Assembly (NCBI GenBank): GCA_018400295.1
Contig: JAGYMZ010000004.1
Location: 10,803-74,802 of the forward strand
Direction: 5' to 3'
DNA from: Bacteroidales bacterium
GTDB lineage: Bacteria; Bacteroidota; Bacteroidia; Bacteroidales; B18-G4
Length of the DNA stretch: 64,000 bases
Shown here one piece after another: positions 1 to 64,000 of this stretch. How positions within the stretch are numbered: position 1 is the first letter of the stretch; each line of letters starts with the position of its first letter. The translations under genes and the position numbers were made by a program. A model generated the notes under the pieces. The model searched no databases and had not been told where the DNA came from. It was given only the letters and a program-made list of their open reading frames with translations.

Positions 1-430
1 CATCGATGACAAAAACCAGGGAGGGGCCCGGTAGTTTTTTTATATGGGAAGCCAGTATACGGGCTGATCGCTCCAGCAGGTCCCTGCGAAAGGCTTTGCC
101 GTGGATTTCGGAAGCATCCCGGAGCAATCCGTCGGCAGACAGATACACGGTGTTGCCGTTCAGGTAGGATCCGATGGTCAACATAACGTTCAGGGCATCG
201 ATAAACAAGCGGGCCTTTTCTGGTATGGACCCTGCCAGCAGCTTTTCCCGGCGTTTTCTGGCTTCACCGGGTGTGGCAATGCCCCTGTACAGCATGGTGC
301 GCTGTGTGCCGCTCAGGGCATACCGGTCGCCCACCAGTTTATGTACGGATTTTTCCGGGTAGCCCTTCTCCAAAAGATGGCGGTAATCCCCGGCTGCTTC
401 GCGGAATGATTTGGACAGGAGGGTATGCAT
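1..430 (-). CDS. DUF434-like protein, N-terminal part; the gene runs off the left edge
   Basis: My own minus-strand translation from the ATG at 430 reads MHTLLSKSFREAAGDYRHLLEKGYPEKSVHKLVGDRYALSGTQRTMLYRG... with no stop down to position 1. It is absent from the ORF track because it is open-ended. The family name is a recollection of the LL.KGY...LVGDRY.L motif. Confidence 0.45.
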   Translation of the reverse strand, partial: MHTLLSKSFREAAGDYRHLLEKGYPEKSVHKLVGDRYALSGTQRTMLYRGIATPGEARKRREKLLAGSIPEKARLFIDALNVMLTIGSYLNGNTVYLSADGLLRDASEIHGKAFRRDLLERSARILASHIKKLPGPSLVFVID

Positions 431-469
431 AATTTTTGTGTTTCAATGAGCCATTCCATCGTTCAACCT

Positions 470-1681
470 TCACGGGTCCCGGCTTTCCCTTTGCTGCTTC
501 ACCGCTTCCATCACCCTCAGCAGGTTCCCTCCCCAGATTTTGCGAACATCTTCTTCAGTATATCCCCTGTCCACCAGTTCTTTGGTTATATTGGGCAGCT
601 GGCTGACATCACGGCAGTCGGCCAGTCCGCCACCCCCGTCGAAATCGGTCCCGATACCGACATGGTCTATGCCGGCTACTTCCACAATATGGTCGATGTG
701 GTCCACGGCATCCGCAATGGTCGCCAGCTTGCGGGGGGCGATGGAATCGATGGCATACCATTCTTTCCGTGCGCTTTTCCATTCTTCTTCGGTCAGGTCT
801 TTGAAGTAGCGGTATTTTTTCCGGACGGTTTGCTGCAGACTGTCCCTCAGGTGGTTTGGTTCCCGTTCTTTCACATAATTGCTGAGAATGCAGAGTTGTA
901 TAACACCGTTGTTGCCGGCGAGCGTACGCAGCATACTGTCGGTCAGGTTGCGCGGGTTGTCGCAAATGGTCCGGGCGCAGGAGTGGGATGCGATGACGGG
1001 GGCTTCGGAGATCCGTATCACATCGTAAAAGCTGCTGTCGGAAATATGGGATACATCGATCATCATGCCCAGCCGGTTCATTTCTTTGACCATTTCCACA
1101 CCGAAGTCTGACAAGCCATTGTGAAGCGTCGTGTCGGTGGACGAATCACAGATCTGGTTGTTGCGTGTGTGGCAAAGGGTGATGTAGCGGGCCCCGCGTT
1201 GGTAGAACGTTTGTATGTTTCCGAGGTCTGTGCCCACGGGGTATCCGTTTTCAATCCCGATGAACAGGGAACGCTTGTTTTCCTTTTCCAGCCGGAGCCC
1301 GTCTTCAGGGGAAAGGGCAATGCCGGCACGATGCCCATACCGGTCGGCCACAGCATAAATGGAATCCAGAATGCGCATGCTGTAATCCCAGGCGGTTTTA
1401 TACCCTTCGGTTGTCATCTCCCGTTGCCCCAGAAAAACGGCCAGGAATACGCCATCCAGACCGCCCTCTTCCATCCTGGGAAGGTCGACGCAACTGCGGT
1501 CTTTGACAGGATCATGCCGTTCACCGAAATGGAATTCCGATCGCACGAAGCGCAATGGGGTATCCGTATGGGAGTCTATGGTATAAACCGCGTTGTGGAT
1601 CGTCATGAAATCTTTTGGTTCCTTCTGGGTGCAGGATATCATTGCAGTTGCCAGCAGGAGCAGAAGGGCATTCTTTTTCAT
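470..1681 (-). CDS. Membrane dipeptidase (peptidase M19 family), lipoprotein-type signal
   Basis: M19 hallmarks are present: HTDTPLRF, DVSHISD, ASHSCAR, HVGIGTDFDGGGG. Start placed at the internal Met of MKKNALLLLLATAMISC (cat at 1679-1681); the ORF maximum is 1729. Confidence 0.85.
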   Translation of the reverse strand: MKKNALLLLLATAMISCTQKEPKDFMTIHNAVYTIDSHTDTPLRFVRSEFHFGERHDPVKDRSCVDLPRMEEGGLDGVFLAVFLGQREMTTEGYKTAWDYSMRILDSIYAVADRYGHRAGIALSPEDGLRLEKENKRSLFIGIENGYPVGTDLGNIQTFYQRGARYITLCHTRNNQICDSSTDTTLHNGLSDFGVEMVKEMNRLGMMIDVSHISDSSFYDVIRISEAPVIASHSCARTICDNPRNLTDSMLRTLAGNNGVIQLCILSNYVKEREPNHLRDSLQQTVRKKYRYFKDLTEEEWKSARKEWYAIDSIAPRKLATIADAVDHIDHIVEVAGIDHVGIGTDFDGGGGLADCRDVSQLPNITKELVDRGYTEEDVRKIWGGNLLRVMEAVKQQRESRDP

Positions 1682-1765
1682 AATGCAGGTATTTTTTGTT
1701 TGACCGGTTTTGCGGTTGTAAAAATACATAAATGCAATAAATATGTCCGGCTGGATTTACGGATG

Positions 1766-2530
1766 TCATTTTAGCGTGTATAGTTTGCTGTTGCCCATAT
1801 CCAACAGGAAAAGCTTATCAAAATCCGTACGGATGTCCCATTTCCCGATCTTATTGTCTATGTTCAATCCCATGGTGCGGTCCAGCCAGTCAATAACAAC
1901 GATCAACCAATACTGATCATGGTTGCCGGATTGGTATAAGGGCAGCTTTTTTTCTTTGGGCTGCAGGGCGGATTGCAGGGTCTCCGCGTGAAGGTCGGGT
2001 ATCTGGTATCCCTCTTTACTTTCAAAGCGTATCTTTTGGAACAGGTGATGGTGATAGAGCAGGACGATGTCGGTACCCTCAGGCAATCCTTTCTCCACCC
2101 GGAGCGGAAAGATGTCTCCGGGCCGCCGCCCAAGCATGCGGCGGAACAGCATGCTGGTGATGCATTGTGCATAAGGTCTGACCTGGTTTTTTGGGATTGT
2201 CAGTTCTTTATTATAGTAGATCTCAGCCCAGACAGGCATGCCCTCAAAGTACCGGTAATGGTTTTCCACTTCCTGGGTTACCTGGTTTTGGACATCCCGT
2301 TTTTTTTGCGGGGTTTTTATTTTTGGATGTGCACTGTCAGGGAGGAGCCGGGTGATCTCTATGCCGGTGGATATTTTTCTGCTGGTTTGCAGGATGAAGT
2401 CCGGCGATTCTGATTTCCGGAGCTTTCCCCCGGGAAAATCCGGGTACAGCATACGGAATAGGTCGATGGCGAGGTGTTCCTGTATGGTTTTGATATTCCC
2501 GGCCATAGGCAACGAATGCTTTTTGCCCAA
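1766..2530 (-). CDS. Hypothetical protein with weak PD-(D/E)xK-like motif
   Basis: Uninterrupted 254-aa ORF in a gap between flanking genes. Contains ESPDFIL...GIEITR, which only loosely resembles a PD-ExK nuclease core. No other recognisable motif. Confidence 0.5.
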   Translation of the reverse strand: MGKKHSLPMAGNIKTIQEHLAIDLFRMLYPDFPGGKLRKSESPDFILQTSRKISTGIEITRLLPDSAHPKIKTPQKKRDVQNQVTQEVENHYRYFEGMPVWAEIYYNKELTIPKNQVRPYAQCITSMLFRRMLGRRPGDIFPLRVEKGLPEGTDIVLLYHHHLFQKIRFESKEGYQIPDLHAETLQSALQPKEKKLPLYQSGNHDQYWLIVVIDWLDRTMGLNIDNKIGKWDIRTDFDKLFLLDMGNSKLYTLK

Positions 2531-2604
2531 AAATAAGGAAACTGTGGCAGGCAGGACATATTTTTTCTATATTTGGTATCCGTGACCAGTTTGTCCGTAA
2601 AGCC

Positions 2605-3021
2605 ATGAAAATTCTGATCATCAACGGCCCCAATCTTAATTTCACCGGAAAGCGTGAAACCACTGTATATGGGACGGTTTCCTTTGAGGAGTACCTGAAA
2701 AAGCTGCAACAGCGCTACGCAAAAGCCCGGATCGATTATTTCCAGAGCAACATTGAAGGTGAGATCATCGATGCCCTGCAAAAGGCGGGTTTTTTGTATG
2801 ACGGCATTATACTGAATGCCGGTGGATATACGCATTCTTCAGTGTCCATCGGGGACGCAGTAAAACTCATTGATCCCCCGGTAGTTGAAGTGCATATCTC
2901 CAATATATACGGCCGGGAAAGCTACCGTCATACTTCCCTGATCGCTCCGCATGCCCGGGGGGTTGTTATTGGTTTCGGCCTGAGCGCTTATCGCCTTGCC
3001 CTGGAAAGTTTCCTGGAGTGA
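2605..3021 (+). CDS. aroQ: Type II 3-dehydroquinate dehydratase
   Basis: MKILIINGPNLN...GTVSFEE...NAGGYTHSSV...EVHISNIY.RE..RH.S is the classic AroQ pattern, and the size is typical at 138 aa. Confidence 0.95.
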   Translation: MKILIINGPNLNFTGKRETTVYGTVSFEEYLKKLQQRYAKARIDYFQSNIEGEIIDALQKAGFLYDGIILNAGGYTHSSVSIGDAVKLIDPPVVEVHISNIYGRESYRHTSLIAPHARGVVIGFGLSAYRLALESFLE

Positions 3022-3621
3022 TCAGTTGCCGGTGGAATCGATAACGTCCGGCGGGGGTTGGCGCTGATCCTTCTGGGTAAGCACATAGTTAAAAAGTCCT
3101 TTGAGGTCCAGGGTGTTATCGGAATTCAATTCAACGGTATAGGCCATGCCGGCCTCCACCTCAATGGGCAGGCACCAGCAAACAAAAAACTGCCCGAAGT
3201 ACGTGACCTTCGTGGTTACCCAGAATTTCCCTTCCATATCGGGTGATGTATACAGGATATTTCCGTCGGCCTGGTTGGAAATGTTGATGACATCAAAGCC
3301 CGAAACGTCGTTGAAGATATAATCCCAGTAATAGGTCATCATAGAGGTTGCTTCGCCCACAGCCGCTTCCTGGTTGGGCATCTGCGAGAGGCGCTTGCTT
3401 ATGAACGCCTTGTTTTTGTTGACGACGTTGTCATAAATTTGAAAGGGATTGTTCTCGTAAATGGCCATTTGAACCACCAGCGGGACGGTATCCGGGAAAT
3501 TCAGTCCGATGTTGACTTTGGTTACCGGTGCTTCCTGCTGTTCCCCTTCCTGCGGGTCTTGTGCTTTAATGCAAGGTGCTGCTATTAAAATGGTCAATAC
3601 AAACAGTATGCTTTTCGTCAT
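3022..3621 (-). CDS. Hypothetical secreted protein
   Basis: ORF with the signal peptide MTKSILFVLTILIAAPCIKAQ at an internal Met (cat at 3619-3621). The upstream part of the ORF (to 3756) looks non-coding. No recognised family. Confidence 0.55.
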   Translation of the reverse strand: MTKSILFVLTILIAAPCIKAQDPQEGEQQEAPVTKVNIGLNFPDTVPLVVQMAIYENNPFQIYDNVVNKNKAFISKRLSQMPNQEAAVGEATSMMTYYWDYIFNDVSGFDVINISNQADGNILYTSPDMEGKFWVTTKVTYFGQFFVCWCLPIEVEAGMAYTVELNSDNTLDLKGLFNYVLTQKDQRQPPPDVIDSTGN

Positions 3622-3850
3622 AATATATTGGGTTTCTGTTTTCTTTGTATTGCGTTCCATGCCTGTGACCGCTTGCAGGAGCAAGGGCTCCGTTCTCCCG
3701 TCTTCTCTCGTCCGGCATCCTGTCCCTGTGTCGTCCGGCACGGGACCGCCCCTCACATATCCCTAAATGATCGGTAAAGATAAAAATTAAAATAAAACAT
3801 AAGGAACGAAATTATGATTCATCTGGAACCGATCATTAAGCAAAATGGTT

Positions 3851-4870
3851 TCAGGAGAATTTTCCAGGGTTCAGTTGTGTAAACCGCTTTTTTCTGCGGA
3901 TAAAATATTCCAGTGCAATGTTCCCTCTGTATATTTCCGTTGCTTTTTTCTGGTCGAGGGCTTTCCTTTTCTTCCTGTGTTTGCCGGCTGATCCGTAAAA
4001 ACTGATGTATGCACGGATCACTGCGATAAAGTCGCTGAAGTGACCTTCAAGCAGGAATTTCCCGGAAGCGATGATATCCAGGAAGAACCGGGCAACAAAT
4101 ACTTTTATCAGGCGGTGGGAGGGAAGGTTTTTATAAAGCAGGGACATGTTGTTGCGGAAATTCAAATACGTTTTCCGGGCCGAGCTTTTTGGCAGCGTTC
4201 CACCTCCAACGTGATACACGGTGGACGATGGGCATACCCGTATCCGGTATCCCAGGTTCTTCATCCTCCAGCAAAAGTCGATCTCTTCCATATGGGCAAA
4301 GAAGTCTCCATCCAGTCCGCCATGTTCCCTGTACAGGTCTGCCCGCACAAACAGGCAGGCCCCGGTGGCCCAGAAAATATCCCTTTCCGTGTCGTATTGC
4401 CCCCTGTCTTCCTCCAGGGCCAGGAAAAGGCGTCCCCGGCAAAAGGGATACCCGTATTTATCTATGAAACCTCCGGATGCCCCGGCGTATTCGAAGTGCT
4501 TTTTATTATGGTAGGACAGGACCTTGGGTTGGCAGGCGGCAATGCGGTCGTCCTTTTCCATACATTCCACCACGGGTGCGATCCAGCCGGGCGTTACCTC
4601 AATGTCGGAATTCAGCAATACATAATACTTTGCCTCCACACGGGCCAGGGCCCGGTTGTATCCTTCTGCAAAGCCGTAATTCCGGTCGTTCCTGATGACC
4701 CTGACTTCCGGGTAATGTGTGGCCATGAATTCCAGTGAACCATCGTCCGAGGCATTGTCCGCTACGATGACCGTTGCCGTGTCGCGACTGTTTTCCAATA
4801 CGCCGGGAAGGAATTTTTCCAGGAATCGTTTCCCGTTCCAGTTCAGTATGACAACCGCTGTCTTTTTCAA
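3851..4870 (-). CDS. Glycosyltransferase family 2
   Basis: N-terminal VVILNWNG...VADNASDDGS...NYGFAEGYN and LLNSDIEV match the GT2 (rhamnosyltransferase-like) pattern. Confidence 0.85.
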   Translation of the reverse strand: MKKTAVVILNWNGKRFLEKFLPGVLENSRDTATVIVADNASDDGSLEFMATHYPEVRVIRNDRNYGFAEGYNRALARVEAKYYVLLNSDIEVTPGWIAPVVECMEKDDRIAACQPKVLSYHNKKHFEYAGASGGFIDKYGYPFCRGRLFLALEEDRGQYDTERDIFWATGACLFVRADLYREHGGLDGDFFAHMEEIDFCWRMKNLGYRIRVCPSSTVYHVGGGTLPKSSARKTYLNFRNNMSLLYKNLPSHRLIKVFVARFFLDIIASGKFLLEGHFSDFIAVIRAYISFYGSAGKHRKKRKALDQKKATEIYRGNIALEYFIRRKKRFTQLNPGKFS

Positions 4871-4922
4871 TAATGTATTGTTATCGGATTACTATTGTCC
4901 TTTGCGCTTTTCATTCCCCGCT

Positions 4923-5792
4923 TCAATCCCGTTTGTGCTTCCACCTCCGATGCGACCACAACCAGTTGTCCGGGTTGCGCCGTATCGCCTCTTCGAGTAA
5001 AGTTACATATTTTTCTGTTATCTCGTATTTTCCGGTTTCTTTTGGGCTTTCTGTGACGGGGTGAAATCTCCCGACATAATGTCCTCGCTTTACCCTGATA
5101 ATTTCCATGAAAACAACGCCCATGTCAAGGGTGCGGGCAATTTTTTCGATTCCCATGAAAAAGGGCGTGTCCTGGTTCAGGAAAGTGGTCCAGTAGTTGA
5201 TCTCATCCCGTGTTGGGGTTTGGTCGGCTGCGAAAACATTGACCGTAAGATCATTTTTACGCCGCACCAGCGTACGGAAGGTTTCCTTGAAAGGGATGAC
5301 GCTTTCGGGGTTATGCCGGGTCCGAAGCCGGGTTATGTAAGCCTGGAAACGTTTGTCTGAGAGCGGTTTTACCACGGCATACCCCTTGGCTGTTGTCATG
5401 GGTCCAAGGGTATTGCCCATCCACTCCCAGTTCCCGCAATGGCCGATGGTCAGTATAACGCTTTTATTTTGCCCAAGGATGTTCTGCAACAGTTCCATGT
5501 TTTCAAAATGGAAGCGGTCCATGAGCTGGGCGGTTTTCATTTGCTGAAGCTTGATCACTTCCAGGATAATGTCTCCGAGGTTACGGTAATACTGACGTGC
5601 GATGGCCCTGATCTCGCGGGCGGATTTTTCCGGGAATGCATTGTGCAGGTTCGTGTAAACGACGGACTTCCTGTAGCGGACCACCCGGTGCAGCAAAAAA
5701 GCCAGTCCATTTGAAAAACCATACAGCATCCTGAAAGGAAGCCTGGCCAACAAGCCGGCCGCACCGATGAATACATAATACACTACAGCCAT
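4923..5792 (-). CDS. Lipid A biosynthesis / lysophospholipid acyltransferase (LpxL/HtrB family)
   Basis: 289 aa with an N-terminal membrane anchor, the HCGNWEW (H-x4-E/D type) acyltransferase motif, and a C-terminal NPDNWLWSHRRWK typical of the HtrB family. Confidence 0.8.
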   Translation of the reverse strand: MAVVYYVFIGAAGLLARLPFRMLYGFSNGLAFLLHRVVRYRKSVVYTNLHNAFPEKSAREIRAIARQYYRNLGDIILEVIKLQQMKTAQLMDRFHFENMELLQNILGQNKSVILTIGHCGNWEWMGNTLGPMTTAKGYAVVKPLSDKRFQAYITRLRTRHNPESVIPFKETFRTLVRRKNDLTVNVFAADQTPTRDEINYWTTFLNQDTPFFMGIEKIARTLDMGVVFMEIIRVKRGHYVGRFHPVTESPKETGKYEITEKYVTLLEEAIRRNPDNWLWSHRRWKHKRD

Positions 5793-5857
5793 GCCTGTGA
5801 AGAATTAACCATACATCCTTTTCTGCAAAAATAGGGTTTAATTCAGGAATGTGAAAT

Positions 5858-7333
5858 TTAATGGGGATTATCGTAATAATCATTGACTTTACTGCCCCAG
5901 GTATCCGGATACCTGCCAATATCGATGTTGTCCGGATCGTAGGTCCGGCGGTGGATCTGCACCTGCCAACGGTAATTGGACGGTTCTCCGATGGCATCGG
6001 AATGCACCAGGCGGAAATTGTTGGTCACGATATCTTCGGTATAAAAAACGAACTTTTTATTGCGCTGGTTGTTGTTCAGCACATAATACTGCCAGATTTC
6101 ATAAGGGTAGGCGGCCGGCTCGTTATAGCTTTCCGAGATAATGTTGGGCGGACCATATTTCAGGTAAATTTGACCGCGGTCGGTCCGGTAGCCTTGGGTA
6201 TTGGGTGTTTTATATAATTCATTTACCTTTTCCACCTGGGTAAGATAGGACTCCCAGGCCTTTTCGGGGTTCCCGTTATCGCGTGTACGCCAAAAGTTCA
6301 AAAAGAAACGCTGCATGTTTTCCAGACCCGCTTCATCCAGCTGCCGGTCGATGAACAAACGTTCTATTTCCGTGGAGATGGGTGTGAGGAAACGGATGTA
6401 TTGGGCGAGGGTGTCGCGACTGGTATATTTGCCTGCGAAGGTGTTGTCCAGACTGATGGCGGCCAGGTCGGAGAGGTCGTATTCGATCTCCGGGTTGCTT
6501 CGCTGAAAAAACAGCTGGTTTTGCGTTACAAGCTTATTTTCATGGTCGCGGACTTCCAGGATCAGGTTGTAATTTCCCGATGGAAGGGAAGAAATGTCGA
6601 ATTCCCCCAGGATAGCCACCACTTCGTTGGTGGATTCGCGGCGGGCCCGGATGAATTTGGAGAGTTGCTGCCGTGTTTCAAAGGATTCAATGTAATATTT
6701 CAGGAGAAATTTGCTGTCCGCACCGAAATGTTTGTCGGAGTTGTAAATCTCTGCATAAAACTTCATCGTACCGGCAGATTCCGGATAAAAGTCCATTACC
6801 TGGGGTATGATGTCGTAACCGCCTTTTGTAAGGATGTTGGGCGCTTCCGTTTTTTTTATGGATTCCACCAGCTCAATCCCGGAGATGGATAGCTGACCGG
6901 GAGGGAAATCGATGGCCAGGGGTTGTGTGGTGATGTATGGCTTGATATCCCGGTTCTGATCGGATATGATGATCTCCATATCGTATTTACCGTTGGCCAG
7001 CGGATAACGCTGCTGGTCCAGGAAATTAAAGTTGATGTCTGTAGTATCGGCCACTTCAGGACTCAGCACTTCGTACTTGGCAAAATTGACGATTTCTTCC
7101 TGTTGCCGGAAAATTATGGTAATGGCAATGCTGCCCCGGTATTTACCATTTTCCTGTTTGACGAGTTTGATGGAATTGCCAGCCACCGAAAGATAGGTTT
7201 CCACATACGGGCCGTCTGCGGGTGAGTAGAACGTAGTGTAATACATAAAAGCCTGAAGCTTTTGATTCTGAGCATTCAGCGCACCGGTCCAAAAAATGGT
7301 GAGAAGGATCAAAAGTACGGTTGTCTTTTTCAT
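5858..7333 (-). CDS. GWxTD domain-containing secreted protein
   Basis: Signal peptide MKKTTVLLILLTIFWTGALNAQ. The C-terminal region carries GYRTDRGQIYLKYGPP...YPYEIWQY, the GWxTD-domain signature. Confidence 0.8.
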   Translation of the reverse strand: MKKTTVLLILLTIFWTGALNAQNQKLQAFMYYTTFYSPADGPYVETYLSVAGNSIKLVKQENGKYRGSIAITIIFRQQEEIVNFAKYEVLSPEVADTTDINFNFLDQQRYPLANGKYDMEIIISDQNRDIKPYITTQPLAIDFPPGQLSISGIELVESIKKTEAPNILTKGGYDIIPQVMDFYPESAGTMKFYAEIYNSDKHFGADSKFLLKYYIESFETRQQLSKFIRARRESTNEVVAILGEFDISSLPSGNYNLILEVRDHENKLVTQNQLFFQRSNPEIEYDLSDLAAISLDNTFAGKYTSRDTLAQYIRFLTPISTEIERLFIDRQLDEAGLENMQRFFLNFWRTRDNGNPEKAWESYLTQVEKVNELYKTPNTQGYRTDRGQIYLKYGPPNIISESYNEPAAYPYEIWQYYVLNNNQRNKKFVFYTEDIVTNNFRLVHSDAIGEPSNYRWQVQIHRRTYDPDNIDIGRYPDTWGSKVNDYYDNPH

Positions 7334-7605
7334 ATATAAGGTAGGTTAAGGTTTGGAAATCATTCAGTCGTATTACCCAAACAAAATTAATCAAAAACCG
7401 TTCCAAGTCAAGATAAAATCAGTTAACGGTTTTACAGGGACAGTTAAAGGCAGGGGAGGGCTTTTTTTGGAATGGGTACTTGGGTGGTTGTGCTGTGGAA
7501 TGACCGGTCGGATAAAAACGGGAAAGGACAGGGCAGCGCTTGATGTTGACGGGGCAATGATGGGGGATCTTGCATCCCGGTATCCCGTCCACCGGATAAA
7601 AAAAG

Positions 7606-7693
7606 CGGAGGAAGAGGGATTCGAACCCCCGGACCCCGCGAAGGGTCAACGGTTTTCAAGACCGCCGCATTCGACCGCTCTGCCATTCCTCCG
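7606..7693 (-). tRNA. tRNA-Ser (anticodon TGA)
   Basis: The reverse complement reads GGAGGAATGGCAGAGCGGTCGAATGC...GGT CTTGAAA ACC... with a long variable arm, GGTTCGAATCC T-loop, a 7-bp acceptor stem GGAGGAA/TTCCTCC and discriminator G. No encoded CCA. Confidence 0.9.
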
Positions 7694-7817
7694 CTGCAAA
7701 AATATAAAAAATTCGGAACGGCAACATATTTCAGGAATAAAACCGGGGTAAAAAGGATGGGCAGACTGCAACACATTGCGATCAGCAGGGACCGGTCTGT
7801 GTTTTTGTGGATGATCA

Positions 7818-10376
7818 CTAATACACGATCATCCTTTCAGACCAGGTGCTGTTTTCGGTTTGTATATTCACAAGGTAGACACCCACGGGGAAGCCGGAAA
7901 TATTAAGGGTACTGTTTTTCCCGTCCAGGGTGCGGTGTAATAGTTGCTGGCCGCTGATGGAAAGGATCTCCAGTTCCGGCGCATCGGTTTCCGGCGTTTC
8001 GATGTTCAAAACGTTCCGCGCCGGGTTCGGATAGATGCTGAAGGCCTCCGAGGCCAGTTGGTCCAGTCCCTGGTTGCCTTCCACGATTACCCTTACCATG
8101 CAGGTATCCGAATGCCCCTGTCCGTCATACACGCGGTAGGAAAACAGGTCCTCTCCATAAAAATCCGGGCAGGAGGTGTACAGGAAGGAGCCGTCGAAAA
8201 ACAGCTCCAGGGTTCCATTGGCCGGTGGTACGGTCAGTTCGGCAAACAGGATGTCACCGTCCAGGTCGTAATCGTTTTGCATCACGCCGTTGTTTTCATC
8301 CACCATCAGTGTGATCCTCTGTTGGGCAATATATTCATCGCAAAAGGCGATGGGCGGGTTATTGAAATCGTTGATGTCTGCTTCCACAATGGCCATGGAA
8401 GCCTTTTCCACCTCCACTGTATCCTCCACAAAATTCCAGTCATTCCAGGTATACCGTACATCCGACGCCGTCTTGCCCTGGTGAAAGAATGCCGTGAAAG
8501 CCAATCCGTCAGATATGGTGTCTTCCCGCTGGGGTGTATCGCGGTAATCATGGATCACCCGCATGTGGCTGGGGTCGGTATACTGCAGCAGGGACCAGGG
8601 TATGCGGATGTCGATGGAGTCGATGCCCATCACTATGGCATCCAGGGAATTGGGCGGGAAGTCGAAGCGGTTCACTTTCAAAGCGCCCACGTATTGAATT
8701 TCATAATCCGGGTCGCTGTTCTTCCAGCGAACCAGCTTCCAGGGTTCCCCGTCTGTGGGTATGGAGTGGTAAAGCTGTTCCGGTCCGGAAATATAATGCC
8801 ATATCCCGAACAGGTCATAGGCGCGGGTCACGAAAAGCTCGGCGGAGAAGTTCGTGATCTTGAGGCAGAACTCAGCCCGTTCTGTGACCGTATCGCCGGA
8901 GGGCAGGATGGATTCGCCCAGGGTTTCGGCATAGGAATCGATGGCCAGCCATAGCGTGTCGATGTCGGTCATATGTTCGCCGAGCATAAGTTTCAGGTGT
9001 AAAAACTCATAATCCCTTGCGGCGCTGATTTCCGTGACGGGCTGACCGGGACTGGAGGCCACGGTCTGATATTCGGTTGTTTGCTTTTTAAAGCCGATGA
9101 GCCCGAAGTTTTGTTCTGCTGCCATAATGTTTTGCCAGAGTATTCGGCTTTCCGGGTTGAAATCGATGGGGTCGGTGATCCAGGTTCGCTTGAACCATTC
9201 GTCTATCCAGGAAAACTGTGCGCCCCCGCCGCATCCGGCATCCTGTATGTTGTGAAGGATGCGCAGGTAATTATATCCCTGGTCCTGTTCGCTGAATCCG
9301 CCGTGGTGCATGCCGCTTTGGGCGTAGTGGGCAATCCCCCAGCTGGAGGGGGTGCCGTATTCGGCTATGATCAGGGGGAAGCGATGGTAATGGCTTTTCA
9401 GGTGATTTAGGTAGCCAAGATAACTGTTGGGGCCGATATGGTCGAAGTAGCTCTGGTATTCCGGTTCCCTGCTTATAAAGTCGGGATAATAGGGATAGGC
9501 ATGGTAGCTTGCGAAACAGCCGGCCGGTGCGTTGGTGAACTGCAGGTTGGCCAGGTCCACCTGTGCCGTGTCTTCATCGGGGAAAAGTCCGGCCGGATGA
9601 CGCATCGGGTCAAGGGTAGGCCAGGAAGAAAAACTCATGGGCCTTTCTGTTTGGTATTCCGTCCGTTCATAGAGCACCATATTGTCCAGTCTTGCCGTGA
9701 TCCATGATTCCGTGGGCGATCCGGCGGGTAATGTGAAAGCCTGTCCGGAGAAGCTTGAGTCGCCGGGATGCAGGGCATCGGTGGTCAGCACTTCCGTGGG
9801 GTACACTTCCCGCCCCATGATGTAAGCCATGACCCAGGGGGAGACGTCTGTATCGTAAGTGCCATAGGCTTTGCCAAAACGCGGTGGGATCACCTTGTTG
9901 CCGTGCATGCAGTCGACCGTTTCCTCAGCCAGCAGGTCGAAGGTATCGGTCAGGAAATGCAGGTCATGTTCATAGCCTTCCAGTTCTTCTTCCAGCCATA
10001 CTCCCTGCAACAGGAGCATGGGGCTGTGGGGGCGGGCCAGATTGAAGGAATCCAGCACTTCGTAAAAGCGTGGGTAATGAAGCGTGTAAAGGCGTATGGC
10101 ATTGTATCCGATTTCTTTCATCCGTGCTATCCAGCTGCTGTACTGATCGCGGGTAGCGGCCAGGTGGCCCGGAAAGGTGCCGGGAACGGCCACGCCCAGG
10201 TTCATGGCCTTCAGGAAAACAGGCTGGTATTCCTGTCCGTTCCATACGGTCAGGTTGGTTTCGTCAACCGAAAAGGGCACGGCCGTGTTTTCCTGGCAAT
10301 AAAAATTGCCGGGCTGGCTTTTCAGGCCGGGTGCAAGGGAAATGAGCAGGACAATGAATGGCAGGATTGTTCTCAT
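7818..10376 (-). CDS. Secreted multidomain protein: TIM-barrel glycoside-hydrolase-like N-terminal region, cadherin/Ig-like domain, T9SS C-terminal sorting domain
   Basis: Signal peptide MRTILPFIVLLISLAPGLKSQ (start at 10376; ORF maximum 10418). The GYNAIRLYTLHYPRFYEVL and AYHAYPYYPDF segments look like a GH TIM barrel. NDYDLDGD...PANGTLE...YTSCPDFYGEDLFSYRVYDGQG is cadherin-like. The C-terminal FSIYPNPARNVLNIE...GVYLVNIQ matches a Por/T9SS CTD. Confidence 0.7.
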   Translation of the reverse strand: MRTILPFIVLLISLAPGLKSQPGNFYCQENTAVPFSVDETNLTVWNGQEYQPVFLKAMNLGVAVPGTFPGHLAATRDQYSSWIARMKEIGYNAIRLYTLHYPRFYEVLDSFNLARPHSPMLLLQGVWLEEELEGYEHDLHFLTDTFDLLAEETVDCMHGNKVIPPRFGKAYGTYDTDVSPWVMAYIMGREVYPTEVLTTDALHPGDSSFSGQAFTLPAGSPTESWITARLDNMVLYERTEYQTERPMSFSSWPTLDPMRHPAGLFPDEDTAQVDLANLQFTNAPAGCFASYHAYPYYPDFISREPEYQSYFDHIGPNSYLGYLNHLKSHYHRFPLIIAEYGTPSSWGIAHYAQSGMHHGGFSEQDQGYNYLRILHNIQDAGCGGGAQFSWIDEWFKRTWITDPIDFNPESRILWQNIMAAEQNFGLIGFKKQTTEYQTVASSPGQPVTEISAARDYEFLHLKLMLGEHMTDIDTLWLAIDSYAETLGESILPSGDTVTERAEFCLKITNFSAELFVTRAYDLFGIWHYISGPEQLYHSIPTDGEPWKLVRWKNSDPDYEIQYVGALKVNRFDFPPNSLDAIVMGIDSIDIRIPWSLLQYTDPSHMRVIHDYRDTPQREDTISDGLAFTAFFHQGKTASDVRYTWNDWNFVEDTVEVEKASMAIVEADINDFNNPPIAFCDEYIAQQRITLMVDENNGVMQNDYDLDGDILFAELTVPPANGTLELFFDGSFLYTSCPDFYGEDLFSYRVYDGQGHSDTCMVRVIVEGNQGLDQLASEAFSIYPNPARNVLNIETPETDAPELEILSISGQQLLHRTLDGKNSTLNISGFPVGVYLVNIQTENSTWSERMIVY

Positions 10377-10737
10377 CGCAAACGGTTTAAAAAAAGTAAA
10401 GATACCCAGGTTTTGCATATCCTTAACGGGACAGCCGGGAAATTACCAACAAAATCATGTTCAGGAAAACGGCTTTTTGATCCGTACGCAAATTCATACG
10501 AAGGGATCCGGGATCCTGATACGTTATACAGACAGCATTTGGCGGCAAAAGGATGCATGGTTTTTCCTCCGGCACCCTGCTCAATGCCGGCATGTGTGCA
10601 TTACAGGTAAACCGGTGCGGATCATGCGTGGCGATCAAGGTTTTATGACCGGGTCACCGGCGATGGGGGTACGTATCATAGGCTCCGGGGATAGATCCTC
10701 GGAATCCCTGAAAAAATGGGGGACAAGGCAGGCATCC

Positions 10738-11781
10738 TTATACCGCGATAACAAATTGATATACCAGGTACACCACATAGGCGGCCGATAGGAGCAGTCC
10801 GGCCGCTTTCCGGTTCAAGCGCTTGTTGAACAGGATGACCAGGAACAGGAACAGGATGGTCAAGGACAATATGATGAAAGAGGAGAGCATTTCCTGATTG
10901 TCGACCGGGATGGAGGCGAATCCGGTAAACATTGAGAACAGCATCAGCGGCAGTCCCAGGCCAACAAGGATGTCAAAGACATTGGACCCGATCGCGTTGT
11001 TGATCGCCATTCCGGGCCTGCCCTGACGGGCCACGATCACCGACGACATCAAATCCGGGACGGAAGTGCCCACAGCTATGACCGTCAGGGCGATAAAGAC
11101 TTCATGGATACCGAGGACCTCCGACAAGCCAATGGCCAGTTGGACCAGGAACCAGCTGAGCAGGGTGATCAGTCCGATGGAAACCAAAAAGGCCAGGTAA
11201 TATCTGGAAGTAAATGGTCCGGTCCACTCGCGTAGCCGGGCAAGGAGGGAACCCGGCCCGGACCGGGTGGTTTTCCCCGGTTTGTTTTCAACGGTTTCAT
11301 CATCTCCGTAGGGGAACCATTTTTTCCATTTCTTCAATGCGACCAAATAAAGGATGTACAGGGCTACCAGGAGGATGCTTTCCTGCAGGCTAACCGTGCC
11401 ATCCCAGAAAGACAGAATGATTGCGGCGGTGGCCAGGAAATAGAAGATCAGGTCCCGGACTATGGGTTGCCGGAACCGGATCACCTTGTGTCCCAGGAAC
11501 AGGGAAACCCCTACGATAACCAGGGCATTGAACAGGGAAGAACCGACAATGGTACCGATCCCGATGTTTTGGTGTTGCCCGGCCATGAAAATGGAGACCA
11601 GTGCCACGAAAAGTTCGGGGGCACTGGACCCGGCGGCCATCAGGGTAGCCCCGGCGATGTCGGAGGAAAGGTTAAACCGGCGGGCAATGGAGTCCAGGGA
11701 CGGGACAAAGAACCATTCCGTAATAAAATGCAACAGGAAAAGGGCCAGAATGAGCAGCACGAAGTAAATAAACAGGTCCAT
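10738..11781 (-). CDS. Calcium/sodium antiporter (YrbG / CaCA family)
   Basis: Polytopic membrane protein with two alpha-repeat motifs (GATLMAAGSSAPELF and AVGTSVPDLMSSV..A) separated by a hydrophilic loop. Confidence 0.85.
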   Translation of the reverse strand: MDLFIYFVLLILALFLLHFITEWFFVPSLDSIARRFNLSSDIAGATLMAAGSSAPELFVALVSIFMAGQHQNIGIGTIVGSSLFNALVIVGVSLFLGHKVIRFRQPIVRDLIFYFLATAAIILSFWDGTVSLQESILLVALYILYLVALKKWKKWFPYGDDETVENKPGKTTRSGPGSLLARLREWTGPFTSRYYLAFLVSIGLITLLSWFLVQLAIGLSEVLGIHEVFIALTVIAVGTSVPDLMSSVIVARQGRPGMAINNAIGSNVFDILVGLGLPLMLFSMFTGFASIPVDNQEMLSSFIILSLTILFLFLVILFNKRLNRKAAGLLLSAAYVVYLVYQFVIAV

Positions 11782-11997
11782 ACGATATCCAATGGGTTAT
11801 AACATTTGGAATTTCAGTATTTTATATCCCGGAAATATTCGAATGTCTTGAGTCTTCAGCACGTTCCGGATCCCGGGAACAGGGTCCCCTTACCAGCCTT
11901 CAAATGTACGCATAATTAATCAATTCCCCCGTCCGGCAAGACCGCTTTTTCAGCCCCTGAACAAGGGGTTTTCCATAAAATTCCCTACCTTTGCCCC

Positions 11998-12086
11998 GGA
12001 GAGTTGCCGGAGTGGTCGAACGGGGCTGACTCGAAATCAGCTGACCTGCTTATGCGGGTCCGGGGGTTCGAATCCCTCACTCTCCG
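11998..12086 (+). tRNA. tRNA-Ser (anticodon CGA)
   Basis: GGAGAGTTGCCGGAGTGGTCGAACGGGGCTGA CTCGAAA TCAGC, a long variable arm, GGTTCGAATCC T-loop, acceptor stem GGAGAGT/ACTCTCC and discriminator G. Confidence 0.9.
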
Positions 12087-12290
12087 CAATGTATATTTGC
12101 TAACAACTTGCAAACATTCCAGTTGCTTCCAAAAGAACCCGCCAGGTATTTTTGCGGGCCCGGGCCCGGTGACTGGTAACTTTCGTACCCATGGCAAAGA
12201 TACTGACAAGCGCCTTTGTTTCCGAACCATGCGGATGATTATTAAGCGCTGGCGGCATGTCTAAATCCATCCATCACACCAGAAAGGCCA

Positions 12291-12311
12291 TGGGGTTAAA
12301 TACCGTTTATT
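12291..12311 (+). repeat. Copy A of an exact 21-bp direct repeat TGGGGTTAAATACCGTTTATT
   Basis: An identical 21-mer is read at 12291-12311 and 32351-32371 in the same orientation. The flanks are not obviously similar. Confidence 0.9.
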
Positions 12312-12326
12312 AATCACGAATCAACC

Positions 12327-13380
12327 ATGGCCAAAAACAACAAACCCGACATCAACTTTGAACAGGACCTCTGGAAAGCGGCCAACGAACTGCGTGGTGC
12401 GGTGGCTGAAAACCAGTACAAGGATTATGTGCTTTCCCTGCTTTTCCTGAAGTACATGTCGGAGAAGTATGAGAAGCGGAAGACAGAGATTGAGGGATTG
12501 ATAGAAGAACCGGAATCGGAATATTATACCACCGATCCTGAAGAAAAAGAATTCTGGGTTTCAGATGAGGATGAGTATAAAAAAGCGGGCGCCCTGGTAT
12601 TGCCCGAAGAATGCACCTGGGATTACCTGCAAAGCAATGCCGAACAGGACGACATCAAAATAAAGGTGGACAATGCTTTCACCATCCTGGATGAAAAGCT
12701 GGCCGAATATAAACCCACGTTGAAAGGTTTGTTGCCGCCCCTGTTTGTGAAAAGCCAGTTAACGGCTACCCAGACCGGCGGATTGATCAACCTGTTTTCC
12801 CACAAGAAGTTTTCATTGATTGAAAATCCTGAAAGCGACATTTTTGGCAGGATATACGAGTATTACATTGGCAAGTTTGCCATGGCCGAGGGTTCGGGTG
12901 CCAGACAATAGATATATAGATTGCATTGTACGATTACCGGATAAGTTATTCATGACAGTTGCCATTCCCGCAACCCTGTTTTTCCTGAGCAAGAACCGCG
13001 ATGGTAACGATGGAAAACGGAACCGGATGGATGAGATCCTTTTCATTGACGCCGGCAAACTGGGCGAAATGGCCACACGCCGCCTGCGGGTATTCTCCGA
13101 AGAAGACATTGCGAAAATTGCCGATGCCTACCACCAATGGAGAAATACGGATGGAAGTTATGAAGACATACCGGGTTTCTGCAAAGCAGCCAGACTGGAA
13201 GACGTAAAAGAAAACGACTATAAGCTCACCCCCGGAATTTATGTGGGCTCAGAAGCGGAAGAAGATGACGGGATTCCTTTTGAAGAAAAGATGGAAGGAT
13301 TGAAAGAGCAGTTGAAAGAGCAGTTTGAGAAGTCGAATGAATTGCAGGAAAGGATTATGAATAACTTAAACGATCTTTGA
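12327..13380 (+). pseudogene. hsdM: Type I restriction-modification methyltransferase subunit HsdM with its catalytic core deleted
   Basis: ORF 12327-12911 has the HsdM_N pattern (DLWKAANELRG, LLFLKYMSEKYE, FGRIYEYYIGKFAMAEG) and then stops. ORF 12820-13380, in another frame, carries the HsdM C-terminal end (IDCIVRLPDKLF, IPATLFFLSKNR, ILFIDAG, NDYKLTPGIYVG). The SAM-binding and NPPF/Y motifs expected between them are missing. Confidence 0.8.
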
Positions 13381-13417
13381 ATAATCCAACAGGCTGTTTG
13401 ACTGAATCATAAGCTCT

Positions 13418-13447
13418 AAAGATTATAAACAGCAATTATAATCTTTT
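13418..13447 (+). terminator. Hairpin downstream of the hsdM remnant (possible intrinsic terminator)
   Basis: An 11-bp perfect stem AAAGATTATAA / TTATAATCTTT with a 7-nt loop. The T-tract is short and partly inside the stem. Confidence 0.4.
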
Positions 13448-13502
13448 GGGGTTATATTTTACAAACAAGTATATCCTGGACCTTCGGGTTCGGATAAGAA
13501 AA

Positions 13503-14512
13503 ATGACAAAAGAAGAACTCATACAACGACTTGATGACATCGAATGGGAAGATTTCGAGGTGAAAGAAGCAAAATCGGATGTCCCGGGAAATGTCAGGGA
13601 AACGGTTTCGGCTTTTTCGAATACTTCCGGTGGCTGGATTGTTTTCGGTGTGAAACAGCAGGGAAAGAATTATGGAATTAAAGGTGTTGCAAAACCGGAT
13701 AAGATAGAGCAGGATTTTACGACTTCCCTGCGTGGTGACGTTTATAACATCAAGATCAGTCCTGAGTGCAAGAAATACAACTTTGACGAAGGCATTGTGC
13801 TTGGTTTTAAAATCCCTCCCTCCAATAAAAAACCGGTCTGGTTCAACAATCCGAAAAATACATTTATCCGCGAAGCACTGGTCAACATGCTCATGCATTC
13901 CGATTATTTCAGTTCGCAGAAGCCCCGCATCCGGGTGTTTACCGATCGGATCGAATTCAATAACCCTGGTGCATTACCCAATGATCTGGATACCATTCTC
14001 AGGGAAGACCTGTCCAAACCGAGGAACCCGGTCATTGCAAAAATCTTCAGGGTGATCAACCTGGCGCAAAATGCCGGTTATGGATTTGATAAAATGATCA
14101 ACGGGTGGAATTCCTACTACCATACCGACCCTGAAATTAAAAGTGGCACCGATTATTATACCATCACTTTTAAGGTAGATGAAAAATATGCCACCAGGAA
14201 GGATAAAAAGGCCTCTGAAAAAGGTGGTAGAACAGGCGGTAGAACAGGCGGTAGAACAGGCGGTACAACAGGTGGTATAGCCGGTGAAAAAAAGAAGAAA
14301 TAGCAAGAAATGAAGTTGTTACAAAACTTACTCCACGACAAAAAGAAGTTTATCGATTGATTAAGGAAAATCCACAGATATCTTTTAAAGAAATTGGAGT
14401 ACGAACAGGCATAAAGAGCAAATCCACCATTCAAAAGCATATATTAAAATTGAGAGAACTTGGATTGATTGAAAGAGTGAGCACCTATGGTGGTTATTGG
14501 GAGATATTATGA
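13503..14512 (+). pseudogene. AlbA_2 (Schlafen-like) / HATPase_c_4 ATP-binding protein with a central deletion and a frameshifted wHTH tail
   Basis: The N-terminus is AlbA_2-like (EWEDFEVKEAK...SAFSNTSGGWIVFGV). It joins directly at about 13866 to the HATPase_c_4-like core (REALVNMLMHSDYF...RIEFNNPGAL...RNPVIAKIF). It stops at 14303 after an A7 run. The next frame, with no start codon, encodes LTPRQKEVYRLIKENPQISFKEIGVRTGIKSKSTIQKHILKLRELGLIERV...GYWEIL, ending at 14512. Confidence 0.7.
14226..14273 (+). repeat. 12-bp tandem repeat: GGTAGAACAGGC x3 plus one degenerate unit
   Basis: Read directly. It encodes GGRTGGRTGGRTGGTT in the linker of the AlbA_2-family remnant. Confidence 0.9.
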
Positions 14513-14547
14513 AGAATCAAGATGTAGAACATGTTAAATGATTTAAC

Positions 14548-15118
14548 ATGAAAGAAGACAGTGTAGTGGCCCAGATGCATCACACCAACATTACCAACAA
14601 CCTGAACCATGACTATATCATCGATCAATATGTAGCCATGCTGGTAGACCAGGAATGGGAAGTCAGGCGAAACAATAAAATAGAAAACCTGATCATTACC
14701 GGTGCCACCGGCACCGGCAAGATCTATCTTGCCCAGGCGCTGGGGCATCAGGCTTGTATGATGCTTATGAAAACAAAATACTATAACACGGCCAGGCTGA
14801 TGGATCATTTTAAATTGTCCAGGCTGGAAGGGAACTACACCAAGAGCCTTTAAGTATATAGAGAAAACAGACCTGCTCATACTGGATGACTTTGGCTTGA
14901 ATGCTTTCGACAATCAAGGCAGACAGGCCCTTATGGATGTCATTGAATCCATATATGATCGCAGGTCAGTGATCATCAGCTCCCAGGTGCCAGTCTCCGC
15001 CGGGCACGATCTCATTGGCGAAGGCACCATCGCTGATGCTATACTTGACAGGGTGGTGCAATCATCACATCGCATACAACTCAAAGGTGAATCACTAAGA
15101 AAAAACAAGCTCAAATAA
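14548..15118 (+). pseudogene. istB: IS21-family IstB helper ATPase, internally deleted and frameshifted
   Basis: ORF 14548-14853 has the N-terminal DQEWEVRRNNKIENL fused directly to Walker A (ITGATGTGKIYLAQALGHQAC) and stops at ...GNYTKSL. The adjacent frame continues KYIEKTDLLILDDFGL (Walker B), and ORF 14897-15118 carries the IstB C-terminus (SSQVPVS..H..IGEGTIADAILDRVV..SHRIQLKGESLRK). Confidence 0.8.
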
Positions 15119-15200
15119 ATAGAAAGGAGGTCAACAAATTAATGTGAAAAATAAAAACAAATTAATGTTTAATTTTGGCCAAGAAATTACATCTGTTTGC

Positions 15201-15244
15201 AGTGGCACAACATGTCCGAAACAGGTGGCACAATATCACCGAAA
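15201..15244 (+). repeat. Two imperfect 21-bp direct repeats, putative transposase-binding sub-repeats of the IS21 right end
   Basis: 15201-15221 AGTGGCACAACATGTCCGAAA and 15224-15244 GGTGGCACAATATCACCGAAA share most positions. Read directly. Confidence 0.6.
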
Positions 15245-15254
15245 TATCCACCAC

Positions 15255-15452
15255 CAGTTTGCAGCCATTGGCTTTTTGCTGGCCGCCAAATCCATTTTCC
15301 GTTTCGGGGATTTGCGGGAATCCTCCGATTGCAAACGAACGGAATATATTTTATTCGGAACATTCCTGAGCTTTACCCTGGCGGTTTTGCTTGGGGTAGG
15401 GGTGGGGGATGCTGCTTCATTTAACATGAAAATGATCTGGGACGGGCAATGA
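15255..15452 (+). pseudogene. C-terminal fragment of a small membrane protein truncated at the IS end
   Basis: The tail of ORF 15144-15452 reads FAAIGFLLAAKSIFRFGDLRE...EYILFGTFLSFTLAVLLGV, which looks like a real two-helix membrane protein C-terminus. The N-terminal part of that ORF reads through IS-end repeats. The family is uncertain; it is possibly DUF3307-like. Confidence 0.3.
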
Positions 15453-15651
15453 ACAATTCCCCCCTGCCAATTGTATCCTAATTGAACACCCCATGCCGGC
15501 GCAAGAGGGATCGTTGTTCCTTTTTGAATGCCAGGCAATTAATTTAATGTTATTTTAAACCTTTCATGCTTTTGTCCGGAGCGGATCTGATGGAATTGAG
15601 TACCTTTGCAGTCCTGATCCAAAACAGTAAATCTGGAATTATTCATTATAT

Positions 15652-17601
15652 ATGAGCTATATTACATTCGACAAGAATCAGCTGATCAACCTGGAATATT
15701 CCCTGGGCAAGGAACTGATCCGCTCCAACAGGGCCGGGGCTTATGGCAGTATGACCATCATATGCTGCAACACGCGGAAATACCACGGATTGCTGGTAGC
15801 GCCGCAGCCGGGGATCGATGCCGAAAACCATGTGCTGCTGTCTGCCCTCGATGAGACCGTGATACAGCATGATGCGGAGTTTAACCTCGCCATCCATAAA
15901 TACCCGGGCGGGGTCTATCACCCGAAGGGACATAAATACATACGGGATTTTGTCCTGGAACCCATGCCATACCTTATTTATCGCGTTGGCGGGGTGGTGC
16001 TGAAAAAGGAAATGGTGCTGATGGGCAAACACAACCGTGCCCTGATCAAATATACGCTGCTGGACGCACATTCCCCCACTACCCTGCGATTGCGCCCTTT
16101 CCTGGCCTTCCGCAATGTGCACAGGCTGAGCAAGGCCAACATGGACCTCCGGGATAAGTACGAACCGGTGGAAAACGGCATTAAAATGCGCCTGTATCCG
16201 GGCTACTCGCCCCTGTATATGCAGATTTCCAAAGAAGCCGAGTATGTCCATGTGCCCGGGTGGTTCTACAATATCGAATACCACGAAGAAATGATCCGGG
16301 GATATGATTACCAGGAAGACCTTTTCGTACCGGGCTTCTTTGATGTGCCCATGAAAAAGGATGAACCGGTCATTTTTGCGGCCGGGACCGGCCTGGTCAA
16401 TCCAAAGGGGCTCAAGCGGGCTTTTACCATGGAGGTGAAAGACCGCATACCCCGCGACAGCTTTGAAAATTGCCTGGTCAATGCAGCCCGGCAGTTTATT
16501 GTTCGCGGAAAAGACCGCACCGAGGTGGTTGCCGGGTTTCCCTGGTTCGGACGCTGGGGACGCGATACTTTCATCGCCCTGCCCGGTCTGACCCTGTGCA
16601 CCGGCGATGCCAAAACCTGCAGGGATGTGCTGGATACCATGGTGGCCGACCTGAACGGGCCGCTTTTCCCCAATGTGGGCAAAGGAGATGCATCCAATTA
16701 CCATTCCATCGATGCGCCCCTCTGGTTTTTCTGGGCTCTGCAGCAATATGCACAACATACCGGAAAAAAGGCCGCCATTTGGAAGGATTACGGAAAAAAA
16801 ATGCGCATGATCCTCAATGGATACAGGGATGGAACGGATTTTAACATCCATATGCAGGATGACGGACTGATATACGGGGGCGGGCCCGGACTGGCGCTGA
16901 CGTGGATGGATGCTGTTGTGGATGGTAAGCCGGTAACACCCCGCACCGGGCTGGATGTGGAGATCAATGCCTTATGGTACAATGCCATACGCTTCAGCAT
17001 AGAAGCGGCAGAAGCCGCCGGAAACAAGAAATTCGCCGCCGAATGGCAGCCTGTGGCCGACCGCATACCGCAGTCATTTTCGGAGGCATTCTACGACAGG
17101 GAAAAAGGATACCTGGCGGATGTGGTGGACGGCGACCGGAAAGATTTCACGGTGCGCCCCAACCAGATCTTTGCGGTTTCCCTTCCATATAGTCCGGTGA
17201 GTGATGAGCTTGCATCGCAAGTGGTGGATACCGTGCAGCGGGAGTTGCTGACACCCCGCGGATTGCGGACCCTCTCGCCAAAGAACCCGGATTACAAAGG
17301 AATATATTATGGTACGCAAAAACAACGCGATCGTGCATACCACCAGGGAACCGCATGGCCCTGGTTGCTCGGCCACTTCGCGGAAGCCTACCTCAAAATG
17401 CATGGTGTTAGTGGCGTACCCTTTGTTAAAGAACTGTACAATGGCTTTGAAGAAGAAATGACAGAGGCCGGGGTCGGCACTATATCCGAAGTATACGACG
17501 GAGATCCGCCCCATAAGTCCGGCGGAGCCATATCCCAGGCCTGGAGTGTTTCGGAGCTGCTGAGGATCAGACGGATGCTGGAGGAGCTCGAGGCGGACTG
17601 A
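15652..17601 (+). CDS. Glycogen debranching enzyme (amylo-alpha-1,6-glucosidase, GDE_C type with GDE N-terminal domain)
   Basis: 649 aa. Motifs RKYHGLLV, GFPWFGRWGRDTFIALPGL, ALWYNA, and the C-terminal QGTAWPWLLGHF...ISEVYDGDPPH...GAISQAWSV are typical of the archaeal/eukaryote-like GDE family. Confidence 0.9.
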   Translation: MSYITFDKNQLINLEYSLGKELIRSNRAGAYGSMTIICCNTRKYHGLLVAPQPGIDAENHVLLSALDETVIQHDAEFNLAIHKYPGGVYHPKGHKYIRDFVLEPMPYLIYRVGGVVLKKEMVLMGKHNRALIKYTLLDAHSPTTLRLRPFLAFRNVHRLSKANMDLRDKYEPVENGIKMRLYPGYSPLYMQISKEAEYVHVPGWFYNIEYHEEMIRGYDYQEDLFVPGFFDVPMKKDEPVIFAAGTGLVNPKGLKRAFTMEVKDRIPRDSFENCLVNAARQFIVRGKDRTEVVAGFPWFGRWGRDTFIALPGLTLCTGDAKTCRDVLDTMVADLNGPLFPNVGKGDASNYHSIDAPLWFFWALQQYAQHTGKKAAIWKDYGKKMRMILNGYRDGTDFNIHMQDDGLIYGGGPGLALTWMDAVVDGKPVTPRTGLDVEINALWYNAIRFSIEAAEAAGNKKFAAEWQPVADRIPQSFSEAFYDREKGYLADVVDGDRKDFTVRPNQIFAVSLPYSPVSDELASQVVDTVQRELLTPRGLRTLSPKNPDYKGIYYGTQKQRDRAYHQGTAWPWLLGHFAEAYLKMHGVSGVPFVKELYNGFEEEMTEAGVGTISEVYDGDPPHKSGGAISQAWSVSELLRIRRMLEELEAD

Positions 17602-17687
17602 GCGGTGGGGTACGTGGGTGATCGCGCAGACAGGAGGGAGCAGGGAAGGTTTGCGATGGTAGATACAATGTAATACGAATCGATGTT

Positions 17688-18968
17688 ATGAGAGTACTTA
17701 TGTTTGGGTGGGAGTTCCCGCCCCATATTACCGGTGGATTGGGGACGGCTTGTTTCGGCCTGACCAAAGGACTGCTGAAGCAGGCCACGGAAGTGATCTT
17801 TGTTGTGCCCAAGGCTTTTGGCGATGAAAGCCAGGAGGCTGTGCGCCTGGTGAACGCCAGCGATGTGCTGGTGGATTATACGGATAAGTCAACGCAGGAA
17901 TACTGGCGCAGGATCACCTATATGCAAATCGGTTCCAACCTCATCCCGTATGTGGGCCCGGAAGCGTTCAGGAGGATCGCTGCAGAAAGTGAGCTGGAAA
18001 AGCAGGACAGCGAGGATAAGGTGCTTTCTAAAAAGTTTGAGTTCTCGGGTAAATACGGGAAAAACCTGATGGATGAGGTGAGAAGATATGCCCTGATCGC
18101 TTCGGCCATCGCTTCCCGGTATGAATTCGATGTGATCCACGCGCACGACTGGCTTACCTATCCGGCCGGTATCGCCGCCAGAAGCGTAAGCGGTAAGCCG
18201 CTGGTAACCCATATGCATGCCACGGAGTTTGACCGTTCGGGGGAGCATGTGAACAAGGATGTATACGACATTGAGAAGAAAGGGATGGAAGAGGCCGACC
18301 GCGTGATCGCTGTCAGCAACCTGACCCGCAACGTGGTCATCCGGCGGTACGGCATCGATCCCGGAAAGGTCACCACCATCTATAATGCGGTGGAACCCAG
18401 CGAAAAGTCTGGGGTGGAGGCCCGCCGGTACGTGAAGGAAAAGGTGGTCACATTCCTGGGGCGGATCACCTTCCAGAAAGGCCCGGATTATTTTGTGGAG
18501 GCGGCCAAAATGGTCCTTGACAAAGATCCTGATGTCCGCTTTGTGATGGCCGGGTCGGGGGATATGATGAACAAGATCATCCGGCGGGTGGCGGAACTGA
18601 AAATATCCACCCGGTTCCATTTTGCCGGTTTTTTGCGCGGACAGGAAGTGGACAAAATGTTTTCCCTCAGCGATGCCTTCGTGATGCCCTCGGTGTCGGA
18701 ACCTTTCGGACTGGTACCCCTGGAGGCCATGCGATCGAATGTTCCGGTAGTCATATCCCGCCAGTCGGGGGTTTCCGAGATACTGGTGCATGCCCTCAAA
18801 GTGGATTTCTGGGATGTCCACGCCCTGGCGGATGCCATATACGGATTGCTTCATTATGAGGGACTGTCAAAAATGTTCCGCCGCTATGGCAAAGACGAAG
18901 TGGATAGCCTCAAATGGGAAAACGCTGCATTCCAGGTTAAGCAAGTATATCAAAATTTGGTCGGATAA
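17688..18968 (+). CDS. Glycosyltransferase family 4 (GT-B, glycogen-synthase-like)
   Basis: N-terminal MFGWEFPPHITGGLGTA, HAHDWLT, and the C-terminal EPFGLVPLEAM (E-x7-E) motif of retaining GT-B enzymes. It sits 20 nt upstream of the GH57 gene. Confidence 0.85.
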   Translation: MRVLMFGWEFPPHITGGLGTACFGLTKGLLKQATEVIFVVPKAFGDESQEAVRLVNASDVLVDYTDKSTQEYWRRITYMQIGSNLIPYVGPEAFRRIAAESELEKQDSEDKVLSKKFEFSGKYGKNLMDEVRRYALIASAIASRYEFDVIHAHDWLTYPAGIAARSVSGKPLVTHMHATEFDRSGEHVNKDVYDIEKKGMEEADRVIAVSNLTRNVVIRRYGIDPGKVTTIYNAVEPSEKSGVEARRYVKEKVVTFLGRITFQKGPDYFVEAAKMVLDKDPDVRFVMAGSGDMMNKIIRRVAELKISTRFHFAGFLRGQEVDKMFSLSDAFVMPSVSEPFGLVPLEAMRSNVPVVISRQSGVSEILVHALKVDFWDVHALADAIYGLLHYEGLSKMFRRYGKDEVDSLKWENAAFQVKQVYQNLVG

Positions 18969-18988
18969 TCATTTTTAACAGGATAACT

Positions 18989-20560
18989 ATGAGATCAATC
19001 TGTTTTTATTTTCAGGTACACCAGCCCTTTCGTCTGAAACCATACCGTTTTTTCAACATCGGTGATGATCACCAGTATTACGATGAGCATCAGAATAAAA
19101 TGATCATGCGCCGGGTGGCGGAGAAGTGCTACCTGCCGATGAACAAGATCCTGCTGGCCCATCTGAAGGAATACGGAGAGGCCTTTAAGATCAGCTTTTC
19201 CATTTCCGGCGTGGCCCTGGAGCAATTCGAAAGGTATGCACCGGATGTCCTGGAAAGTTTTAAGGAACTTGCCCGGACCGGTCAGGTGGAGTTCCTGGCG
19301 GAGACCTATGGACACTCGCTTTCATCACTGAAAAGCAAGGAAGAGTTTTTCCGGCAGGTCCGCAAACACAGCGATAGGACCGGAGAGTTGTTCGGACAGA
19401 AGCCGGCAACCTTCAGGAATACGGAGCTTGTATATTCGGATGAAATAGGGGAAATGGTCTCGGAGATGGGTTATAAAACCATGCTGACCGAAGGGGCCCG
19501 GCATGTTCTGGGCTGGAAAAGCCCGAATTATATGTATTGTAATGCCGTTAACCCCAAACTGAAGGTGCTGCTGAAAAACTTCAGGTTGAGCGATGATATC
19601 GCGTTTCGGTTTTCACAACGAAGCTGGGAAGAGTGGCCCCTGACTGCGGAGAAGTTCGTGGGCTGGCTTGGTGCCACAGACCCTAAGGAGGAAGTTGTGA
19701 ACCTGTTTATGGACTACGAAACGTTTGGCGAACACCAGTGGCCTGAAACGGGCATCTTTGATTTTATGCGCGCACTGCCGGCACGGGTCTTTTCCCATTC
19801 CAACTTCAGTTTCAATACACCGTCGGAGCTGGCGCAGAAGATGCAGCCCGTGGGGGCCGTACACGTTCCGTACCCCGTATCATGGGCGGACGAAGAAAGG
19901 GACCTCACAGCCTGGCTGGGCAATGAACTTCAGGATGAAGCCTTTGAAAAACTCTATGCGCTGGAGCCGAAGGTTCGTCAAGTTGAAGATGAACATCTAT
20001 GGCACGACTGGACCCTGCTGCAAACCAGCGACCATTTTTATTACATGTGCACCAAGTGGTTCAGCGACGGAGATGTGCATAAATACTTCAATCCCTATGG
20101 TACTCCCTACGATGCCTTTATCAATTATATGAATGTGTTGTCAGACTTTATCATACGCCTGGACAATGCACTGGAAGGGAAAGCACACGATACCCTCAGG
20201 GAGAAGCAAACAGAATATACCGATGAGCTGCGCAGGGTATTTAAACGCAAGAGCCGGGAGACACAGGAGCGGGTCCGCAGGGCGGTTAAAAAAGGCAGCA
20301 TTGAGTTTGGTGAGATCGTCCAGGTATCCAATAACCGTGTCAAAGAAATGATACGCGAGGTGGATACGAAAGAACTGGTCATTGCATTGCAGGATGCCAA
20401 CACGGAGATTCGTGAAAAGGTTTTCCGGAATATGGGTGTCCGGGCCAGAAAGAACTTTGATGCGTTTGAAAAGGAGCTGAAAAAGGTACGCAATAAGGAC
20501 GTAAAGAAATTCCGCGCCCGCATTGAGAACATAATGAACCGGCAGGGCCGTAAAAAATAA
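18989..20560 (+). CDS. Glycoside hydrolase family 57 alpha-glucan enzyme with a FliG_C/MgtE_N-like C-terminal extension
   Basis: GH57 conserved regions are present: FQVHQPFRL, GQVEFL, FRNTELVYS (nucleophile Glu context), MDYETFGEH (acid/base Asp context). The last ~85 aa read IREVDTKELVIALQDANTEIREKVFRNMGVRARKNF...VRNKDVKKFRARIENIMN, closely paralleling the FliG C-terminal motif. Confidence 0.85.
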   Translation: MRSICFYFQVHQPFRLKPYRFFNIGDDHQYYDEHQNKMIMRRVAEKCYLPMNKILLAHLKEYGEAFKISFSISGVALEQFERYAPDVLESFKELARTGQVEFLAETYGHSLSSLKSKEEFFRQVRKHSDRTGELFGQKPATFRNTELVYSDEIGEMVSEMGYKTMLTEGARHVLGWKSPNYMYCNAVNPKLKVLLKNFRLSDDIAFRFSQRSWEEWPLTAEKFVGWLGATDPKEEVVNLFMDYETFGEHQWPETGIFDFMRALPARVFSHSNFSFNTPSELAQKMQPVGAVHVPYPVSWADEERDLTAWLGNELQDEAFEKLYALEPKVRQVEDEHLWHDWTLLQTSDHFYYMCTKWFSDGDVHKYFNPYGTPYDAFINYMNVLSDFIIRLDNALEGKAHDTLREKQTEYTDELRRVFKRKSRETQERVRRAVKKGSIEFGEIVQVSNNRVKEMIREVDTKELVIALQDANTEIREKVFRNMGVRARKNFDAFEKELKKVRNKDVKKFRARIENIMNRQGRKK

Positions 20561-20570
20561 GGGGTACGCT

Positions 20571-21326
20571 ATGGATCTCAGGATACATGATCAGTTATTT
20601 CTGGTTACCGGCGCCAGTTCCGGATTGGGCAGGGCTGTTCTGGAAAGGCTTGTCGAAGAGGGAGCAGCGGCCATTGCTGTTGCCCGCAAGGAGGCTGACC
20701 TGCAAATGATCGCCCGGGAATATCCAAACGTGGAATACATCGCAGGGGATGTAACGCATGCAGATACATTGAAAGCCATCGAAGGGCTTGTCAGCAAACG
20801 GAAGCTCAGCGGCGTCTTTGTTAATGCCGGAGGCCCGCCGGCCATGACCTTTATGGAATCTACGCCGGATGACTGGGACCGGGCGTATGCCGGCGTATTC
20901 CGCTGGAAAATGGTGCTGGTGCAGCAACTGATCCCGCATATGCGCAGGAATGCTTATGGCCGGATACTTTTCAGTGAGAGCGTGTCGGTCGTGCACCCGG
21001 TGGAAACCCTGGTGCTCAGCAACGCCTTGAGAATGGCCGTGGTGGGCATGGCCCGTACCATTGCAAGTGAAGTGGCGGGCGACGGAATTACTGCCAATGT
21101 GATCGGTCCCGGATATCACGAGACCAATGCCATACAAAGATTGTTTGATAAAAAGAGCCGGCAGGCCGGAATAACGACGGAACAAGCACGGCAACAGACC
21201 CTTGATAAAATACCCCTGGGCAGGACGGGAGACCCGCATGACTTTGCTTCCCTTGCCGTATGGCTCCTGTCGCCGCTGTCAAATTATGTGACCGGTGAAA
21301 CATTTATGGTGAGCGGGGGAGCCTGA
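20571..21326 (+). CDS. SDR family oxidoreductase
   Basis: TGASSGLGRA cofactor motif, NAGG, and a classical short-chain dehydrogenase length of 251 aa. It starts 10 nt after the GH57 stop. Confidence 0.85.
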   Translation: MDLRIHDQLFLVTGASSGLGRAVLERLVEEGAAAIAVARKEADLQMIAREYPNVEYIAGDVTHADTLKAIEGLVSKRKLSGVFVNAGGPPAMTFMESTPDDWDRAYAGVFRWKMVLVQQLIPHMRRNAYGRILFSESVSVVHPVETLVLSNALRMAVVGMARTIASEVAGDGITANVIGPGYHETNAIQRLFDKKSRQAGITTEQARQQTLDKIPLGRTGDPHDFASLAVWLLSPLSNYVTGETFMVSGGA

Positions 21327-21445
21327 AAATCACACACCGCAGGCTATATCCCGTGATGCGTTCGCTCCCGCAAGGTGGGTGGAAGCATCCTGTACCTTAT
21401 GCCTGAAGATGAATTGAATATTTTACAAACCAAATTTTATGATTC

Positions 21446-24400
21446 ATGAAACCCGATTATTTATTTGAAGTCAGCTGGGAAATTTGTAATAAAGTGGGCG
21501 GGATCCACACGGTGATATCCACCAAGGCCATTAGCCTGGCCGGCGATCTGAAGGATAATTACATCCTTATTGGTCCCGATGTGTGGAAAGAGACCAGCGG
21601 CAACCCGGATTTTATTGAAGACCCCTATATTTATCGTGCCTGGCGGGAAAAAGCCAACCAGGAAGGCCTGAACATTCGCGCCGGACGATGGAACGTAGCC
21701 GGACAACCGGTGGTGGTGCTGGTGGATTTTACCCCCTATTTTACTGAGAAAGACAAGATATTTTTTGAATTCTGGGAAAAGTATAAGCTGGATTCCCTTT
21801 CCGGGCAATGGGATTATATCGAGCCCGCCATGTTCGGGTATGCAGCCGCCAGGGTGATCGAAAGTTTTTACGATTTTAATGTGTCGGCCCAGGACAGGCT
21901 CGTGGCACAGTTCCATGAATGGATGACAGGCACGGGGGTTTTGTACCTGAAAAGTCATGTGCCCCAGGCCGCCACTGTTTTTACCACCCATGCCACCGTC
22001 ATGGGCCGCACCATAGCCGGAAACGGCATGCCGCTGTATCCTGACCTGGAAAAGTTCGATGTCCGAGAGCTTAGCCGTGAACTTAACGTGGCGTCCAAAC
22101 ATTCGCTTGAAAAAACAGCCGCCGGGGAAGCCGATGCCTTTACTACGGTCAGTGAGATCACGGGAAAGGAATGCAAGGCTTTCCTGGAACGGGACTGTGA
22201 TGTGATCACCGTGAACGGCTTCGAGGATTCGTTCGTTCCTGCGGAAGAAGCATATGAAGGAAAACGCAAGGCAGCACGGGAAACATTGCGGGGCGTGATG
22301 CACGGGCTGCTTAACCAGGAGGTTCCGGAGGATAGCCTCATGGTGATCAACAGCGGACGCTATGAGTATAAAAACAAGGGCATAGACCTGTATATTGATG
22401 CGCTGGGGAAACTGAACCGCTCGGCAGACCTGAAAAAAGATATCATCGGGGTCATCGCTGTTCCGGCCCACCAGTCGGGCATGCGCCTGAACCTCCGGGA
22501 GCGGCTGAATAATCCGGATTTCAGCAATCCTGTGTCCGGGGAATACCTGACACACCATCTTTACGATGAGGCCAATGACCCCATCCTGAACCGCATCAGG
22601 GAAAACGGGTTGAACAATTCACCGGACGACCGTGTCAAGATCATTTTCATCCCGGCATACCTGAACGGCCAGGATGGCATGTTTGATCTGGAGTATTATG
22701 ATTTTCTGGCCGGGTTCGACCTGTCCGTTTTTCCTTCGTATTATGAGCCCTGGGGATATACACCCATGGAAAGTGCCGCCTTCCGCATCCCGACCGTTAC
22801 GGCCACCTATGCGGGCTTCGGCCTGTGGGTGCAGTCGCAGGCCCGCAAAGATCAGCAAGGTGTGTATATCCTTGACCGCGACAAGCCGGATGAAGCATCG
22901 GTGGAAACCATCGCCGGGATCATCCGCTCTTTTGCCAGCGGTTCGAAGGAATTCACGGACCGGGCACGCCGGGATGCGTACGAAATATCCCGCATGACCC
23001 TGTGGTCTGAGTTTATCCGCTTCTATTACGAGGCTTATGCTGTGGCCCTGGAAAAATCCCTGTCGCGCGAGCACCTCTTCACAGGGAAATTGCAACAATA
23101 CCCCTATTTTGATTTTAAGGAAACACAAAAGGAGGGGCCTTCCTGGAAGAAGCTGGAGGTCAAGGCCGAAATACCGGAAAAACTGGAAGGTCTTCATGAT
23201 CTGTCCAGGAACCTCTGGTGGTCGTGGAACTGTGAGGCTACCGAACTTTTTGAGAAGATTGACCCGGAGAAATGGGAAGCATTCCAGCACAACCCCATTG
23301 TATTGCTGGAATCCTTACCCTATGAACGCTGGAGGGAGCTGGAGCAGGATGAAGAATTCGTATCTCAGTTTGGCCGGGTGTATGATCACTTTGTTTCATA
23401 TTGCGAAAAATCCCCGGCAAATGATGAAGGGCAGATCGCTTATTTCAGTATGGAGTTCGGTCTGCATGAGTCCTTGAAGCTGTATTCGGGTGGACTTGGT
23501 GTGCTTGCAGGGGATTACCTTAAGCAGGCCAGCGATTCCAATAAGGATATGGTCGGGGTGGGACTGCTATACCGTTATGGGTATTTTCAGCAGAAACTTT
23601 CGGCTTTCGGTGAGCAGATCTCCGAATATGAGCGCCAGTCTTTTTTTACGCTCCCCCTGCATCCGGTGAAGGATGAGCAGGGCCAGTGGGTAACCCTGAG
23701 CATGGCCTTGCCCGGACGTACGCTCAGGGCCAGGATATGGAGGGTGGATGTGGGACGCATACCCCTTTATCTGATGGATACGGACTTTGATGAGAATGCT
23801 GAAAAAGACCGGGCCATTACCCACCATCTTTATGGGGGCGATAACGAACAGCGCTTGCGGCAGGAACTGCTGCTTGGCGTCGGGGGCATACGCTTGCTCA
23901 ATATCCTGAACATCCGCCCCGATGTATATCACATCAACGAAGGCCACGCTGCTTTCATCGGCATAGAACGGCTGCGCGGGTTGACACAGGACCATAAGCT
24001 GGCTTTTGACGAAGCCCTGGAGATCGTGCGGGCCTCCACGCTTTTTACAACCCATACACCTGTGCCGGCCGGACATGATACATTCAGCGAGGATCTGCTG
24101 CGGACCTATATCCCGCATTATGCCGATCGCCTGAACATCGGTTGGGACCATTTTATGGGCCTGGGCAGGGCAGGGAAGGAAAACAGCGGTCCGTTCTCGA
24201 TGAGCATCCTGGCCCTGAAAATGGCCCAGGAAGTGAACGGGGTGAGCCGCATACACGGAAATGTCACCAGACAAATGTTTTCTCCCCTTTATCCCGGATA
24301 TTATCCCGGTGAATTGCATATCGGGCACGTTACCAACGGCATCCATTATCCGACCTGGACCGCCCGACAGTTCAAGCGTATGTACGATAATGAGCTTGGC

Positions 24401-25669
24401 AGGCGTTTTTTCAACGATCAGTCGAACCACAGCCTGTGGCGGAAGATCCACCAGGTTCCTTCAGAGGCGCTCTGGAAGCTTCGCTTTGAAATGAAAAAGA
24501 AGCTCATCGATTTTTTGAAGCGCCGGATCGGCCATGAGATGACCCAACGGCAGGATCCGCCCAACCTGGTGCTGAAAGCTGTGGAGGCACTGGATCCGGA
24601 CAAGCTGACTTTTGGGTTTGCACGGCGCTTTGCAACATACAAGCGGGCTCACCTGCTGTTCAATAACCTGGACAGGCTGGCAGGCCTGCTGGGTGATCCC
24701 GCCAGGCCGGTGCAGATCATTTATTCGGGCAAGGCACATCCCAATGATAAAGCCGGACAGGACCTGATCAAAAGGATCATAGAAATATCCAAAATGCCGG
24801 CGTTCATCGGTAAGGTTTTTTTCCTGGAAAATTACGATATGAACGTAGCCCGCATGTTGGTGCAGGGAGTGGACGTGTGGTTGAACACACCCACACGGCC
24901 GCAGGAAGCTTCCGGTACCAGCGGTGAGAAGGCCATCATGAACGGGGTGCTGAACTTCAGCGTTCTGGACGGATGGTGGGCGGAAGGATACCGCCCCGGT
25001 GCCGGATGGGCCGTCAGTGAAGGCAGGACATACGACAACCAGCAGTTCCAGAATGAGCTGGATGCAGAGACCATTTACAATATACTGGAAAACAATATCA
25101 TACCCCTGTATTATGACAGGAGTAACAAGGACATACCGGTTGAGTGGCTTGCTATGGTCAAGAACTGTATTTCAGACGTGAATCACATGTTTACGATGAA
25201 GCGCATGCTGGATGAATATTATGAGAAATATTACCGCAAGCTTGTTGGCCGCAGCCGGGAAATGAAAAAGGATGCCTATGCGCTTGCCGCCAGAATGGCA
25301 ACGTGGAAAAAACATATACTTTCAGCCTGGGACGGCATCGGGGTGGTATCCATGAAGCTTCCGGATCCTGCCGGGTATCCCCTGAAGCTGGGCGATGCGT
25401 TCAAAGCGGAGATCAAGTTGAACACCAATGGCATAGAAGCCGGAAATATTGGCGTGGAACTGATATTCGGACACCATATGTCGTCCGGCAGCACAGATCC
25501 CCTGGGTATCGTAGCCCTGGAACTGGTCAACGCATATAAAGAAACCGCTACATACGCCATCAGCGTACCGGTGGAATATACCGGCAAAATGGACTTTTCT
25601 TTCCGGATATTCCCGGTCCACCCGTCTTTGCCTCACAGGCAGGATTTCGGGCTGGTGAAATGGTTGTAG
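21446..25669 (+). CDS. Fusion protein: GT3 (eukaryote-type) glycogen synthase N-terminal half plus GT35 alpha-glucan phosphorylase C-terminal half
   Basis: The N-terminus FEVSWEICNKVGGIHTVISTKA...FHEWMTG...YYEPWGYTPMES is the GT3 glycogen synthase pattern. From about aa 590, YFSMEFGLHESLKLYSGGLGVLAGDYLKQASD, NEGHAAF, and PQEASGTSGEKAIMNG (PLP-Lys context) match the alpha-glucan phosphorylase family. It is a single 1407-aa ORF with no internal stop. Confidence 0.9.
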   Translation: MKPDYLFEVSWEICNKVGGIHTVISTKAISLAGDLKDNYILIGPDVWKETSGNPDFIEDPYIYRAWREKANQEGLNIRAGRWNVAGQPVVVLVDFTPYFTEKDKIFFEFWEKYKLDSLSGQWDYIEPAMFGYAAARVIESFYDFNVSAQDRLVAQFHEWMTGTGVLYLKSHVPQAATVFTTHATVMGRTIAGNGMPLYPDLEKFDVRELSRELNVASKHSLEKTAAGEADAFTTVSEITGKECKAFLERDCDVITVNGFEDSFVPAEEAYEGKRKAARETLRGVMHGLLNQEVPEDSLMVINSGRYEYKNKGIDLYIDALGKLNRSADLKKDIIGVIAVPAHQSGMRLNLRERLNNPDFSNPVSGEYLTHHLYDEANDPILNRIRENGLNNSPDDRVKIIFIPAYLNGQDGMFDLEYYDFLAGFDLSVFPSYYEPWGYTPMESAAFRIPTVTATYAGFGLWVQSQARKDQQGVYILDRDKPDEASVETIAGIIRSFASGSKEFTDRARRDAYEISRMTLWSEFIRFYYEAYAVALEKSLSREHLFTGKLQQYPYFDFKETQKEGPSWKKLEVKAEIPEKLEGLHDLSRNLWWSWNCEATELFEKIDPEKWEAFQHNPIVLLESLPYERWRELEQDEEFVSQFGRVYDHFVSYCEKSPANDEGQIAYFSMEFGLHESLKLYSGGLGVLAGDYLKQASDSNKDMVGVGLLYRYGYFQQKLSAFGEQISEYERQSFFTLPLHPVKDEQGQWVTLSMALPGRTLRARIWRVDVGRIPLYLMDTDFDENAEKDRAITHHLYGGDNEQRLRQELLLGVGGIRLLNILNIRPDVYHINEGHAAFIGIERLRGLTQDHKLAFDEALEIVRASTLFTTHTPVPAGHDTFSEDLLRTYIPHYADRLNIGWDHFMGLGRAGKENSGPFSMSILALKMAQEVNGVSRIHGNVTRQMFSPLYPGYYPGELHIGHVTNGIHYPTWTARQFKRMYDNELGRRFFNDQSNHSLWRKIHQVPSEALWKLRFEMKKKLIDFLKRRIGHEMTQRQDPPNLVLKAVEALDPDKLTFGFARRFATYKRAHLLFNNLDRLAGLLGDPARPVQIIYSGKAHPNDKAGQDLIKRIIEISKMPAFIGKVFFLENYDMNVARMLVQGVDVWLNTPTRPQEASGTSGEKAIMNGVLNFSVLDGWWAEGYRPGAGWAVSEGRTYDNQQFQNELDAETIYNILENNIIPLYYDRSNKDIPVEWLAMVKNCISDVNHMFTMKRMLDEYYEKYYRKLVGRSREMKKDAYALAARMATWKKHILSAWDGIGVVSMKLPDPAGYPLKLGDAFKAEIKLNTNGIEAGNIGVELIFGHHMSSGSTDPLGIVALELVNAYKETATYAISVPVEYTGKMDFSFRIFPVHPSLPHRQDFGLVKWL

Positions 25670-25872
25670 GGTTGCTGTGTTCCTTCGGCCACGGGCATCC
25701 TGATATTGGCCGGATATTGTCCGGCAGCTCCGGGTGAAGCGTTTTTTTTGCTTGCCGCAAAGCCAACACTGCCGGGTGCGAAATTCAGGAGGGCTTCGGG
25801 AAAGTCGCATAATTATTTATCTTTGATGGCGAAAAAGCAATTGCATGAACGTTTGACCAAAATCACCAAGCC

Positions 25873-26619
25873 ATGAAACTTTTGGAAGGCAAAACCGCAT
25901 TGATCACCGGAGCTTCCCGCGGCATAGGCCGTGAAATTGCCCTCGCATTTGCACGGGAAGGGGCGCACATTGCATTCACGGACCTGAAAAGAGATGAGAA
26001 TATGGATGCCCTCGCAACCCAGGTTGAAGGGATGGGTGTGAAATGTCAGGGGTACGCCAGCGATGCCAGCGCCCTTCAGGAGGGTGAGAACCTGATAAAA
26101 GATGTTGTGGCGGTGTTCGGCCGCATCGATGTCCTGGTGAACAACGCAGGCATAACCCGCGATAACCTGCTGTTGCGCATGGGTGAGCAGGACTGGGATC
26201 TGGTCGTCAAAGTAAACCTGAAATCCGTCTTTAACCTGACCAAAGCCGTGCAGCGTACGATGATCAAACAGCGCAGCGGTTCCATTGTGAACATGAGCTC
26301 CGTTGTGGGCGTCAGCGGTAACGCCGGGCAGTCGAACTATGCCGCCAGTAAGGCCGGCATCATCGGGTTTACCAAATCCATAGCCCAGGAGCTGGGGTCG
26401 AGGAATATCCGGTGCAATGCCATTGCTCCGGGATTTGTGGAAACGGAAATGACAAAGGCGCTGCCGGAAGAGGTGCGCAATGCATGGGTTGATAGCATAC
26501 CCCTGAAAAGGGGCGGCACCCCCGGGGATGTGGCGCGCGTGGCACTGTTCCTGGCATCTGACCTGTCGGCCTATGTCTCGGGACAGGTCATCAGTGTCTG
26601 TGGCGGCATGAACACATAA
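25873..26619 (+). CDS. fabG: 3-oxoacyl-[acyl-carrier-protein] reductase
   Basis: LEGKTALITGASRGIGREIA, NNAGITRDNLL, SSVVG..GN.GQSNYAASKAG, and the C-terminal GQVI.V.GGM are the canonical FabG pattern. Confidence 0.9.
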   Translation: MKLLEGKTALITGASRGIGREIALAFAREGAHIAFTDLKRDENMDALATQVEGMGVKCQGYASDASALQEGENLIKDVVAVFGRIDVLVNNAGITRDNLLLRMGEQDWDLVVKVNLKSVFNLTKAVQRTMIKQRSGSIVNMSSVVGVSGNAGQSNYAASKAGIIGFTKSIAQELGSRNIRCNAIAPGFVETEMTKALPEEVRNAWVDSIPLKRGGTPGDVARVALFLASDLSAYVSGQVISVCGGMNT

Positions 26620-26704
26620 GCTGCCCGGCGATAAAATCTTTACGGATTGCCGCAACCGGATAATAATTTATTCTTCCTGCGTTTGATAAGTAAATTCAAT
26701 TTCG

Positions 26705-28798
26705 GTGAATATTGGTCTGATCACAGAATATCCAATCTGGTTTGTCATCCTTTGCATTTTGCTGGGTGTGGCGTATGCAGCCATCCTGTATTTCAGGAAT
26801 GCCCGGGATGAATTGCCTTCCGCCTTATCACGGGGCCTGGCTGTTGTGCGGGCAGTGACCATCACGGTGCTGGCTTTTTTATTGCTGTCGCCCCTGCTCC
26901 GGACAACACATCATCATGTGGAAAAGCCCGTCATCGTGATCGGGCAGGATAATACAGTGTCTGTTACGGAAAGGGATACCGTTGCAGCCGGGCCCTATCA
27001 GCAGGAGCTGGAGGCGTTTGTCCGTGATCTGGGTGATGATTATGATGTGCGTTTCTATACGGTGGGGGAAGAAACCCGGCCCGCTACCCTGGATTCATTA
27101 CCACTGACGTTCCATGAGAAAAGCACCGATCTTTCCTCGTTCTTTGAGCTGGCTTCCCTGAGGTATGCCCATACCAACGCGGGTGCGCTGGTGCTGGCCT
27201 CTGACGGTATTTATAACCGGGGGATGAATCCGGTCTATTCAACGGACAACCTTACAAAGCCTGTGTTTACGATCGCTCTTGGCGACACGGCCCGGCAGAA
27301 GGACCTGCTCATAAGACGTGCGAATTATAACCGCATGGCTTTTCTGGACAACGATTTTCCGGTGGAAGTGGTCCTGCAGGCATTCGATTGCGAAGGGCAG
27401 GAAGCGGTGGTAACCGTGAGCCACCAGGGGCGCAATGTGTTCAGGGAATCCCTGAACATACCCTCCAGCCGCTATTCCGGGACGGTACGCATGTTGCTGC
27501 CGGCGGAGGAACCCGGCCTGCAGCCATACACGATCCGGACCACCATTTTGGAAAATGAGATCAATAAAAAGAACAATACACGGCAGATCTATGTCGATGT
27601 GCTCGATTCCCGGCAAAAGATCCTGATCCTGGCTAATTCGCCACATCCGGATGTTACCGCCATCAAGCAGGCCATGCAAAGGAATTACCAGTTTGAAACG
27701 GAAGACCTTTTGCTGGATGATTTTTCCGGATCTTTGGACGACTATGACCTGGTCGTATTTCACCAGATCCCGTCCCGCAACCGCCGGTCGGTTGCGATGC
27801 TCGAGGAGGCCGGGAATTCCCGTGTACCCGTGCTATTTGTGGTGGGGGAGCAGACGGACCTGAATTTGTTGAATACATTCCCCTCGGGATTGACCATAGA
27901 AATGGCCGGTGGTCAGACCAATGATGCACAGCCTGTGTTCAACGGGAATTTTACCGCGTTCCGGTTACAGCCCCACACCCTCGATGTGCTGCCCTTCTTC
28001 CCCCCGCTATCTGTTCCTTTTGGTAAATACCGCATGGTCCCGCCGGTATCTGTGTTGTTTTACCAGCGTGTGTCCGGACTTCAGACAGAGGATCCCTTGC
28101 TGCTGTTCAGTGCTCTGGAAGGCGAAAAGACCGGTGTTCTGTGCGGGACCGGTCTGTGGAAGTGGAGGATGCGCAGTTATTCCAGGACGGGCGACCACGA
28201 TGCATTCGATGACATCATCAACCGGATGGTCCAATACCTGGCCCTGAGGGTGGATAAACGCAGGTTCCGTGTGGAAGTCGAACAACAGGTCCCCGAAAAT
28301 GAAAACATTATGTTTTATGCGGAGCTTTATGACGAGGGTTATGAGCCGGTGCCCGGAGAGGATATTTCACTGGTGATCCGGGATGAAGCCGGCAATGATT
28401 ATGATTACACCTTCAGTGCTTCAGAAAATGCTTACGTTCTTGACGCCGGCAAGCTGGAATCCGGAAAATACAGTTATACGGCCAAAGCCAGTCTGGGAAC
28501 GGAGGTTTTTGAAGAAAAAGGTGCCTTTTCCGTGACGGCGGTGGAAGTGGAAACCCTTGTTACACGGGCCGACCATCAGCTGCTGTACCGCCTGGCCCGG
28601 CAAAATGACGGCATCATGGTGTATCCCGGAAACCTGAAGGCGATATCCGAGGCCATGGATCAACGGGAAGATATTAAGCCCGTCCTGTACAGCGAAAAAA
28701 GATATAAGGCATTCATCGACCTTCCATGGCTGTTTGCCGTATTGCTCATATTGTTGTCTGTGGAATGGTTTGCCCGCAAACGGGGCGGCAGTTACTAA
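26705..28798 (+). CDS. Large membrane-anchored hypothetical protein
   Basis: 697-aa ORF with a GTG start per the track, N-terminal TM helices and a C-terminal TM helix (LPWLFAVLLILLSVEWFARKR). It recalls a conserved Bacteroidota family of unknown function. No catalytic motif recognised. Confidence 0.6.
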   Translation: MNIGLITEYPIWFVILCILLGVAYAAILYFRNARDELPSALSRGLAVVRAVTITVLAFLLLSPLLRTTHHHVEKPVIVIGQDNTVSVTERDTVAAGPYQQELEAFVRDLGDDYDVRFYTVGEETRPATLDSLPLTFHEKSTDLSSFFELASLRYAHTNAGALVLASDGIYNRGMNPVYSTDNLTKPVFTIALGDTARQKDLLIRRANYNRMAFLDNDFPVEVVLQAFDCEGQEAVVTVSHQGRNVFRESLNIPSSRYSGTVRMLLPAEEPGLQPYTIRTTILENEINKKNNTRQIYVDVLDSRQKILILANSPHPDVTAIKQAMQRNYQFETEDLLLDDFSGSLDDYDLVVFHQIPSRNRRSVAMLEEAGNSRVPVLFVVGEQTDLNLLNTFPSGLTIEMAGGQTNDAQPVFNGNFTAFRLQPHTLDVLPFFPPLSVPFGKYRMVPPVSVLFYQRVSGLQTEDPLLLFSALEGEKTGVLCGTGLWKWRMRSYSRTGDHDAFDDIINRMVQYLALRVDKRRFRVEVEQQVPENENIMFYAELYDEGYEPVPGEDISLVIRDEAGNDYDYTFSASENAYVLDAGKLESGKYSYTAKASLGTEVFEEKGAFSVTAVEVETLVTRADHQLLYRLARQNDGIMVYPGNLKAISEAMDQREDIKPVLYSEKRYKAFIDLPWLFAVLLILLSVEWFARKRGGSY

Positions 28799-28809
28799 AA
28801 AGCGGACCC

Positions 28810-30072
28810 ATGGCTCAAACTGTTTTTTTTGTCATTGTTGGGATATTGATATTCAATTATTTGCTGGAGCAATTTTTGGACTATCTGAATGCTACCTGCT
28901 GGTCGGACACCCTTCCCCCGGAACTGGCGGACATCTACGATGCAGAAAAGTACAAACGCTCCCAGCAGTACCTCAGGTGGAAGCAGCGATTCAGCACCAT
29001 GACCGATGCCTTTTCTTTTCTGGTCATGATGCTTATGTTGTTTTTAGGTGGCTTTGCACTGGCTGACAGCCTGGTCCGGGAAGTAACCACCCATCCCATA
29101 CTCATGGCCCTCTTGTTTTTCGGCATGCTTGGGCTGGCTGCCGATCTGATCTCCATCCCGTTCTCCGCCTATAATACCTTTGTCATTGAAGAACGTTTTG
29201 GTTTCAATACCACAACGGTCAAAACCTTCATTCTCGACCGGTTCAAGGGATGGGTTGTCGGCGCGCTGATCGGCGGCGGATTGCTGGCCCTGATCGTATG
29301 GATCTATGAGAGTTCCGGGCAGTGGTTCTGGTTGATTGCCTGGGTTGCCATATCTGCATTCATGATCTTTATGTCCATGTTCTATTCCAACCTCATCGTA
29401 CCCTTGTTCAATAAGCAACGGCCCCTGGAAGAGGGGGAGCTCAGGGATGCCATCGAAGGCTTTGCAGAAAAGGTCGGGTTTAAGCTGAAAAATATATATG
29501 TGATCGACAGTTCCAGGCGTTCCACCAAGGGCAATGCCTATTTTACAGGGCTGGGTGCAAAGAAGCGTATCGTATTATACGACACCCTGATCGGGAAGCA
29601 CAGCGTGGAAGAGCTTGTTGCTGTGCTGGCCCACGAGATCGGCCATTACAAGAAAAAACATACGGTTAAAAATATCTTCCTGTCCCTGCTGCAGACGGGC
29701 ATCATGCTATACATCCTCTCCTGGTTCCTCAAATCGCCGGTACCGTCGGCTGCCCTGGGTGCGCAAGAGCCCGGCTTCCATATGTCTGTGCTTGCTTTTG
29801 CCCTGCTCTACAGCCCCTTGTCCATGTTCATAGGCCTGGCCATGAACGGCTTATCCAGGAAACATGAATATCAGGCCGACCGTTTCGCAGGCGTGAATTA
29901 CCGTCCGGAAGCCCTGGCTATGGCCCTGAAAAAGCTGTCGGTGGATAACCTGAGCAACCTGAGGCAGCACCCGGTGTATGTTTTCTTTAACTATTCCCAT
30001 CCTCCGCTGTTGAAACGCCTGGAAGCCCTCAGACATATAAATGGCCGCAGGGACCGAACCAATGGTTCCTGA
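28810..30072 (+). CDS. M48 family metallopeptidase (Ste24/HtpX-like)
   Basis: Multi-TM N-terminal half, the HEIGHYKKKH zinc motif and a downstream E..AD motif. Start at the ATG at 28810 (MAQTVFFVIVG); the upstream ORF extension overlaps the previous gene. Confidence 0.85.
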   Translation: MAQTVFFVIVGILIFNYLLEQFLDYLNATCWSDTLPPELADIYDAEKYKRSQQYLRWKQRFSTMTDAFSFLVMMLMLFLGGFALADSLVREVTTHPILMALLFFGMLGLAADLISIPFSAYNTFVIEERFGFNTTTVKTFILDRFKGWVVGALIGGGLLALIVWIYESSGQWFWLIAWVAISAFMIFMSMFYSNLIVPLFNKQRPLEEGELRDAIEGFAEKVGFKLKNIYVIDSSRRSTKGNAYFTGLGAKKRIVLYDTLIGKHSVEELVAVLAHEIGHYKKKHTVKNIFLSLLQTGIMLYILSWFLKSPVPSAALGAQEPGFHMSVLAFALLYSPLSMFIGLAMNGLSRKHEYQADRFAGVNYRPEALAMALKKLSVDNLSNLRQHPVYVFFNYSHPPLLKRLEALRHINGRRDRTNGS

Positions 30073-30080
30073 AACCGCGG

Positions 30081-30440
30081 CTAATTTTCCATGATCACCG
30101 TGGTTATTCTCATTGCTTTGTTGGAATTGATCTTTCCGCTGGAGGAGGTGCTGACTACCCGGTAACCTTTTTCCCGCATGCTGTTCAGGGCTGTGTTTAT
30201 GGTTTTCCCGTTGTCCTGCAGGTAATCTGCATTGTACTTGAAAGGGCCCAGGTCGATGACTTCCGTGGTTTCGTCCGGATAGGTGATGATGATCATGGAA
30301 TTGACCACGGAAAAATTTTCATAAATGCTCACCGTGGCATATCCTTTCTGTTCATCCTGCGGTGAAAAAGCGGTGATCCCGGTAAATACAGCGATGATGG
30401 CCAGTAGCAAGGCCAGGGAGAGGGGTTTGCTGAGTTTCAT
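30081..30440 (-). CDS. Small secreted hypothetical protein
   Basis: 119-aa ORF with the signal/anchor MKLSKPLSLALLLAIIAVF, located directly downstream of the ABC-2 permease. Confidence 0.5.
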   Translation of the reverse strand: MKLSKPLSLALLLAIIAVFTGITAFSPQDEQKGYATVSIYENFSVVNSMIIITYPDETTEVIDLGPFKYNADYLQDNGKTINTALNSMREKGYRVVSTSSSGKINSNKAMRITTVIMEN

Positions 30441-30485
30441 ATGCGTGTGTTTTAAAGTTTTCGGATGTAAAAATAGGAAACTTCC

Positions 30486-31289
30486 TTACAGGTCCCGTTT
30501 TTTCAAAACCAGATGGCTGATTAAAAGGAAAAGGGTGGTGTAGGCAAGGACCAGGATGACATCTGACAGGGATATATAATTCCTGAACTGCACACCGAAT
30601 AGCTGCATCAGGGCCGTATTGGGTATGTCGATCAGGTTGTTGATGGACTTCAGCGGCATGTATCCCTCAAAACCGGAAGGCAGCCTGTAATTGATGACCG
30701 GTTCAATGATGAAGGCATACAGCAGCATGAGCCCGATGGCAATGCCCGATCTTTTTACCAGAAAACCCACCATAAAGGCAAAGCAGAGATAGCTGAACAC
30801 TTCCAGCAGGTATGCCGGCAGGAAGATCATCTTTTCTGTGATGCCTGAGAAATCCGGCTGAATGGTATTGATAAAGCCCAGGATCAGTCCGAGTATTAGA
30901 AGCAGCACTGTGGCGGACAAAGAGATGAGAAAGATGAAAAGCACCTTGGATTTCAGGAAGTCCGCCCGGCTGAGGCCTGCAATGATGTTCTGGCGTATGG
31001 TCTTGTAGGCGTATTCGTTTGTGATCGTAATGATGATGATCACGGCCAGGATGATCTTGAAAAAGCCGGCGATAAATGTCAGGTTATGCCATATATCCGG
31101 AAGCCTGTATACCGAAACCGAAGGTATGTCCACCGGACTGTCGTTTCCGGTACTGGATACGATGTTGTCAAGGAATCCCTGCACGCCGAAGAGTACGGTT
31201 GCGATCACCAGCATATAGAGCCCGCTCAGGATCCAGAAGGTCTTGGAGGACAATGCTTTCCTTAATTCTATTTTAAGCAGTCTTACCAT
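30486..31289 (-). CDS. ABC-2 type transporter permease
   Basis: Six predicted TM segments. Start at MVRLLKIELRKAL (cat at 31287-31289), overlapping the ATPase stop by 17 nt. Confidence 0.75.
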   Translation of the reverse strand: MVRLLKIELRKALSSKTFWILSGLYMLVIATVLFGVQGFLDNIVSSTGNDSPVDIPSVSVYRLPDIWHNLTFIAGFFKIILAVIIIITITNEYAYKTIRQNIIAGLSRADFLKSKVLFIFLISLSATVLLLILGLILGFINTIQPDFSGITEKMIFLPAYLLEVFSYLCFAFMVGFLVKRSGIAIGLMLLYAFIIEPVINYRLPSGFEGYMPLKSINNLIDIPNTALMQLFGVQFRNYISLSDVILVLAYTTLFLLISHLVLKKRDL

Positions 31290-32181
31290 TGTTTTTGAGC
31301 AATTCCAGAAAATGGGATTCCAGTGATTTCTTTTGCAGGGCCAGGTGCGATAAGCTGATGCCTTTGGCAAACAGGGCCTGGTTCAGGTCGGTGCTGTGAA
31401 ATCCGTCTTTCAGGGTAGCGATGTAAAAATTCCCTTCTTTTTCGCAGGAAATGATTTCCGGTATATCGTCCATGGCTTTAAGCATGGCATTGTTATCCCG
31501 GCTGCCGATCTCCACCTGCAGGGAGTCGCCGAGTATGTCTTCCACCTGCCCGGTGAAAATATTTCTGCCGTTGTCCAGCACGGCCACGTGGGAGCATATT
31601 TTCTGGACCTCATCCAGCAGATGACTGGCCAGTATGATGGTGATGCCTTCCCGGGCTATTTGTATGATCAGTTTGCGTATTTCGGCAATGCCCCGGGGAT
31701 CCAGTCCGTTGGTGGGCTCATCCAGGATAAGGACTTTGGGATTTCCGAGGAGTGCCGCGGCAATGGCCAGCCGTTGTTTCATCCCTAAAGAATATGTGTT
31801 GTAGCGGCTGTTTTTTCGCCCCGTGAGGTCGACGATGGAGAGCACCCGTTCAATCTCTTTATAAGGTACTTCGCGGATGTCTGCATATATTTTGAGATTT
31901 TTGACGGCCGAGAGGTACGGATAAAAAACGGGTGTTTCAACAATGGCCCCGATGTGTTTGCGGTCCTGTTTGGATGGCTTGCGGCCGAACCAGGAAAAGC
32001 TTCCGCTGTTTGGGTTGGTGACCGACAGAATAATGCCCAGTGTGGTGGTCTTGCCGCTTCCGTTTGGTCCCAGGATGCCGAATACATTGCCTTTTTCAAT
32101 GGTAAGCGAGAGCTCATCGAGGGCGCGGATCTTCCCGTAGCGCTTGGATAGTTTGTCGATCGTAAGGATGGTCCTGGTCAA
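31273..32181 (-). CDS. ABC transporter ATP-binding protein
   Basis: Walker A GPNGSGKTT, signature YSLGMKQRL, Walker B LILDEPTNGLD. The start is probably TTG at 32181, giving (M)TRTILTIDKL. The ATG at 32274 would add an implausible basic extension. Confidence 0.85.
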   Translation of the reverse strand: MTRTILTIDKLSKRYGKIRALDELSLTIEKGNVFGILGPNGSGKTTTLGIILSVTNPNSGSFSWFGRKPSKQDRKHIGAIVETPVFYPYLSAVKNLKIYADIREVPYKEIERVLSIVDLTGRKNSRYNTYSLGMKQRLAIAAALLGNPKVLILDEPTNGLDPRGIAEIRKLIIQIAREGITIILASHLLDEVQKICSHVAVLDNGRNIFTGQVEDILGDSLQVEIGSRDNNAMLKAMDDIPEIISCEKEGNFYIATLKDGFHSTDLNQALFAKGISLSHLALQKKSLESHFLELLKNNGKTA

Positions 32182-32350
32182 AATGCGTTCTTTTAATGGC
32201 AAATGTATTGAATTAGACGAATGAAACGCCGTTGGATTACATGTTTTTTGTTTTTTTTTAATCCGCCTTCGCATTCGCTGCGGCGGACGAGAAAATATGG
32301 TTTAATTCCCCGATGCTCTGCATCGGAAAAATGCATCCAGGGTTCTACCC

Positions 32351-32371
32351 TGGGGTTAAATACCGTTTATT
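32351..32371 (+). repeat. Copy B of the exact 21-bp direct repeat TGGGGTTAAATACCGTTTATT
   Basis: Identical to 12291-12311. It lies in the hairpin-rich intergenic region 32182-32415. Confidence 0.9.
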
Positions 32372-32415
32372 CCCATCATGCTTGTCTTCCGGGATATTGG
32401 CGGAGGCCCGATGCA

Positions 32416-33120
32416 TTATTTATACAGCAAAAAAATCGCAGGCCGCTTGTGCAGGTCAGGTTTTCCGGTTTTCCAGCGGGCAATGGGCCCTGTGTCGATG
32501 AATTCGGAGGCGGAGGTCAAATCAGCCGAAATGCTCAGCCGGGTATCCAGGGCACAATTGCGCAGGATGCTCTCCAGCAGTTGGTTGTTCCGGTAGGGCG
32601 CTTCCATGAAGATCTGTGTCTGGTCCTGTTCGCGGGCAATTTTTTCCAGCTCTTTGATTTTTTGTGCACGGTCTTTTTCATGTTTGGGCAGGTATCCGTG
32701 AAAGGCAAAGTTCTGTCCGTTGAACCCGGAGGCCATGAGCGCGAGCAGGATAGAGCTGGGGCCGGTCAGGGGTATGATCTGTATGTTCATGTCGTGGGCC
32801 GAACTTACGAGCGCTGCCCCGGGATCCGCGATACAGGGTGCGCCGGCTTCCGATATGATGCCCCCGTTGAGGTTTTTGTCTTTCAGTCTGCGCAGTTCTG
32901 TGAGGGCCTGCGTGGGGGAGGAATGTTTTCCGATGGGTATGAATTCCCGTTCATCAATGATTATGTCCTTGTCAAGCTTTTTCAGAAAGCGTCGTGCACT
33001 GCGCAGGTCTTCCACAAAGAAAACCTGCAGGTTCCGGACGATCGCCATCACTCCGGCCGGAATGGTGAGGTCTGCGGGGGAATCGCCGATGGTATTCGGA
33101 ATAAGGTATATGGTGCCCAT
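32416..33120 (-). CDS. SAM-dependent methyltransferase, tetrapyrrole-methylase fold (RsmI/YraL-like)
   Basis: MGTIYLIPNTIG...FFVEDLRSARRFL...SEAGAPCIADPG...GPSSILLAL.ASG is the TP_methylase-like pattern. Start at cat 33118-33120; the longer ORF to 33603 overlaps the upstream gene. Confidence 0.75.
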   Translation of the reverse strand: MGTIYLIPNTIGDSPADLTIPAGVMAIVRNLQVFFVEDLRSARRFLKKLDKDIIIDEREFIPIGKHSSPTQALTELRRLKDKNLNGGIISEAGAPCIADPGAALVSSAHDMNIQIIPLTGPSSILLALMASGFNGQNFAFHGYLPKHEKDRAQKIKELEKIAREQDQTQIFMEAPYRNNQLLESILRNCALDTRLSISADLTSASEFIDTGPIARWKTGKPDLHKRPAIFLLYK

Positions 33121-33128
33121 ATGATGTT

Positions 33129-34079
33129 TTATTGTTTCCATGGAAGATGGTCCAGGTCGGCGTTTCCGCCCGACAATACAAGGGCTGTTTTGCTGCCCCT
33201 GAACCGCTCTGTGTTCTCCAGGATGGCAGCCAGGGGGACGGCCGCGGAAGGTTCCACGACCAGTTTCATCCGTTCCCAGATGATCCGCATGGCAAGGATG
33301 ATATGCGCTTCCTCCACCCGGAGTATGTCGCTGACATGTTCTTTGATGATGGGATAGGTAAGGCTTCCCAGTGAAGTTAGCAGTCCGTCGGCGATGGTCT
33401 GGGGGTTTACCGAAGGCATGAACCGGCCCCCGTAAAAAGAGCGGTAGGCATCGTCGGCACCGCGGGGCTCTGCGGCGATGACCCGTGTCCGGGGCGAGCG
33501 GTAAAGGGTGGCTGCGGCCGTCCCACTGAGCAGTCCGCCCCCGCCCACCGGGGTCATGATGATGTCGATGTCTTTGAGGTCTTCGTAGATCTCCATGGCA
33601 CAAGTGGCCTGTCCTGTGAGGATACGCAGGTCATTGTACGGGTGTATCTCGGATGCGCCGGTATGGCGTATCACTTCTTTGAGCGTGTTTTCCCTGGACT
33701 CCAGGGTGGGTTCGCAGAACGTGATCAGTCCGCCGTATTCCTTCACCGCATTCACCTTGACCAGGGGTGCGGTCCGGGGCATGACGATGTAGGCTTTGAT
33801 GTGACGCAATGCTGCCGCCCGCGACAATGCCTGTGCATGGTTTCCGGAGGAATGGGTGGCGACCCCTTTTGCAGCGTGGCCGGGATCCATTGAAAAAACG
33901 GCATTGCAGGCACCCCGTGATTTGAATGCCCCTGCTTTCTGAAAATTTTCGCACTTAAAATATATTCGTGCGCCTGTCATCCGGTTGATGCTTTCGTTGA
34001 CAAGCAGCGGAGTGCGGTGGATGCAGGGGGCGATTCTCCGCGATGCTTCTTCGATCTCGTTGAGCCGGGGCAGGGTCAA
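33129..34079 (-). CDS. PLP-dependent threonine/serine ammonia-lyase family enzyme
   Basis: KCENFQKAGAFKSRGA (PLP-Lys motif), the HSSGNHAQA and GGGGLLSG glycine loop, and a size of 316 aa. Confidence 0.85.
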   Translation of the reverse strand: MTLPRLNEIEEASRRIAPCIHRTPLLVNESINRMTGARIYFKCENFQKAGAFKSRGACNAVFSMDPGHAAKGVATHSSGNHAQALSRAAALRHIKAYIVMPRTAPLVKVNAVKEYGGLITFCEPTLESRENTLKEVIRHTGASEIHPYNDLRILTGQATCAMEIYEDLKDIDIIMTPVGGGGLLSGTAAATLYRSPRTRVIAAEPRGADDAYRSFYGGRFMPSVNPQTIADGLLTSLGSLTYPIIKEHVSDILRVEEAHIILAMRIIWERMKLVVEPSAAVPLAAILENTERFRGSKTALVLSGGNADLDHLPWKQ

Positions 34080-34549
34080 GACGACAGGTTTTTCCGGTGT
34101 ATGGCATCTGCAATGTTCCCTGTTGCCTTATCCAGGAGCTCCCAGACCTTGTTGAAGCCGTCCGGGCCCCCGTGATACGGGTCGGGCACTTCCCGGTCTT
34201 CACCCGGGAAGACTTGGTTCAGGATGTAATCCACCTTTTCCATGTCCGTATCGTTGCGTGCCAGGGCCATCACATCGGCGTGGTTGATGCTGTCCATGAC
34301 AAAGATCTTATCGAATTCATCGAAGTCGCGGACACGGAACAGCCGGCTGCGTTGTCCTGAGATGTCGATGCCCTGCTTGCTCAGCGTTTCCACCGCTCTT
34401 GGATCGGGCGGATCACCTTTGTGAAAGGGCTCAAAACCGGCGGAGTCTACTTCGGCTTCGATATTTTTCTCTTTTAGTTTGCTTTTGAGTGCTCCTTCGG
34501 CCATGGGAGAACGGCAAATATTTCCCAGGCATACCATTAATATCTTCAT
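34076..34549 (-). CDS. Low-molecular-weight protein-tyrosine phosphatase
   Basis: N-terminal ILMVCLGNICRSPMAEG (C-x5-R-S P-loop) and a DPY motif near the C-terminus. It overlaps the downstream gene by 4 nt. Confidence 0.9.
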   Translation of the reverse strand: MKILMVCLGNICRSPMAEGALKSKLKEKNIEAEVDSAGFEPFHKGDPPDPRAVETLSKQGIDISGQRSRLFRVRDFDEFDKIFVMDSINHADVMALARNDTDMEKVDYILNQVFPGEDREVPDPYHGGPDGFNKVWELLDKATGNIADAIHRKNLSS

Positions 34550-34605
34550 GGGGTGTTTTTCAATTTACTGCAAAAATACAAAAAGCCGGATATTTGCTAT
34601 GTGGT

Positions 34606-36042
34606 TTACATCTTGATCTTTTTGTCCAGCTCTTCAACATAGATGCGGAACTGCTTGTCGGTTTCCACCAGGTTGTTGATGGTGCGGCAGGCATGAAGCA
34701 CCGTGGCGTGGTCCTTATTGCCGCAGTGGAGCCCTATGGTAGCCAGGGAAGCTTTGGTATGCTTCTTGGCAAAGTACATGGACAGCTGGCGGGCCTGCAC
34801 GATCTCCCGCTTGCGGGTCTTGGAGTTGATCGTATCCAGGGTCAGGTCGAAATAATCGCATACGATCTTCTGGATGTAGTCGATGGAAATTTCCCTGGCG
34901 GTATTCTTCACGAACTTGTCGATCATCTTTTTTGCCAGCTCCAGGGTGATGGCTTTTTTGTTCAGGGATGACTGCGCCAGGATGGATATCAGCGCTCCTT
35001 CCAGTTCGCGCACATTCGTGTTGACATTATACGCGATGTATTCGATCACCTCTTCAGGCATTTCTATGCCGTCGTTGTACAGGGTCTTTTGCAGGATGGC
35101 GATGCGTGTTTCCAGGTCGGGTTGCTGGAGGTCGGCCGCAAGGCCCCATTTGAACCGGGACAACAAGCGTGGTTCCAGGCCTTTCATTTCCACGGGCGGT
35201 TTATCGGAAGTCAGGATGATCTGCTTGTAATTCTGGTGCAGCTGGTTGAAAATATGGAAAAACACGTCCTGGGTCTTTTCTTTTCCGGAGAGGAACTGGA
35301 TGTCGTCCATAATAAGCACATCGATCATCTGGTAAAAATGCACAAAGTCGTTCTGGTTATTGTTTCTCACCGAGTCGATGTATTGTGCTATGAACTGTTC
35401 TGTGGTGACATACAATACGGTCTTGTCCGGGAAATTGTTTTTCGCCTGTATGCCGATGGCGTGGGCCAGGTGTGTCTTGCCGAGACCCACATCGCTGTAT
35501 ATCAGCAGTGGGTTGAAGGAGGTCTTGCCGGGGTTTTCGGAGACTGCATAACCGGCCGACCTGGCCAGGCGGTTGCAGTCTCCCTCGATAAAATTTTCAA
35601 AGGAATACGAATCGACCAATTGGGAGTTGACCTTGATCTTTTTGAGGCCTGGTATGACAAAAGGATTGGGTATGTCTTTGGATGCCCCCTTGTTTATATC
35701 GATCGGCATTTGCACCGGGGGATTGCCCAGGGCTTTTTTATTTGCCGTAGGTACCTTGATGGAATAGGGATTGGTATTGTTAAAGGAGTTGTCCATGATG
35801 ATGCTGTATTCCAACCGCCCTTCCGGACCCAACTCCTTTTTAATGGTCTTCTTGAGTAAGTTGATGTAATGCTCTTCCAGCCATTCGTAGAAAAACTGAC
35901 TGGGTACCTGTATGGTTAGTATGTGGTCTTTTAGTTTTAACGGCTTGATCGGAACGAACCATGTTTTATAACTCTGGTAATGAATGTTATCCTTAATAAT
36001 TTTCAGACAATTATCCCATACCTCATATGCATAATCCTTCAT
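34606..36042 (-). CDS. dnaA: Chromosomal replication initiator protein DnaA
   Basis: Walker A GLGKTHL, IMDDIQFL, the sensor region and the C-terminal DNA-binding helix KTRKREIVQARQLSMYFAK..T..SL..IG...G.KDHATVLHA. Confidence 0.97.
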   Translation of the reverse strand: MKDYAYEVWDNCLKIIKDNIHYQSYKTWFVPIKPLKLKDHILTIQVPSQFFYEWLEEHYINLLKKTIKKELGPEGRLEYSIIMDNSFNNTNPYSIKVPTANKKALGNPPVQMPIDINKGASKDIPNPFVIPGLKKIKVNSQLVDSYSFENFIEGDCNRLARSAGYAVSENPGKTSFNPLLIYSDVGLGKTHLAHAIGIQAKNNFPDKTVLYVTTEQFIAQYIDSVRNNNQNDFVHFYQMIDVLIMDDIQFLSGKEKTQDVFFHIFNQLHQNYKQIILTSDKPPVEMKGLEPRLLSRFKWGLAADLQQPDLETRIAILQKTLYNDGIEMPEEVIEYIAYNVNTNVRELEGALISILAQSSLNKKAITLELAKKMIDKFVKNTAREISIDYIQKIVCDYFDLTLDTINSKTRKREIVQARQLSMYFAKKHTKASLATIGLHCGNKDHATVLHACRTINNLVETDKQFRIYVEELDKKIKM

Positions 36043-36274
36043 GTTAGATGCTGATTATCAATGATTTAATAAATTCAATTCTTATTAAGGGTAAGTTGTG
36101 TGCCTTGGTTTGCTCAGGTTGCTGGAGCGTACTTTTTCGTTCAATGCCTCAACAAATGTGATGTAAAAAAAGTTAAAAAAAAAGAATTTCTTGCCTTGAC
36201 TTACAGAAAAAATTTTTGTATATAGGTACAATGCCAATTTGGTGTTACTCCCTTAATAAGAAGCAAATTAGAAT

Positions 36275-36901
36275 CTATTTACATAGATTTGAGAGTTCAA
36301 TTTTGACACCACGTATCTTGCTGAATCCGGCCCGGATCTTTTCGGTGTTTTTTTTCCGGGTTTGTATTTCCAGGCGGCAATCAAGTTCAAATTTCTGATT
36401 GATCACATTCAGGTTGTTTTCTTTTACCATTTTCATGACTTCGTTCATCATCGGGTAGGCATAATGCAGGTGGATCACATCGTAAAGGACCCTTTGTTCG
36501 ATGCGGGCATTGTTGAGTGCTGCCCGGGCCGAGGTTTTATAAGCCCTGACCAGTCCGCCGGCACCCAGTTTGATGCCGCCGAAATACCGCACCACCACAA
36601 CGAGAATGTCGGTAAGGCCCGCGGACAGGATCTGTCCGTAAATAGGCCGGCCGGCTGTTCCGGAAGGCTCTCCGTCATCGTTGATCCGGTAGCGTTCCTC
36701 TGCAAGCCCGAGGCGGTAGGCATAGCAATGATGCCGTGCATCGTGAAATTCCCTGCGCAGTGCTTCCAGCAATTCACTGATCGCATGCTCGTCTGCTGCC
36801 GGATATGCCCTGGCAATAAATTTACTGCCCTTGTCTTTATAAAGGCCCTCAGAAGGCCCGGCAATGGTTTTGTATGCATCGGTGATTTCAGGCATAGGCA
36901 A
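36275..36901 (-). CDS. YigZ / IMPACT family protein
   Basis: KGSKFIA...HHCYAYRLG...DDGEPSGTAGRPI...VVVVRYFGGIKLGAGGLVRAY is the UPF0029/IMPACT N-domain pattern. Confidence 0.85.
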   Translation of the reverse strand: MPMPEITDAYKTIAGPSEGLYKDKGSKFIARAYPAADEHAISELLEALRREFHDARHHCYAYRLGLAEERYRINDDGEPSGTAGRPIYGQILSAGLTDILVVVVRYFGGIKLGAGGLVRAYKTSARAALNNARIEQRVLYDVIHLHYAYPMMNEVMKMVKENNLNVINQKFELDCRLEIQTRKKNTEKIRAGFSKIRGVKIELSNLCK

Positions 36902-37742
36902 ACAGCAATATGGCTATGATGGCCAGGGCGATGCCTGACCAGTTGACCGGATCCAGTCTTTCCCGGAAGGCCAGGAAACCCAGGAGGGCAGATAAGCCCA
37001 CGATGCCTGTGTTTACAACGGGAAAAACCAGGGAGCTCTCGAAATGGACCAGCGAATGGATCATGTAATATGTGGATCCAAAATTTAACATCCCAAGGAT
37101 CATACCTGCAAAGATATTTTTAATTTTTATCCCGGGGGTGGAATTTTTCTTTTTAAGCAGGACATATGCAATGCCCAAAACAAAAGCGCTCAAAAAGACG
37201 ATGGAGAGGAATTCAATATCCTGGTCGCCGATCAGGTGGTGCTGTGCATACTTGAGCATGGAATCCACCGTTCCGTTCCCTGCAAACAGCAACAGGGGGA
37301 ACAGGATGTATTTTTGTTCTACCCGGACCTTCCCCGGCCGTTTCAGGGTCAGGTACAGGGCAACCAGCGCACACAGGATGCCCATGCCTTTGGGCAGGTT
37401 CATGTGTTCATGGTACAGGATGAATCCCAGGGTTACCGGTATGGCGACAGACATTTTGCTGGCCACGGATGTGAGGGCTATTCCTGCTTTTTGGCTCGAC
37501 ATGGCAAAAAGATAGTATACAAGGATAAAGAACAAGCCAAGCAGCAGTGCAAACCAGAACCACTCTGCCTGGATGATCCGGCCGGCCTGCATGGGTTCTT
37601 TGACCACCAGCATGCCAATCAGAAAAGCGATGAGATAATTCGTGCTGATGGCCTGCACATTATCGATTCCGTATTTGATGAACAGCTTGAACGCAACGAA
37701 CGTCAGGGTTGAGAAAAGTATTGCCAGGATCAGGGATGTCAT
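36888..37742 (-). CDS. DMT superfamily (EamA-like) membrane transporter
   Basis: 284 aa, about 10 hydrophobic segments with a two-halves organisation. It overlaps yigZ by 14 nt. Confidence 0.7.
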   Translation of the reverse strand: MTSLILAILFSTLTFVAFKLFIKYGIDNVQAISTNYLIAFLIGMLVVKEPMQAGRIIQAEWFWFALLLGLFFILVYYLFAMSSQKAGIALTSVASKMSVAIPVTLGFILYHEHMNLPKGMGILCALVALYLTLKRPGKVRVEQKYILFPLLLFAGNGTVDSMLKYAQHHLIGDQDIEFLSIVFLSAFVLGIAYVLLKKKNSTPGIKIKNIFAGMILGMLNFGSTYYMIHSLVHFESSLVFPVVNTGIVGLSALLGFLAFRERLDPVNWSGIALAIIAILLFAYA

Positions 37743-37750
37743 TGCACCGT

Positions 37751-39013
37751 TCAGATATACCGTTGATAGAATTCCAAAAAGCGTCCCGCAATGGCTTCCC
37801 AGCTGTATTCTTCCACGATCTTCTTATAGGCTGCTTCACTCAGCGTCTGGTTCAGGGCTTTGTCCCGCAGCAGTCTGAGCATGGCCCGGGAGAATTCCGC
37901 CTCGTCTGAAGGGTCCACCAGCAAGCCGTTCTCTCCGTCGGTGATCACATTGCGAATGCCCCCGAATTTGGAAGCCACCACGGTTTTACCGCAGGCCATG
38001 GCTTCCTGGGAGGTCATGCCGAAGGGTTCGAAGAGGGAGGGCAAGACGAACATTTCTGCGTTCTGGTACCAGGAAAGCAAGGCATTGTCGGGTACATAGC
38101 CGATCATCCGGACCCGTTCCCCCATTCCCCTCTCCCGGATGATGTCGTGCATCCTTTCGAATACCCCCCTTTCTCTTTCGCCGGGGTCCTGGGAACCGCC
38201 GCCGATCACCAGCATAACCTGTTCGTCTTCGCTACATACACGGCTGAATGCTTTCAGCAGGAAATCGTGCCCTTTGTTGGTGTCGATGCGGCTCAGGCAG
38301 AAAATGTATTTTTGCGGGATCCCGTCCATGTTGTTTTCCCGGGGCGTGTCCCGGGGTTTGAACCGGTGTATGTCCACGCCCGGGGGAATGATCCCGATAT
38401 TCCGGTTCCGGACCTCATACAATTCTTCCAGCTTTTCCATCTGGACTTCAGAGGTTAGCGTATGGCCATTGACTTTATCGAATATGCGCTGTTCTTCGGA
38501 TATCCTGTGCCTGAAATTGAACTTTTTTTCCATCACAACAGGATCGCCGCCCATTTGCTGTCTTTTCCAGGCTCCCAGGGAATGTGCGGTAAAGAAAGGG
38601 GGTTTATTCAGGGCTTCGGCCACATCCAGCGTTACAATGCCTGCATCTACATAATGGCCGTGATACAGGTCGTAACCGGAAGTGTTTTTTTTCACCCAGG
38701 ATATCATGTTTTCCGACAGTTCGGGAAGGAAGTCGTAGATGGTTTCCTTGGGCATGAATTCCCAGGGCCCGGAGTGGATGCGTATGACCCTTACGTCCGG
38801 ATGGCCGGGAACCGGGTTGACCTGGGCCTGGGTTTTATCAAACCACCGGGTGAAGATATCTACCGGTATGCCTTGGCGTGAAATGGCGTTGGCCAGTTCA
38901 AGGACATATACTACCTGTCCTCCTGTATCGGTCCTGCCCAGCATGGGCACCGGATCAAAATATCCGTGTGTGCTGAGCATGGCAATGCGTTGAAATTTTT
39001 GTTGCATGGTCAC
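37751..39013 (-). CDS. GT4 glycosyltransferase of the sucrose-phosphate-synthase-like type
   Basis: N-terminal STHGYFDPVPMLGRTDTGGQVVYVLELA...VDIFTR matches the SPS/mannosylfructose-phosphate-synthase glycosyltransferase signature, and the C-terminal EPFGMTSQEAMACG is an E-x7-E motif. Start is GTG at 39013 or ATG at 39007. Confidence 0.75.
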   Translation of the reverse strand: MTMQQKFQRIAMLSTHGYFDPVPMLGRTDTGGQVVYVLELANAISRQGIPVDIFTRWFDKTQAQVNPVPGHPDVRVIRIHSGPWEFMPKETIYDFLPELSENMISWVKKNTSGYDLYHGHYVDAGIVTLDVAEALNKPPFFTAHSLGAWKRQQMGGDPVVMEKKFNFRHRISEEQRIFDKVNGHTLTSEVQMEKLEELYEVRNRNIGIIPPGVDIHRFKPRDTPRENNMDGIPQKYIFCLSRIDTNKGHDFLLKAFSRVCSEDEQVMLVIGGGSQDPGERERGVFERMHDIIRERGMGERVRMIGYVPDNALLSWYQNAEMFVLPSLFEPFGMTSQEAMACGKTVVASKFGGIRNVITDGENGLLVDPSDEAEFSRAMLRLLRDKALNQTLSEAAYKKIVEEYSWEAIAGRFLEFYQRYI

Positions 39014-39654
39014 TGAATGTTGGTTACGGAGTAATCTTTATGCACGATGATATCAGCCCTGGATTTGTGTTTGGATATGATCCCGTGTTCAATGGAAAGG
39101 ATCTTTTCGAGGTATTCATCCTGATGTTCACGTGCGCGTTCTTTTCTGGCGTCCCGCGTATCTTCGGCATTCCGGTTGATGAATACGCGGGTGCCGGCAT
39201 TTTCCAGCGCCGTTGTATAGGTCCCTTCCACGATAATGAGCTTTTTACCGGTGAGGTCAATACGTTCTTCACGGATGCTGTCTTCATCGAAGATCACCAG
39301 CGGCTTGTCTATTACATGGATGCCATTGCGGATGGCGTTCAGGATCTCTTCCAGCAGGTCCATCTTGACTTCACCCATGCCTACCCAGCCAATGTTCTCT
39401 TTCCTTTTCTGCGCATTGGTTTTGGGAGGAAAGATAAAAAAGTCGTCTTGCTGGAATATATAACTGTCAATGCCCTCTTCCTCCATTTTACCGGCAATGG
39501 CAGCGGCCAGCTCCGATTTGCCGGCCCCGGATTCCCCGGCCACGGTAATGATGTAATGCTCTGTGGCTTCCCGGACATATGGAAGTATGATCCTGGTTAT
39601 TTCTGCTGCTGCCTTCCTGTGATGTTCCTTTATGATCAGAATATCGCCTTTCAT
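39010..39654 (-). CDS. P-loop kinase of the uridine kinase / phosphoribulokinase family
   Basis: ITVAGESGAGKSELA Walker A followed by QQDDFF (udk-like D-x-F/Y-Y context) and LIIVEGTY. Start at MKGDILII (cat at 39652-39654). Its stop overlaps or abuts the GT4 start. Confidence 0.65.
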   Translation of the reverse strand: MKGDILIIKEHHRKAAAEITRIILPYVREATEHYIITVAGESGAGKSELAAAIAGKMEEEGIDSYIFQQDDFFIFPPKTNAQKRKENIGWVGMGEVKMDLLEEILNAIRNGIHVIDKPLVIFDEDSIREERIDLTGKKLIIVEGTYTTALENAGTRVFINRNAEDTRDARKERAREHQDEYLEKILSIEHGIISKHKSRADIIVHKDYSVTNIQ

Positions 39655-39789
39655 GGGTTGGTGTTTATTTATATATGCAACGGATCCCGGGTTCTGGGCA
39701 GGGGCCCGGGGATGTCTCCGGACCGGTCTGAGATCCGGAACCATTCCCTATCTTTGCACTGTCAAATATACAATTTTTGCTGTATACCC

Positions 39790-40653
39790 ATGCATTTCGA
39801 CCCGCCTACATACAGGAACATCCGGAATGCTTTTTTAAGCGAGCTGAAGGGCATTATGGATGAGCCGGAGATCCGGTCTGTCTTCCGGATGGTAACAGAA
39901 AAATATGCCGGGCATGCCGGGCCGGACCTGACCTTTCGGCTGGACGAAAATGCCGGCCCTGACATCCTGTGCAGATACCGTGATGCCCTGGATCAACTGA
40001 AGCGATCCTGCCCTGTGCAGTACCTTTTGAAGGAAGCCCGTTTTTATGGTCTGGTTTTCCGGGTGGCGGAAGGGGTGCTGATCCCACGCCCGGAAACGGA
40101 AGAACTGGTCCGGTGGGTGGTGGAAGACCACCGGGGATACGGCCCGCTCCGGATCATGGACATTGGCACGGGCAGCGGTTGTATTGCCGTGTCCCTGAGT
40201 TTGCATTTGCCCGGAGCGGATGTGGATGCGCTGGACATATCTGCCCGGGCTATTGAAATTGCTTCGTATAATGCGTGGAAATATCATGCCGGTGTTCGTT
40301 TTTTCAAAGCCGATATATTGAACCATGAAAATCTGGATTTTCTGACGGATTACGACATCCTGGTGAGCAACCCCCCATACGTGCGTGCATGTGAAAAAAA
40401 GTGGATGCGCCAGAATGTGCTTCGGTACGAACCTGAAGAAGCCCTGTTTGTGAAGGATGATGCCCCGCTGGTCTTTTATGACGCGGTGCTGGGGTTTGCG
40501 GAAAAACATCTGAAACCGGGGGGACATATATATGCCGAGATCAATGAATCCCTGGCCGGTGATGTGATGGAAAAGGGACGACAAAAAGGGTATGCCGAAG
40601 TGGTTTTGAAACAGGACATGCATGGCAGGGACCGGATGCTGAGGTTCTCCTGA
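39790..40653 (+). CDS. prmC: Peptide chain release factor N5-glutamine methyltransferase
   Basis: VLIPRPETEELV, DIGTGSGCIA and VSNPPYV are the HemK/PrmC motifs. Only the last 288 codons of the 537-aa ORF are genuine; the upstream part is antisense to the kinase gene. Confidence 0.9.
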   Translation: MHFDPPTYRNIRNAFLSELKGIMDEPEIRSVFRMVTEKYAGHAGPDLTFRLDENAGPDILCRYRDALDQLKRSCPVQYLLKEARFYGLVFRVAEGVLIPRPETEELVRWVVEDHRGYGPLRIMDIGTGSGCIAVSLSLHLPGADVDALDISARAIEIASYNAWKYHAGVRFFKADILNHENLDFLTDYDILVSNPPYVRACEKKWMRQNVLRYEPEEALFVKDDAPLVFYDAVLGFAEKHLKPGGHIYAEINESLAGDVMEKGRQKGYAEVVLKQDMHGRDRMLRFS

Positions 40654-40917
40654 TCAGTATTCCCGCCTCCTGAGCAGGGGGATGTATTCCGAGTATTCGC
40701 CGAAAAGGCGGTTGATCTTTCCCAGGTATTTTTTTTCTGTGTGTTCCGGCAATGCGAGTTTACGGATCTCATAAATGGCATCTTCTTCCAGCCAGGGCAT
40801 CAGTTGCCGGCCGGAACTGTATTCGGAGGCGTCGGAATCCCAAAGGATGCAAAGCAGCACCTCCTTCACCTCTTCAAGGATATGATCTGCTTGTTCCTGT
40901 TTGCTGCGAGGCTTCAT
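40654..40917 (-). CDS. Small hypothetical protein
   Basis: 87-aa ORF filling the gap between prmC and the PiT gene. It has an acidic, plausible composition, but no family was recognised. Confidence 0.35.
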   Translation of the reverse strand: MKPRSKQEQADHILEEVKEVLLCILWDSDASEYSSGRQLMPWLEEDAIYEIRKLALPEHTEKKYLGKINRLFGEYSEYIPLLRRREY

Positions 40918-40986
40918 GATCCGACATGAGATTTATTGTCATTCAAAGGTAAGCATTCCTTTAAATACATGAAAGGCTCGCGGAGC

Positions 40987-43260
40987 TTATGAAACGGTAT
41001 CGTCGTTCTGGGGATGCTCCTTTACGAAATCCTTCATGGATTTGAGCAATTGCATGAGGTAGAGGTTCATGTTTTTCATCTCACCGATCAGGTTCAGGAA
41101 CAATAAGCTGTTCTTGGTTCCGGCTTCATGTGCTTTGATGCGCTTGATCTGTTTTTTGCGTACCGATTCGATGTTATCCAATATGTTCGACTGCAGGTTG
41201 GAAGCGAATTCAATGTCGTCGAACACTTTATTTTGTATGTGCTGATTGACAAGAGAGAAGAGGGCTTTGACCTTGGATGTGAGCTCCAGGGTCTCATCCA
41301 GTTGTATTTTCAGGAAGCCTTTGTGATTGTTGTCGATGTGCTGGTATGAGGATACGGTGATATGATAAATACAGTTGGAAATCTCTTTGAGGTAATCCAC
41401 CACCTGAACGTAAAAATGACCCGTGTCGATGGAACCTTCTTCCATTTTTTCTATGGTCTTGTGGATATTATTCTTCAGGTATTTTGTCTTTTTCCGGATC
41501 TCGGTCCCCTGTTTGAGGGCCTTTTTCAAGGTCTTCATGTCTTCCTCCCTGAGGCCATGGAATACGTCTTCCAGGATCACGGGGATTTCCTGCAGGATGT
41601 CAATTACGGTATCTGCACTCCGGCTGATCACATTTTCCCCGTTAATGGATCCTTCAGAGGTGCCATAGGTTTCTTTGCGGATTTTTTCTTTTTCCCGTTT
41701 CCTGTGCATGTAATGTGTACGGATGATCAAAAGAACGGCCACGATGATGAGCAGGACGATGGCGATCATGTTCCCGTAATAGATGGCAATGGCGACGAGG
41801 AATGCCACGGTAAAGGCAGACAGGGCGGTCAGGAACCATCCGCCGATGACAGACAGAACGCCGGTAATACGGTATACGGCACTTTCCCTTCCCCAGGCCC
41901 TGTCGGACAGGGATGTGCCCATAGCTACCATGAAGGTCACGTAGGTAGTGGAAAGCGGGAGTTTCAGGGAGGTCCCGAAAGCGATCAGGATACTGGCCAC
42001 AACCAGGTTGACCGATGCCCGGATAAGGTCGAAGGTAGCTTTGTCTTTTGCAATGGGCTTTTGCGAGGATATTTCTTCCGGAAGCTGGAAACGCTTATCG
42101 ATCTGCCGCATTACCTGCCGGGGGATAATATATTTGAATGCATCGTTCACTTTACGTGTGCTCCTTACAAGGGTGCGGGAGATCAGCGTGGATTCAAAGC
42201 GTTCCATCCCTTCATCCTGCCTGCTTAGATTCAGTTCGGTCGCTATCACGGATTTGGCTTTGCGGGAAGTCCAGAGTGTGACCACCATGATCAGGCCGGC
42301 CCCCAGCAGAAAAAGGGTAGGGGTTTTGATGGATTTGGTAAGGGCTGTCATCATATAGGTATCCGGGATTGCTCCGGGTTGGTTGATGAATGCTTTAAAA
42401 GATTCGTATCCTGCCAGTGGCACACCGATGAAGTTCACAAGGTCGTTTCCGGCAAAAGCCATAGCCAGGGCGAAGGTGCCTATCAATACAATGATCTTCA
42501 GGGGATTGATGCGTGTGAACCAGGTCAGGAGCTGAAAGATCAAGGTCCAGCCAATCAAACTGTAAAGGATGATGATCCCCGTATTGTTCATGATCCACGC
42601 GAGGTTCTCCCCTTCAATGAAAGAGGAGCCTTTTGCCCCTTTGATCAGGATGAAATACGTGATGGCGGTTACAGACAATCCACCCCATACAGCGCCGAAA
42701 TATTTTAGCTTGCTTTTAAAGTTAAAGGTGAAGGCCATCCTGGCAAAGTATTGCACAATAGCCCCGATGGAAAAAGCGATGACAATGGAAAGGAGAATGC
42801 CCGATATGATGGCCAGCGCCTTTCCGGAATTTATGTAGGCGACCATTTGCTCCGGCCCCTGGGTATTGAATATTTTTAAGGTGGCGACGGCCACCGCGGC
42901 TCCCAGAAGCTCAAAGACAATGGATACGGTTGTGGATGTGGGCAGTCCGAATGTGTTGAAGGTATCGAGCAAAATTACATCCGTGATCATGACGGCCAGG
43001 AAAATGATCATGATCTCTGCAAAGGTGAACTGATCGGGATGAAATATCCCTTTCCGCGCAACCTCCATCAGGCCGCTGGAAAAAGTGGCCCCAACAAGGA
43101 CACCGAGGGCGGCGATGATCATGATGACTCTGAAAGAAGCAGCTTTGGAGCCTATGGCTGAATTAAGAAAATTAACGGCATCGTTGCTAACGCCAACGAT
43201 CAGATCTGAGGCGGCCAGTCCAAACAAAACAATTACCAGGATCAGATAAAATGTGTCCAT
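40987..43260 (-). CDS. Inorganic phosphate transporter (PiT/PHO4 family) with a long PhoU-like cytoplasmic C-terminal domain
   Basis: The N-terminal GVSNDAVNFLNSAIGS and second-half GNDLVNFIGVPLAG are the PiT repeat signatures. The last ~230 aa are helical and PhoU-like, similar to the tail of Na/Pi cotransporters. Confidence 0.85.
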   Translation of the reverse strand: MDTFYLILVIVLFGLAASDLIVGVSNDAVNFLNSAIGSKAASFRVIMIIAALGVLVGATFSSGLMEVARKGIFHPDQFTFAEIMIIFLAVMITDVILLDTFNTFGLPTSTTVSIVFELLGAAVAVATLKIFNTQGPEQMVAYINSGKALAIISGILLSIVIAFSIGAIVQYFARMAFTFNFKSKLKYFGAVWGGLSVTAITYFILIKGAKGSSFIEGENLAWIMNNTGIIILYSLIGWTLIFQLLTWFTRINPLKIIVLIGTFALAMAFAGNDLVNFIGVPLAGYESFKAFINQPGAIPDTYMMTALTKSIKTPTLFLLGAGLIMVVTLWTSRKAKSVIATELNLSRQDEGMERFESTLISRTLVRSTRKVNDAFKYIIPRQVMRQIDKRFQLPEEISSQKPIAKDKATFDLIRASVNLVVASILIAFGTSLKLPLSTTYVTFMVAMGTSLSDRAWGRESAVYRITGVLSVIGGWFLTALSAFTVAFLVAIAIYYGNMIAIVLLIIVAVLLIIRTHYMHRKREKEKIRKETYGTSEGSINGENVISRSADTVIDILQEIPVILEDVFHGLREEDMKTLKKALKQGTEIRKKTKYLKNNIHKTIEKMEEGSIDTGHFYVQVVDYLKEISNCIYHITVSSYQHIDNNHKGFLKIQLDETLELTSKVKALFSLVNQHIQNKVFDDIEFASNLQSNILDNIESVRKKQIKRIKAHEAGTKNSLLFLNLIGEMKNMNLYLMQLLKSMKDFVKEHPQNDDTVS

Positions 43261-43328
43261 TATGGAGAAGCGTTGGTCAGCAAATTTAATTAGGCAATCC
43301 TGATGATTTCATTTTCCAGTATTAAATA

Positions 43329-43352
43329 AATGTTAAGTTTTTTCTTAACATT
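43329..43352. promoter_or_regulatory. Perfect palindrome AATGTTAAG-N6-CTTAACATT in a divergent promoter region (candidate operator)
   Basis: Read directly. It is located in the 131-bp AT-rich gap between the divergently transcribed PiT gene (start 43260) and porin gene (start 43392). It cannot be a terminator because no gene reads into it. Confidence 0.5.
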
Positions 43353-43391
43353 GCAATATTATTTTTTCTGATAAACCGAGCCGTTTTATGC

Positions 43392-44417
43392 ATGCTTTTT
43401 TCAAAAATGAAAGATACTGATTTTTTTATTTTCTTAACGGTTTTTTTCCTGTTGTCCGGACCGGTTTTTCCTCAAGAATCTGATAATAAAGGGTTTTGGG
43501 AGAACGGAAAACCCATCCTGAGGGTTTTCAGCAACTTTCATACAGGGATTTCCGAGGACAATGACAATTCGGCATTTGAGATACGAAGGGCCTATCTGGG
43601 GTATCAGAACCAGCTCTCGGAGAATTTCATGGTTCTGGTCAAATTGGACATAGGGAGTCCGGAAGATCTTTCGGAGTTTTCCCTGCTGCGCCGGTATGCC
43701 TATTTTAAAAATGCTGCGCTGAGGTTTTCAATGGGCAAGTTCCGTTCGCATTTCGGGATCGTGGATGCCATGCAGTTCCGGTTGCAGGAAAGTTTCTGGG
43801 ACCATCGCTATGTTTATAAATCCTTCCAGGATGAACACCGCTTCGGGGCTTCCGCTGATCTGGGCTGGAATATTGTATACCGGATGAACCGGTATGTGTC
43901 GGCCGATTTCTCGGTCATGAACGGCGAAGGGTATACGCAGTTGCAGACGGACAATACCTATAAGGGCGCCCTGGGTATCAGCCTGTACCCGGTGGAATCA
44001 CTGACATTACGTGTCTATTATGACCTGATGGCATGCGGTGTAAGCCAACAGACCATTGCTGCTTTTGCCGGTTACCGGATGCATGAAACCCTGGCCCTGG
44101 GCGTTGAATACAATGTCAAGATCAACGAAGACTATAAGGATGGTCATAACCGCGACGGGTATTCGGTTTACGGGTACTGGAATTTTTTCCGGGAATATCA
44201 GGTATTTTTGCGGTACGATTTTATCCGGTCTTCGGTCACGGAGCAAGACGGAAAACCCTGGGACCTGGTTTCAGACGGAAGTGCGTTTGTTGGGGGGATA
44301 CAGTACATGCCCATCCAAAACATACGGATCGCATTGAATTATCAGGACTGGTATCCCTATGCAGGCAATTTGCCGAACAAGTCATACCTCTACCTGAACC
44401 TGGAATATAAATTATAA
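43392..44417 (+). CDS. Outer-membrane porin, phosphate-selective porin O/P-like
   Basis: Signal-like N-terminus, alternating beta-strand pattern, and FEIRRAYLGY, which is typical of Porin_O_P-like proteins. The genomic context is phosphate transporters. Confidence 0.55.
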   Translation: MLFSKMKDTDFFIFLTVFFLLSGPVFPQESDNKGFWENGKPILRVFSNFHTGISEDNDNSAFEIRRAYLGYQNQLSENFMVLVKLDIGSPEDLSEFSLLRRYAYFKNAALRFSMGKFRSHFGIVDAMQFRLQESFWDHRYVYKSFQDEHRFGASADLGWNIVYRMNRYVSADFSVMNGEGYTQLQTDNTYKGALGISLYPVESLTLRVYYDLMACGVSQQTIAAFAGYRMHETLALGVEYNVKINEDYKDGHNRDGYSVYGYWNFFREYQVFLRYDFIRSSVTEQDGKPWDLVSDGSAFVGGIQYMPIQNIRIALNYQDWYPYAGNLPNKSYLYLNLEYKL

Positions 44418-44432
44418 ACTGATCCCCTGGAT

Positions 44433-45788
44433 GTGATGACAACACCCAAACAAATATTTTTGTCCCTGCTGGCATTTCTTTGTATTGCCGGTTGTCGCAA
44501 GAGTGACTACACATTGGAGGATGATGCCGTCACAATAACCGATAATGGCGGGGGTACCGGTACGGTCACCTGGACGCATGACCGGGAATATTTGCTGGAA
44601 GGCTTTGTTTTTGTTAACGACGGGCAGGTGCTGACCATTGAACCCGGTACGGTAATACGGGCCAAAGCCGGTCAGGGATCCGCCGCAAGCGCCCTTATCG
44701 TGGCCCGGGGCGGGCGGATCATTGCGAATGGAACCCAGGATGATCCCATCATTTTCACGGCCAACGGGGACGATCTCAGCGGTTCGGTGCCGCTGAAAAC
44801 AAAAGGGTTATGGGGAGGGGTCATTATTCTCGGGAATGCTCCCCTGAACCTTTCGCAGAATGAGGCGCATATTGAAGGCATTCCCCTGTATGAAACCCGG
44901 GGGGAATATGGTGGAACGAACGATGAGGATCATTCAGGCATTCTGAGGTATGTGTCCATCCGGCACAGCGGGACGAATATTGGCGAAGGCAATGAGATCA
45001 ACGGTCTTACACTTGGGGGCGTGGGCAGCCAAACGGTCATTGATCATGTAGAGGTAGTTTCCAATGCAGACGACGGCTTTGAATTTTTTGGGGGCAGCGT
45101 TTGCTGCCGGTACCTTGTCGCTGCTTTTTGTGATGATGATGCCTTTGATTTTGACCTGGGATACCGGGGGAAAGGCCAGTTCTGGTTTGCCGTTCAGGAG
45201 GTATCCGGTGGGGATAGGCTGATTGAGGTGGGGGGCGGGATGGACCCGGTCACCGGGACACCCCATACCATGCCCCGCATCTTCAATGCTACGTTGATCG
45301 GGGGTGGCAACGGGGATCAACGCAGTTTGATATATTTTTCCCGGAACGGGGCCGGGGAATACGCCAATTCCATTTTCCTGAACAAGGGGCAAGGCGTGTA
45401 CCTGGAATATATTGAAAATGCGGACGACAGCTATGGACAGTTTTTGGCGGGAAACCTGGGCATACCGCATAATGTTTTTTATGCGGTCGGTGACGGAACA
45501 CCGGAGGGCATCTTTACGGTCTATGCGTCTCCCGGCACGAACGTTGACGCTCAGAATGCGGTTTTTCAGGAGTATTTCACCGGCGCAGGCAACCGGGTCC
45601 TTGATCCGGGCATCGAATATTCGGATGATTTCTGCGATCCGCTACCCTCCGGGGGTGCTGTGCTGGGTGGACTGGAGGAGTATCCCAGCGACTGGTTTGT
45701 ACCGGTCCCTTTCAAAGGGGCTTTTTATACGTATAACTGGGCTGCCGGATGGACGTTGCTGAGTAGTTCGGGCTATCTAAGGAATTAA
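44433..45788 (+). CDS. Hypothetical lipoprotein
   Basis: Lipobox LAFLCIAGC. A glycine-rich repetitive core (NEINGLTLGGVGSQTVIDHVEVVSNADDGFEFFGG) suggests a beta-helix-like fold. It starts 15 nt after the porin gene. Confidence 0.6.
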   Translation: MMTTPKQIFLSLLAFLCIAGCRKSDYTLEDDAVTITDNGGGTGTVTWTHDREYLLEGFVFVNDGQVLTIEPGTVIRAKAGQGSAASALIVARGGRIIANGTQDDPIIFTANGDDLSGSVPLKTKGLWGGVIILGNAPLNLSQNEAHIEGIPLYETRGEYGGTNDEDHSGILRYVSIRHSGTNIGEGNEINGLTLGGVGSQTVIDHVEVVSNADDGFEFFGGSVCCRYLVAAFCDDDAFDFDLGYRGKGQFWFAVQEVSGGDRLIEVGGGMDPVTGTPHTMPRIFNATLIGGGNGDQRSLIYFSRNGAGEYANSIFLNKGQGVYLEYIENADDSYGQFLAGNLGIPHNVFYAVGDGTPEGIFTVYASPGTNVDAQNAVFQEYFTGAGNRVLDPGIEYSDDFCDPLPSGGAVLGGLEEYPSDWFVPVPFKGAFYTYNWAAGWTLLSSSGYLRN

Positions 45789-45801
45789 AATCACCCGGGT
45801 A

Positions 45802-47502
45802 TCAGAGCGATTCGTAAATGGATTCTGTAACGTTGATCGCATAATCCCCCACTTTTTCCATTTGAGCAATCAGGTCAATATAGTGGATCCCGGTTTTATA
45901 GGAATATTTTTCGTTGTTCAGGTTTTCCACATGCTCACTGCGCAGCGTATCCCGGAGCATGTTTATTTCTTTTTCCAGCGCCTGTGCTTTTTCCAGGTCT
46001 GCCAGTGCATAGTCGTTTTCGAGGTTGTGTATCATGTGGACCAGGGCCGAGCGCACCAGGTGGTACATTTTATAAAAAGAATCCCGTTGTTCCTGGATAA
46101 AATACAAATGTTGCCTGTTCTTGTCTTCAATGTTCTTGCCCATTTTATGGCATGAATCCCCCATGCTTTCAATGTCGTCGATCATCTTCAGCATGGCGTT
46201 GAGTTGCCGGGTGGTTTTTTGGCTCAGCTTGCCCTCGGAAACGCGGGTCAGGTAAGCAGCGATTTCCAGTTCAATGTTGTCGGTGATCTTTTCGTATTTT
46301 TTGATCTTATCGATCAGCCTGGCGTATTTTTTTGACCGTTTCTCCATCAGGACCTCCGGTATCATGTCATACATTTTCAAGACCAGACTGCTGTAATTTA
46401 CGATCTCTTTCTTGGCTTGTACCAGGGAAAGTTCTGAAGTGCTGAGGTAGGAGGAATCGATGTGCTTTAAGCGAAACAGGACCTTGTCTTCGTGCCTTGT
46501 CTTGATGATCTCCGGAATAAACCGGCTGAGGAATGGCAAAAAATAAATGAACAGCAGGGTGTTTGCTATGTTGAACCCGGTATGGAACAATGCCAGTGCA
46601 AAAGGTATGGACATGGGCTGCATCCTGGGGTCATGCTCTTCTGTTATGCCAGTTAGAAAGGCTATGCCATGCATGATGGGATAAAAGAATGCCAGTGCCC
46701 AGGCCACCCCGGCGAAATTGAACAGGAAGTGAAAAAAAGCGGCCTGCTTTGCCCGTATGTTGGCAACAATAGAGGCTGCATTGGCGGTTACGGTGGTCCC
46801 TATGTTCTCTCCCAGCACCATGGCCGCAGCCAGTTCAAAGGGGATGAAACCATCCACGGCAAGGACAAAGGTCAGGGCCATGACGGCACTGGAGGACTGA
46901 AAAATGACGGTCAGCAACAAGCCGATGCCCACAAAAAGCAATACGGAATAAAAATTATGATGATCGAGCTGCTTGATGTACTCAATAAACGGGGAAGACA
47001 CGTCAAGCATGGGGGTGATCTCTTTCAGCATTTGCAATCCCAGGAACAGAATGGCCAGTCCGATGATGAATTCAGCCCAGGACCGTTGGTTGCTCCTTCG
47101 TGAGAACAATAGCGGCAGGCTGAGTGCCACCAGGGGGAGGATGATGGAAATGATGTCGAAGGCTTTGCCGAACCCCAGCAGGGATATCAGCCAGGGGGTG
47201 ATGGTGGTACCGATGTTCGCACCCATAATGATGCCGAAGGATTCCATCAGTGTGAGCAGGCCGGCGTTCACAAAACTCACCACCATGACGGTGGTTGCCG
47301 AAGAGGATTGTATGGCCCCGGTGACAAGGGTCCCCGTCAGGATGCTCCGGGAATGCCTGGCTGTAAAGGTGGCCAGGACGTTACGTATCCTTTTGCCGGC
47401 CACTTTTTGCAGGGATTCACTCATTAAGATCATCCCATAGAGGAATATTCCCAGCGAACCGGTGACCATCAGTATCATCCATATGATGTTCCAAACTGTC
47501 AC
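45802..47502 (-). CDS. Na+/phosphate cotransporter family protein (NptA-like) with PhoU-like C-terminal domain
   Basis: Duplicated membrane core with QSSSATT and QSSSAVM motifs, followed by a helical tail ending in YIDLIAQMEKVGDYAINV (PhoU-type). Confidence 0.85.
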   Translation of the reverse strand: MTVWNIIWMILMVTGSLGIFLYGMILMSESLQKVAGKRIRNVLATFTARHSRSILTGTLVTGAIQSSSATTVMVVSFVNAGLLTLMESFGIIMGANIGTTITPWLISLLGFGKAFDIISIILPLVALSLPLLFSRRSNQRSWAEFIIGLAILFLGLQMLKEITPMLDVSSPFIEYIKQLDHHNFYSVLLFVGIGLLLTVIFQSSSAVMALTFVLAVDGFIPFELAAAMVLGENIGTTVTANAASIVANIRAKQAAFFHFLFNFAGVAWALAFFYPIMHGIAFLTGITEEHDPRMQPMSIPFALALFHTGFNIANTLLFIYFLPFLSRFIPEIIKTRHEDKVLFRLKHIDSSYLSTSELSLVQAKKEIVNYSSLVLKMYDMIPEVLMEKRSKKYARLIDKIKKYEKITDNIELEIAAYLTRVSEGKLSQKTTRQLNAMLKMIDDIESMGDSCHKMGKNIEDKNRQHLYFIQEQRDSFYKMYHLVRSALVHMIHNLENDYALADLEKAQALEKEINMLRDTLRSEHVENLNNEKYSYKTGIHYIDLIAQMEKVGDYAINVTESIYESL

Positions 47503-47669
47503 GCTCTATAACAAATGCTTGTTCAGTAAGGGCAAATGTATTGATTTTTGCAGTGGCGAAGTGCATAAAAACCAGAGATATGCCATATTTAAAGATAAAT
47601 TAATATGACTGATTGCCGGCATTGGTGATCTTTGGGTATGCCGGATCTCCGGGTTTGCGTGGGGCCGGA

Positions 47670-48782
47670 CTATTGACCCATTAAAACGGCATCTTTCAGC
47701 AACAGTCCCTTCAGTTCAGGGAGGGAAAAATGGACTTCGATCATTCCCATGGCATAGGGGGCGATCTCATAATGGTTGTAGTGGAAACCCAGGCCCATTT
47801 CGTTGATGAACAGGTTGTTGTTTGGCCGGACCGTATCGCTGAAAAAGCCGGCTGAGGTAAGCGGGGTGGTATGGTCCAGTCCGTATTTATCTCTTAGTTT
47901 CTCCATGATCAACGGCGTAATTTTATCGCCGAAGCCCGGGATGAACAGGGAGGTGGTATCCAGTTCCCGTTTGCCCCGGGTATCCAGGATAAGATATTCC
48001 AAACTGGCCAGTCCGTGCGCGCCGCCTGTAAAAGCATAATTGTAGATCCGGAAGGTAAGGATATGGTCCCGGTTAAAATAGATGCTGGCATGGCGCTCCT
48101 TGATCCAGTTGAAGGAATGCCCTTCCTGCCATATGTCGGTGTTGGCATTTACGTATTGTCTGAAAAAGGTTTGCCGGATTTTTTCCAGGATGGTTTCCGG
48201 ATCTTCATCTTCCATGCCCGGTGCATATTCTTCGAGTATAATGCCGGTGAGATAATCCTGCAGTTCCTGTGATGTTTCGCTTCCGGGTACAAGTAAGGTG
48301 AGCGATACGGCGGCTTTGGGCGACCCCGGGGCAGCGCTGAGTATTTTTTCTTCTTCCAGGCAGTACGCGCGGAAGGGCAGGGTGCCGGAAGGGTAGGTGG
48401 GTTGCATTTCAAAGCGGCTTTCTCCTTTCCTGCCGGCCGGCCTGTATGTTCCGGAAAGGTGTCCCTGTGCAGTAACCTGACCCCTGAAGACCGCGCCCGT
48501 GTCTCCCTCAGCCCATTCATAAAAAACCACCTCCTGTCCTTTCTCATACCCCTGTACTTCTGCCCTGGCCCCGGTGACGGACATCCGGTGGATGCTGTCC
48601 CAGGGCCTCTCAAAGGCATAGGTATAGTATCCGGTGATGTCCCCGTTCATAAAAGTCATGTCGGCTTGCAGCTCCACATCTTCATAAATACTCCCTTTGT
48701 AGTGGACATATTTACAGGCATGTTGTGATAACAAAACCGTGCTTGTCATCAAAAAAATGATGAAGAAAAATGTTTTTTTCAT
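47670..48782 (-). CDS. DUF3298/DUF4163-type secreted protein
   Basis: Signal MKKTFFFIIFLMTSTVLLSQ (cat at 48780-48782). The C-terminal YNYAFTGGAHGL...GFHYNHYEIAPYAMG is the DUF3298 signature. Confidence 0.7.
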   Translation of the reverse strand: MKKTFFFIIFLMTSTVLLSQHACKYVHYKGSIYEDVELQADMTFMNGDITGYYTYAFERPWDSIHRMSVTGARAEVQGYEKGQEVVFYEWAEGDTGAVFRGQVTAQGHLSGTYRPAGRKGESRFEMQPTYPSGTLPFRAYCLEEEKILSAAPGSPKAAVSLTLLVPGSETSQELQDYLTGIILEEYAPGMEDEDPETILEKIRQTFFRQYVNANTDIWQEGHSFNWIKERHASIYFNRDHILTFRIYNYAFTGGAHGLASLEYLILDTRGKRELDTTSLFIPGFGDKITPLIMEKLRDKYGLDHTTPLTSAGFFSDTVRPNNNLFINEMGLGFHYNHYEIAPYAMGMIEVHFSLPELKGLLLKDAVLMGQ

Positions 48783-48819
48783 AACGATGAATTTAATGGA
48801 TATGATGCGATGTTTGATT

Positions 48820-50424
48820 TCAATTTCCCCGTTTCCTTTTTCTGCAATGCTTCTGATATGCTTCCCTGGCGGCTTCCGAGCCCAGCGTGATTGCCTGTTG
48901 CCAGTCGCTGCATGCGCGTTCCGTATCCCCGAGTTCCCGGAATGTAAATCCACGGTTATAATAGGCTTCTGCATTTTCCGGGTCGTACCGTATGGCTGCG
49001 TTAAAATCCTGCCTGGCCCGCTTGATCTTCCCGGCCAGGCCGTATAGAATGCCGCGGTCGTTATAAGCTTCCGGGAAACGGGGTTTTATGGTTAAGGCCT
49101 TGTTGTATGCTTTTAAGGCTTCATTGTAGCGTCCTTTATCAAAGTGCAGGCTGCCGAGATAGTAATGTGCCTGGGCCCCGGCCGGGCCACCCGGGTCCTT
49201 GCGCACAGCATCCGTCAGCAGTGACCGCGTGGACGACCAGACGGCGGTCCGCAGGCCGGTGGTCACAAGCAGGTATCCGGCATAAACCAGGAGGACTGCC
49301 AGGATGATGCCCCGGTATTTTTTCCGGAATATGCCCCTGCGGGCATACACCGTATAGACCAACCACGACAGCACGTAAAATATGCCAATGAAGGCCAGGT
49401 ACCCGTACCGGTCGCCGGCCAGGAATTTTCTGGACCAAAAGGAAGGCAGCACCACCGAAATGGAAATGAGAAAGAACAACCCTCCGAAAATTGCCTCCCT
49501 GCGCAGTTTGCTTTTTATCAGTATCCCGGCAGCGATAAGGATCAACAGGAGCGCCGACAGGTAATACACGGGGGGTAAGCCCCCGTCCCCGGTCTCCGGA
49601 AAAGCGTATATGGCCGACAGGTTGGCCGGGAAGACCGCTTTTACTATATAAAAGGCCACGCTGTATGTAAGAATGAACAATTGGTGCCACGGGGTGAATG
49701 CTTCCTGCATAAGCCCGATATGCCCGAAAGACCGGGCCGCATCAATGGTGAGCAGTCCGGCCAGTACCGACAATACCAAAAACGGTGCTTTATCTGCCAT
49801 CCCTTTCCAGGTGATCCGCCCATTTCTGTACCAGTCGTAAAGCACCAGCACCAACGGAAAAGTCATGGCCATGGATTTGGAAAGGAGCGACAGCGTGAAA
49901 AAGAACAAACACCACAGGTAATGCGGCCATGATCTATTTCTGTCGATGTAATGCAGGTAAAACCGGAATGCCAGCAGATAAAAAAGGGTGAAAAGCAGCG
50001 TGCTCCGGGCCGATATCCAGCCCACTGCCTCGGCATTTACGGGATGTACCGCGAACAGAAAAGCGGTCATGCCGGCAATGGCTTGTTTGCCTGAGATCTT
50101 CAGGATAAGGAAATACAACAGCAGGATGTTGACCAGATGCAACAGGATGTTCAGGGCATGATATGCCGTGGCCTTTTCGCCGGATATGCTGAAGTTCAAG
50201 GCAATACTAAGGACGCTCAGGGGCTGGTACATACCCAGGTAGTAGGTGTTGAAATATTTTCCGGCCCGGGACAGATCGCGGATGTCCGGGTTTTCAATGT
50301 ATTCTCCATCATCCCAGCCATACAGGATCTCGTTTCCCGATGTGCGTCCAAACAGGATAACGGCGATCACCAGGATCACTCCCAGGATATGGCTGTTTTT
50401 AATGGAAGATGTCGTGCCCTGCAT
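48820..50424 (-). CDS. Polytopic membrane protein (PMT/TMTC-like glycosyltransferase fold) with C-terminal TPR repeats
   Basis: About 10 TM segments in the N-terminal 400 aa with a YGWDDGEYI loop. The C-terminus has 3-4 TPR units (AHYYLGSLHFDKGRYNEALKAYNKAL, AYNDRGILY, AYYNRGFTF). Confidence 0.7.
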   Translation of the reverse strand: MQGTTSSIKNSHILGVILVIAVILFGRTSGNEILYGWDDGEYIENPDIRDLSRAGKYFNTYYLGMYQPLSVLSIALNFSISGEKATAYHALNILLHLVNILLLYFLILKISGKQAIAGMTAFLFAVHPVNAEAVGWISARSTLLFTLFYLLAFRFYLHYIDRNRSWPHYLWCLFFFTLSLLSKSMAMTFPLVLVLYDWYRNGRITWKGMADKAPFLVLSVLAGLLTIDAARSFGHIGLMQEAFTPWHQLFILTYSVAFYIVKAVFPANLSAIYAFPETGDGGLPPVYYLSALLLILIAAGILIKSKLRREAIFGGLFFLISISVVLPSFWSRKFLAGDRYGYLAFIGIFYVLSWLVYTVYARRGIFRKKYRGIILAVLLVYAGYLLVTTGLRTAVWSSTRSLLTDAVRKDPGGPAGAQAHYYLGSLHFDKGRYNEALKAYNKALTIKPRFPEAYNDRGILYGLAGKIKRARQDFNAAIRYDPENAEAYYNRGFTFRELGDTERACSDWQQAITLGSEAAREAYQKHCRKRKRGN

Positions 50425-50456
50425 AAAAAAGTTTTGATCTTCCTGCTTTCAGTGAT

Positions 50457-51593
50457 CTATTTTGAGATGCGATACCTGGTTTGATGCTCATAGACATCCC
50501 CTGGTTCCAAAATGGTGGAAGGGAAGTCCGGTTGGTTGGGTGAATCCGGGAAATGCTGGGTTTCCAGGCAAAAGCCGTAGTGCTTGTAATAGGGTTTTCC
50601 TCCCTTGCCTGTATCCGATCCATCCAGGAAATTACCCGAATAAAACTGCACACCGGGTTGGGAGGTATAGACCTCCAGTTTGATGCCGCTTTCGGGGGCA
50701 GAGGCTTCCGCGATCTTTTTCATGCTTCCGCCGGTATTAAGGACGTAGTTGTGGTCGTATCCGCCTTCCACCTGTTCGATCCGTGCCCCGATGGCGGTGG
50801 GTGTCCGGAAATCCATAGGGGTCCCTTCTACATCCCTGAGTGCTCCGGTGGGGATGAGGGTCTCATCCACCACCGTGTACTTGTCCGCATCGATCCATAG
50901 CATATGGCCCAGGACATCTCCGTTGCCGGCCCCTTTCAGATTAAAATAGCTGTGGTTGGTCAGGTTCACGGGTGTTGCCTGATCGGTGACGGCCCGGTAG
51001 CTTATGGTGAGGGCATCATCGTTGTCCAGGGTATAGGTTGCCCGGACCTCGAGGTTGCCGGGGTAGCCTTCTTCGCCGTCCGGACTTGTAAGGTTCAATA
51101 CCAGCGACACGCTGTCCTGGCCTGCATGTTCCTTCGCATCCCATACCCGTTTGTCGAAACCCTTGTTGCCCCCGTGCAGGTGATGTGGTCCGTTGTTGGT
51201 GGCCAGCTGGTATTTTTCGCCTTTCAGGTTAAATTGCCCCCGGGCGATCCGGTTGGCATAACGGCCGGCAATGCAACCAAAGTAGGGATGCCCGGCCAGG
51301 TATTTATCCAGTGTATCGAAGCCCAGCACTACATCCCTTAGCTTGCCGTTTTTGTCAGGTACGCCGATGGATGTAACGATGCCGCCGTAATTGGTGATGC
51401 TGACTTCCATTCCGTTCTTGTTTTTCAGGGTATACAGGTATACCGGTTCTCCGTCCACGGTCCCGAAATGTTCCCTGCTGATCTCCATGAGTGGCCCCCT
51501 GTCTTTTTTTTCTGTCAGCTTTTCCCTGTAATTACAGGATGTGTTGATGAATGCAATGATAAAAACAACGTACAACGGGGATGTTATTTTCAT
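50457..51593 (-). CDS. galM: Aldose 1-epimerase (galactose mutarotase), exported
   Basis: GCIAGRYANRI, NNGPHHLHGG, TNHSYFNL and FCLETQHFPDSPN are the mutarotase motifs. Start at MKITSPLYVV...SCNY (cat at 51591-51593). Confidence 0.9.
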   Translation of the reverse strand: MKITSPLYVVFIIAFINTSCNYREKLTEKKDRGPLMEISREHFGTVDGEPVYLYTLKNKNGMEVSITNYGGIVTSIGVPDKNGKLRDVVLGFDTLDKYLAGHPYFGCIAGRYANRIARGQFNLKGEKYQLATNNGPHHLHGGNKGFDKRVWDAKEHAGQDSVSLVLNLTSPDGEEGYPGNLEVRATYTLDNDDALTISYRAVTDQATPVNLTNHSYFNLKGAGNGDVLGHMLWIDADKYTVVDETLIPTGALRDVEGTPMDFRTPTAIGARIEQVEGGYDHNYVLNTGGSMKKIAEASAPESGIKLEVYTSQPGVQFYSGNFLDGSDTGKGGKPYYKHYGFCLETQHFPDSPNQPDFPSTILEPGDVYEHQTRYRISK

Positions 51594-51692
51594 AATGGTG
51601 AAAATAAATGGTTTATCAAATATACGATTTATGACAAATGTTCGGAAAGATCCCCGGAGTTTTTTATTTTTGGTTCCATCAAAACCAGCATC

Positions 51693-53315
51693 ATGAATCA
51701 AACCGGTTTCCTGACCATTGATTATGTTGTTTTCATTACCTATGGATTGCTGATCGTTGGCGTTGGCTTGTGGGTGTCACGCACACGCAAGGGACAGGAG
51801 AGAACGGCGCAGGATTATTTCCTGGCCAGCAAGTCATTGCCCTGGTGGGCCATTGGGGCATCCCTTATTGCTTCCAACATATCGGCCGAGCAGTTCATAG
51901 GCATGTCGGGTTCCGGTTTTGCCATCGGGCTGGGCATTGCTTCCTATGAATGGATGGCTGCCATTACCCTGATCCTGGTGGGGAAGTATTTCCTGCCCAT
52001 TTTCATTGAGAAGAAGATCTATACCATGCCGCAGTTCCTGGAATTGCGGTATGATGTGAATGTCCGCACGGCCATGGCTGCTTTCTGGTTGCTGGTATAT
52101 GTGTTTGTCAATCTGACTTCCGTCCTGTACCTCGGATCCCTGGCCCTGCACACCATTATGGGCATACCCTTGACCTACGGCATTCTCGGGCTTGCCCTTT
52201 TTGCAGCGGTGTATTCTATTTACGGGGGGTTGACTGCCGTGGCGTGGACGGATGTGATACAGGTGATCTTTTTGATCGGTGGCGGCTTGCTTACGACCTT
52301 TCTTGCCCTGGAAGCTGTGGGTGACGGACAGGGCGTTGTTGCTGGATTTGGCCGGTTGCTGGAAAAGGCACCGAAGCATTTTGACATGATCCTGGAGAAA
52401 GGAAAGATGATGATCCCCGACGGGGCCGGGGGTATGCGGGATGCATACCAGGACCTTCCGGGCATAGGCGTGCTGGTGGGTGGCATGTGGATAGCGAACA
52501 TTTCCTACTGGGGGTTTAACCAGTATATTATCCAGCGCGGACTGGCGGCCAAGAACATACGGGAGGCACAGCGCGGAGTGATCTTTGCCGGATTTTTGAA
52601 GATCCTGATCCCGCTGATCGTGGTTGTTCCGGGTATTGCTGCTTATGTGCTTACCAGCGAGGCATCTGCTACCATCGAACCTTCCGACAAGGCTTATCCC
52701 TGGCTGCTGCATTCTTTTGTGCCGGCAGGGCTCAAAGGACTGGCCTTTGCGGCGCTGGCCGCTGCCATTGTTTCTTCCCTGGCTTCCATGCTGAATTCTA
52801 CTTCTACCATTTTCACCATGGATATTTATAAGAAGTTCATCCGCAAGGATGTCAGCGATACGCAAATGGTCCCGGTGGGCCGGATCGTAAGCTTTTCGGC
52901 TTTGCTGATCGCGGTGGTGACCGCCCGGCCTTTGCTGGGCAGTCTGGACCAGGCTTTTCAGTATATCCAGGAGTTTACCGGTTTCGTGACACCGGGAGTG
53001 GTCGTGATCTTTTGCTTTGGCTTGTTCTGGCGACGGATGCGGGCCCGGACTGCCCTACTGGTGGCTATCCTGACCATTCCCCTCTCTTTCCTGATGAAGG
53101 TGATCTGGCCGGCGATCCCTTTCCTCGACCGCATGGGCATCGTTTTCCTGATATTGTCCGGCATCGCGGTTGCGGGTAGCCTGATCGAATCCGGCCGTCC
53201 CGATCCCAAAGGGATTGTCTTGTATAAAGGGCTGTTTAAGACCGGCCCTGTTTTCAATGCGGGGGCCATCATACTTTCAGCCATTGTCGCGGCCCTTTAC
53301 CTGATATTCTGGTAA
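51693..53315 (+). CDS. Sodium/sugar (SGLT-type, SSS family) cotransporter
   Basis: DYFLASKSLPWWAIGASLIASNISAEQFIGMSG and GLAAKN match the SSS family pattern. It is divergent from galM. Start at the ATG at 51693. Confidence 0.9.
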   Translation: MNQTGFLTIDYVVFITYGLLIVGVGLWVSRTRKGQERTAQDYFLASKSLPWWAIGASLIASNISAEQFIGMSGSGFAIGLGIASYEWMAAITLILVGKYFLPIFIEKKIYTMPQFLELRYDVNVRTAMAAFWLLVYVFVNLTSVLYLGSLALHTIMGIPLTYGILGLALFAAVYSIYGGLTAVAWTDVIQVIFLIGGGLLTTFLALEAVGDGQGVVAGFGRLLEKAPKHFDMILEKGKMMIPDGAGGMRDAYQDLPGIGVLVGGMWIANISYWGFNQYIIQRGLAAKNIREAQRGVIFAGFLKILIPLIVVVPGIAAYVLTSEASATIEPSDKAYPWLLHSFVPAGLKGLAFAALAAAIVSSLASMLNSTSTIFTMDIYKKFIRKDVSDTQMVPVGRIVSFSALLIAVVTARPLLGSLDQAFQYIQEFTGFVTPGVVVIFCFGLFWRRMRARTALLVAILTIPLSFLMKVIWPAIPFLDRMGIVFLILSGIAVAGSLIESGRPDPKGIVLYKGLFKTGPVFNAGAIILSAIVAALYLIFW

Positions 53316-53371
53316 GCAAAAAATTGCCGGGGATCTCCTGTCCTATCCGGGATATGCGTCCGGGTGGAATA

Positions 53372-54859
53372 TCATAAGCCGTTGGGAACGAATTCATATG
53401 CGCCCAGGTCTGGATTGCCGGAACGGCTGTTGCCGTCCAGGTCATATTGCAGGATGTTGAGGTAGGGGGATGTGTTGATGACGTCCGGACTTCCGGCACC
53501 GATGACGGGCGATAATGTGTCGGGGTGGTAGTCGTTTTGTTCAATACCGGCAAACAGCGGGTCTTCGTTTTTGAAGGTGCCCGGAAAGGAAACCGGGTTG
53601 AGTTCTGTGCTGTCGGTTTTCAGAAGGCAATGGTCAAACACATAATGGAAGGGGGCCCCGCTGACCACGCTCAGGTACAGCTCTTCTTCCTGGTTGCCGT
53701 AATTGATGCAGTTGCCAAAATAGGCGTCCATTTCAAAGACATACAGGTTGTTGTCCTGATCGCGAAAGCTATTGGTCAGGATCAGGTTCTGGGTTTGCCG
53801 GACCGATCCGCTCCAGTAATTGGCAAATGTGCATTGACGGAAGTCGTATTTCCCTCCGCGGGTCAGGGCCACACCGTATTCTCCGCAATTGGCCACAACG
53901 GTGTTGATGCCGGTGATGTTGTAGAACCTGGACAGGATGCCGGCGCCCGACATATTTTCGATGATGGTATTGGTCAGGAGCAGGTGGTTTTCCAGGGGCT
54001 GTTGCAGGCCCAGTGTTTCCGTCTGCAGTCCGATGAAGCCGTTTTTGATCACGGCATAATGGATCTCGTTGCCGGTGCTGCCTTCGTTGATCCATATTCT
54101 GTCCCATTGACCCGGAATATCGTCGTAGAAATCCTCCAGGCGGTCGCCACGGAAAAGCACCGGTTCTCCGGCTGTTCCCATCACCTTTAACTGCCCACCC
54201 CGGTAAACCCATAATCCTGAGTTGTTGTGAAAATAGATTCTGGTGCCTGCGCTGATGGTCAGGCGGGCGCCGGAATCTATGACCGCATAACCGTATATAA
54301 GGAAGGGGAGTTCGTTGGTCCATGTGGTATCGCTGTTTGTGCCTGCCACTATCCTGAAAGGGGGCAAGCCTTCAATATGCTGGTCTGCAATGATGTAATT
54401 GGCGTTTTGGCCCCAGGAAACCAGATCGACATCCTGTATGTTGGTGTTGGTTTCAAAAATAAGGCGGTCGGTGACCACGAAAGGGGTCAGGTTGCTGTTG
54501 GGGTCTATGGTAACGCGGATAAAAACAAAAATGCTGTCGCCGGAGGGGATCCCGATGTTGGTCTCGTAAATGGAGGGGTTGCCGTCTATGTTGATCCTGT
54601 AAAAAGAATCCCCGCCGCCGGCCAGGCGGGCGGAAGATATATTGATCTTTTTGGCGTTGTTGTTATAGACTTTTAAGTATTTTGTTACGGAGCCCACGGT
54701 GGTGAAGACCGTATCGAAGACGATGGAGTCCGTTGAAAATTCCAGCATGGCTGAGGGGTTGTCCTCTATGGCTTCGTCCTTCCGGCAGGCGCTGAAAGCC
54801 AGCGCCAGGGCAACCGAAAGCAACAGGAACGTATGCGCGAAAGTAAAAAAGCGGTCCAT
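53372..54859 (-). CDS. Lipoprotein with right-handed parallel beta-helix repeats
   Basis: Lipobox LALAFSAC after the Met at 54859. Repeated short G/N-rich beta-helix-like segments (NMSGAGI, NCGEYGV, and others). Function unknown. Confidence 0.6.
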   Translation of the reverse strand: MDRFFTFAHTFLLLSVALALAFSACRKDEAIEDNPSAMLEFSTDSIVFDTVFTTVGSVTKYLKVYNNNAKKINISSARLAGGGDSFYRINIDGNPSIYETNIGIPSGDSIFVFIRVTIDPNSNLTPFVVTDRLIFETNTNIQDVDLVSWGQNANYIIADQHIEGLPPFRIVAGTNSDTTWTNELPFLIYGYAVIDSGARLTISAGTRIYFHNNSGLWVYRGGQLKVMGTAGEPVLFRGDRLEDFYDDIPGQWDRIWINEGSTGNEIHYAVIKNGFIGLQTETLGLQQPLENHLLLTNTIIENMSGAGILSRFYNITGINTVVANCGEYGVALTRGGKYDFRQCTFANYWSGSVRQTQNLILTNSFRDQDNNLYVFEMDAYFGNCINYGNQEEELYLSVVSGAPFHYVFDHCLLKTDSTELNPVSFPGTFKNEDPLFAGIEQNDYHPDTLSPVIGAGSPDVINTSPYLNILQYDLDGNSRSGNPDLGAYEFVPNGL

Positions 54860-55065
54860 AGCCAATGCATCAAAAGGCAAAGATAAACATTCGTTTATAT
54901 CATACGGAGAAATGTGTGGTTTATTGCCCGGGGGATAGCGGGCCCGGGGGGTCGCCCCTCCGGTAATTTTCTGTTTTTTTTGTGTCGATTCCACTTTTTT
55001 TCGTACCTTTTTCAACTGAAAAGGCGATCATTGATCCATACACATGCAAAAAATCCCATAAGCAC

Positions 55066-55647
55066 ATGAATATCAAAAGATCACTGATTATTATCCTGGC
55101 CATGGGCTTCACAGCAAGTCTCTGTGCCCAGGATTTCGGAAAGGACTTCAGCAAAGAGGATGAAAAGCCTGCGCATATTGGGCGTTTTTTTACGGGGGGA
55201 GGGCTCGATTTCTGGATCGGTTCCAGGGAAGGGATCATTGCGGCTTCCCCGGTGATCGGATATCATATTTCCCGGGATTTTGATGCCGGGGTGCGGCTCA
55301 CCTATTCCTATTACTGGTATAACGATACGTATCTGAAATTTCATGAGCATAATTACGGGGGAGGGGTATTTGCACGGTATTATGTGTTTTTTCTCAGGGA
55401 TCTGTTTGTTCACGCCGAATATGAGTATCTGAGTTATGATGCCCCGACGATATACAAGGATCAGAGCGGCAACTATTATGTTGAAAAAGAAAGGATCCCC
55501 CTGCATAATATATATGTGGGCGGAGGGTATCGCCAATGGATATCAGCGCGTGCGTTTGTCAGCCTGATGGTGTTGTTTAACCTGAACGAGACCGAATATT
55601 ATTCCAACAACCCCATCCTTCGCATTGGTTTCGGTGTCGGACTTTAG
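55066..55647 (+). CDS. Small outer-membrane beta-barrel protein
   Basis: Signal MNIKRSLIIILAMGFTASLCAQD, alternating aromatic/glycine strands, and a C-terminal RIGFGVGL. Confidence 0.5.
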   Translation: MNIKRSLIIILAMGFTASLCAQDFGKDFSKEDEKPAHIGRFFTGGGLDFWIGSREGIIAASPVIGYHISRDFDAGVRLTYSYYWYNDTYLKFHEHNYGGGVFARYYVFFLRDLFVHAEYEYLSYDAPTIYKDQSGNYYVEKERIPLHNIYVGGGYRQWISARAFVSLMVLFNLNETEYYSNNPILRIGFGVGL

Positions 55648-57107
55648 TCTTTTCGGGGTATGCGTTTCAGCACTTCCAGGGTGAGGTCCCAGAATTTATC
55701 CACGGAGCGGATTTCGATCTTTTCATCCGGACTATGGGCTCCTTTTATCTCGGGTCCGTATGATATCATGTCCATATCCGGGTATTTGTCCCCGATCAGC
55801 CCGCATTCCAGTCCGGCATGCACGGCCAGCACTTCGGGATCTTCATTGAACAGTTCCTTATACACGTTTTCTGTCAGGGCCACGATCTCGGAACCGGGAT
55901 CCGGTGCCCAGCCGGGGTAACCGTCCGATTGCTTTATGTTGGCCCCGGTGAGCCGGAACACGCTGCTGACCATATTGCATACATCTTCCTTGGCGGATTC
56001 CACGGAGCTGCGCTGGCTTGTGGTTATAGAAACGGTGCCGTTTCCTGTTTTGACGGAGGCCAGGTTGGTGGATGTTTCCACGAAGTCCGGTATCTCCTGC
56101 GACATCGCGATCACACCGTGTGGACAGGCGTATACAGCCCGGATCAGCCTGTCCCTGGATTCGGCATCAAAAACATGGCCGGGCTGCGTGACCTTTTTTG
56201 TCTGGATGGCCAGTCCGGGTTCGGTGACATGCAATTCCCGGCGGATGTCTTCTTCGTATTTCTTCACCAGGGCTTGCAGTTCATTGCGCTTGCTTTCCGG
56301 AACGGTGACCACGGCAGCCGCTTCCCGTGCAATGGCATTGCGCAGGTTTCCGCCGTCAAAGACCGCCAGTTCCATCTCCAGGTTTTCCGTGGCATCCCAT
56401 AGTATGCGGTTCAATATCTTATTGGCATTCCCCCTTCCTTTGTTGATGTCGTCGCCGGAGTGGCCGCCCTTCAGTCCGGAAACCTTAATGCGGAAGGAAG
56501 CGTGGTTTTTTGGGGGGGGTACTTTCCGGCAGGCCATTTCGATAACGGTATCCCTGCCGCCGGCACAGCCGATGAACAGCTGCCCGTCATCTTCCGAGTC
56601 CAGGTTGAGCAGTATCTCGCCTTTCAGGAATCCGGGTTTCAGTCCGAAAGCACCGGTCAGACCGGTTTCTTCGTCGATGGTGAAGAGGCATTCGATGGGT
56701 CCGTGTTGGATGTCAACCGACTCCAGGATGGCCAGCTGTGTGGCTATCCCTATGCCATCGTCCGCCCCCAGGGTGGTTCCCCTGGCGGTTACCCAGCCGT
56801 TGTCGATATAAGCTTCTATGGGGTCTTTGTCGAAATCGTGTTCGGTATCTTCGTTCTTTTCGCATACCATATCGATATGGCTTTGCAGAATGACGGTTTT
56901 CATCTTTTCGTTGCCGGAAGTGGCCGGCTTGCGGATAAGAATGTTGCCGGTTTCATCCTGCAGGGTTTCCAGCCCGTGCTCCTGGCCGAAATCCAGGATA
57001 TACCGGGCGATCTTCTCTTCTTTTTTTGATGGTCGGGGTATTTTCAGGATCTCTCCGAAATAATGCCACAACCGTTCCGGCTTGAGTTGATAGATTTCTT
57101 CGTTCAT
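55644..57107 (-). CDS. pepD: Aminoacyl-histidine dipeptidase (Xaa-His dipeptidase, M20C)
   Basis: LQSHIDMV, GTTLGADDGIG, DEETGLTGA and the C-terminal PEIKGAHSPDE are PepD hallmarks. Confidence 0.9.
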   Translation of the reverse strand: MNEEIYQLKPERLWHYFGEILKIPRPSKKEEKIARYILDFGQEHGLETLQDETGNILIRKPATSGNEKMKTVILQSHIDMVCEKNEDTEHDFDKDPIEAYIDNGWVTARGTTLGADDGIGIATQLAILESVDIQHGPIECLFTIDEETGLTGAFGLKPGFLKGEILLNLDSEDDGQLFIGCAGGRDTVIEMACRKVPPPKNHASFRIKVSGLKGGHSGDDINKGRGNANKILNRILWDATENLEMELAVFDGGNLRNAIAREAAAVVTVPESKRNELQALVKKYEEDIRRELHVTEPGLAIQTKKVTQPGHVFDAESRDRLIRAVYACPHGVIAMSQEIPDFVETSTNLASVKTGNGTVSITTSQRSSVESAKEDVCNMVSSVFRLTGANIKQSDGYPGWAPDPGSEIVALTENVYKELFNEDPEVLAVHAGLECGLIGDKYPDMDMISYGPEIKGAHSPDEKIEIRSVDKFWDLTLEVLKRIPRKD

Positions 57108-57129
57108 AGGATCGATATTTTTGATGTTT

Positions 57130-57780
57130 TCAGGATGATTTCAGTTTGGCGATGGTTTTTTCGGGGTCTTCCGAGCCGAAGACGGTATTGCCGGCCACCA
57201 GCACATTGGCACCATGCCCGTAAAGGCTGGCGGCATTTTCCAGGGTAACGCCGCCGTCCACTTCTATCAGGGTATCCGTGCCCTGTTCGTCGATCATGCT
57301 TTTCAGCTGGCGGATCTTTTCATAGGTACGTGGAATAAAGGTTTGTCCTCCGTATCCGGGATTTACCGACATGATCAGCACCAGGTCCAGCGCTTCCAGG
57401 ATGTCGGAAAGCAGGGTAACCGGGGTGTGCGGATTGAGGACCACCCCGGCCTTGCATCCCAGCTGGCGAATGGCAGTCAGGGTACGGTGCAGGTGGATGG
57501 TGGCTTCGTAGTGTATACTGATCACGTAAGCACCGGCATTGGCAAAACGTTCCAGGTACCGGGCGGGGTCATGGATCATCAGGTGCACGTCCAGGGGCTT
57601 TTCTGTATATTTCCGGATGTGCTTGATCACCGGGAAGCCAAAGGATATGTTCGGCACGAACATACCGTCCATCACATCGATGTGGAACCAGTCTGCCTGA
57701 CTGCGGTTCACCATGTCGATGTCTTTTTTCAGTTCGGCAAAGTCGGCTGAAAGGAGTGAAGGGGCGACGAGGTGCTTCAT
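57130..57780 (-). CDS. rpe: Ribulose-phosphate 3-epimerase
   Basis: PSLLSADF, HIDVMDG.FVPN, DVHLM, MSVNPGYGGQ.F and VDGG are all present. Confidence 0.95.
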   Translation of the reverse strand: MKHLVAPSLLSADFAELKKDIDMVNRSQADWFHIDVMDGMFVPNISFGFPVIKHIRKYTEKPLDVHLMIHDPARYLERFANAGAYVISIHYEATIHLHRTLTAIRQLGCKAGVVLNPHTPVTLLSDILEALDLVLIMSVNPGYGGQTFIPRTYEKIRQLKSMIDEQGTDTLIEVDGGVTLENAASLYGHGANVLVAGNTVFGSEDPEKTIAKLKSS

Positions 57781-57884
57781 GGACTATGGATTTGAAGCCA
57801 AAAGTAATAAAAAACCGGAACACGGAGGTATTGTCGATGCTGAATTACGAGTGTTCGAAACACTTGTCATACTGAATTGCAGAT

Positions 57885-58745
57885 CTACAAATAGGTTTTC
57901 AGGATCTTGCTTCTGGAGGTATGTTTCAACCGGCGGATGGCTTTCTCTTTGATCTGGCGCACACGTTCCCGTGTCAAATCGAACCTTTCCCCGATCTCTT
58001 CCAGGGTCATGGGGTGTTTGCTGTTCAGTCCGAAATACAGGCGTATCACATCGGATTCCCTGGGGGTCAGGGTGGAAATGGCCCGGTCGATCTCTTTCCT
58101 GAGGGATTCATACATCAGCTCGGTTTCCGGGGTTGGCGATTCGTCATTTTTCAGGACATCGTACATGGTATTCTCTTCTTCCTGGATCAACGGGGCGTCC
58201 ATGGAAATATGCCTTCCCGAGTTTCGTATGGATTCTTTTACTTCCGTTTCTGTGAGGTCCAGCATGTTGGCAATTTCTTCCGCCTTGGGCTCTCTTTCCG
58301 AATCCTGTTCGAGTTTGGCGTATGCTTTGTTGATCTTATTGATGGAACCGATCTTGTTGAGGGGGAGGCGGACGATCCTGGATTGTTCGGCCAGTGCCTG
58401 GAGGATGGATTGGCGTATCCACCATACCGCATACGATATGAACTTGAACCCACGGGTTTCATCAAAGCGTTGTGCAGCCTTTATCAGTCCGAGGTTGCCT
58501 TCGTTGATCAGGTCGGGCAGACTGAGGCCCTGGTTCTGATATTGCTTGGAAACCGAAACAACAAACCGTAAATTGGCCTTTGTCAGCTTTTCAAGGGCAT
58601 TGCGATCCCCCTGCTTAATACGCTGGGCCAAAGCAACTTCTTCCTCCGCGGTCAAGAGCTCAACTTTCCCGATTTCCTGCAAATATTTATCGAGAGAGGC
58701 TGTTTCACGGTTGGTAACCTGCTTGGTAATTTTAAGTTGCCTCAT
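57885..58745 (-). CDS. rpoD: RNA polymerase primary sigma factor (Bacteroidota sigma-A)
   Basis: Regions 2-4 are present: [41 protein letters not shown], and [23 protein letters not shown]. The 286-aa length is typical of the phylum. Confidence 0.95.
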
Positions 58746-58894
58746 AAAATCGTGTTGGTTATCATTCGTTTATAACATCAGATCAGCGCAAACCAGTTGC
58801 ATTCAGGTGTAAAACATCGCCCAAAATTTAAAAAAGCTGCTACGATTCAATGCATGGTATGATTGTACGAAAAAAGAAATATATTGGTTTCAAA

Positions 58895-61036
58895 TTATTC
58901 GTCTTTCGATGGCTTTGGCAACAGCACTTTGCGTGAAAGTTTCAGTTTTCCGGTTCTGCTGTCGATGCCAATGAGCTTAACCTCAATTTCATCGCCTTCA
59001 CTGAGCACTTCATCAACGGTTTTCAGCCTTCGCCATTCTATTTCCGATATATGGAGCAGCCCGTCTTTACCGGGAAGGATCTCAACGAAGGCACCGAAGT
59101 TCACGATGGATTTGACTTTGCCGGTGTATACCTTGCCCACTTCCGGTACGGCAATGATCTTGTTTATCCATGCCCGGGCTTTGTCGATGGACTCCTTGTC
59201 GGTGGAAACGATATCAACGACACCATATTCCCCTTCTTCCTCCACAACGATGGTTGTACCGGTTTCTCTCTGGATTTCCTGAATGACTTTACCGGCAGGC
59301 CCGATAATGGCGCCGATAAATTCGCGGTTCACGATCAGTTTTTCCATCCGGGGTACCTGTGGCTTATAATCTTCCCTCGGTTCGGCGATGGTTTCGGCCA
59401 TCTTATCAAGTATGAACAACCTGCCTTTGCGTGCCTGTTCCAGGGCTTCTTCCATGACGGTATATGAAAGGCCTTCCACTTTGATGTCCATCTGGCATGC
59501 AGTGATGCCATCCCGGGTGCCGGTCACCTTGAAGTCCATATCGCCCAGGTGGTCTTCATCACCCAAAATATCGGAAAGAACGGCATGCTTCCCGCTTTCC
59601 TGGTCTGTGATGAGCCCCATGGCGATGCCGGATACCGGCTTGGATATCTTGACACCGGCATCCATAAGCGCCAGGGTACCTCCGCAAACGGTGGCCATGG
59701 AGGAGGATCCGTTGGATTCGAGGATATCCGAAACCAGGCGTATGGTATAGGGGTTGGTATCGTCATCCTGCGGGACAACAGGTTTGAGTGCCCGCATGGC
59801 GAGGTTGCCGTGGCCTACTTCCCTGCGGCTGGTACCCCTTATGGGTTTGGCTTCCCCTGTGGAGAAGCCGGGGAAGTTATAATGCAGGATAAAGTCGCTG
59901 GTCCCTTCAAAGACGGCTCCATCGATGACCTGCTCATCCAGTTTGGTCCCCAGGGTGGCGGTGACAAGTGCCTGTGTTTCGCCGCGGGTGAAAAGGGCTG
60001 AACCGTGAGCAGAAGGCAGGTAGTCCACTTCACACCAGATGTCGCGTATCTCATCGGGTTTACGGCCGTCGAGGCGGATTTTTTTGTCGAGGACCATGGT
60101 GCGGATCAGCGTTTTTTTCATGTCGCTGTAATAGCCGGAAGCCAGTTTTGCCTTTTCTTCACGCTCCTCTTCCGGCATTTGTTCCAGAAATTCTTCCAGT
60201 ATCGCATTCAGTGCATCGCTGCGTTCCTGTTTGTTTTTGATCAGGGAGTGGATGACTTTTTCTGCCTTGTCCCTGGTTTCTTTTATGAGCTTCTGTTCGA
60301 GCGCTTCATCCGCTTCGTCTCCTTCATATTCACGCTTCACTTTCGATTTTTCAACCTGGGCGGCCAGGTCGAGCTGGGCCTGGCACTGCACCTTAATGGC
60401 TGCATGCGCTATTTTTATGGCTTCCAGCATATCTTTTTCCGGCACTTCCTTCATCTCGCCTTCCACCATAACGATGTTTTCCATGGTGGCAGCAACCATC
60501 AGGTCGAGTTCAGCCGATTCCAGCTCGGTAATGCTTGGGTTGACCATCAATTTGCCGTTTACTTTGGCGATGCGTACCTCGGAAAGCGGCCCCTTAAATG
60601 GAATATCCGACACGGCCAGGGCAGAAGAGGCTGCCAGGGCGGCCAGGGCATCGGGTGCCACGTCTTTGTCGCCCGAAATAAGCGTGATGATCACCTGGAT
60701 ATCCGAACGATAATCGTCCGGAAATAAGGGACGTATGGCGCGATCTACCAGTCGCGCTATCAGTATCTCGTATTCTGACGGCCGTGCTTCACGTTTGAAA
60801 AAACCGCCCGGGAATTTTCCGGTCGCTGCATACTTTTCCTTGTATTCAACTGTTAAGGGAAGGAAATCCACATTATCCCTGGCTTCCTTGTTGGAAACGA
60901 CAGTGGCCAGCAGCATGGTGTTGCCCATTCTGACAATAACCGCACCATCGGCCTGCCTGGCCAAACGTCCGGTTTCTATGGAAATCGTTTTACCATATCC
61001 CAGGTCTAACGATTTCGTAATACCTTTTTCGATCAT
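58895..61036 (-). CDS. pnp: Polyribonucleotide nucleotidyltransferase (PNPase)
   Basis: Two RNase PH domains (GRREVGHG, GSSSMA..CG), a KH domain ([12 protein letters not shown]) and an S1 domain ([20 protein letters not shown]). Confidence 0.97.
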
Positions 61037-61071
61037 AATATGAAATAAAATTATTGAGTGTAATCCAGGAA

Positions 61072-61103
61072 AAGTACAAAAAAAGGCAATTTTTTAATTG
61101 CCT
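61072..61103 (-). terminator. Intrinsic terminator/attenuator hairpin between rpsO and pnp
   Basis: The minus strand reads AGGCAATT-AAAA-AATTGCCT followed by a T7 run, starting 26 nt after the rpsO stop. The rpsO-pnp intergenic hairpin is a well-known arrangement. Confidence 0.6.
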
Positions 61104-61128
61104 CTTCAAACCGGTTGAAAAAAATATG

Positions 61129-61398
61129 TTATTTCCGGATGCCCAGTTTTTTAATAATGGCACGGTATCTTTCAATATCCTTTTTCTTAAGGTAATCCAG
61201 GAGCTTTCTCCTTTTACCTACCAGGAGAACCAACGATCGCCGGGTGCTGAGGTCTTTCTTGTTCTGTTTTAAGTGCTCTGTTAAATGCTTGATCCTAAAT
61301 GTAAATAAGGAAACTTGCCCCTCAGGAGAACCCGTATCGAATTCGGACTTGCCGTAGTCTTTGAAGATTTCTTTCTTTTTTTCTGACGTTAAGTACAT
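61129..61398 (-). CDS. rpsO: 30S ribosomal protein S15
   Basis: MYLTSEKKKEIFKDYGKSEFDTGSPEGQV...HLTEHLK.NKKD..SRR.L...VGKRR.LL.YL. Start at cat 61396-61398; the longer ORF to 61446 is an extension. Confidence 0.95.
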   Translation of the reverse strand: MYLTSEKKKEIFKDYGKSEFDTGSPEGQVSLFTFRIKHLTEHLKQNKKDLSTRRSLVLLVGKRRKLLDYLKKKDIERYRAIIKKLGIRK

Positions 61399-61482
61399 TT
61401 TCTGGTCTTTAAATGTTTCCAATTTTTCGGCCTGCAAAGATAGCAAGACTTTTTAATTAAAGCAATTATAATAAGAGAAAAT

Positions 61483-62685
61483 TTAGAACGACCATTTTAG
61501 CCGGATATAGGCCAGTTTGCCGTAATCGCCGAATTCTGTACCCCCCTCACCATAAAACAGCTGTCCCAGGATCAGCAGGCCGATATTCTGTGTCAGGGAG
61601 AAGTCGACCGAAGGGCCGATAAAGCAGGATCCATCGCTGGGATTGAACATCCCCGATACATCGGTTTTGATCAGCGGGGTGATGCGGCATGATACCAGGC
61701 CGAAGACCGAGTACCTGGCCAGGGTGAAATTTTTGGCAGAGATGTTGCGGTTGTGGCTGAATAAGTTTTCGCCATATCCTGCCTTGCCTGTTGTCCCTTT
61801 GGAATTGTATAGGCCGGAGACCTGAACGTACCATTTGTTCATGGTATAATTGGCCCCGATGGAGGCCACAAGCCGTCCGGTGGAATCTGTGAAATTTTCC
61901 GTGGAATGGAACCAGGTCATTTCCCCGTTGAATCCGGCGCCTTTGATCTGACCGGACCAGCCCATGCCCAGCACTGCATCGTCTTTCATGACGCCCCCCA
62001 GAAACTGGAGGTCGTAATTCCGGACCAGGAACTGATACATTCCGGCAGCCGTGATGTCGTGGTTATGGTCCAACTTGACCGCCGCCTGGGCGGATGAAGC
62101 CGGGGAGGTATGGTATTGCAGGAAAACGGCATCGCATCCCGGGCGTTCCACATAATCGAAATCGAAATAATTAAAGGTATTGAAGATATCGTTGGGTGTC
62201 CATACCCGGTTGATGCCCCAGTTTATACGCTGCCGGCCGATGGTGGCTTCAAAATTGTTTCTGGTGAATGCTGCATTGGCACGGTCGACGGTGGAATATA
62301 TGAAATACGAGTACTCATCGGCTATGCTGAAGGTCAGGTCGGCGAACCCCTGGTCATCCACTACGATATCGTGATAACCGGGGGTATTGTAATGTTGTGC
62401 CTGGGCATTGGCATACTCGATGATCTGTCCGTAATTCAGGATGTTCCGCATGCCGGCATGCATGCGGAGCCAGCTTTTGGGATACCACCGGAAGTCGAGG
62501 CGGTTGCTTATGGTACTCATGGTGAACCATGTATCTTCAAATCCCGGTTCATCCAGCAGGTCTATCGCCACCATTTGCAGGTCCTGCAGGTGACCGGTGA
62601 GTGACCACGGACGGGGTTTGTCTTTGCCTCCGGCAGCGGTGGCCAGGGGACTGGCCAGCATCAGGAATAGAATGACCTTTTTCAT
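61483..62685 (-). CDS. Outer-membrane beta-barrel protein (porin-like), function unknown
   Basis: Signal MKKVILFLMLASPLATAAG, alternating strand pattern, and a terminal ...IRLKWSF with a C-terminal Phe typical of OMPs. It overlaps the upstream ABC ATPase gene by 4 nt. Confidence 0.55.
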   Translation of the reverse strand: MKKVILFLMLASPLATAAGGKDKPRPWSLTGHLQDLQMVAIDLLDEPGFEDTWFTMSTISNRLDFRWYPKSWLRMHAGMRNILNYGQIIEYANAQAQHYNTPGYHDIVVDDQGFADLTFSIADEYSYFIYSTVDRANAAFTRNNFEATIGRQRINWGINRVWTPNDIFNTFNYFDFDYVERPGCDAVFLQYHTSPASSAQAAVKLDHNHDITAAGMYQFLVRNYDLQFLGGVMKDDAVLGMGWSGQIKGAGFNGEMTWFHSTENFTDSTGRLVASIGANYTMNKWYVQVSGLYNSKGTTGKAGYGENLFSHNRNISAKNFTLARYSVFGLVSCRITPLIKTDVSGMFNPSDGSCFIGPSVDFSLTQNIGLLILGQLFYGEGGTEFGDYGKLAYIRLKWSF

Positions 62686-63386
62686 GATCTGCGGTTCTTT
62701 TCCACTGTCTGGTCTTTTACGATTTTTCCATCTTCAATGGTTATGATCCTCCGGGCCTTGTCCACCACCCGCTGATCGTGGGTGGAAAAAACAAAGGTTG
62801 CACTGGAATCCTCGTTCATTTTCAGCATGATGTCAAGAAGTTCGCTGGTAGATTTGGAATCCAGGTTGGCCGTGGGCTCGTCGGCCAGGATGAATTCAGG
62901 CCGGGGGGCCAGGGCCCTGGCCACGGCCACGCGTTGCTGCTGTCCGCCCGAGAGGTTGCCCGGCCGGTGGACCATTTTGGACGCGTCGATCCTGACTGCG
63001 CTGAGTAGTGCTTTGGCCCGGGCCGTCCTTTTTTTCTTGTCCCACCCCTGCAGCTGCATGATGAACATCACGTTTTCAATGGCTGTCAGGACGGGGATCA
63101 GATTGAAGGCCTGGAAAATGAACCCGATGTTCTTCAGCCGGAAATCGATCAGCTGCCTGGATCTGAGTTCACTGAGCTTTTTCCCGTTGATGAATACTTC
63201 TCCTTCCGTGGGCTTGTCGAGGCCCCCGATCATGTTCAGCAGGGTGGTCTTGCCCGATCCGGAAGGTCCGACGATGGCTGTGAACTCGCCTTTTTCTATG
63301 GTAAGGTCCACTCCGTTGACGGCATGTACCGGGACCCTGGTTTCATGATAGATTTTGTGCAGGTTGTTGACTTCGATGACTGCCAT
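62682..63386 (-). CDS. ABC transporter ATP-binding protein (LolD/MacB-type)
   Basis: GPSGSGKTTLLN, LSGGQQQRVAVARAL and ILADEPTANLD, with a 234-aa length typical of the FtsE/LolD subfamily. Confidence 0.85.
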   Translation of the reverse strand: MAVIEVNNLHKIYHETRVPVHAVNGVDLTIEKGEFTAIVGPSGSGKTTLLNMIGGLDKPTEGEVFINGKKLSELRSRQLIDFRLKNIGFIFQAFNLIPVLTAIENVMFIMQLQGWDKKKRTARAKALLSAVRIDASKMVHRPGNLSGGQQQRVAVARALAPRPEFILADEPTANLDSKSTSELLDIMLKMNEDSSATFVFSTHDQRVVDKARRIITIEDGKIVKDQTVEKNRRS

Positions 63387-63402
63387 GTGTTTGTGTTTTA
63401 TT

Positions 63403-64000
63403 TCAGTTTTTTATGATCTTTTGTGTGTTGATTGTGTGCCCGTTTTCCGTCAGGATTCGTAGGATATACATGCCCTTTGGCAGGTCCGGTATGACAATTT
63501 TATGTGTTCCTCCGCCTGCCAGGTGTGTTTGCATAACCCGTTGCCCCTGCATGTTTATGAATTCCACCTGTGTTGGTCCTTTGCTTTCCGGAAGGGTTGC
63601 CTGTACGAAGTCCTGCGCCGGGTTGGGCCATACCCTGAACGAGGGCCGTTCCGGGTCGCCGGTGGAGACCGGATCGCTGAAAAGCACCCTGTACAGGTTA
63701 TAGTACAGCATATAATCAATCCCGTTGTAGTTTCCCGGGAATGCGGTTTGTGTTTCCCCGCGGCGTTCCGGGTGTATGGTCCGGGAGGTGGATGACCATT
63801 CCCAGTTGGGATAAAGGGAATCGTTATAGTTGTAAGGGCCTTCTTCCGGTGCCAGTTCCAGCAAATATTCATAATATCCTTCCGGATCGTTGTAAAATAC
63901 CGTATCGGGGGGTAAAAAGCTCATCAGGTAGTTGTTCCCGTCAAAGACCAGCTGATGCAGCATGGGTATCCAGCCGAAATCCTGTCCTTGTGAACGGGGG
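63403..64000 (-). CDS. Secreted protein with T9SS C-terminal sorting domain (C-terminal part; the gene continues past the right edge)
   Basis: The C-terminal FRVWPNPAQDFVQATL...GMYILRILTENGHTINTQKIIK is a Por-secretion CTD. The reading frame stays open to the window end. Confidence 0.7.
   Translation of the reverse strand, partial: PRSQGQDFGWIPMLHQLVFDGNNYLMSFLPPDTVFYNDPEGYYEYLLELAPEEGPYNYNDSLYPNWEWSSTSRTIHPERRGETQTAFPGNYNGIDYMLYYNLYRVLFSDPVSTGDPERPSFRVWPNPAQDFVQATLPESKGPTQVEFINMQGQRVMQTHLAGGGTHKIVIPDLPKGMYILRILTENGHTINTQKIIKN

Follow-up and report, generated by a model that had tools for sequence, protein, structure and literature searches.

A fused glycogen synthase and alpha-glucan phosphorylase that retains the catalytic residues of both halves in a Bacteroidales glycogen cluster

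Glycogen synthesis and phosphorolytic degradation are opposing activities, and a single gene in the window analyzed here, a 64,000-nucleotide stretch of a Bacteroidales genome, appears to place both of them on one polypeptide. A sequence-only reading of this locus asked how futile cycling is avoided by such a protein and whether one of its halves is regulatory. We address these questions by establishing whether the fused gene is real, what its two halves have retained, how it may work and how widely it is distributed.

Continuity and genomic context of the fused gene

The gene is one unbroken ORF that starts with ATG and encodes 1407 aa before its stop codon; no internal stop, frame change or frameshift was found anywhere in it, the junction of the two halves included, in line with the continuity claimed earlier. 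An ORF of this length with the domain scores reported below cannot have originated by chance. The NCBI protein 'MAG: alpha-glucan family phosphorylase [Bacteroidales bacterium]' is 100% identical to the fusion. All of the best 120 database homologues are 1397-1437 aa long with a query coverage of 100%, and 48 other species-representative genomes encode both halves in one intact ORF longer than 1300 aa. Because of these two observations an assembly artefact is ruled out, and the single fused gene is confirmed.

The reading in which a missed stop or a compensated frameshift merged two adjacent genes in the MAG draws on a related clade that has two adjacent in-frame genes, often one stop codon apart, where a single base error would mimic a fusion. 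However, the window linker lacks a Met where the split phosphorylase genes start, its length is typical of fused forms, and in a tree of the phosphorylase half the window protein clusters with fused forms, outside the split clade. Together with the independence of the 48 intact fused ORFs and the thousands of full-length database proteins, this leaves the artefact reading scarcely credible and effectively refuted.

The fusion is the last gene of a glycogen cluster with a conserved order, preceded by genes for a GH133 debranching enzyme, a GT4 enzyme and a GH57 enzyme (Table 1). The GH133-type gene is syntenic across many loci, while the role of GT4 enzymes in glycogen metabolism has been raised as a question (PMC11046441). 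The GH57 family includes glycogen branching enzymes. Downstream of the fusion lies a terminator-like site, although the region does not clearly exceed shuffled controls in its number of such sites.

Table 1. Features of the glycogen cluster and the fused gene (nucleotide positions in the window; residue numbers of the fusion protein)
Feature	Position	Strand	Evidence
GH133-type amylo-alpha-1,6-glucosidase (glycogen debranching enzyme, archaeal type)	15652..17601	+	Pfam GDE_C, GDE_N; TIGR01561, 366 bits
GT4 glycosyltransferase, starch-synthase-like N-terminal half	17688..18968	+	under every NCBIfam cutoff; syntenic
GH57 enzyme, C-terminal FliG_C-like extension	18989..20560	+	domain matches; syntenic
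Fused glycogen synthase / alpha-glucan phosphorylase (KEGG K16153 type)	21446..25669	+	ORF reading, database match
GT3 glycogen synthase module, aa 1-540, GT-B fold	21446..23065	+	Pfam, alignment, AF2, Foldseek
Synthase E-X7-E motif, E434 to E442, inside SYYEPWGYTPMES	22745..22771	+	matches Gsy2p E509, E517
Inter-domain linker, aa 541-575	23066..23170	+	alignment, AF2 pLDDT, conservation
DUF3417, N-terminal alpha-helical domain of clade-2 phosphorylases, aa 576-677	23171..23476	+	Pfam PF11897, E 4e-33; ScGP alignment
GT35 phosphorylase catalytic core, aa 664-1265	23435..25240	+	TIGR02094; ScGP alignment E 3e-273
Codon of K1162, predicted PLP-binding lysine, inside EASGTSGEKAIMNG	24929..24931	+	ScGP alignment, conservation
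C-terminal beta-sheet domain typical of clade-2 phosphorylases, ~aa 1297-1407, boundary approximate	25334..25666	+	ScGP alignment reaching last residue
Terminator-like hairpin then T-run, 48 nt past fusion stop codon	25717..25737	+	weak evidence

Domain order and linker

The proposed assignment and order of the domains, GT3 followed by GT35, are supported by domain HMMs and by alignments to the Segatella copri phosphorylase ScGP and to eukaryotic glycogen synthases (GS). The three motifs quoted in the sequence-only reading are all located in the translation, with FEVSWEICNKVGGIHTV at aa 7-23, YYEPWGYTPMES at aa 432-443 and EASGTSGEKAIMNG at aa 1154-1167. Its estimate of the junction (23100-23250) overlaps the linker, but the linker begins slightly upstream, at 23066. 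The linker sequence is hypervariable, yet the R541-P565 spacing is kept at 22-31 residues in the 49 fused ORFs; in the window protein the whole linker spans about 35 residues. No block of the protein is less conserved than 541-560 (0.24), pLDDT in the AF2 model falls below 50 at aa 551-573, and the linker is predicted to be disordered.

Synthase half

The Pfam model Glycogen_syn (PF05693) matches the N-terminal half with 347.5 bits (E 2e-103; best stretch aa 8-338), and a separate alignment to the human, worm and yeast glycogen synthases covers the C-terminal Rossmann half (aa 368-543). In the AF2 model the mean pLDDT of this half is 82, and its best Foldseek fold matches are eukaryotic GS structures (TM 0.70-0.77). 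Identity to the eukaryotic GT3 synthases (Gsy2p, GYS1, C. elegans GS) is only 26-29%, but PF05693, the GT-B fold and the catalytic and UDP-binding residues are common to all of them. Alignment to these three enzymes assigns E158, H182, R188, R305, K311, Y417, E434 and E442 as catalytic or donor-binding residues, the retained equivalents of Gsy2p E169, H193, R199, R320, K326, Y492, E509 and E517; all eight are invariant or nearly so in the 49 fused ORFs, which come from several phyla.

In contrast, the residues of the eukaryotic G6P site are replaced (H280V, Q283E, N284E, H286Y, K290R, H500D), as is the regulatory arginine cluster (R580K, R581E, R583T, R589D, R592E). About 50 residues of Gsy2p 364-442 or GYS1 371-444 are absent from the fusion (query 346-367), a region that we take to be the site of the long helices mediating the eukaryotic GS tetramer. 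A long helix of this kind has been placed in the GS C-terminal domain (PMC11046441), and its mapping onto the gap is tentative. The phosphorylatable N- and C-terminal tails of eukaryotic GS have no counterpart in the fusion, and glycogenin, the partner of the eukaryotic enzymes, does not accompany it among the annotated ORFs.

Phosphorylase half

By its domain content and alignments, the remainder of the protein (aa 576-1407) is a clade-2 GT35 alpha-glucan phosphorylase nearest to ScGP, the structure of which is available (PDB 9L6I and related entries; PNAS 2026, PMC12912991). NCBIfam TIGR02094 (alpha-glucan family phosphorylase) matches aa 664-1265 with 840 bits against a cutoff of 191.7 bits, and Pfam Phosphorylase (PF00343) matches aa 828-1176 (E 3e-31). 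ScGP, a stand-alone protein of 852 aa, aligns end to end with aa 562-1407 (E 3e-273), its N-terminal loop (residues 1-23) matching the linker end of the fusion. [quoted passage not shown] Conservation falls within this last domain.

All eight core residues of ScGP are kept, namely E832 (E278 in ScGP), H870 (H316), R1060 and R1061 (R507, R508), Y1065 (Y512), K1066 (K513), R1136 (R583) and K1162 (K609). The alignment of K1162 with K609, the PLP Schiff-base lysine of ScGP (PMC12912991), bears out the PLP-lysine context noted earlier. Seven of the residues are invariant in the 49 fused ORFs; the exception is R1136, where R occurs in 17, K in 23 and other residues in 9 of them. ScGP works in both directions, its asymmetric pentamer wraps glycogen, and AMP, of which R583 marks a distal site, inhibits it via decamer formation (PMC12912991). 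Because the position equivalent to R583 varies among the fused ORFs, AMP-driven decamer control may not be general in fusions.

Probable retention of both activities

Pseudoenzyme domains are common in fusions, and opposing activities on one chain look wasteful. One half might accordingly be catalytically dead and kept as a glycogen-binding, scaffolding or regulatory module of the other, a reading to which we give very little credence. By alignment both halves hold the full set of catalytic residues and keep it across the 49 fused ORFs; no loss of the kind envisaged by the sequence-only reading was seen. Mean pairwise identity is about equal for the two halves (48% and 55%), and ScGP, the closest stand-alone homologue of the C-terminal half, is an active enzyme. 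Since the catalytic residues are invariant or nearly so in both halves and the halves are about equally conserved, a dead or regulatory half is unlikely at the sequence level, which answers the question raised at the outset. The pairwise identities of the two halves correlate (r = 0.79, reached by 0 of 2000 permutations in a Mantel test), in support of their co-inheritance.

Proposed mode of action

We consider it likely, by analogy with characterized relatives, that the fusion is a bifunctional enzyme of the K16153 type, with both activities present, held on the glycogen particle and with direction set by metabolites. The N-terminal half would use UDP-glucose to lengthen alpha-1,4 chains, like the UDP-glucose-dependent synthase of Prevotella bryantii, a species that has no glgC (PMC7935935), and the C-terminal half would release glucose as glucose-1-phosphate (G1P) using phosphate and PLP. 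Like ScGP, the latter may assemble via its DUF3417 helical domain into a ring gripping the glycogen particle. The 60-kDa N-terminal synthase domain would have to fit ScGP-type pentamers or decamers. Fusion would guarantee a 1:1 stoichiometry of the two enzymes, and through the tether both would sit on one particle, where the synthase could reach the chain ends on which the phosphorylase acts. Because the synthase has neither the eukaryotic G6P pocket nor the arginine cluster and apparently lacks most of the oligomerisation helices, it is probably metabolites that limit futile cycling, rather than covalent modification of the synthase or its control by G6P. The controlling factors would be the supply of UDP-glucose, the level of phosphate and, as in ScGP, AMP acting on the phosphorylase half. 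Some concurrent synthesis and breakdown is probably tolerated, and glycogen cycling has been reported for Fibrobacter, of the same FCB group, and energy spilling for P. bryantii (PMC4432691).

These two documented cases also favor a reading with no two-state switch, in which the fusion runs deliberate simultaneous synthesis and degradation, either for energy spilling or for outer-chain trimming with GH57 and GH133 that sets particle architecture. Obligatory 1:1 co-expression follows from the fusion, and the synthase half has no recognisable eukaryotic off-switch (H280V, Q283E, N284E, H286Y, H500D and the replaced arginine cluster). We nevertheless find this reading distinctly improbable, with one UTP spent per cycle and an off-switch, the AMP-induced decamer, present in ScGP (PMC12912991). 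Moreover, in Fibrobacter, where cycling is documented, synthase and phosphorylase are encoded by separate genes (PMC6204037), so cycling does not need a fusion.

It is also unlikely that the phosphorylase half, or the neighbouring GT4, is mainly synthetic and substitutes for glycogenin by making or maintaining short alpha-1,4 primers from G1P, extended by the tethered GT3. Eukaryotic GT3 synthases cannot start chains and depend for a primer on glycogenin, a protein not known from prokaryotes (PMC11046441). ScGP catalyses synthesis, and its Km for G1P slightly improves on those of known phosphorylases, but its synthesis kcat is much below theirs (PMC12912991). No GT8 or glycogenin-like gene was found among the annotated ORFs of the window, and the fusion sets a putative primer-maker and an elongator on one chain. 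Against this, cellular phosphate-to-G1P ratios favor phosphorolysis, phosphorylases themselves normally require a primer, and lineages with split genes or a phosphorylase alone manage without linkage.

Distribution and splitting of the fusion

Matches to the fusion were found in at least 600 species-representative genomes, Planctomycetota, Syntrophales and Deltaproteobacteria MAGs among them. The placing of such fusions in Bacteroidota by the sequence-only reading was right, and they are common there, not rare. KEGG lists the architecture as K16153, 'glycogen phosphorylase/synthase [EC 2.4.1.1 2.4.1.11]' (KO definition in PMC8307300), with the same domain order and length (about 1400-1440 aa); the window fusion shows no architectural difference from this group, of which it is one member, and is 55-67% identical over 100% of its length to proteins bearing K16153-type names. 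JGI product names include 'glycogen phosphorylase/synthase' and 'phosphorylase/glycogen(starch) synthase', while the NCBI name of the window protein mentions only 'alpha-glucan family phosphorylase'. K16153 is an annotation category for which no experimental paper was found in the literature, and full-text searches turned up neither biochemistry nor a structure of the fused enzyme, which agrees with the earlier remark that such fusions are not mechanistically understood.

Bacteroidaceae, Prevotellaceae, Porphyromonadaceae and Paludibacter, in a Bacteroidales clade that includes Prevotella and Phocaeicola, have orthologous halves in equal order and orientation as adjacent genes, but on two polypeptides. 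In Prevotella-type genomes, for instance, the phosphorylase gene directly follows a separate gene for the GT3 synthase. At the split loci the synthase gene ends directly after the last GT3 helix and the phosphorylase gene begins about 10 residues ahead of the conserved P-x-W motif. When a neighbour-joining tree of the phosphorylase half was computed, with no bootstrap support, the 15 split loci all grouped in one clade that is embedded among fused forms, which suggests that the split pairs arose by one later fission of an ancestral fusion. The adjacent, co-oriented halves of this clade provide Rosetta-stone support for the fusion. Some Prolixibacteraceae relatives keep the cluster and the phosphorylase with no GT3 within 8 kb. 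Since both these loci and the split clade manage without it, covalent linkage of the halves is not essential.

Other fusions, such as GlgA-GlgB (Waddlia, Estrella) and TreS-Mak/Pep2, likewise combine two storage-glucan enzymes of a single pathway in one polypeptide (PMC7935935, PMC11046441); however, they join consecutive steps of the same direction, whereas the window fusion joins opposing synthesis and phosphorolysis. The fusion is real and already known, and because it is common in Bacteroidota and catalogued as K16153 its presence is ordinary; its remaining interest lies in the coordination of the two opposing activities.

Integrity of the fused reading frame

The sequence-only reading had proposed that a single polypeptide joins a GT3 glycogen synthase to a GT35 alpha-glucan phosphorylase, and this interpretation of the fusion is supported. 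The ORF comprises 1407 codons without an internal stop, and its ATG is the earliest start codon past the preceding upstream stop. The three motifs that had been quoted for it were recovered at aa 7-23, 432-443 and 1154-1167, and all three Pfam models named for checking its domains (glycogen synthase, DUF3417 and phosphorylase) matched the protein. While the fused ORF and its domains stood, the estimate of the junction (near nt 23100-23250) did not: the junction occupies aa 541-575 (nt 23066-23170), and the frame runs through it with neither stop nor frameshift.

The exact protein sequence is already deposited in NCBI. The best 120 of 6376 database homologues all measure 1397-1437 aa at a query coverage of 100%, and several of them bear JGI names such as "glycogen phosphorylase/synthase" or "phosphorylase/glycogen(starch) synthase". 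A distribution scan using one genome per species gave at least 600 matches, from which 80 loci were kept; in 48 of these, both halves are encoded by one intact ORF that exceeds 1300 aa. Because of these full-length homologues and the 48 intact fused ORFs, a merged-gene or frameshift artefact is ruled out, as it is by the continuity of the ORF and by the grouping of the window protein with fused forms.

The synthase half

The N-terminal half (aa 1-540) matches the Pfam model Glycogen_syn (PF05693) with 347.5 bits against a cutoff of 27 (E 2e-103), and the window ORF and the 48 others (49 fused ORFs) are all alignable over the GT3 region. Residues 5-543 align in two blocks with human GYS1, the Caenorhabditis elegans synthase and yeast Gsy2p (whole-sequence E-values roughly 1e-84 to 1e-78). 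When positions are read off the Gsy2p row of the alignment, E169, H193, R199, R320, K326, Y492, E509 and E517 of the yeast enzyme correspond to E158, H182, R188, R305, K311, Y417, E434 and E442 of the fusion. These eight catalytic or nucleotide-sugar-binding residues are invariant or nearly so in the 49 fused ORFs. The AF2 model of aa 1-610 (mean pLDDT 82.3, pTM 0.79) retrieved yeast, human and worm glycogen synthases as its top 39 Foldseek matches in the PDB (TM 0.67-0.77, E down to 2e-43), and the synthase half is thus predicted to adopt the GT-B twin-Rossmann fold of solved GT3 structures.

The regulatory elements of the eukaryotic enzymes were not found in the alignment of the synthase half. 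In Gsy2p numbering, the glucose-6-phosphate (G6P) pocket is replaced at H280V, Q283E, N284E, H286Y, K290R and H500D, and the arginine cluster at R580K, R581E, R583T, R589D and R592E, with R587 kept. The aspartate at the H500 position (D425) is present in 48 of the 49 fused ORFs. Judged by the pocket and the cluster, the fusion synthase does not appear to be a eukaryote-type enzyme that is activated by G6P and inhibited by phosphorylation. A further difference from Gsy2p is the absence of about 50 residues between positions 346 and 367 of the fusion (Gsy2p 364-442). This segment is presumably, on a provisional mapping, the site of the long helices through which the eukaryotic enzyme assembles into its tetramer.

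A review mentions a long helix of such kind in the C-terminal domain, and states that Bacteroidetes own a eukaryote- or DPANN-like GT3 synthase (PMC11046441). For Prevotella bryantii, a passage in PMC7935935 cites the lack of glgC and the use of a UDP-glucose synthase. From family membership and this biochemistry we infer that the fusion synthase would use UDP-glucose as donor for alpha-1,4 elongation.

The phosphorylase half

The C-terminal half (aa 576-1407) is matched by Pfam DUF3417 (PF11897) at aa 576-677 (E 4e-33) and by Pfam Phosphorylase (GT35) at aa 828-1176 (E 3e-31). The NCBIfam model TIGR02094, "alpha-glucan family phosphorylase", scored 840.2 bits against a cutoff of 191.7 and was covered over all of its 600 positions (1-600). 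The cutoff of NF041129, the Thermococcales maltodextrin phosphorylase equivalog, was missed (756 bits vs 1500), and on these scores that model represents a related subfamily and not the same protein.

The closest structural reference is ScGP, the stand-alone clade-2 GT35 phosphorylase of Segatella copri (852 aa; PDB 9L6I and related entries), to which aa 562-1407 align end to end (ScGP residues 8-851, E 3e-273). Both the DUF3417 helical N-domain and the extra C-terminal beta-sheet domain of the clade-2 type are present in the fusion. The PLP lysine K609 and the functional residues H316, R507, R508, K513, Y512 and E278 of ScGP correspond to K1162, H870, R1060, R1061, K1066, Y1065 and E832, and the distal-site residue R583 corresponds to R1136. 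The first seven of these fusion residues are invariant in all 49 fused ORFs; R1136 is kept in the window protein and is variable in the family, with R or K in 40 of 49. With catalytic residues thus conserved in both halves, as the proposed alignment check had asked, the possibility, raised as a question, that one half is regulatory finds no support, and a dead or regulatory half is rejected as unlikely.

ScGP works in both directions, assembles into an asymmetric pentamer by way of its N-terminal helical domain and wraps glycogen particles; AMP inhibits it, partly through the stacking of two pentamers into a decamer (PNAS 2026, PMC12912991). Fusions to a synthase are not mentioned in that paper.

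Linker and co-inheritance of the two halves

The linker follows the final GT3 helix (aa 521-539) and ends at a conserved P-x-W-K motif; it is predicted to be disordered (AF2 pLDDT below 50 for aa 551-573) and is the least conserved block of the fusion protein (0.24). Its length, measured as the distance between R541 and P565, is nevertheless confined to 22-31 residues throughout the 49 fused ORFs, those of Planctomycetota and Syntrophales metagenome-assembled genomes (MAGs) among them. The full tether of the window protein comes to about 35 residues, up to roughly 100 Å if extended. The halves are conserved about equally, with a mean pairwise identity of 48% for the synthase and 55% for the phosphorylase. 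Their pairwise identities correlate strongly (r = 0.79; Mantel test, 0 of 2000 permutations), which is consistent with long co-inheritance as one unit.

Distribution and origin of split genes

The fused state was found in Rikenellaceae/Alistipes, Dysgonomonas, many Muribaculaceae, Lentimicrobiaceae and Chitinophaga rupis, and beyond these in a Flavobacteriales MAG, Planctomycetota and Syntrophales. In a second, split-adjacent state, a synthase gene of about 560-590 aa neighbours a phosphorylase gene of about 855-900 aa; its carriers are Phocaeicola vulgatus, Bacteroidaceae, Prevotella, Paludibacter, Porphyromonadaceae and some Muribaculaceae. In a third state, observed in Draconibacterium, Prolixibacteraceae and one Bacteroidales MAG (L069, L070, L074, L077 and L079), a phosphorylase alone follows GH133-GT4-GH57, and no GT3 gene occurs within 8 kb. 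Either the synthase gene has been relocated in these genomes or the GT4 of the cluster is itself the synthase; the role of this GT4 in glycogen metabolism is called unresolved in the review (PMC11046441).

When the phosphorylase half was placed in a neighbour-joining tree, built without support values and therefore indicative only, the 15 split loci all fell into a single clade nested within the fused forms, which suggests that the split pairs stem from a single fission. The same nesting implies that ScGP descended from a fused ancestor, its N-terminal loop being a candidate remnant of the linker; the N-terminus of ScGP is much like those of the split Prevotella sequences.

Both genes share one reading frame in 13 of the 15 split loci (L032, L033, L034, L037, L039, L042, L043, L045, L047, L051, L055, L057 and L065), and in five of these the two stop-free stretches are parted by one stop codon alone. 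Measured in 12 of the in-frame loci, the spacing between a fixed synthase anchor and the phosphorylase ATG took nine values between 54 and 114 nt, all multiples of three. Programmed stop-codon readthrough in the split lineages was rejected as unlikely: most of the stops are TAA, some stand in tandem (TGA-TAA, TGA-TAG), and the split phosphorylase genes have an ATG of their own (MKIK...).

The contigs of L032 and L033 are labelled Lachnospiraceae and Acutalibacteraceae (Bacillota), yet their genes are split pairs of Prevotella or Bacteroidaceae type and fall among Bacteroidales in the phosphorylase-half tree. These contigs are probably mis-binned.

Gene context

Features of the window discussed in the text (nt positions in the window)
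Feature	Position	Strand	Remark
T9SS-sorted cadherin/Ig-like surface protein	7818-10418	-	
GH133 archaeal-type debranching enzyme	15652-17601	+	upstream of fusion
GT4 glycosyltransferase	17688-18968	+	upstream of fusion
GH57 enzyme	18989-20560	+	upstream of fusion
SDR (short-chain dehydrogenase)	20571-21326	+	between GH57 and fusion
GT3-GT35 fusion	21446-25669	+	1407 aa
FabG-like reductase	25873-26619		downstream of fusion
697-aa ORF	26705-28798		
M48 peptidase	28726-30072		
dnaA	34606-36042	-	
Phosphate transporters (PHO4-family; Na/Pi-cotransporter-PhoU)	40987-43260, 45802-47502	-	

The order GH133-GT4-GH57 followed by the fusion is kept in many Bacteroidales loci and in one Planctomycetota MAG; a Deltaproteobacteria MAG has only a partial cluster (GH133-GT4). 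None of glgC, galU, pgm, GT5 glgA or GT8 was seen among the larger annotated ORFs of the 64-kb window. A terminator-like hairpin past the fusion stop is weak, with site counts not clearly above shuffled controls, and a promoter scan gave nothing clear, the sigma-70 consensus being unsuitable for Bacteroidota.

The SDR gene is extra to this window: in related loci GH57 is directly followed by the fusion, and no close SDR homologue was found there by tblastn (best 24-28% identity, on the downstream FabG-like gene). The FabG-like reductase gene is conserved in six related loci (L001, L002, L041, L056, L061 and L067). About 95 C-terminal residues of the GH57 ORF (aa 424-518) resemble the FliG C-terminal domain (Pfam PF01706, E 1.9e-14; NCBIfam fliG, E 4.5e-11). 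This extension is kept only in the closest related loci (L001, L049, L053 and L056), the remaining GH57 homologues stopping near aa 390-450, and a flagellar-switch domain is odd on a glycogen enzyme. The 697-aa ORF matches no Pfam or NCBIfam model; L001 and L056 have counterparts of it (35-39% identity) on the downstream side of the fusion. As listed, the 3' end of the 697-aa ORF and the beginning of the M48 peptidase ORF share about 70 nt. The window also encodes two phosphate transporters and a T9SS-sorted surface protein, the latter consistent with Bacteroidota. Since dnaA is present, the window may lie near the chromosomal origin.

Annotation status

KEGG lists K16153 as "glycogen phosphorylase/synthase [EC 2.4.1.1 2.4.1.11]" (PMC8307300), an entry in routine use in metagenomic pathway tables. 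The fusion aligns with the JGI "glycogen phosphorylase/synthase" proteins at 100% coverage and 55-58% identity and, by its sequence, is assigned to this type of single polypeptide with GT3 N-terminal and GT35 C-terminal. As the architecture is abundant and has its own KEGG orthology entry, and as the exact sequence has been deposited, there is nothing new in its existence: it is already catalogued and very common. In the open-access literature and bioRxiv we found no paper in which the fused enzyme is characterised or so much as discussed.

The NCBI product name of the identical entry and of many full-length relatives is only "alpha-glucan family phosphorylase", which hides the 540-aa synthase half, whereas the JGI and KEGG names give both activities. 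Because the NCBI name covers the phosphorylase only, pipelines that trust it will overlook the glycogen synthase of these organisms.

Proposed mechanism and significance

The fusion combines two complete, conserved catalytic modules with a flexible tether of limited length and lies in a dedicated glycogen cluster. By analogy with characterised relatives, the N-terminal half would elongate chains from UDP-glucose, while the C-terminal half would phosphorolyse glucan chains and may oligomerise and bind particles as ScGP does. The tether would keep one synthase per phosphorylase (1:1 stoichiometry) on the same particle. Since the synthase has none of the eukaryotic control elements, direction would most plausibly be set by metabolites, namely by UDP-glucose supply, phosphate and the action of AMP on the phosphorylase, the AMP response being extrapolated from homologues. 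The UGPase of P. bryantii is activated by fructose-1,6-bisphosphate (PMC4432691). Given that Fibrobacter is documented to cycle glycogen and P. bryantii to spill energy (PMC4432691), some glycogen cycling is probably tolerated. Less probable alternatives would have the phosphorylase half make primers, or would see the fusion as serving deliberate cycling or trimming.

A more elaborate arrangement, which we consider rather improbable, would be a ScGP-like pentameric ring around the particle, with five UDP-glucose synthase domains swinging over the same chain ends on tethers of tuned length (22-31 residues). Such a self-contained, glycogenin-independent "glycogen particle machine" would be primed or trimmed by the phosphorylase sites or by GT4, and AMP-driven ring stacking would switch it between growth and breakdown. 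If this were true, the narrow range of linker lengths and the close co-evolution of synthase and phosphorylase halves would reflect a defined geometry and not mere co-expression.

The modest value of the fusion lies in the question of how two opposing enzymes on one chain are coordinated. In related Bacteroidota the same two enzymes are found fused, split-adjacent, or at loci that lack the synthase, a clean natural experiment; together with the 2026 cryo-EM structure of the stand-alone homologue, it makes the coordination of opposing glycogen reactions directly testable. Glycogen turnover of gut and rumen Bacteroidota matters in turn for energy spilling, for persistence and for sugar fluxes relevant to the host.
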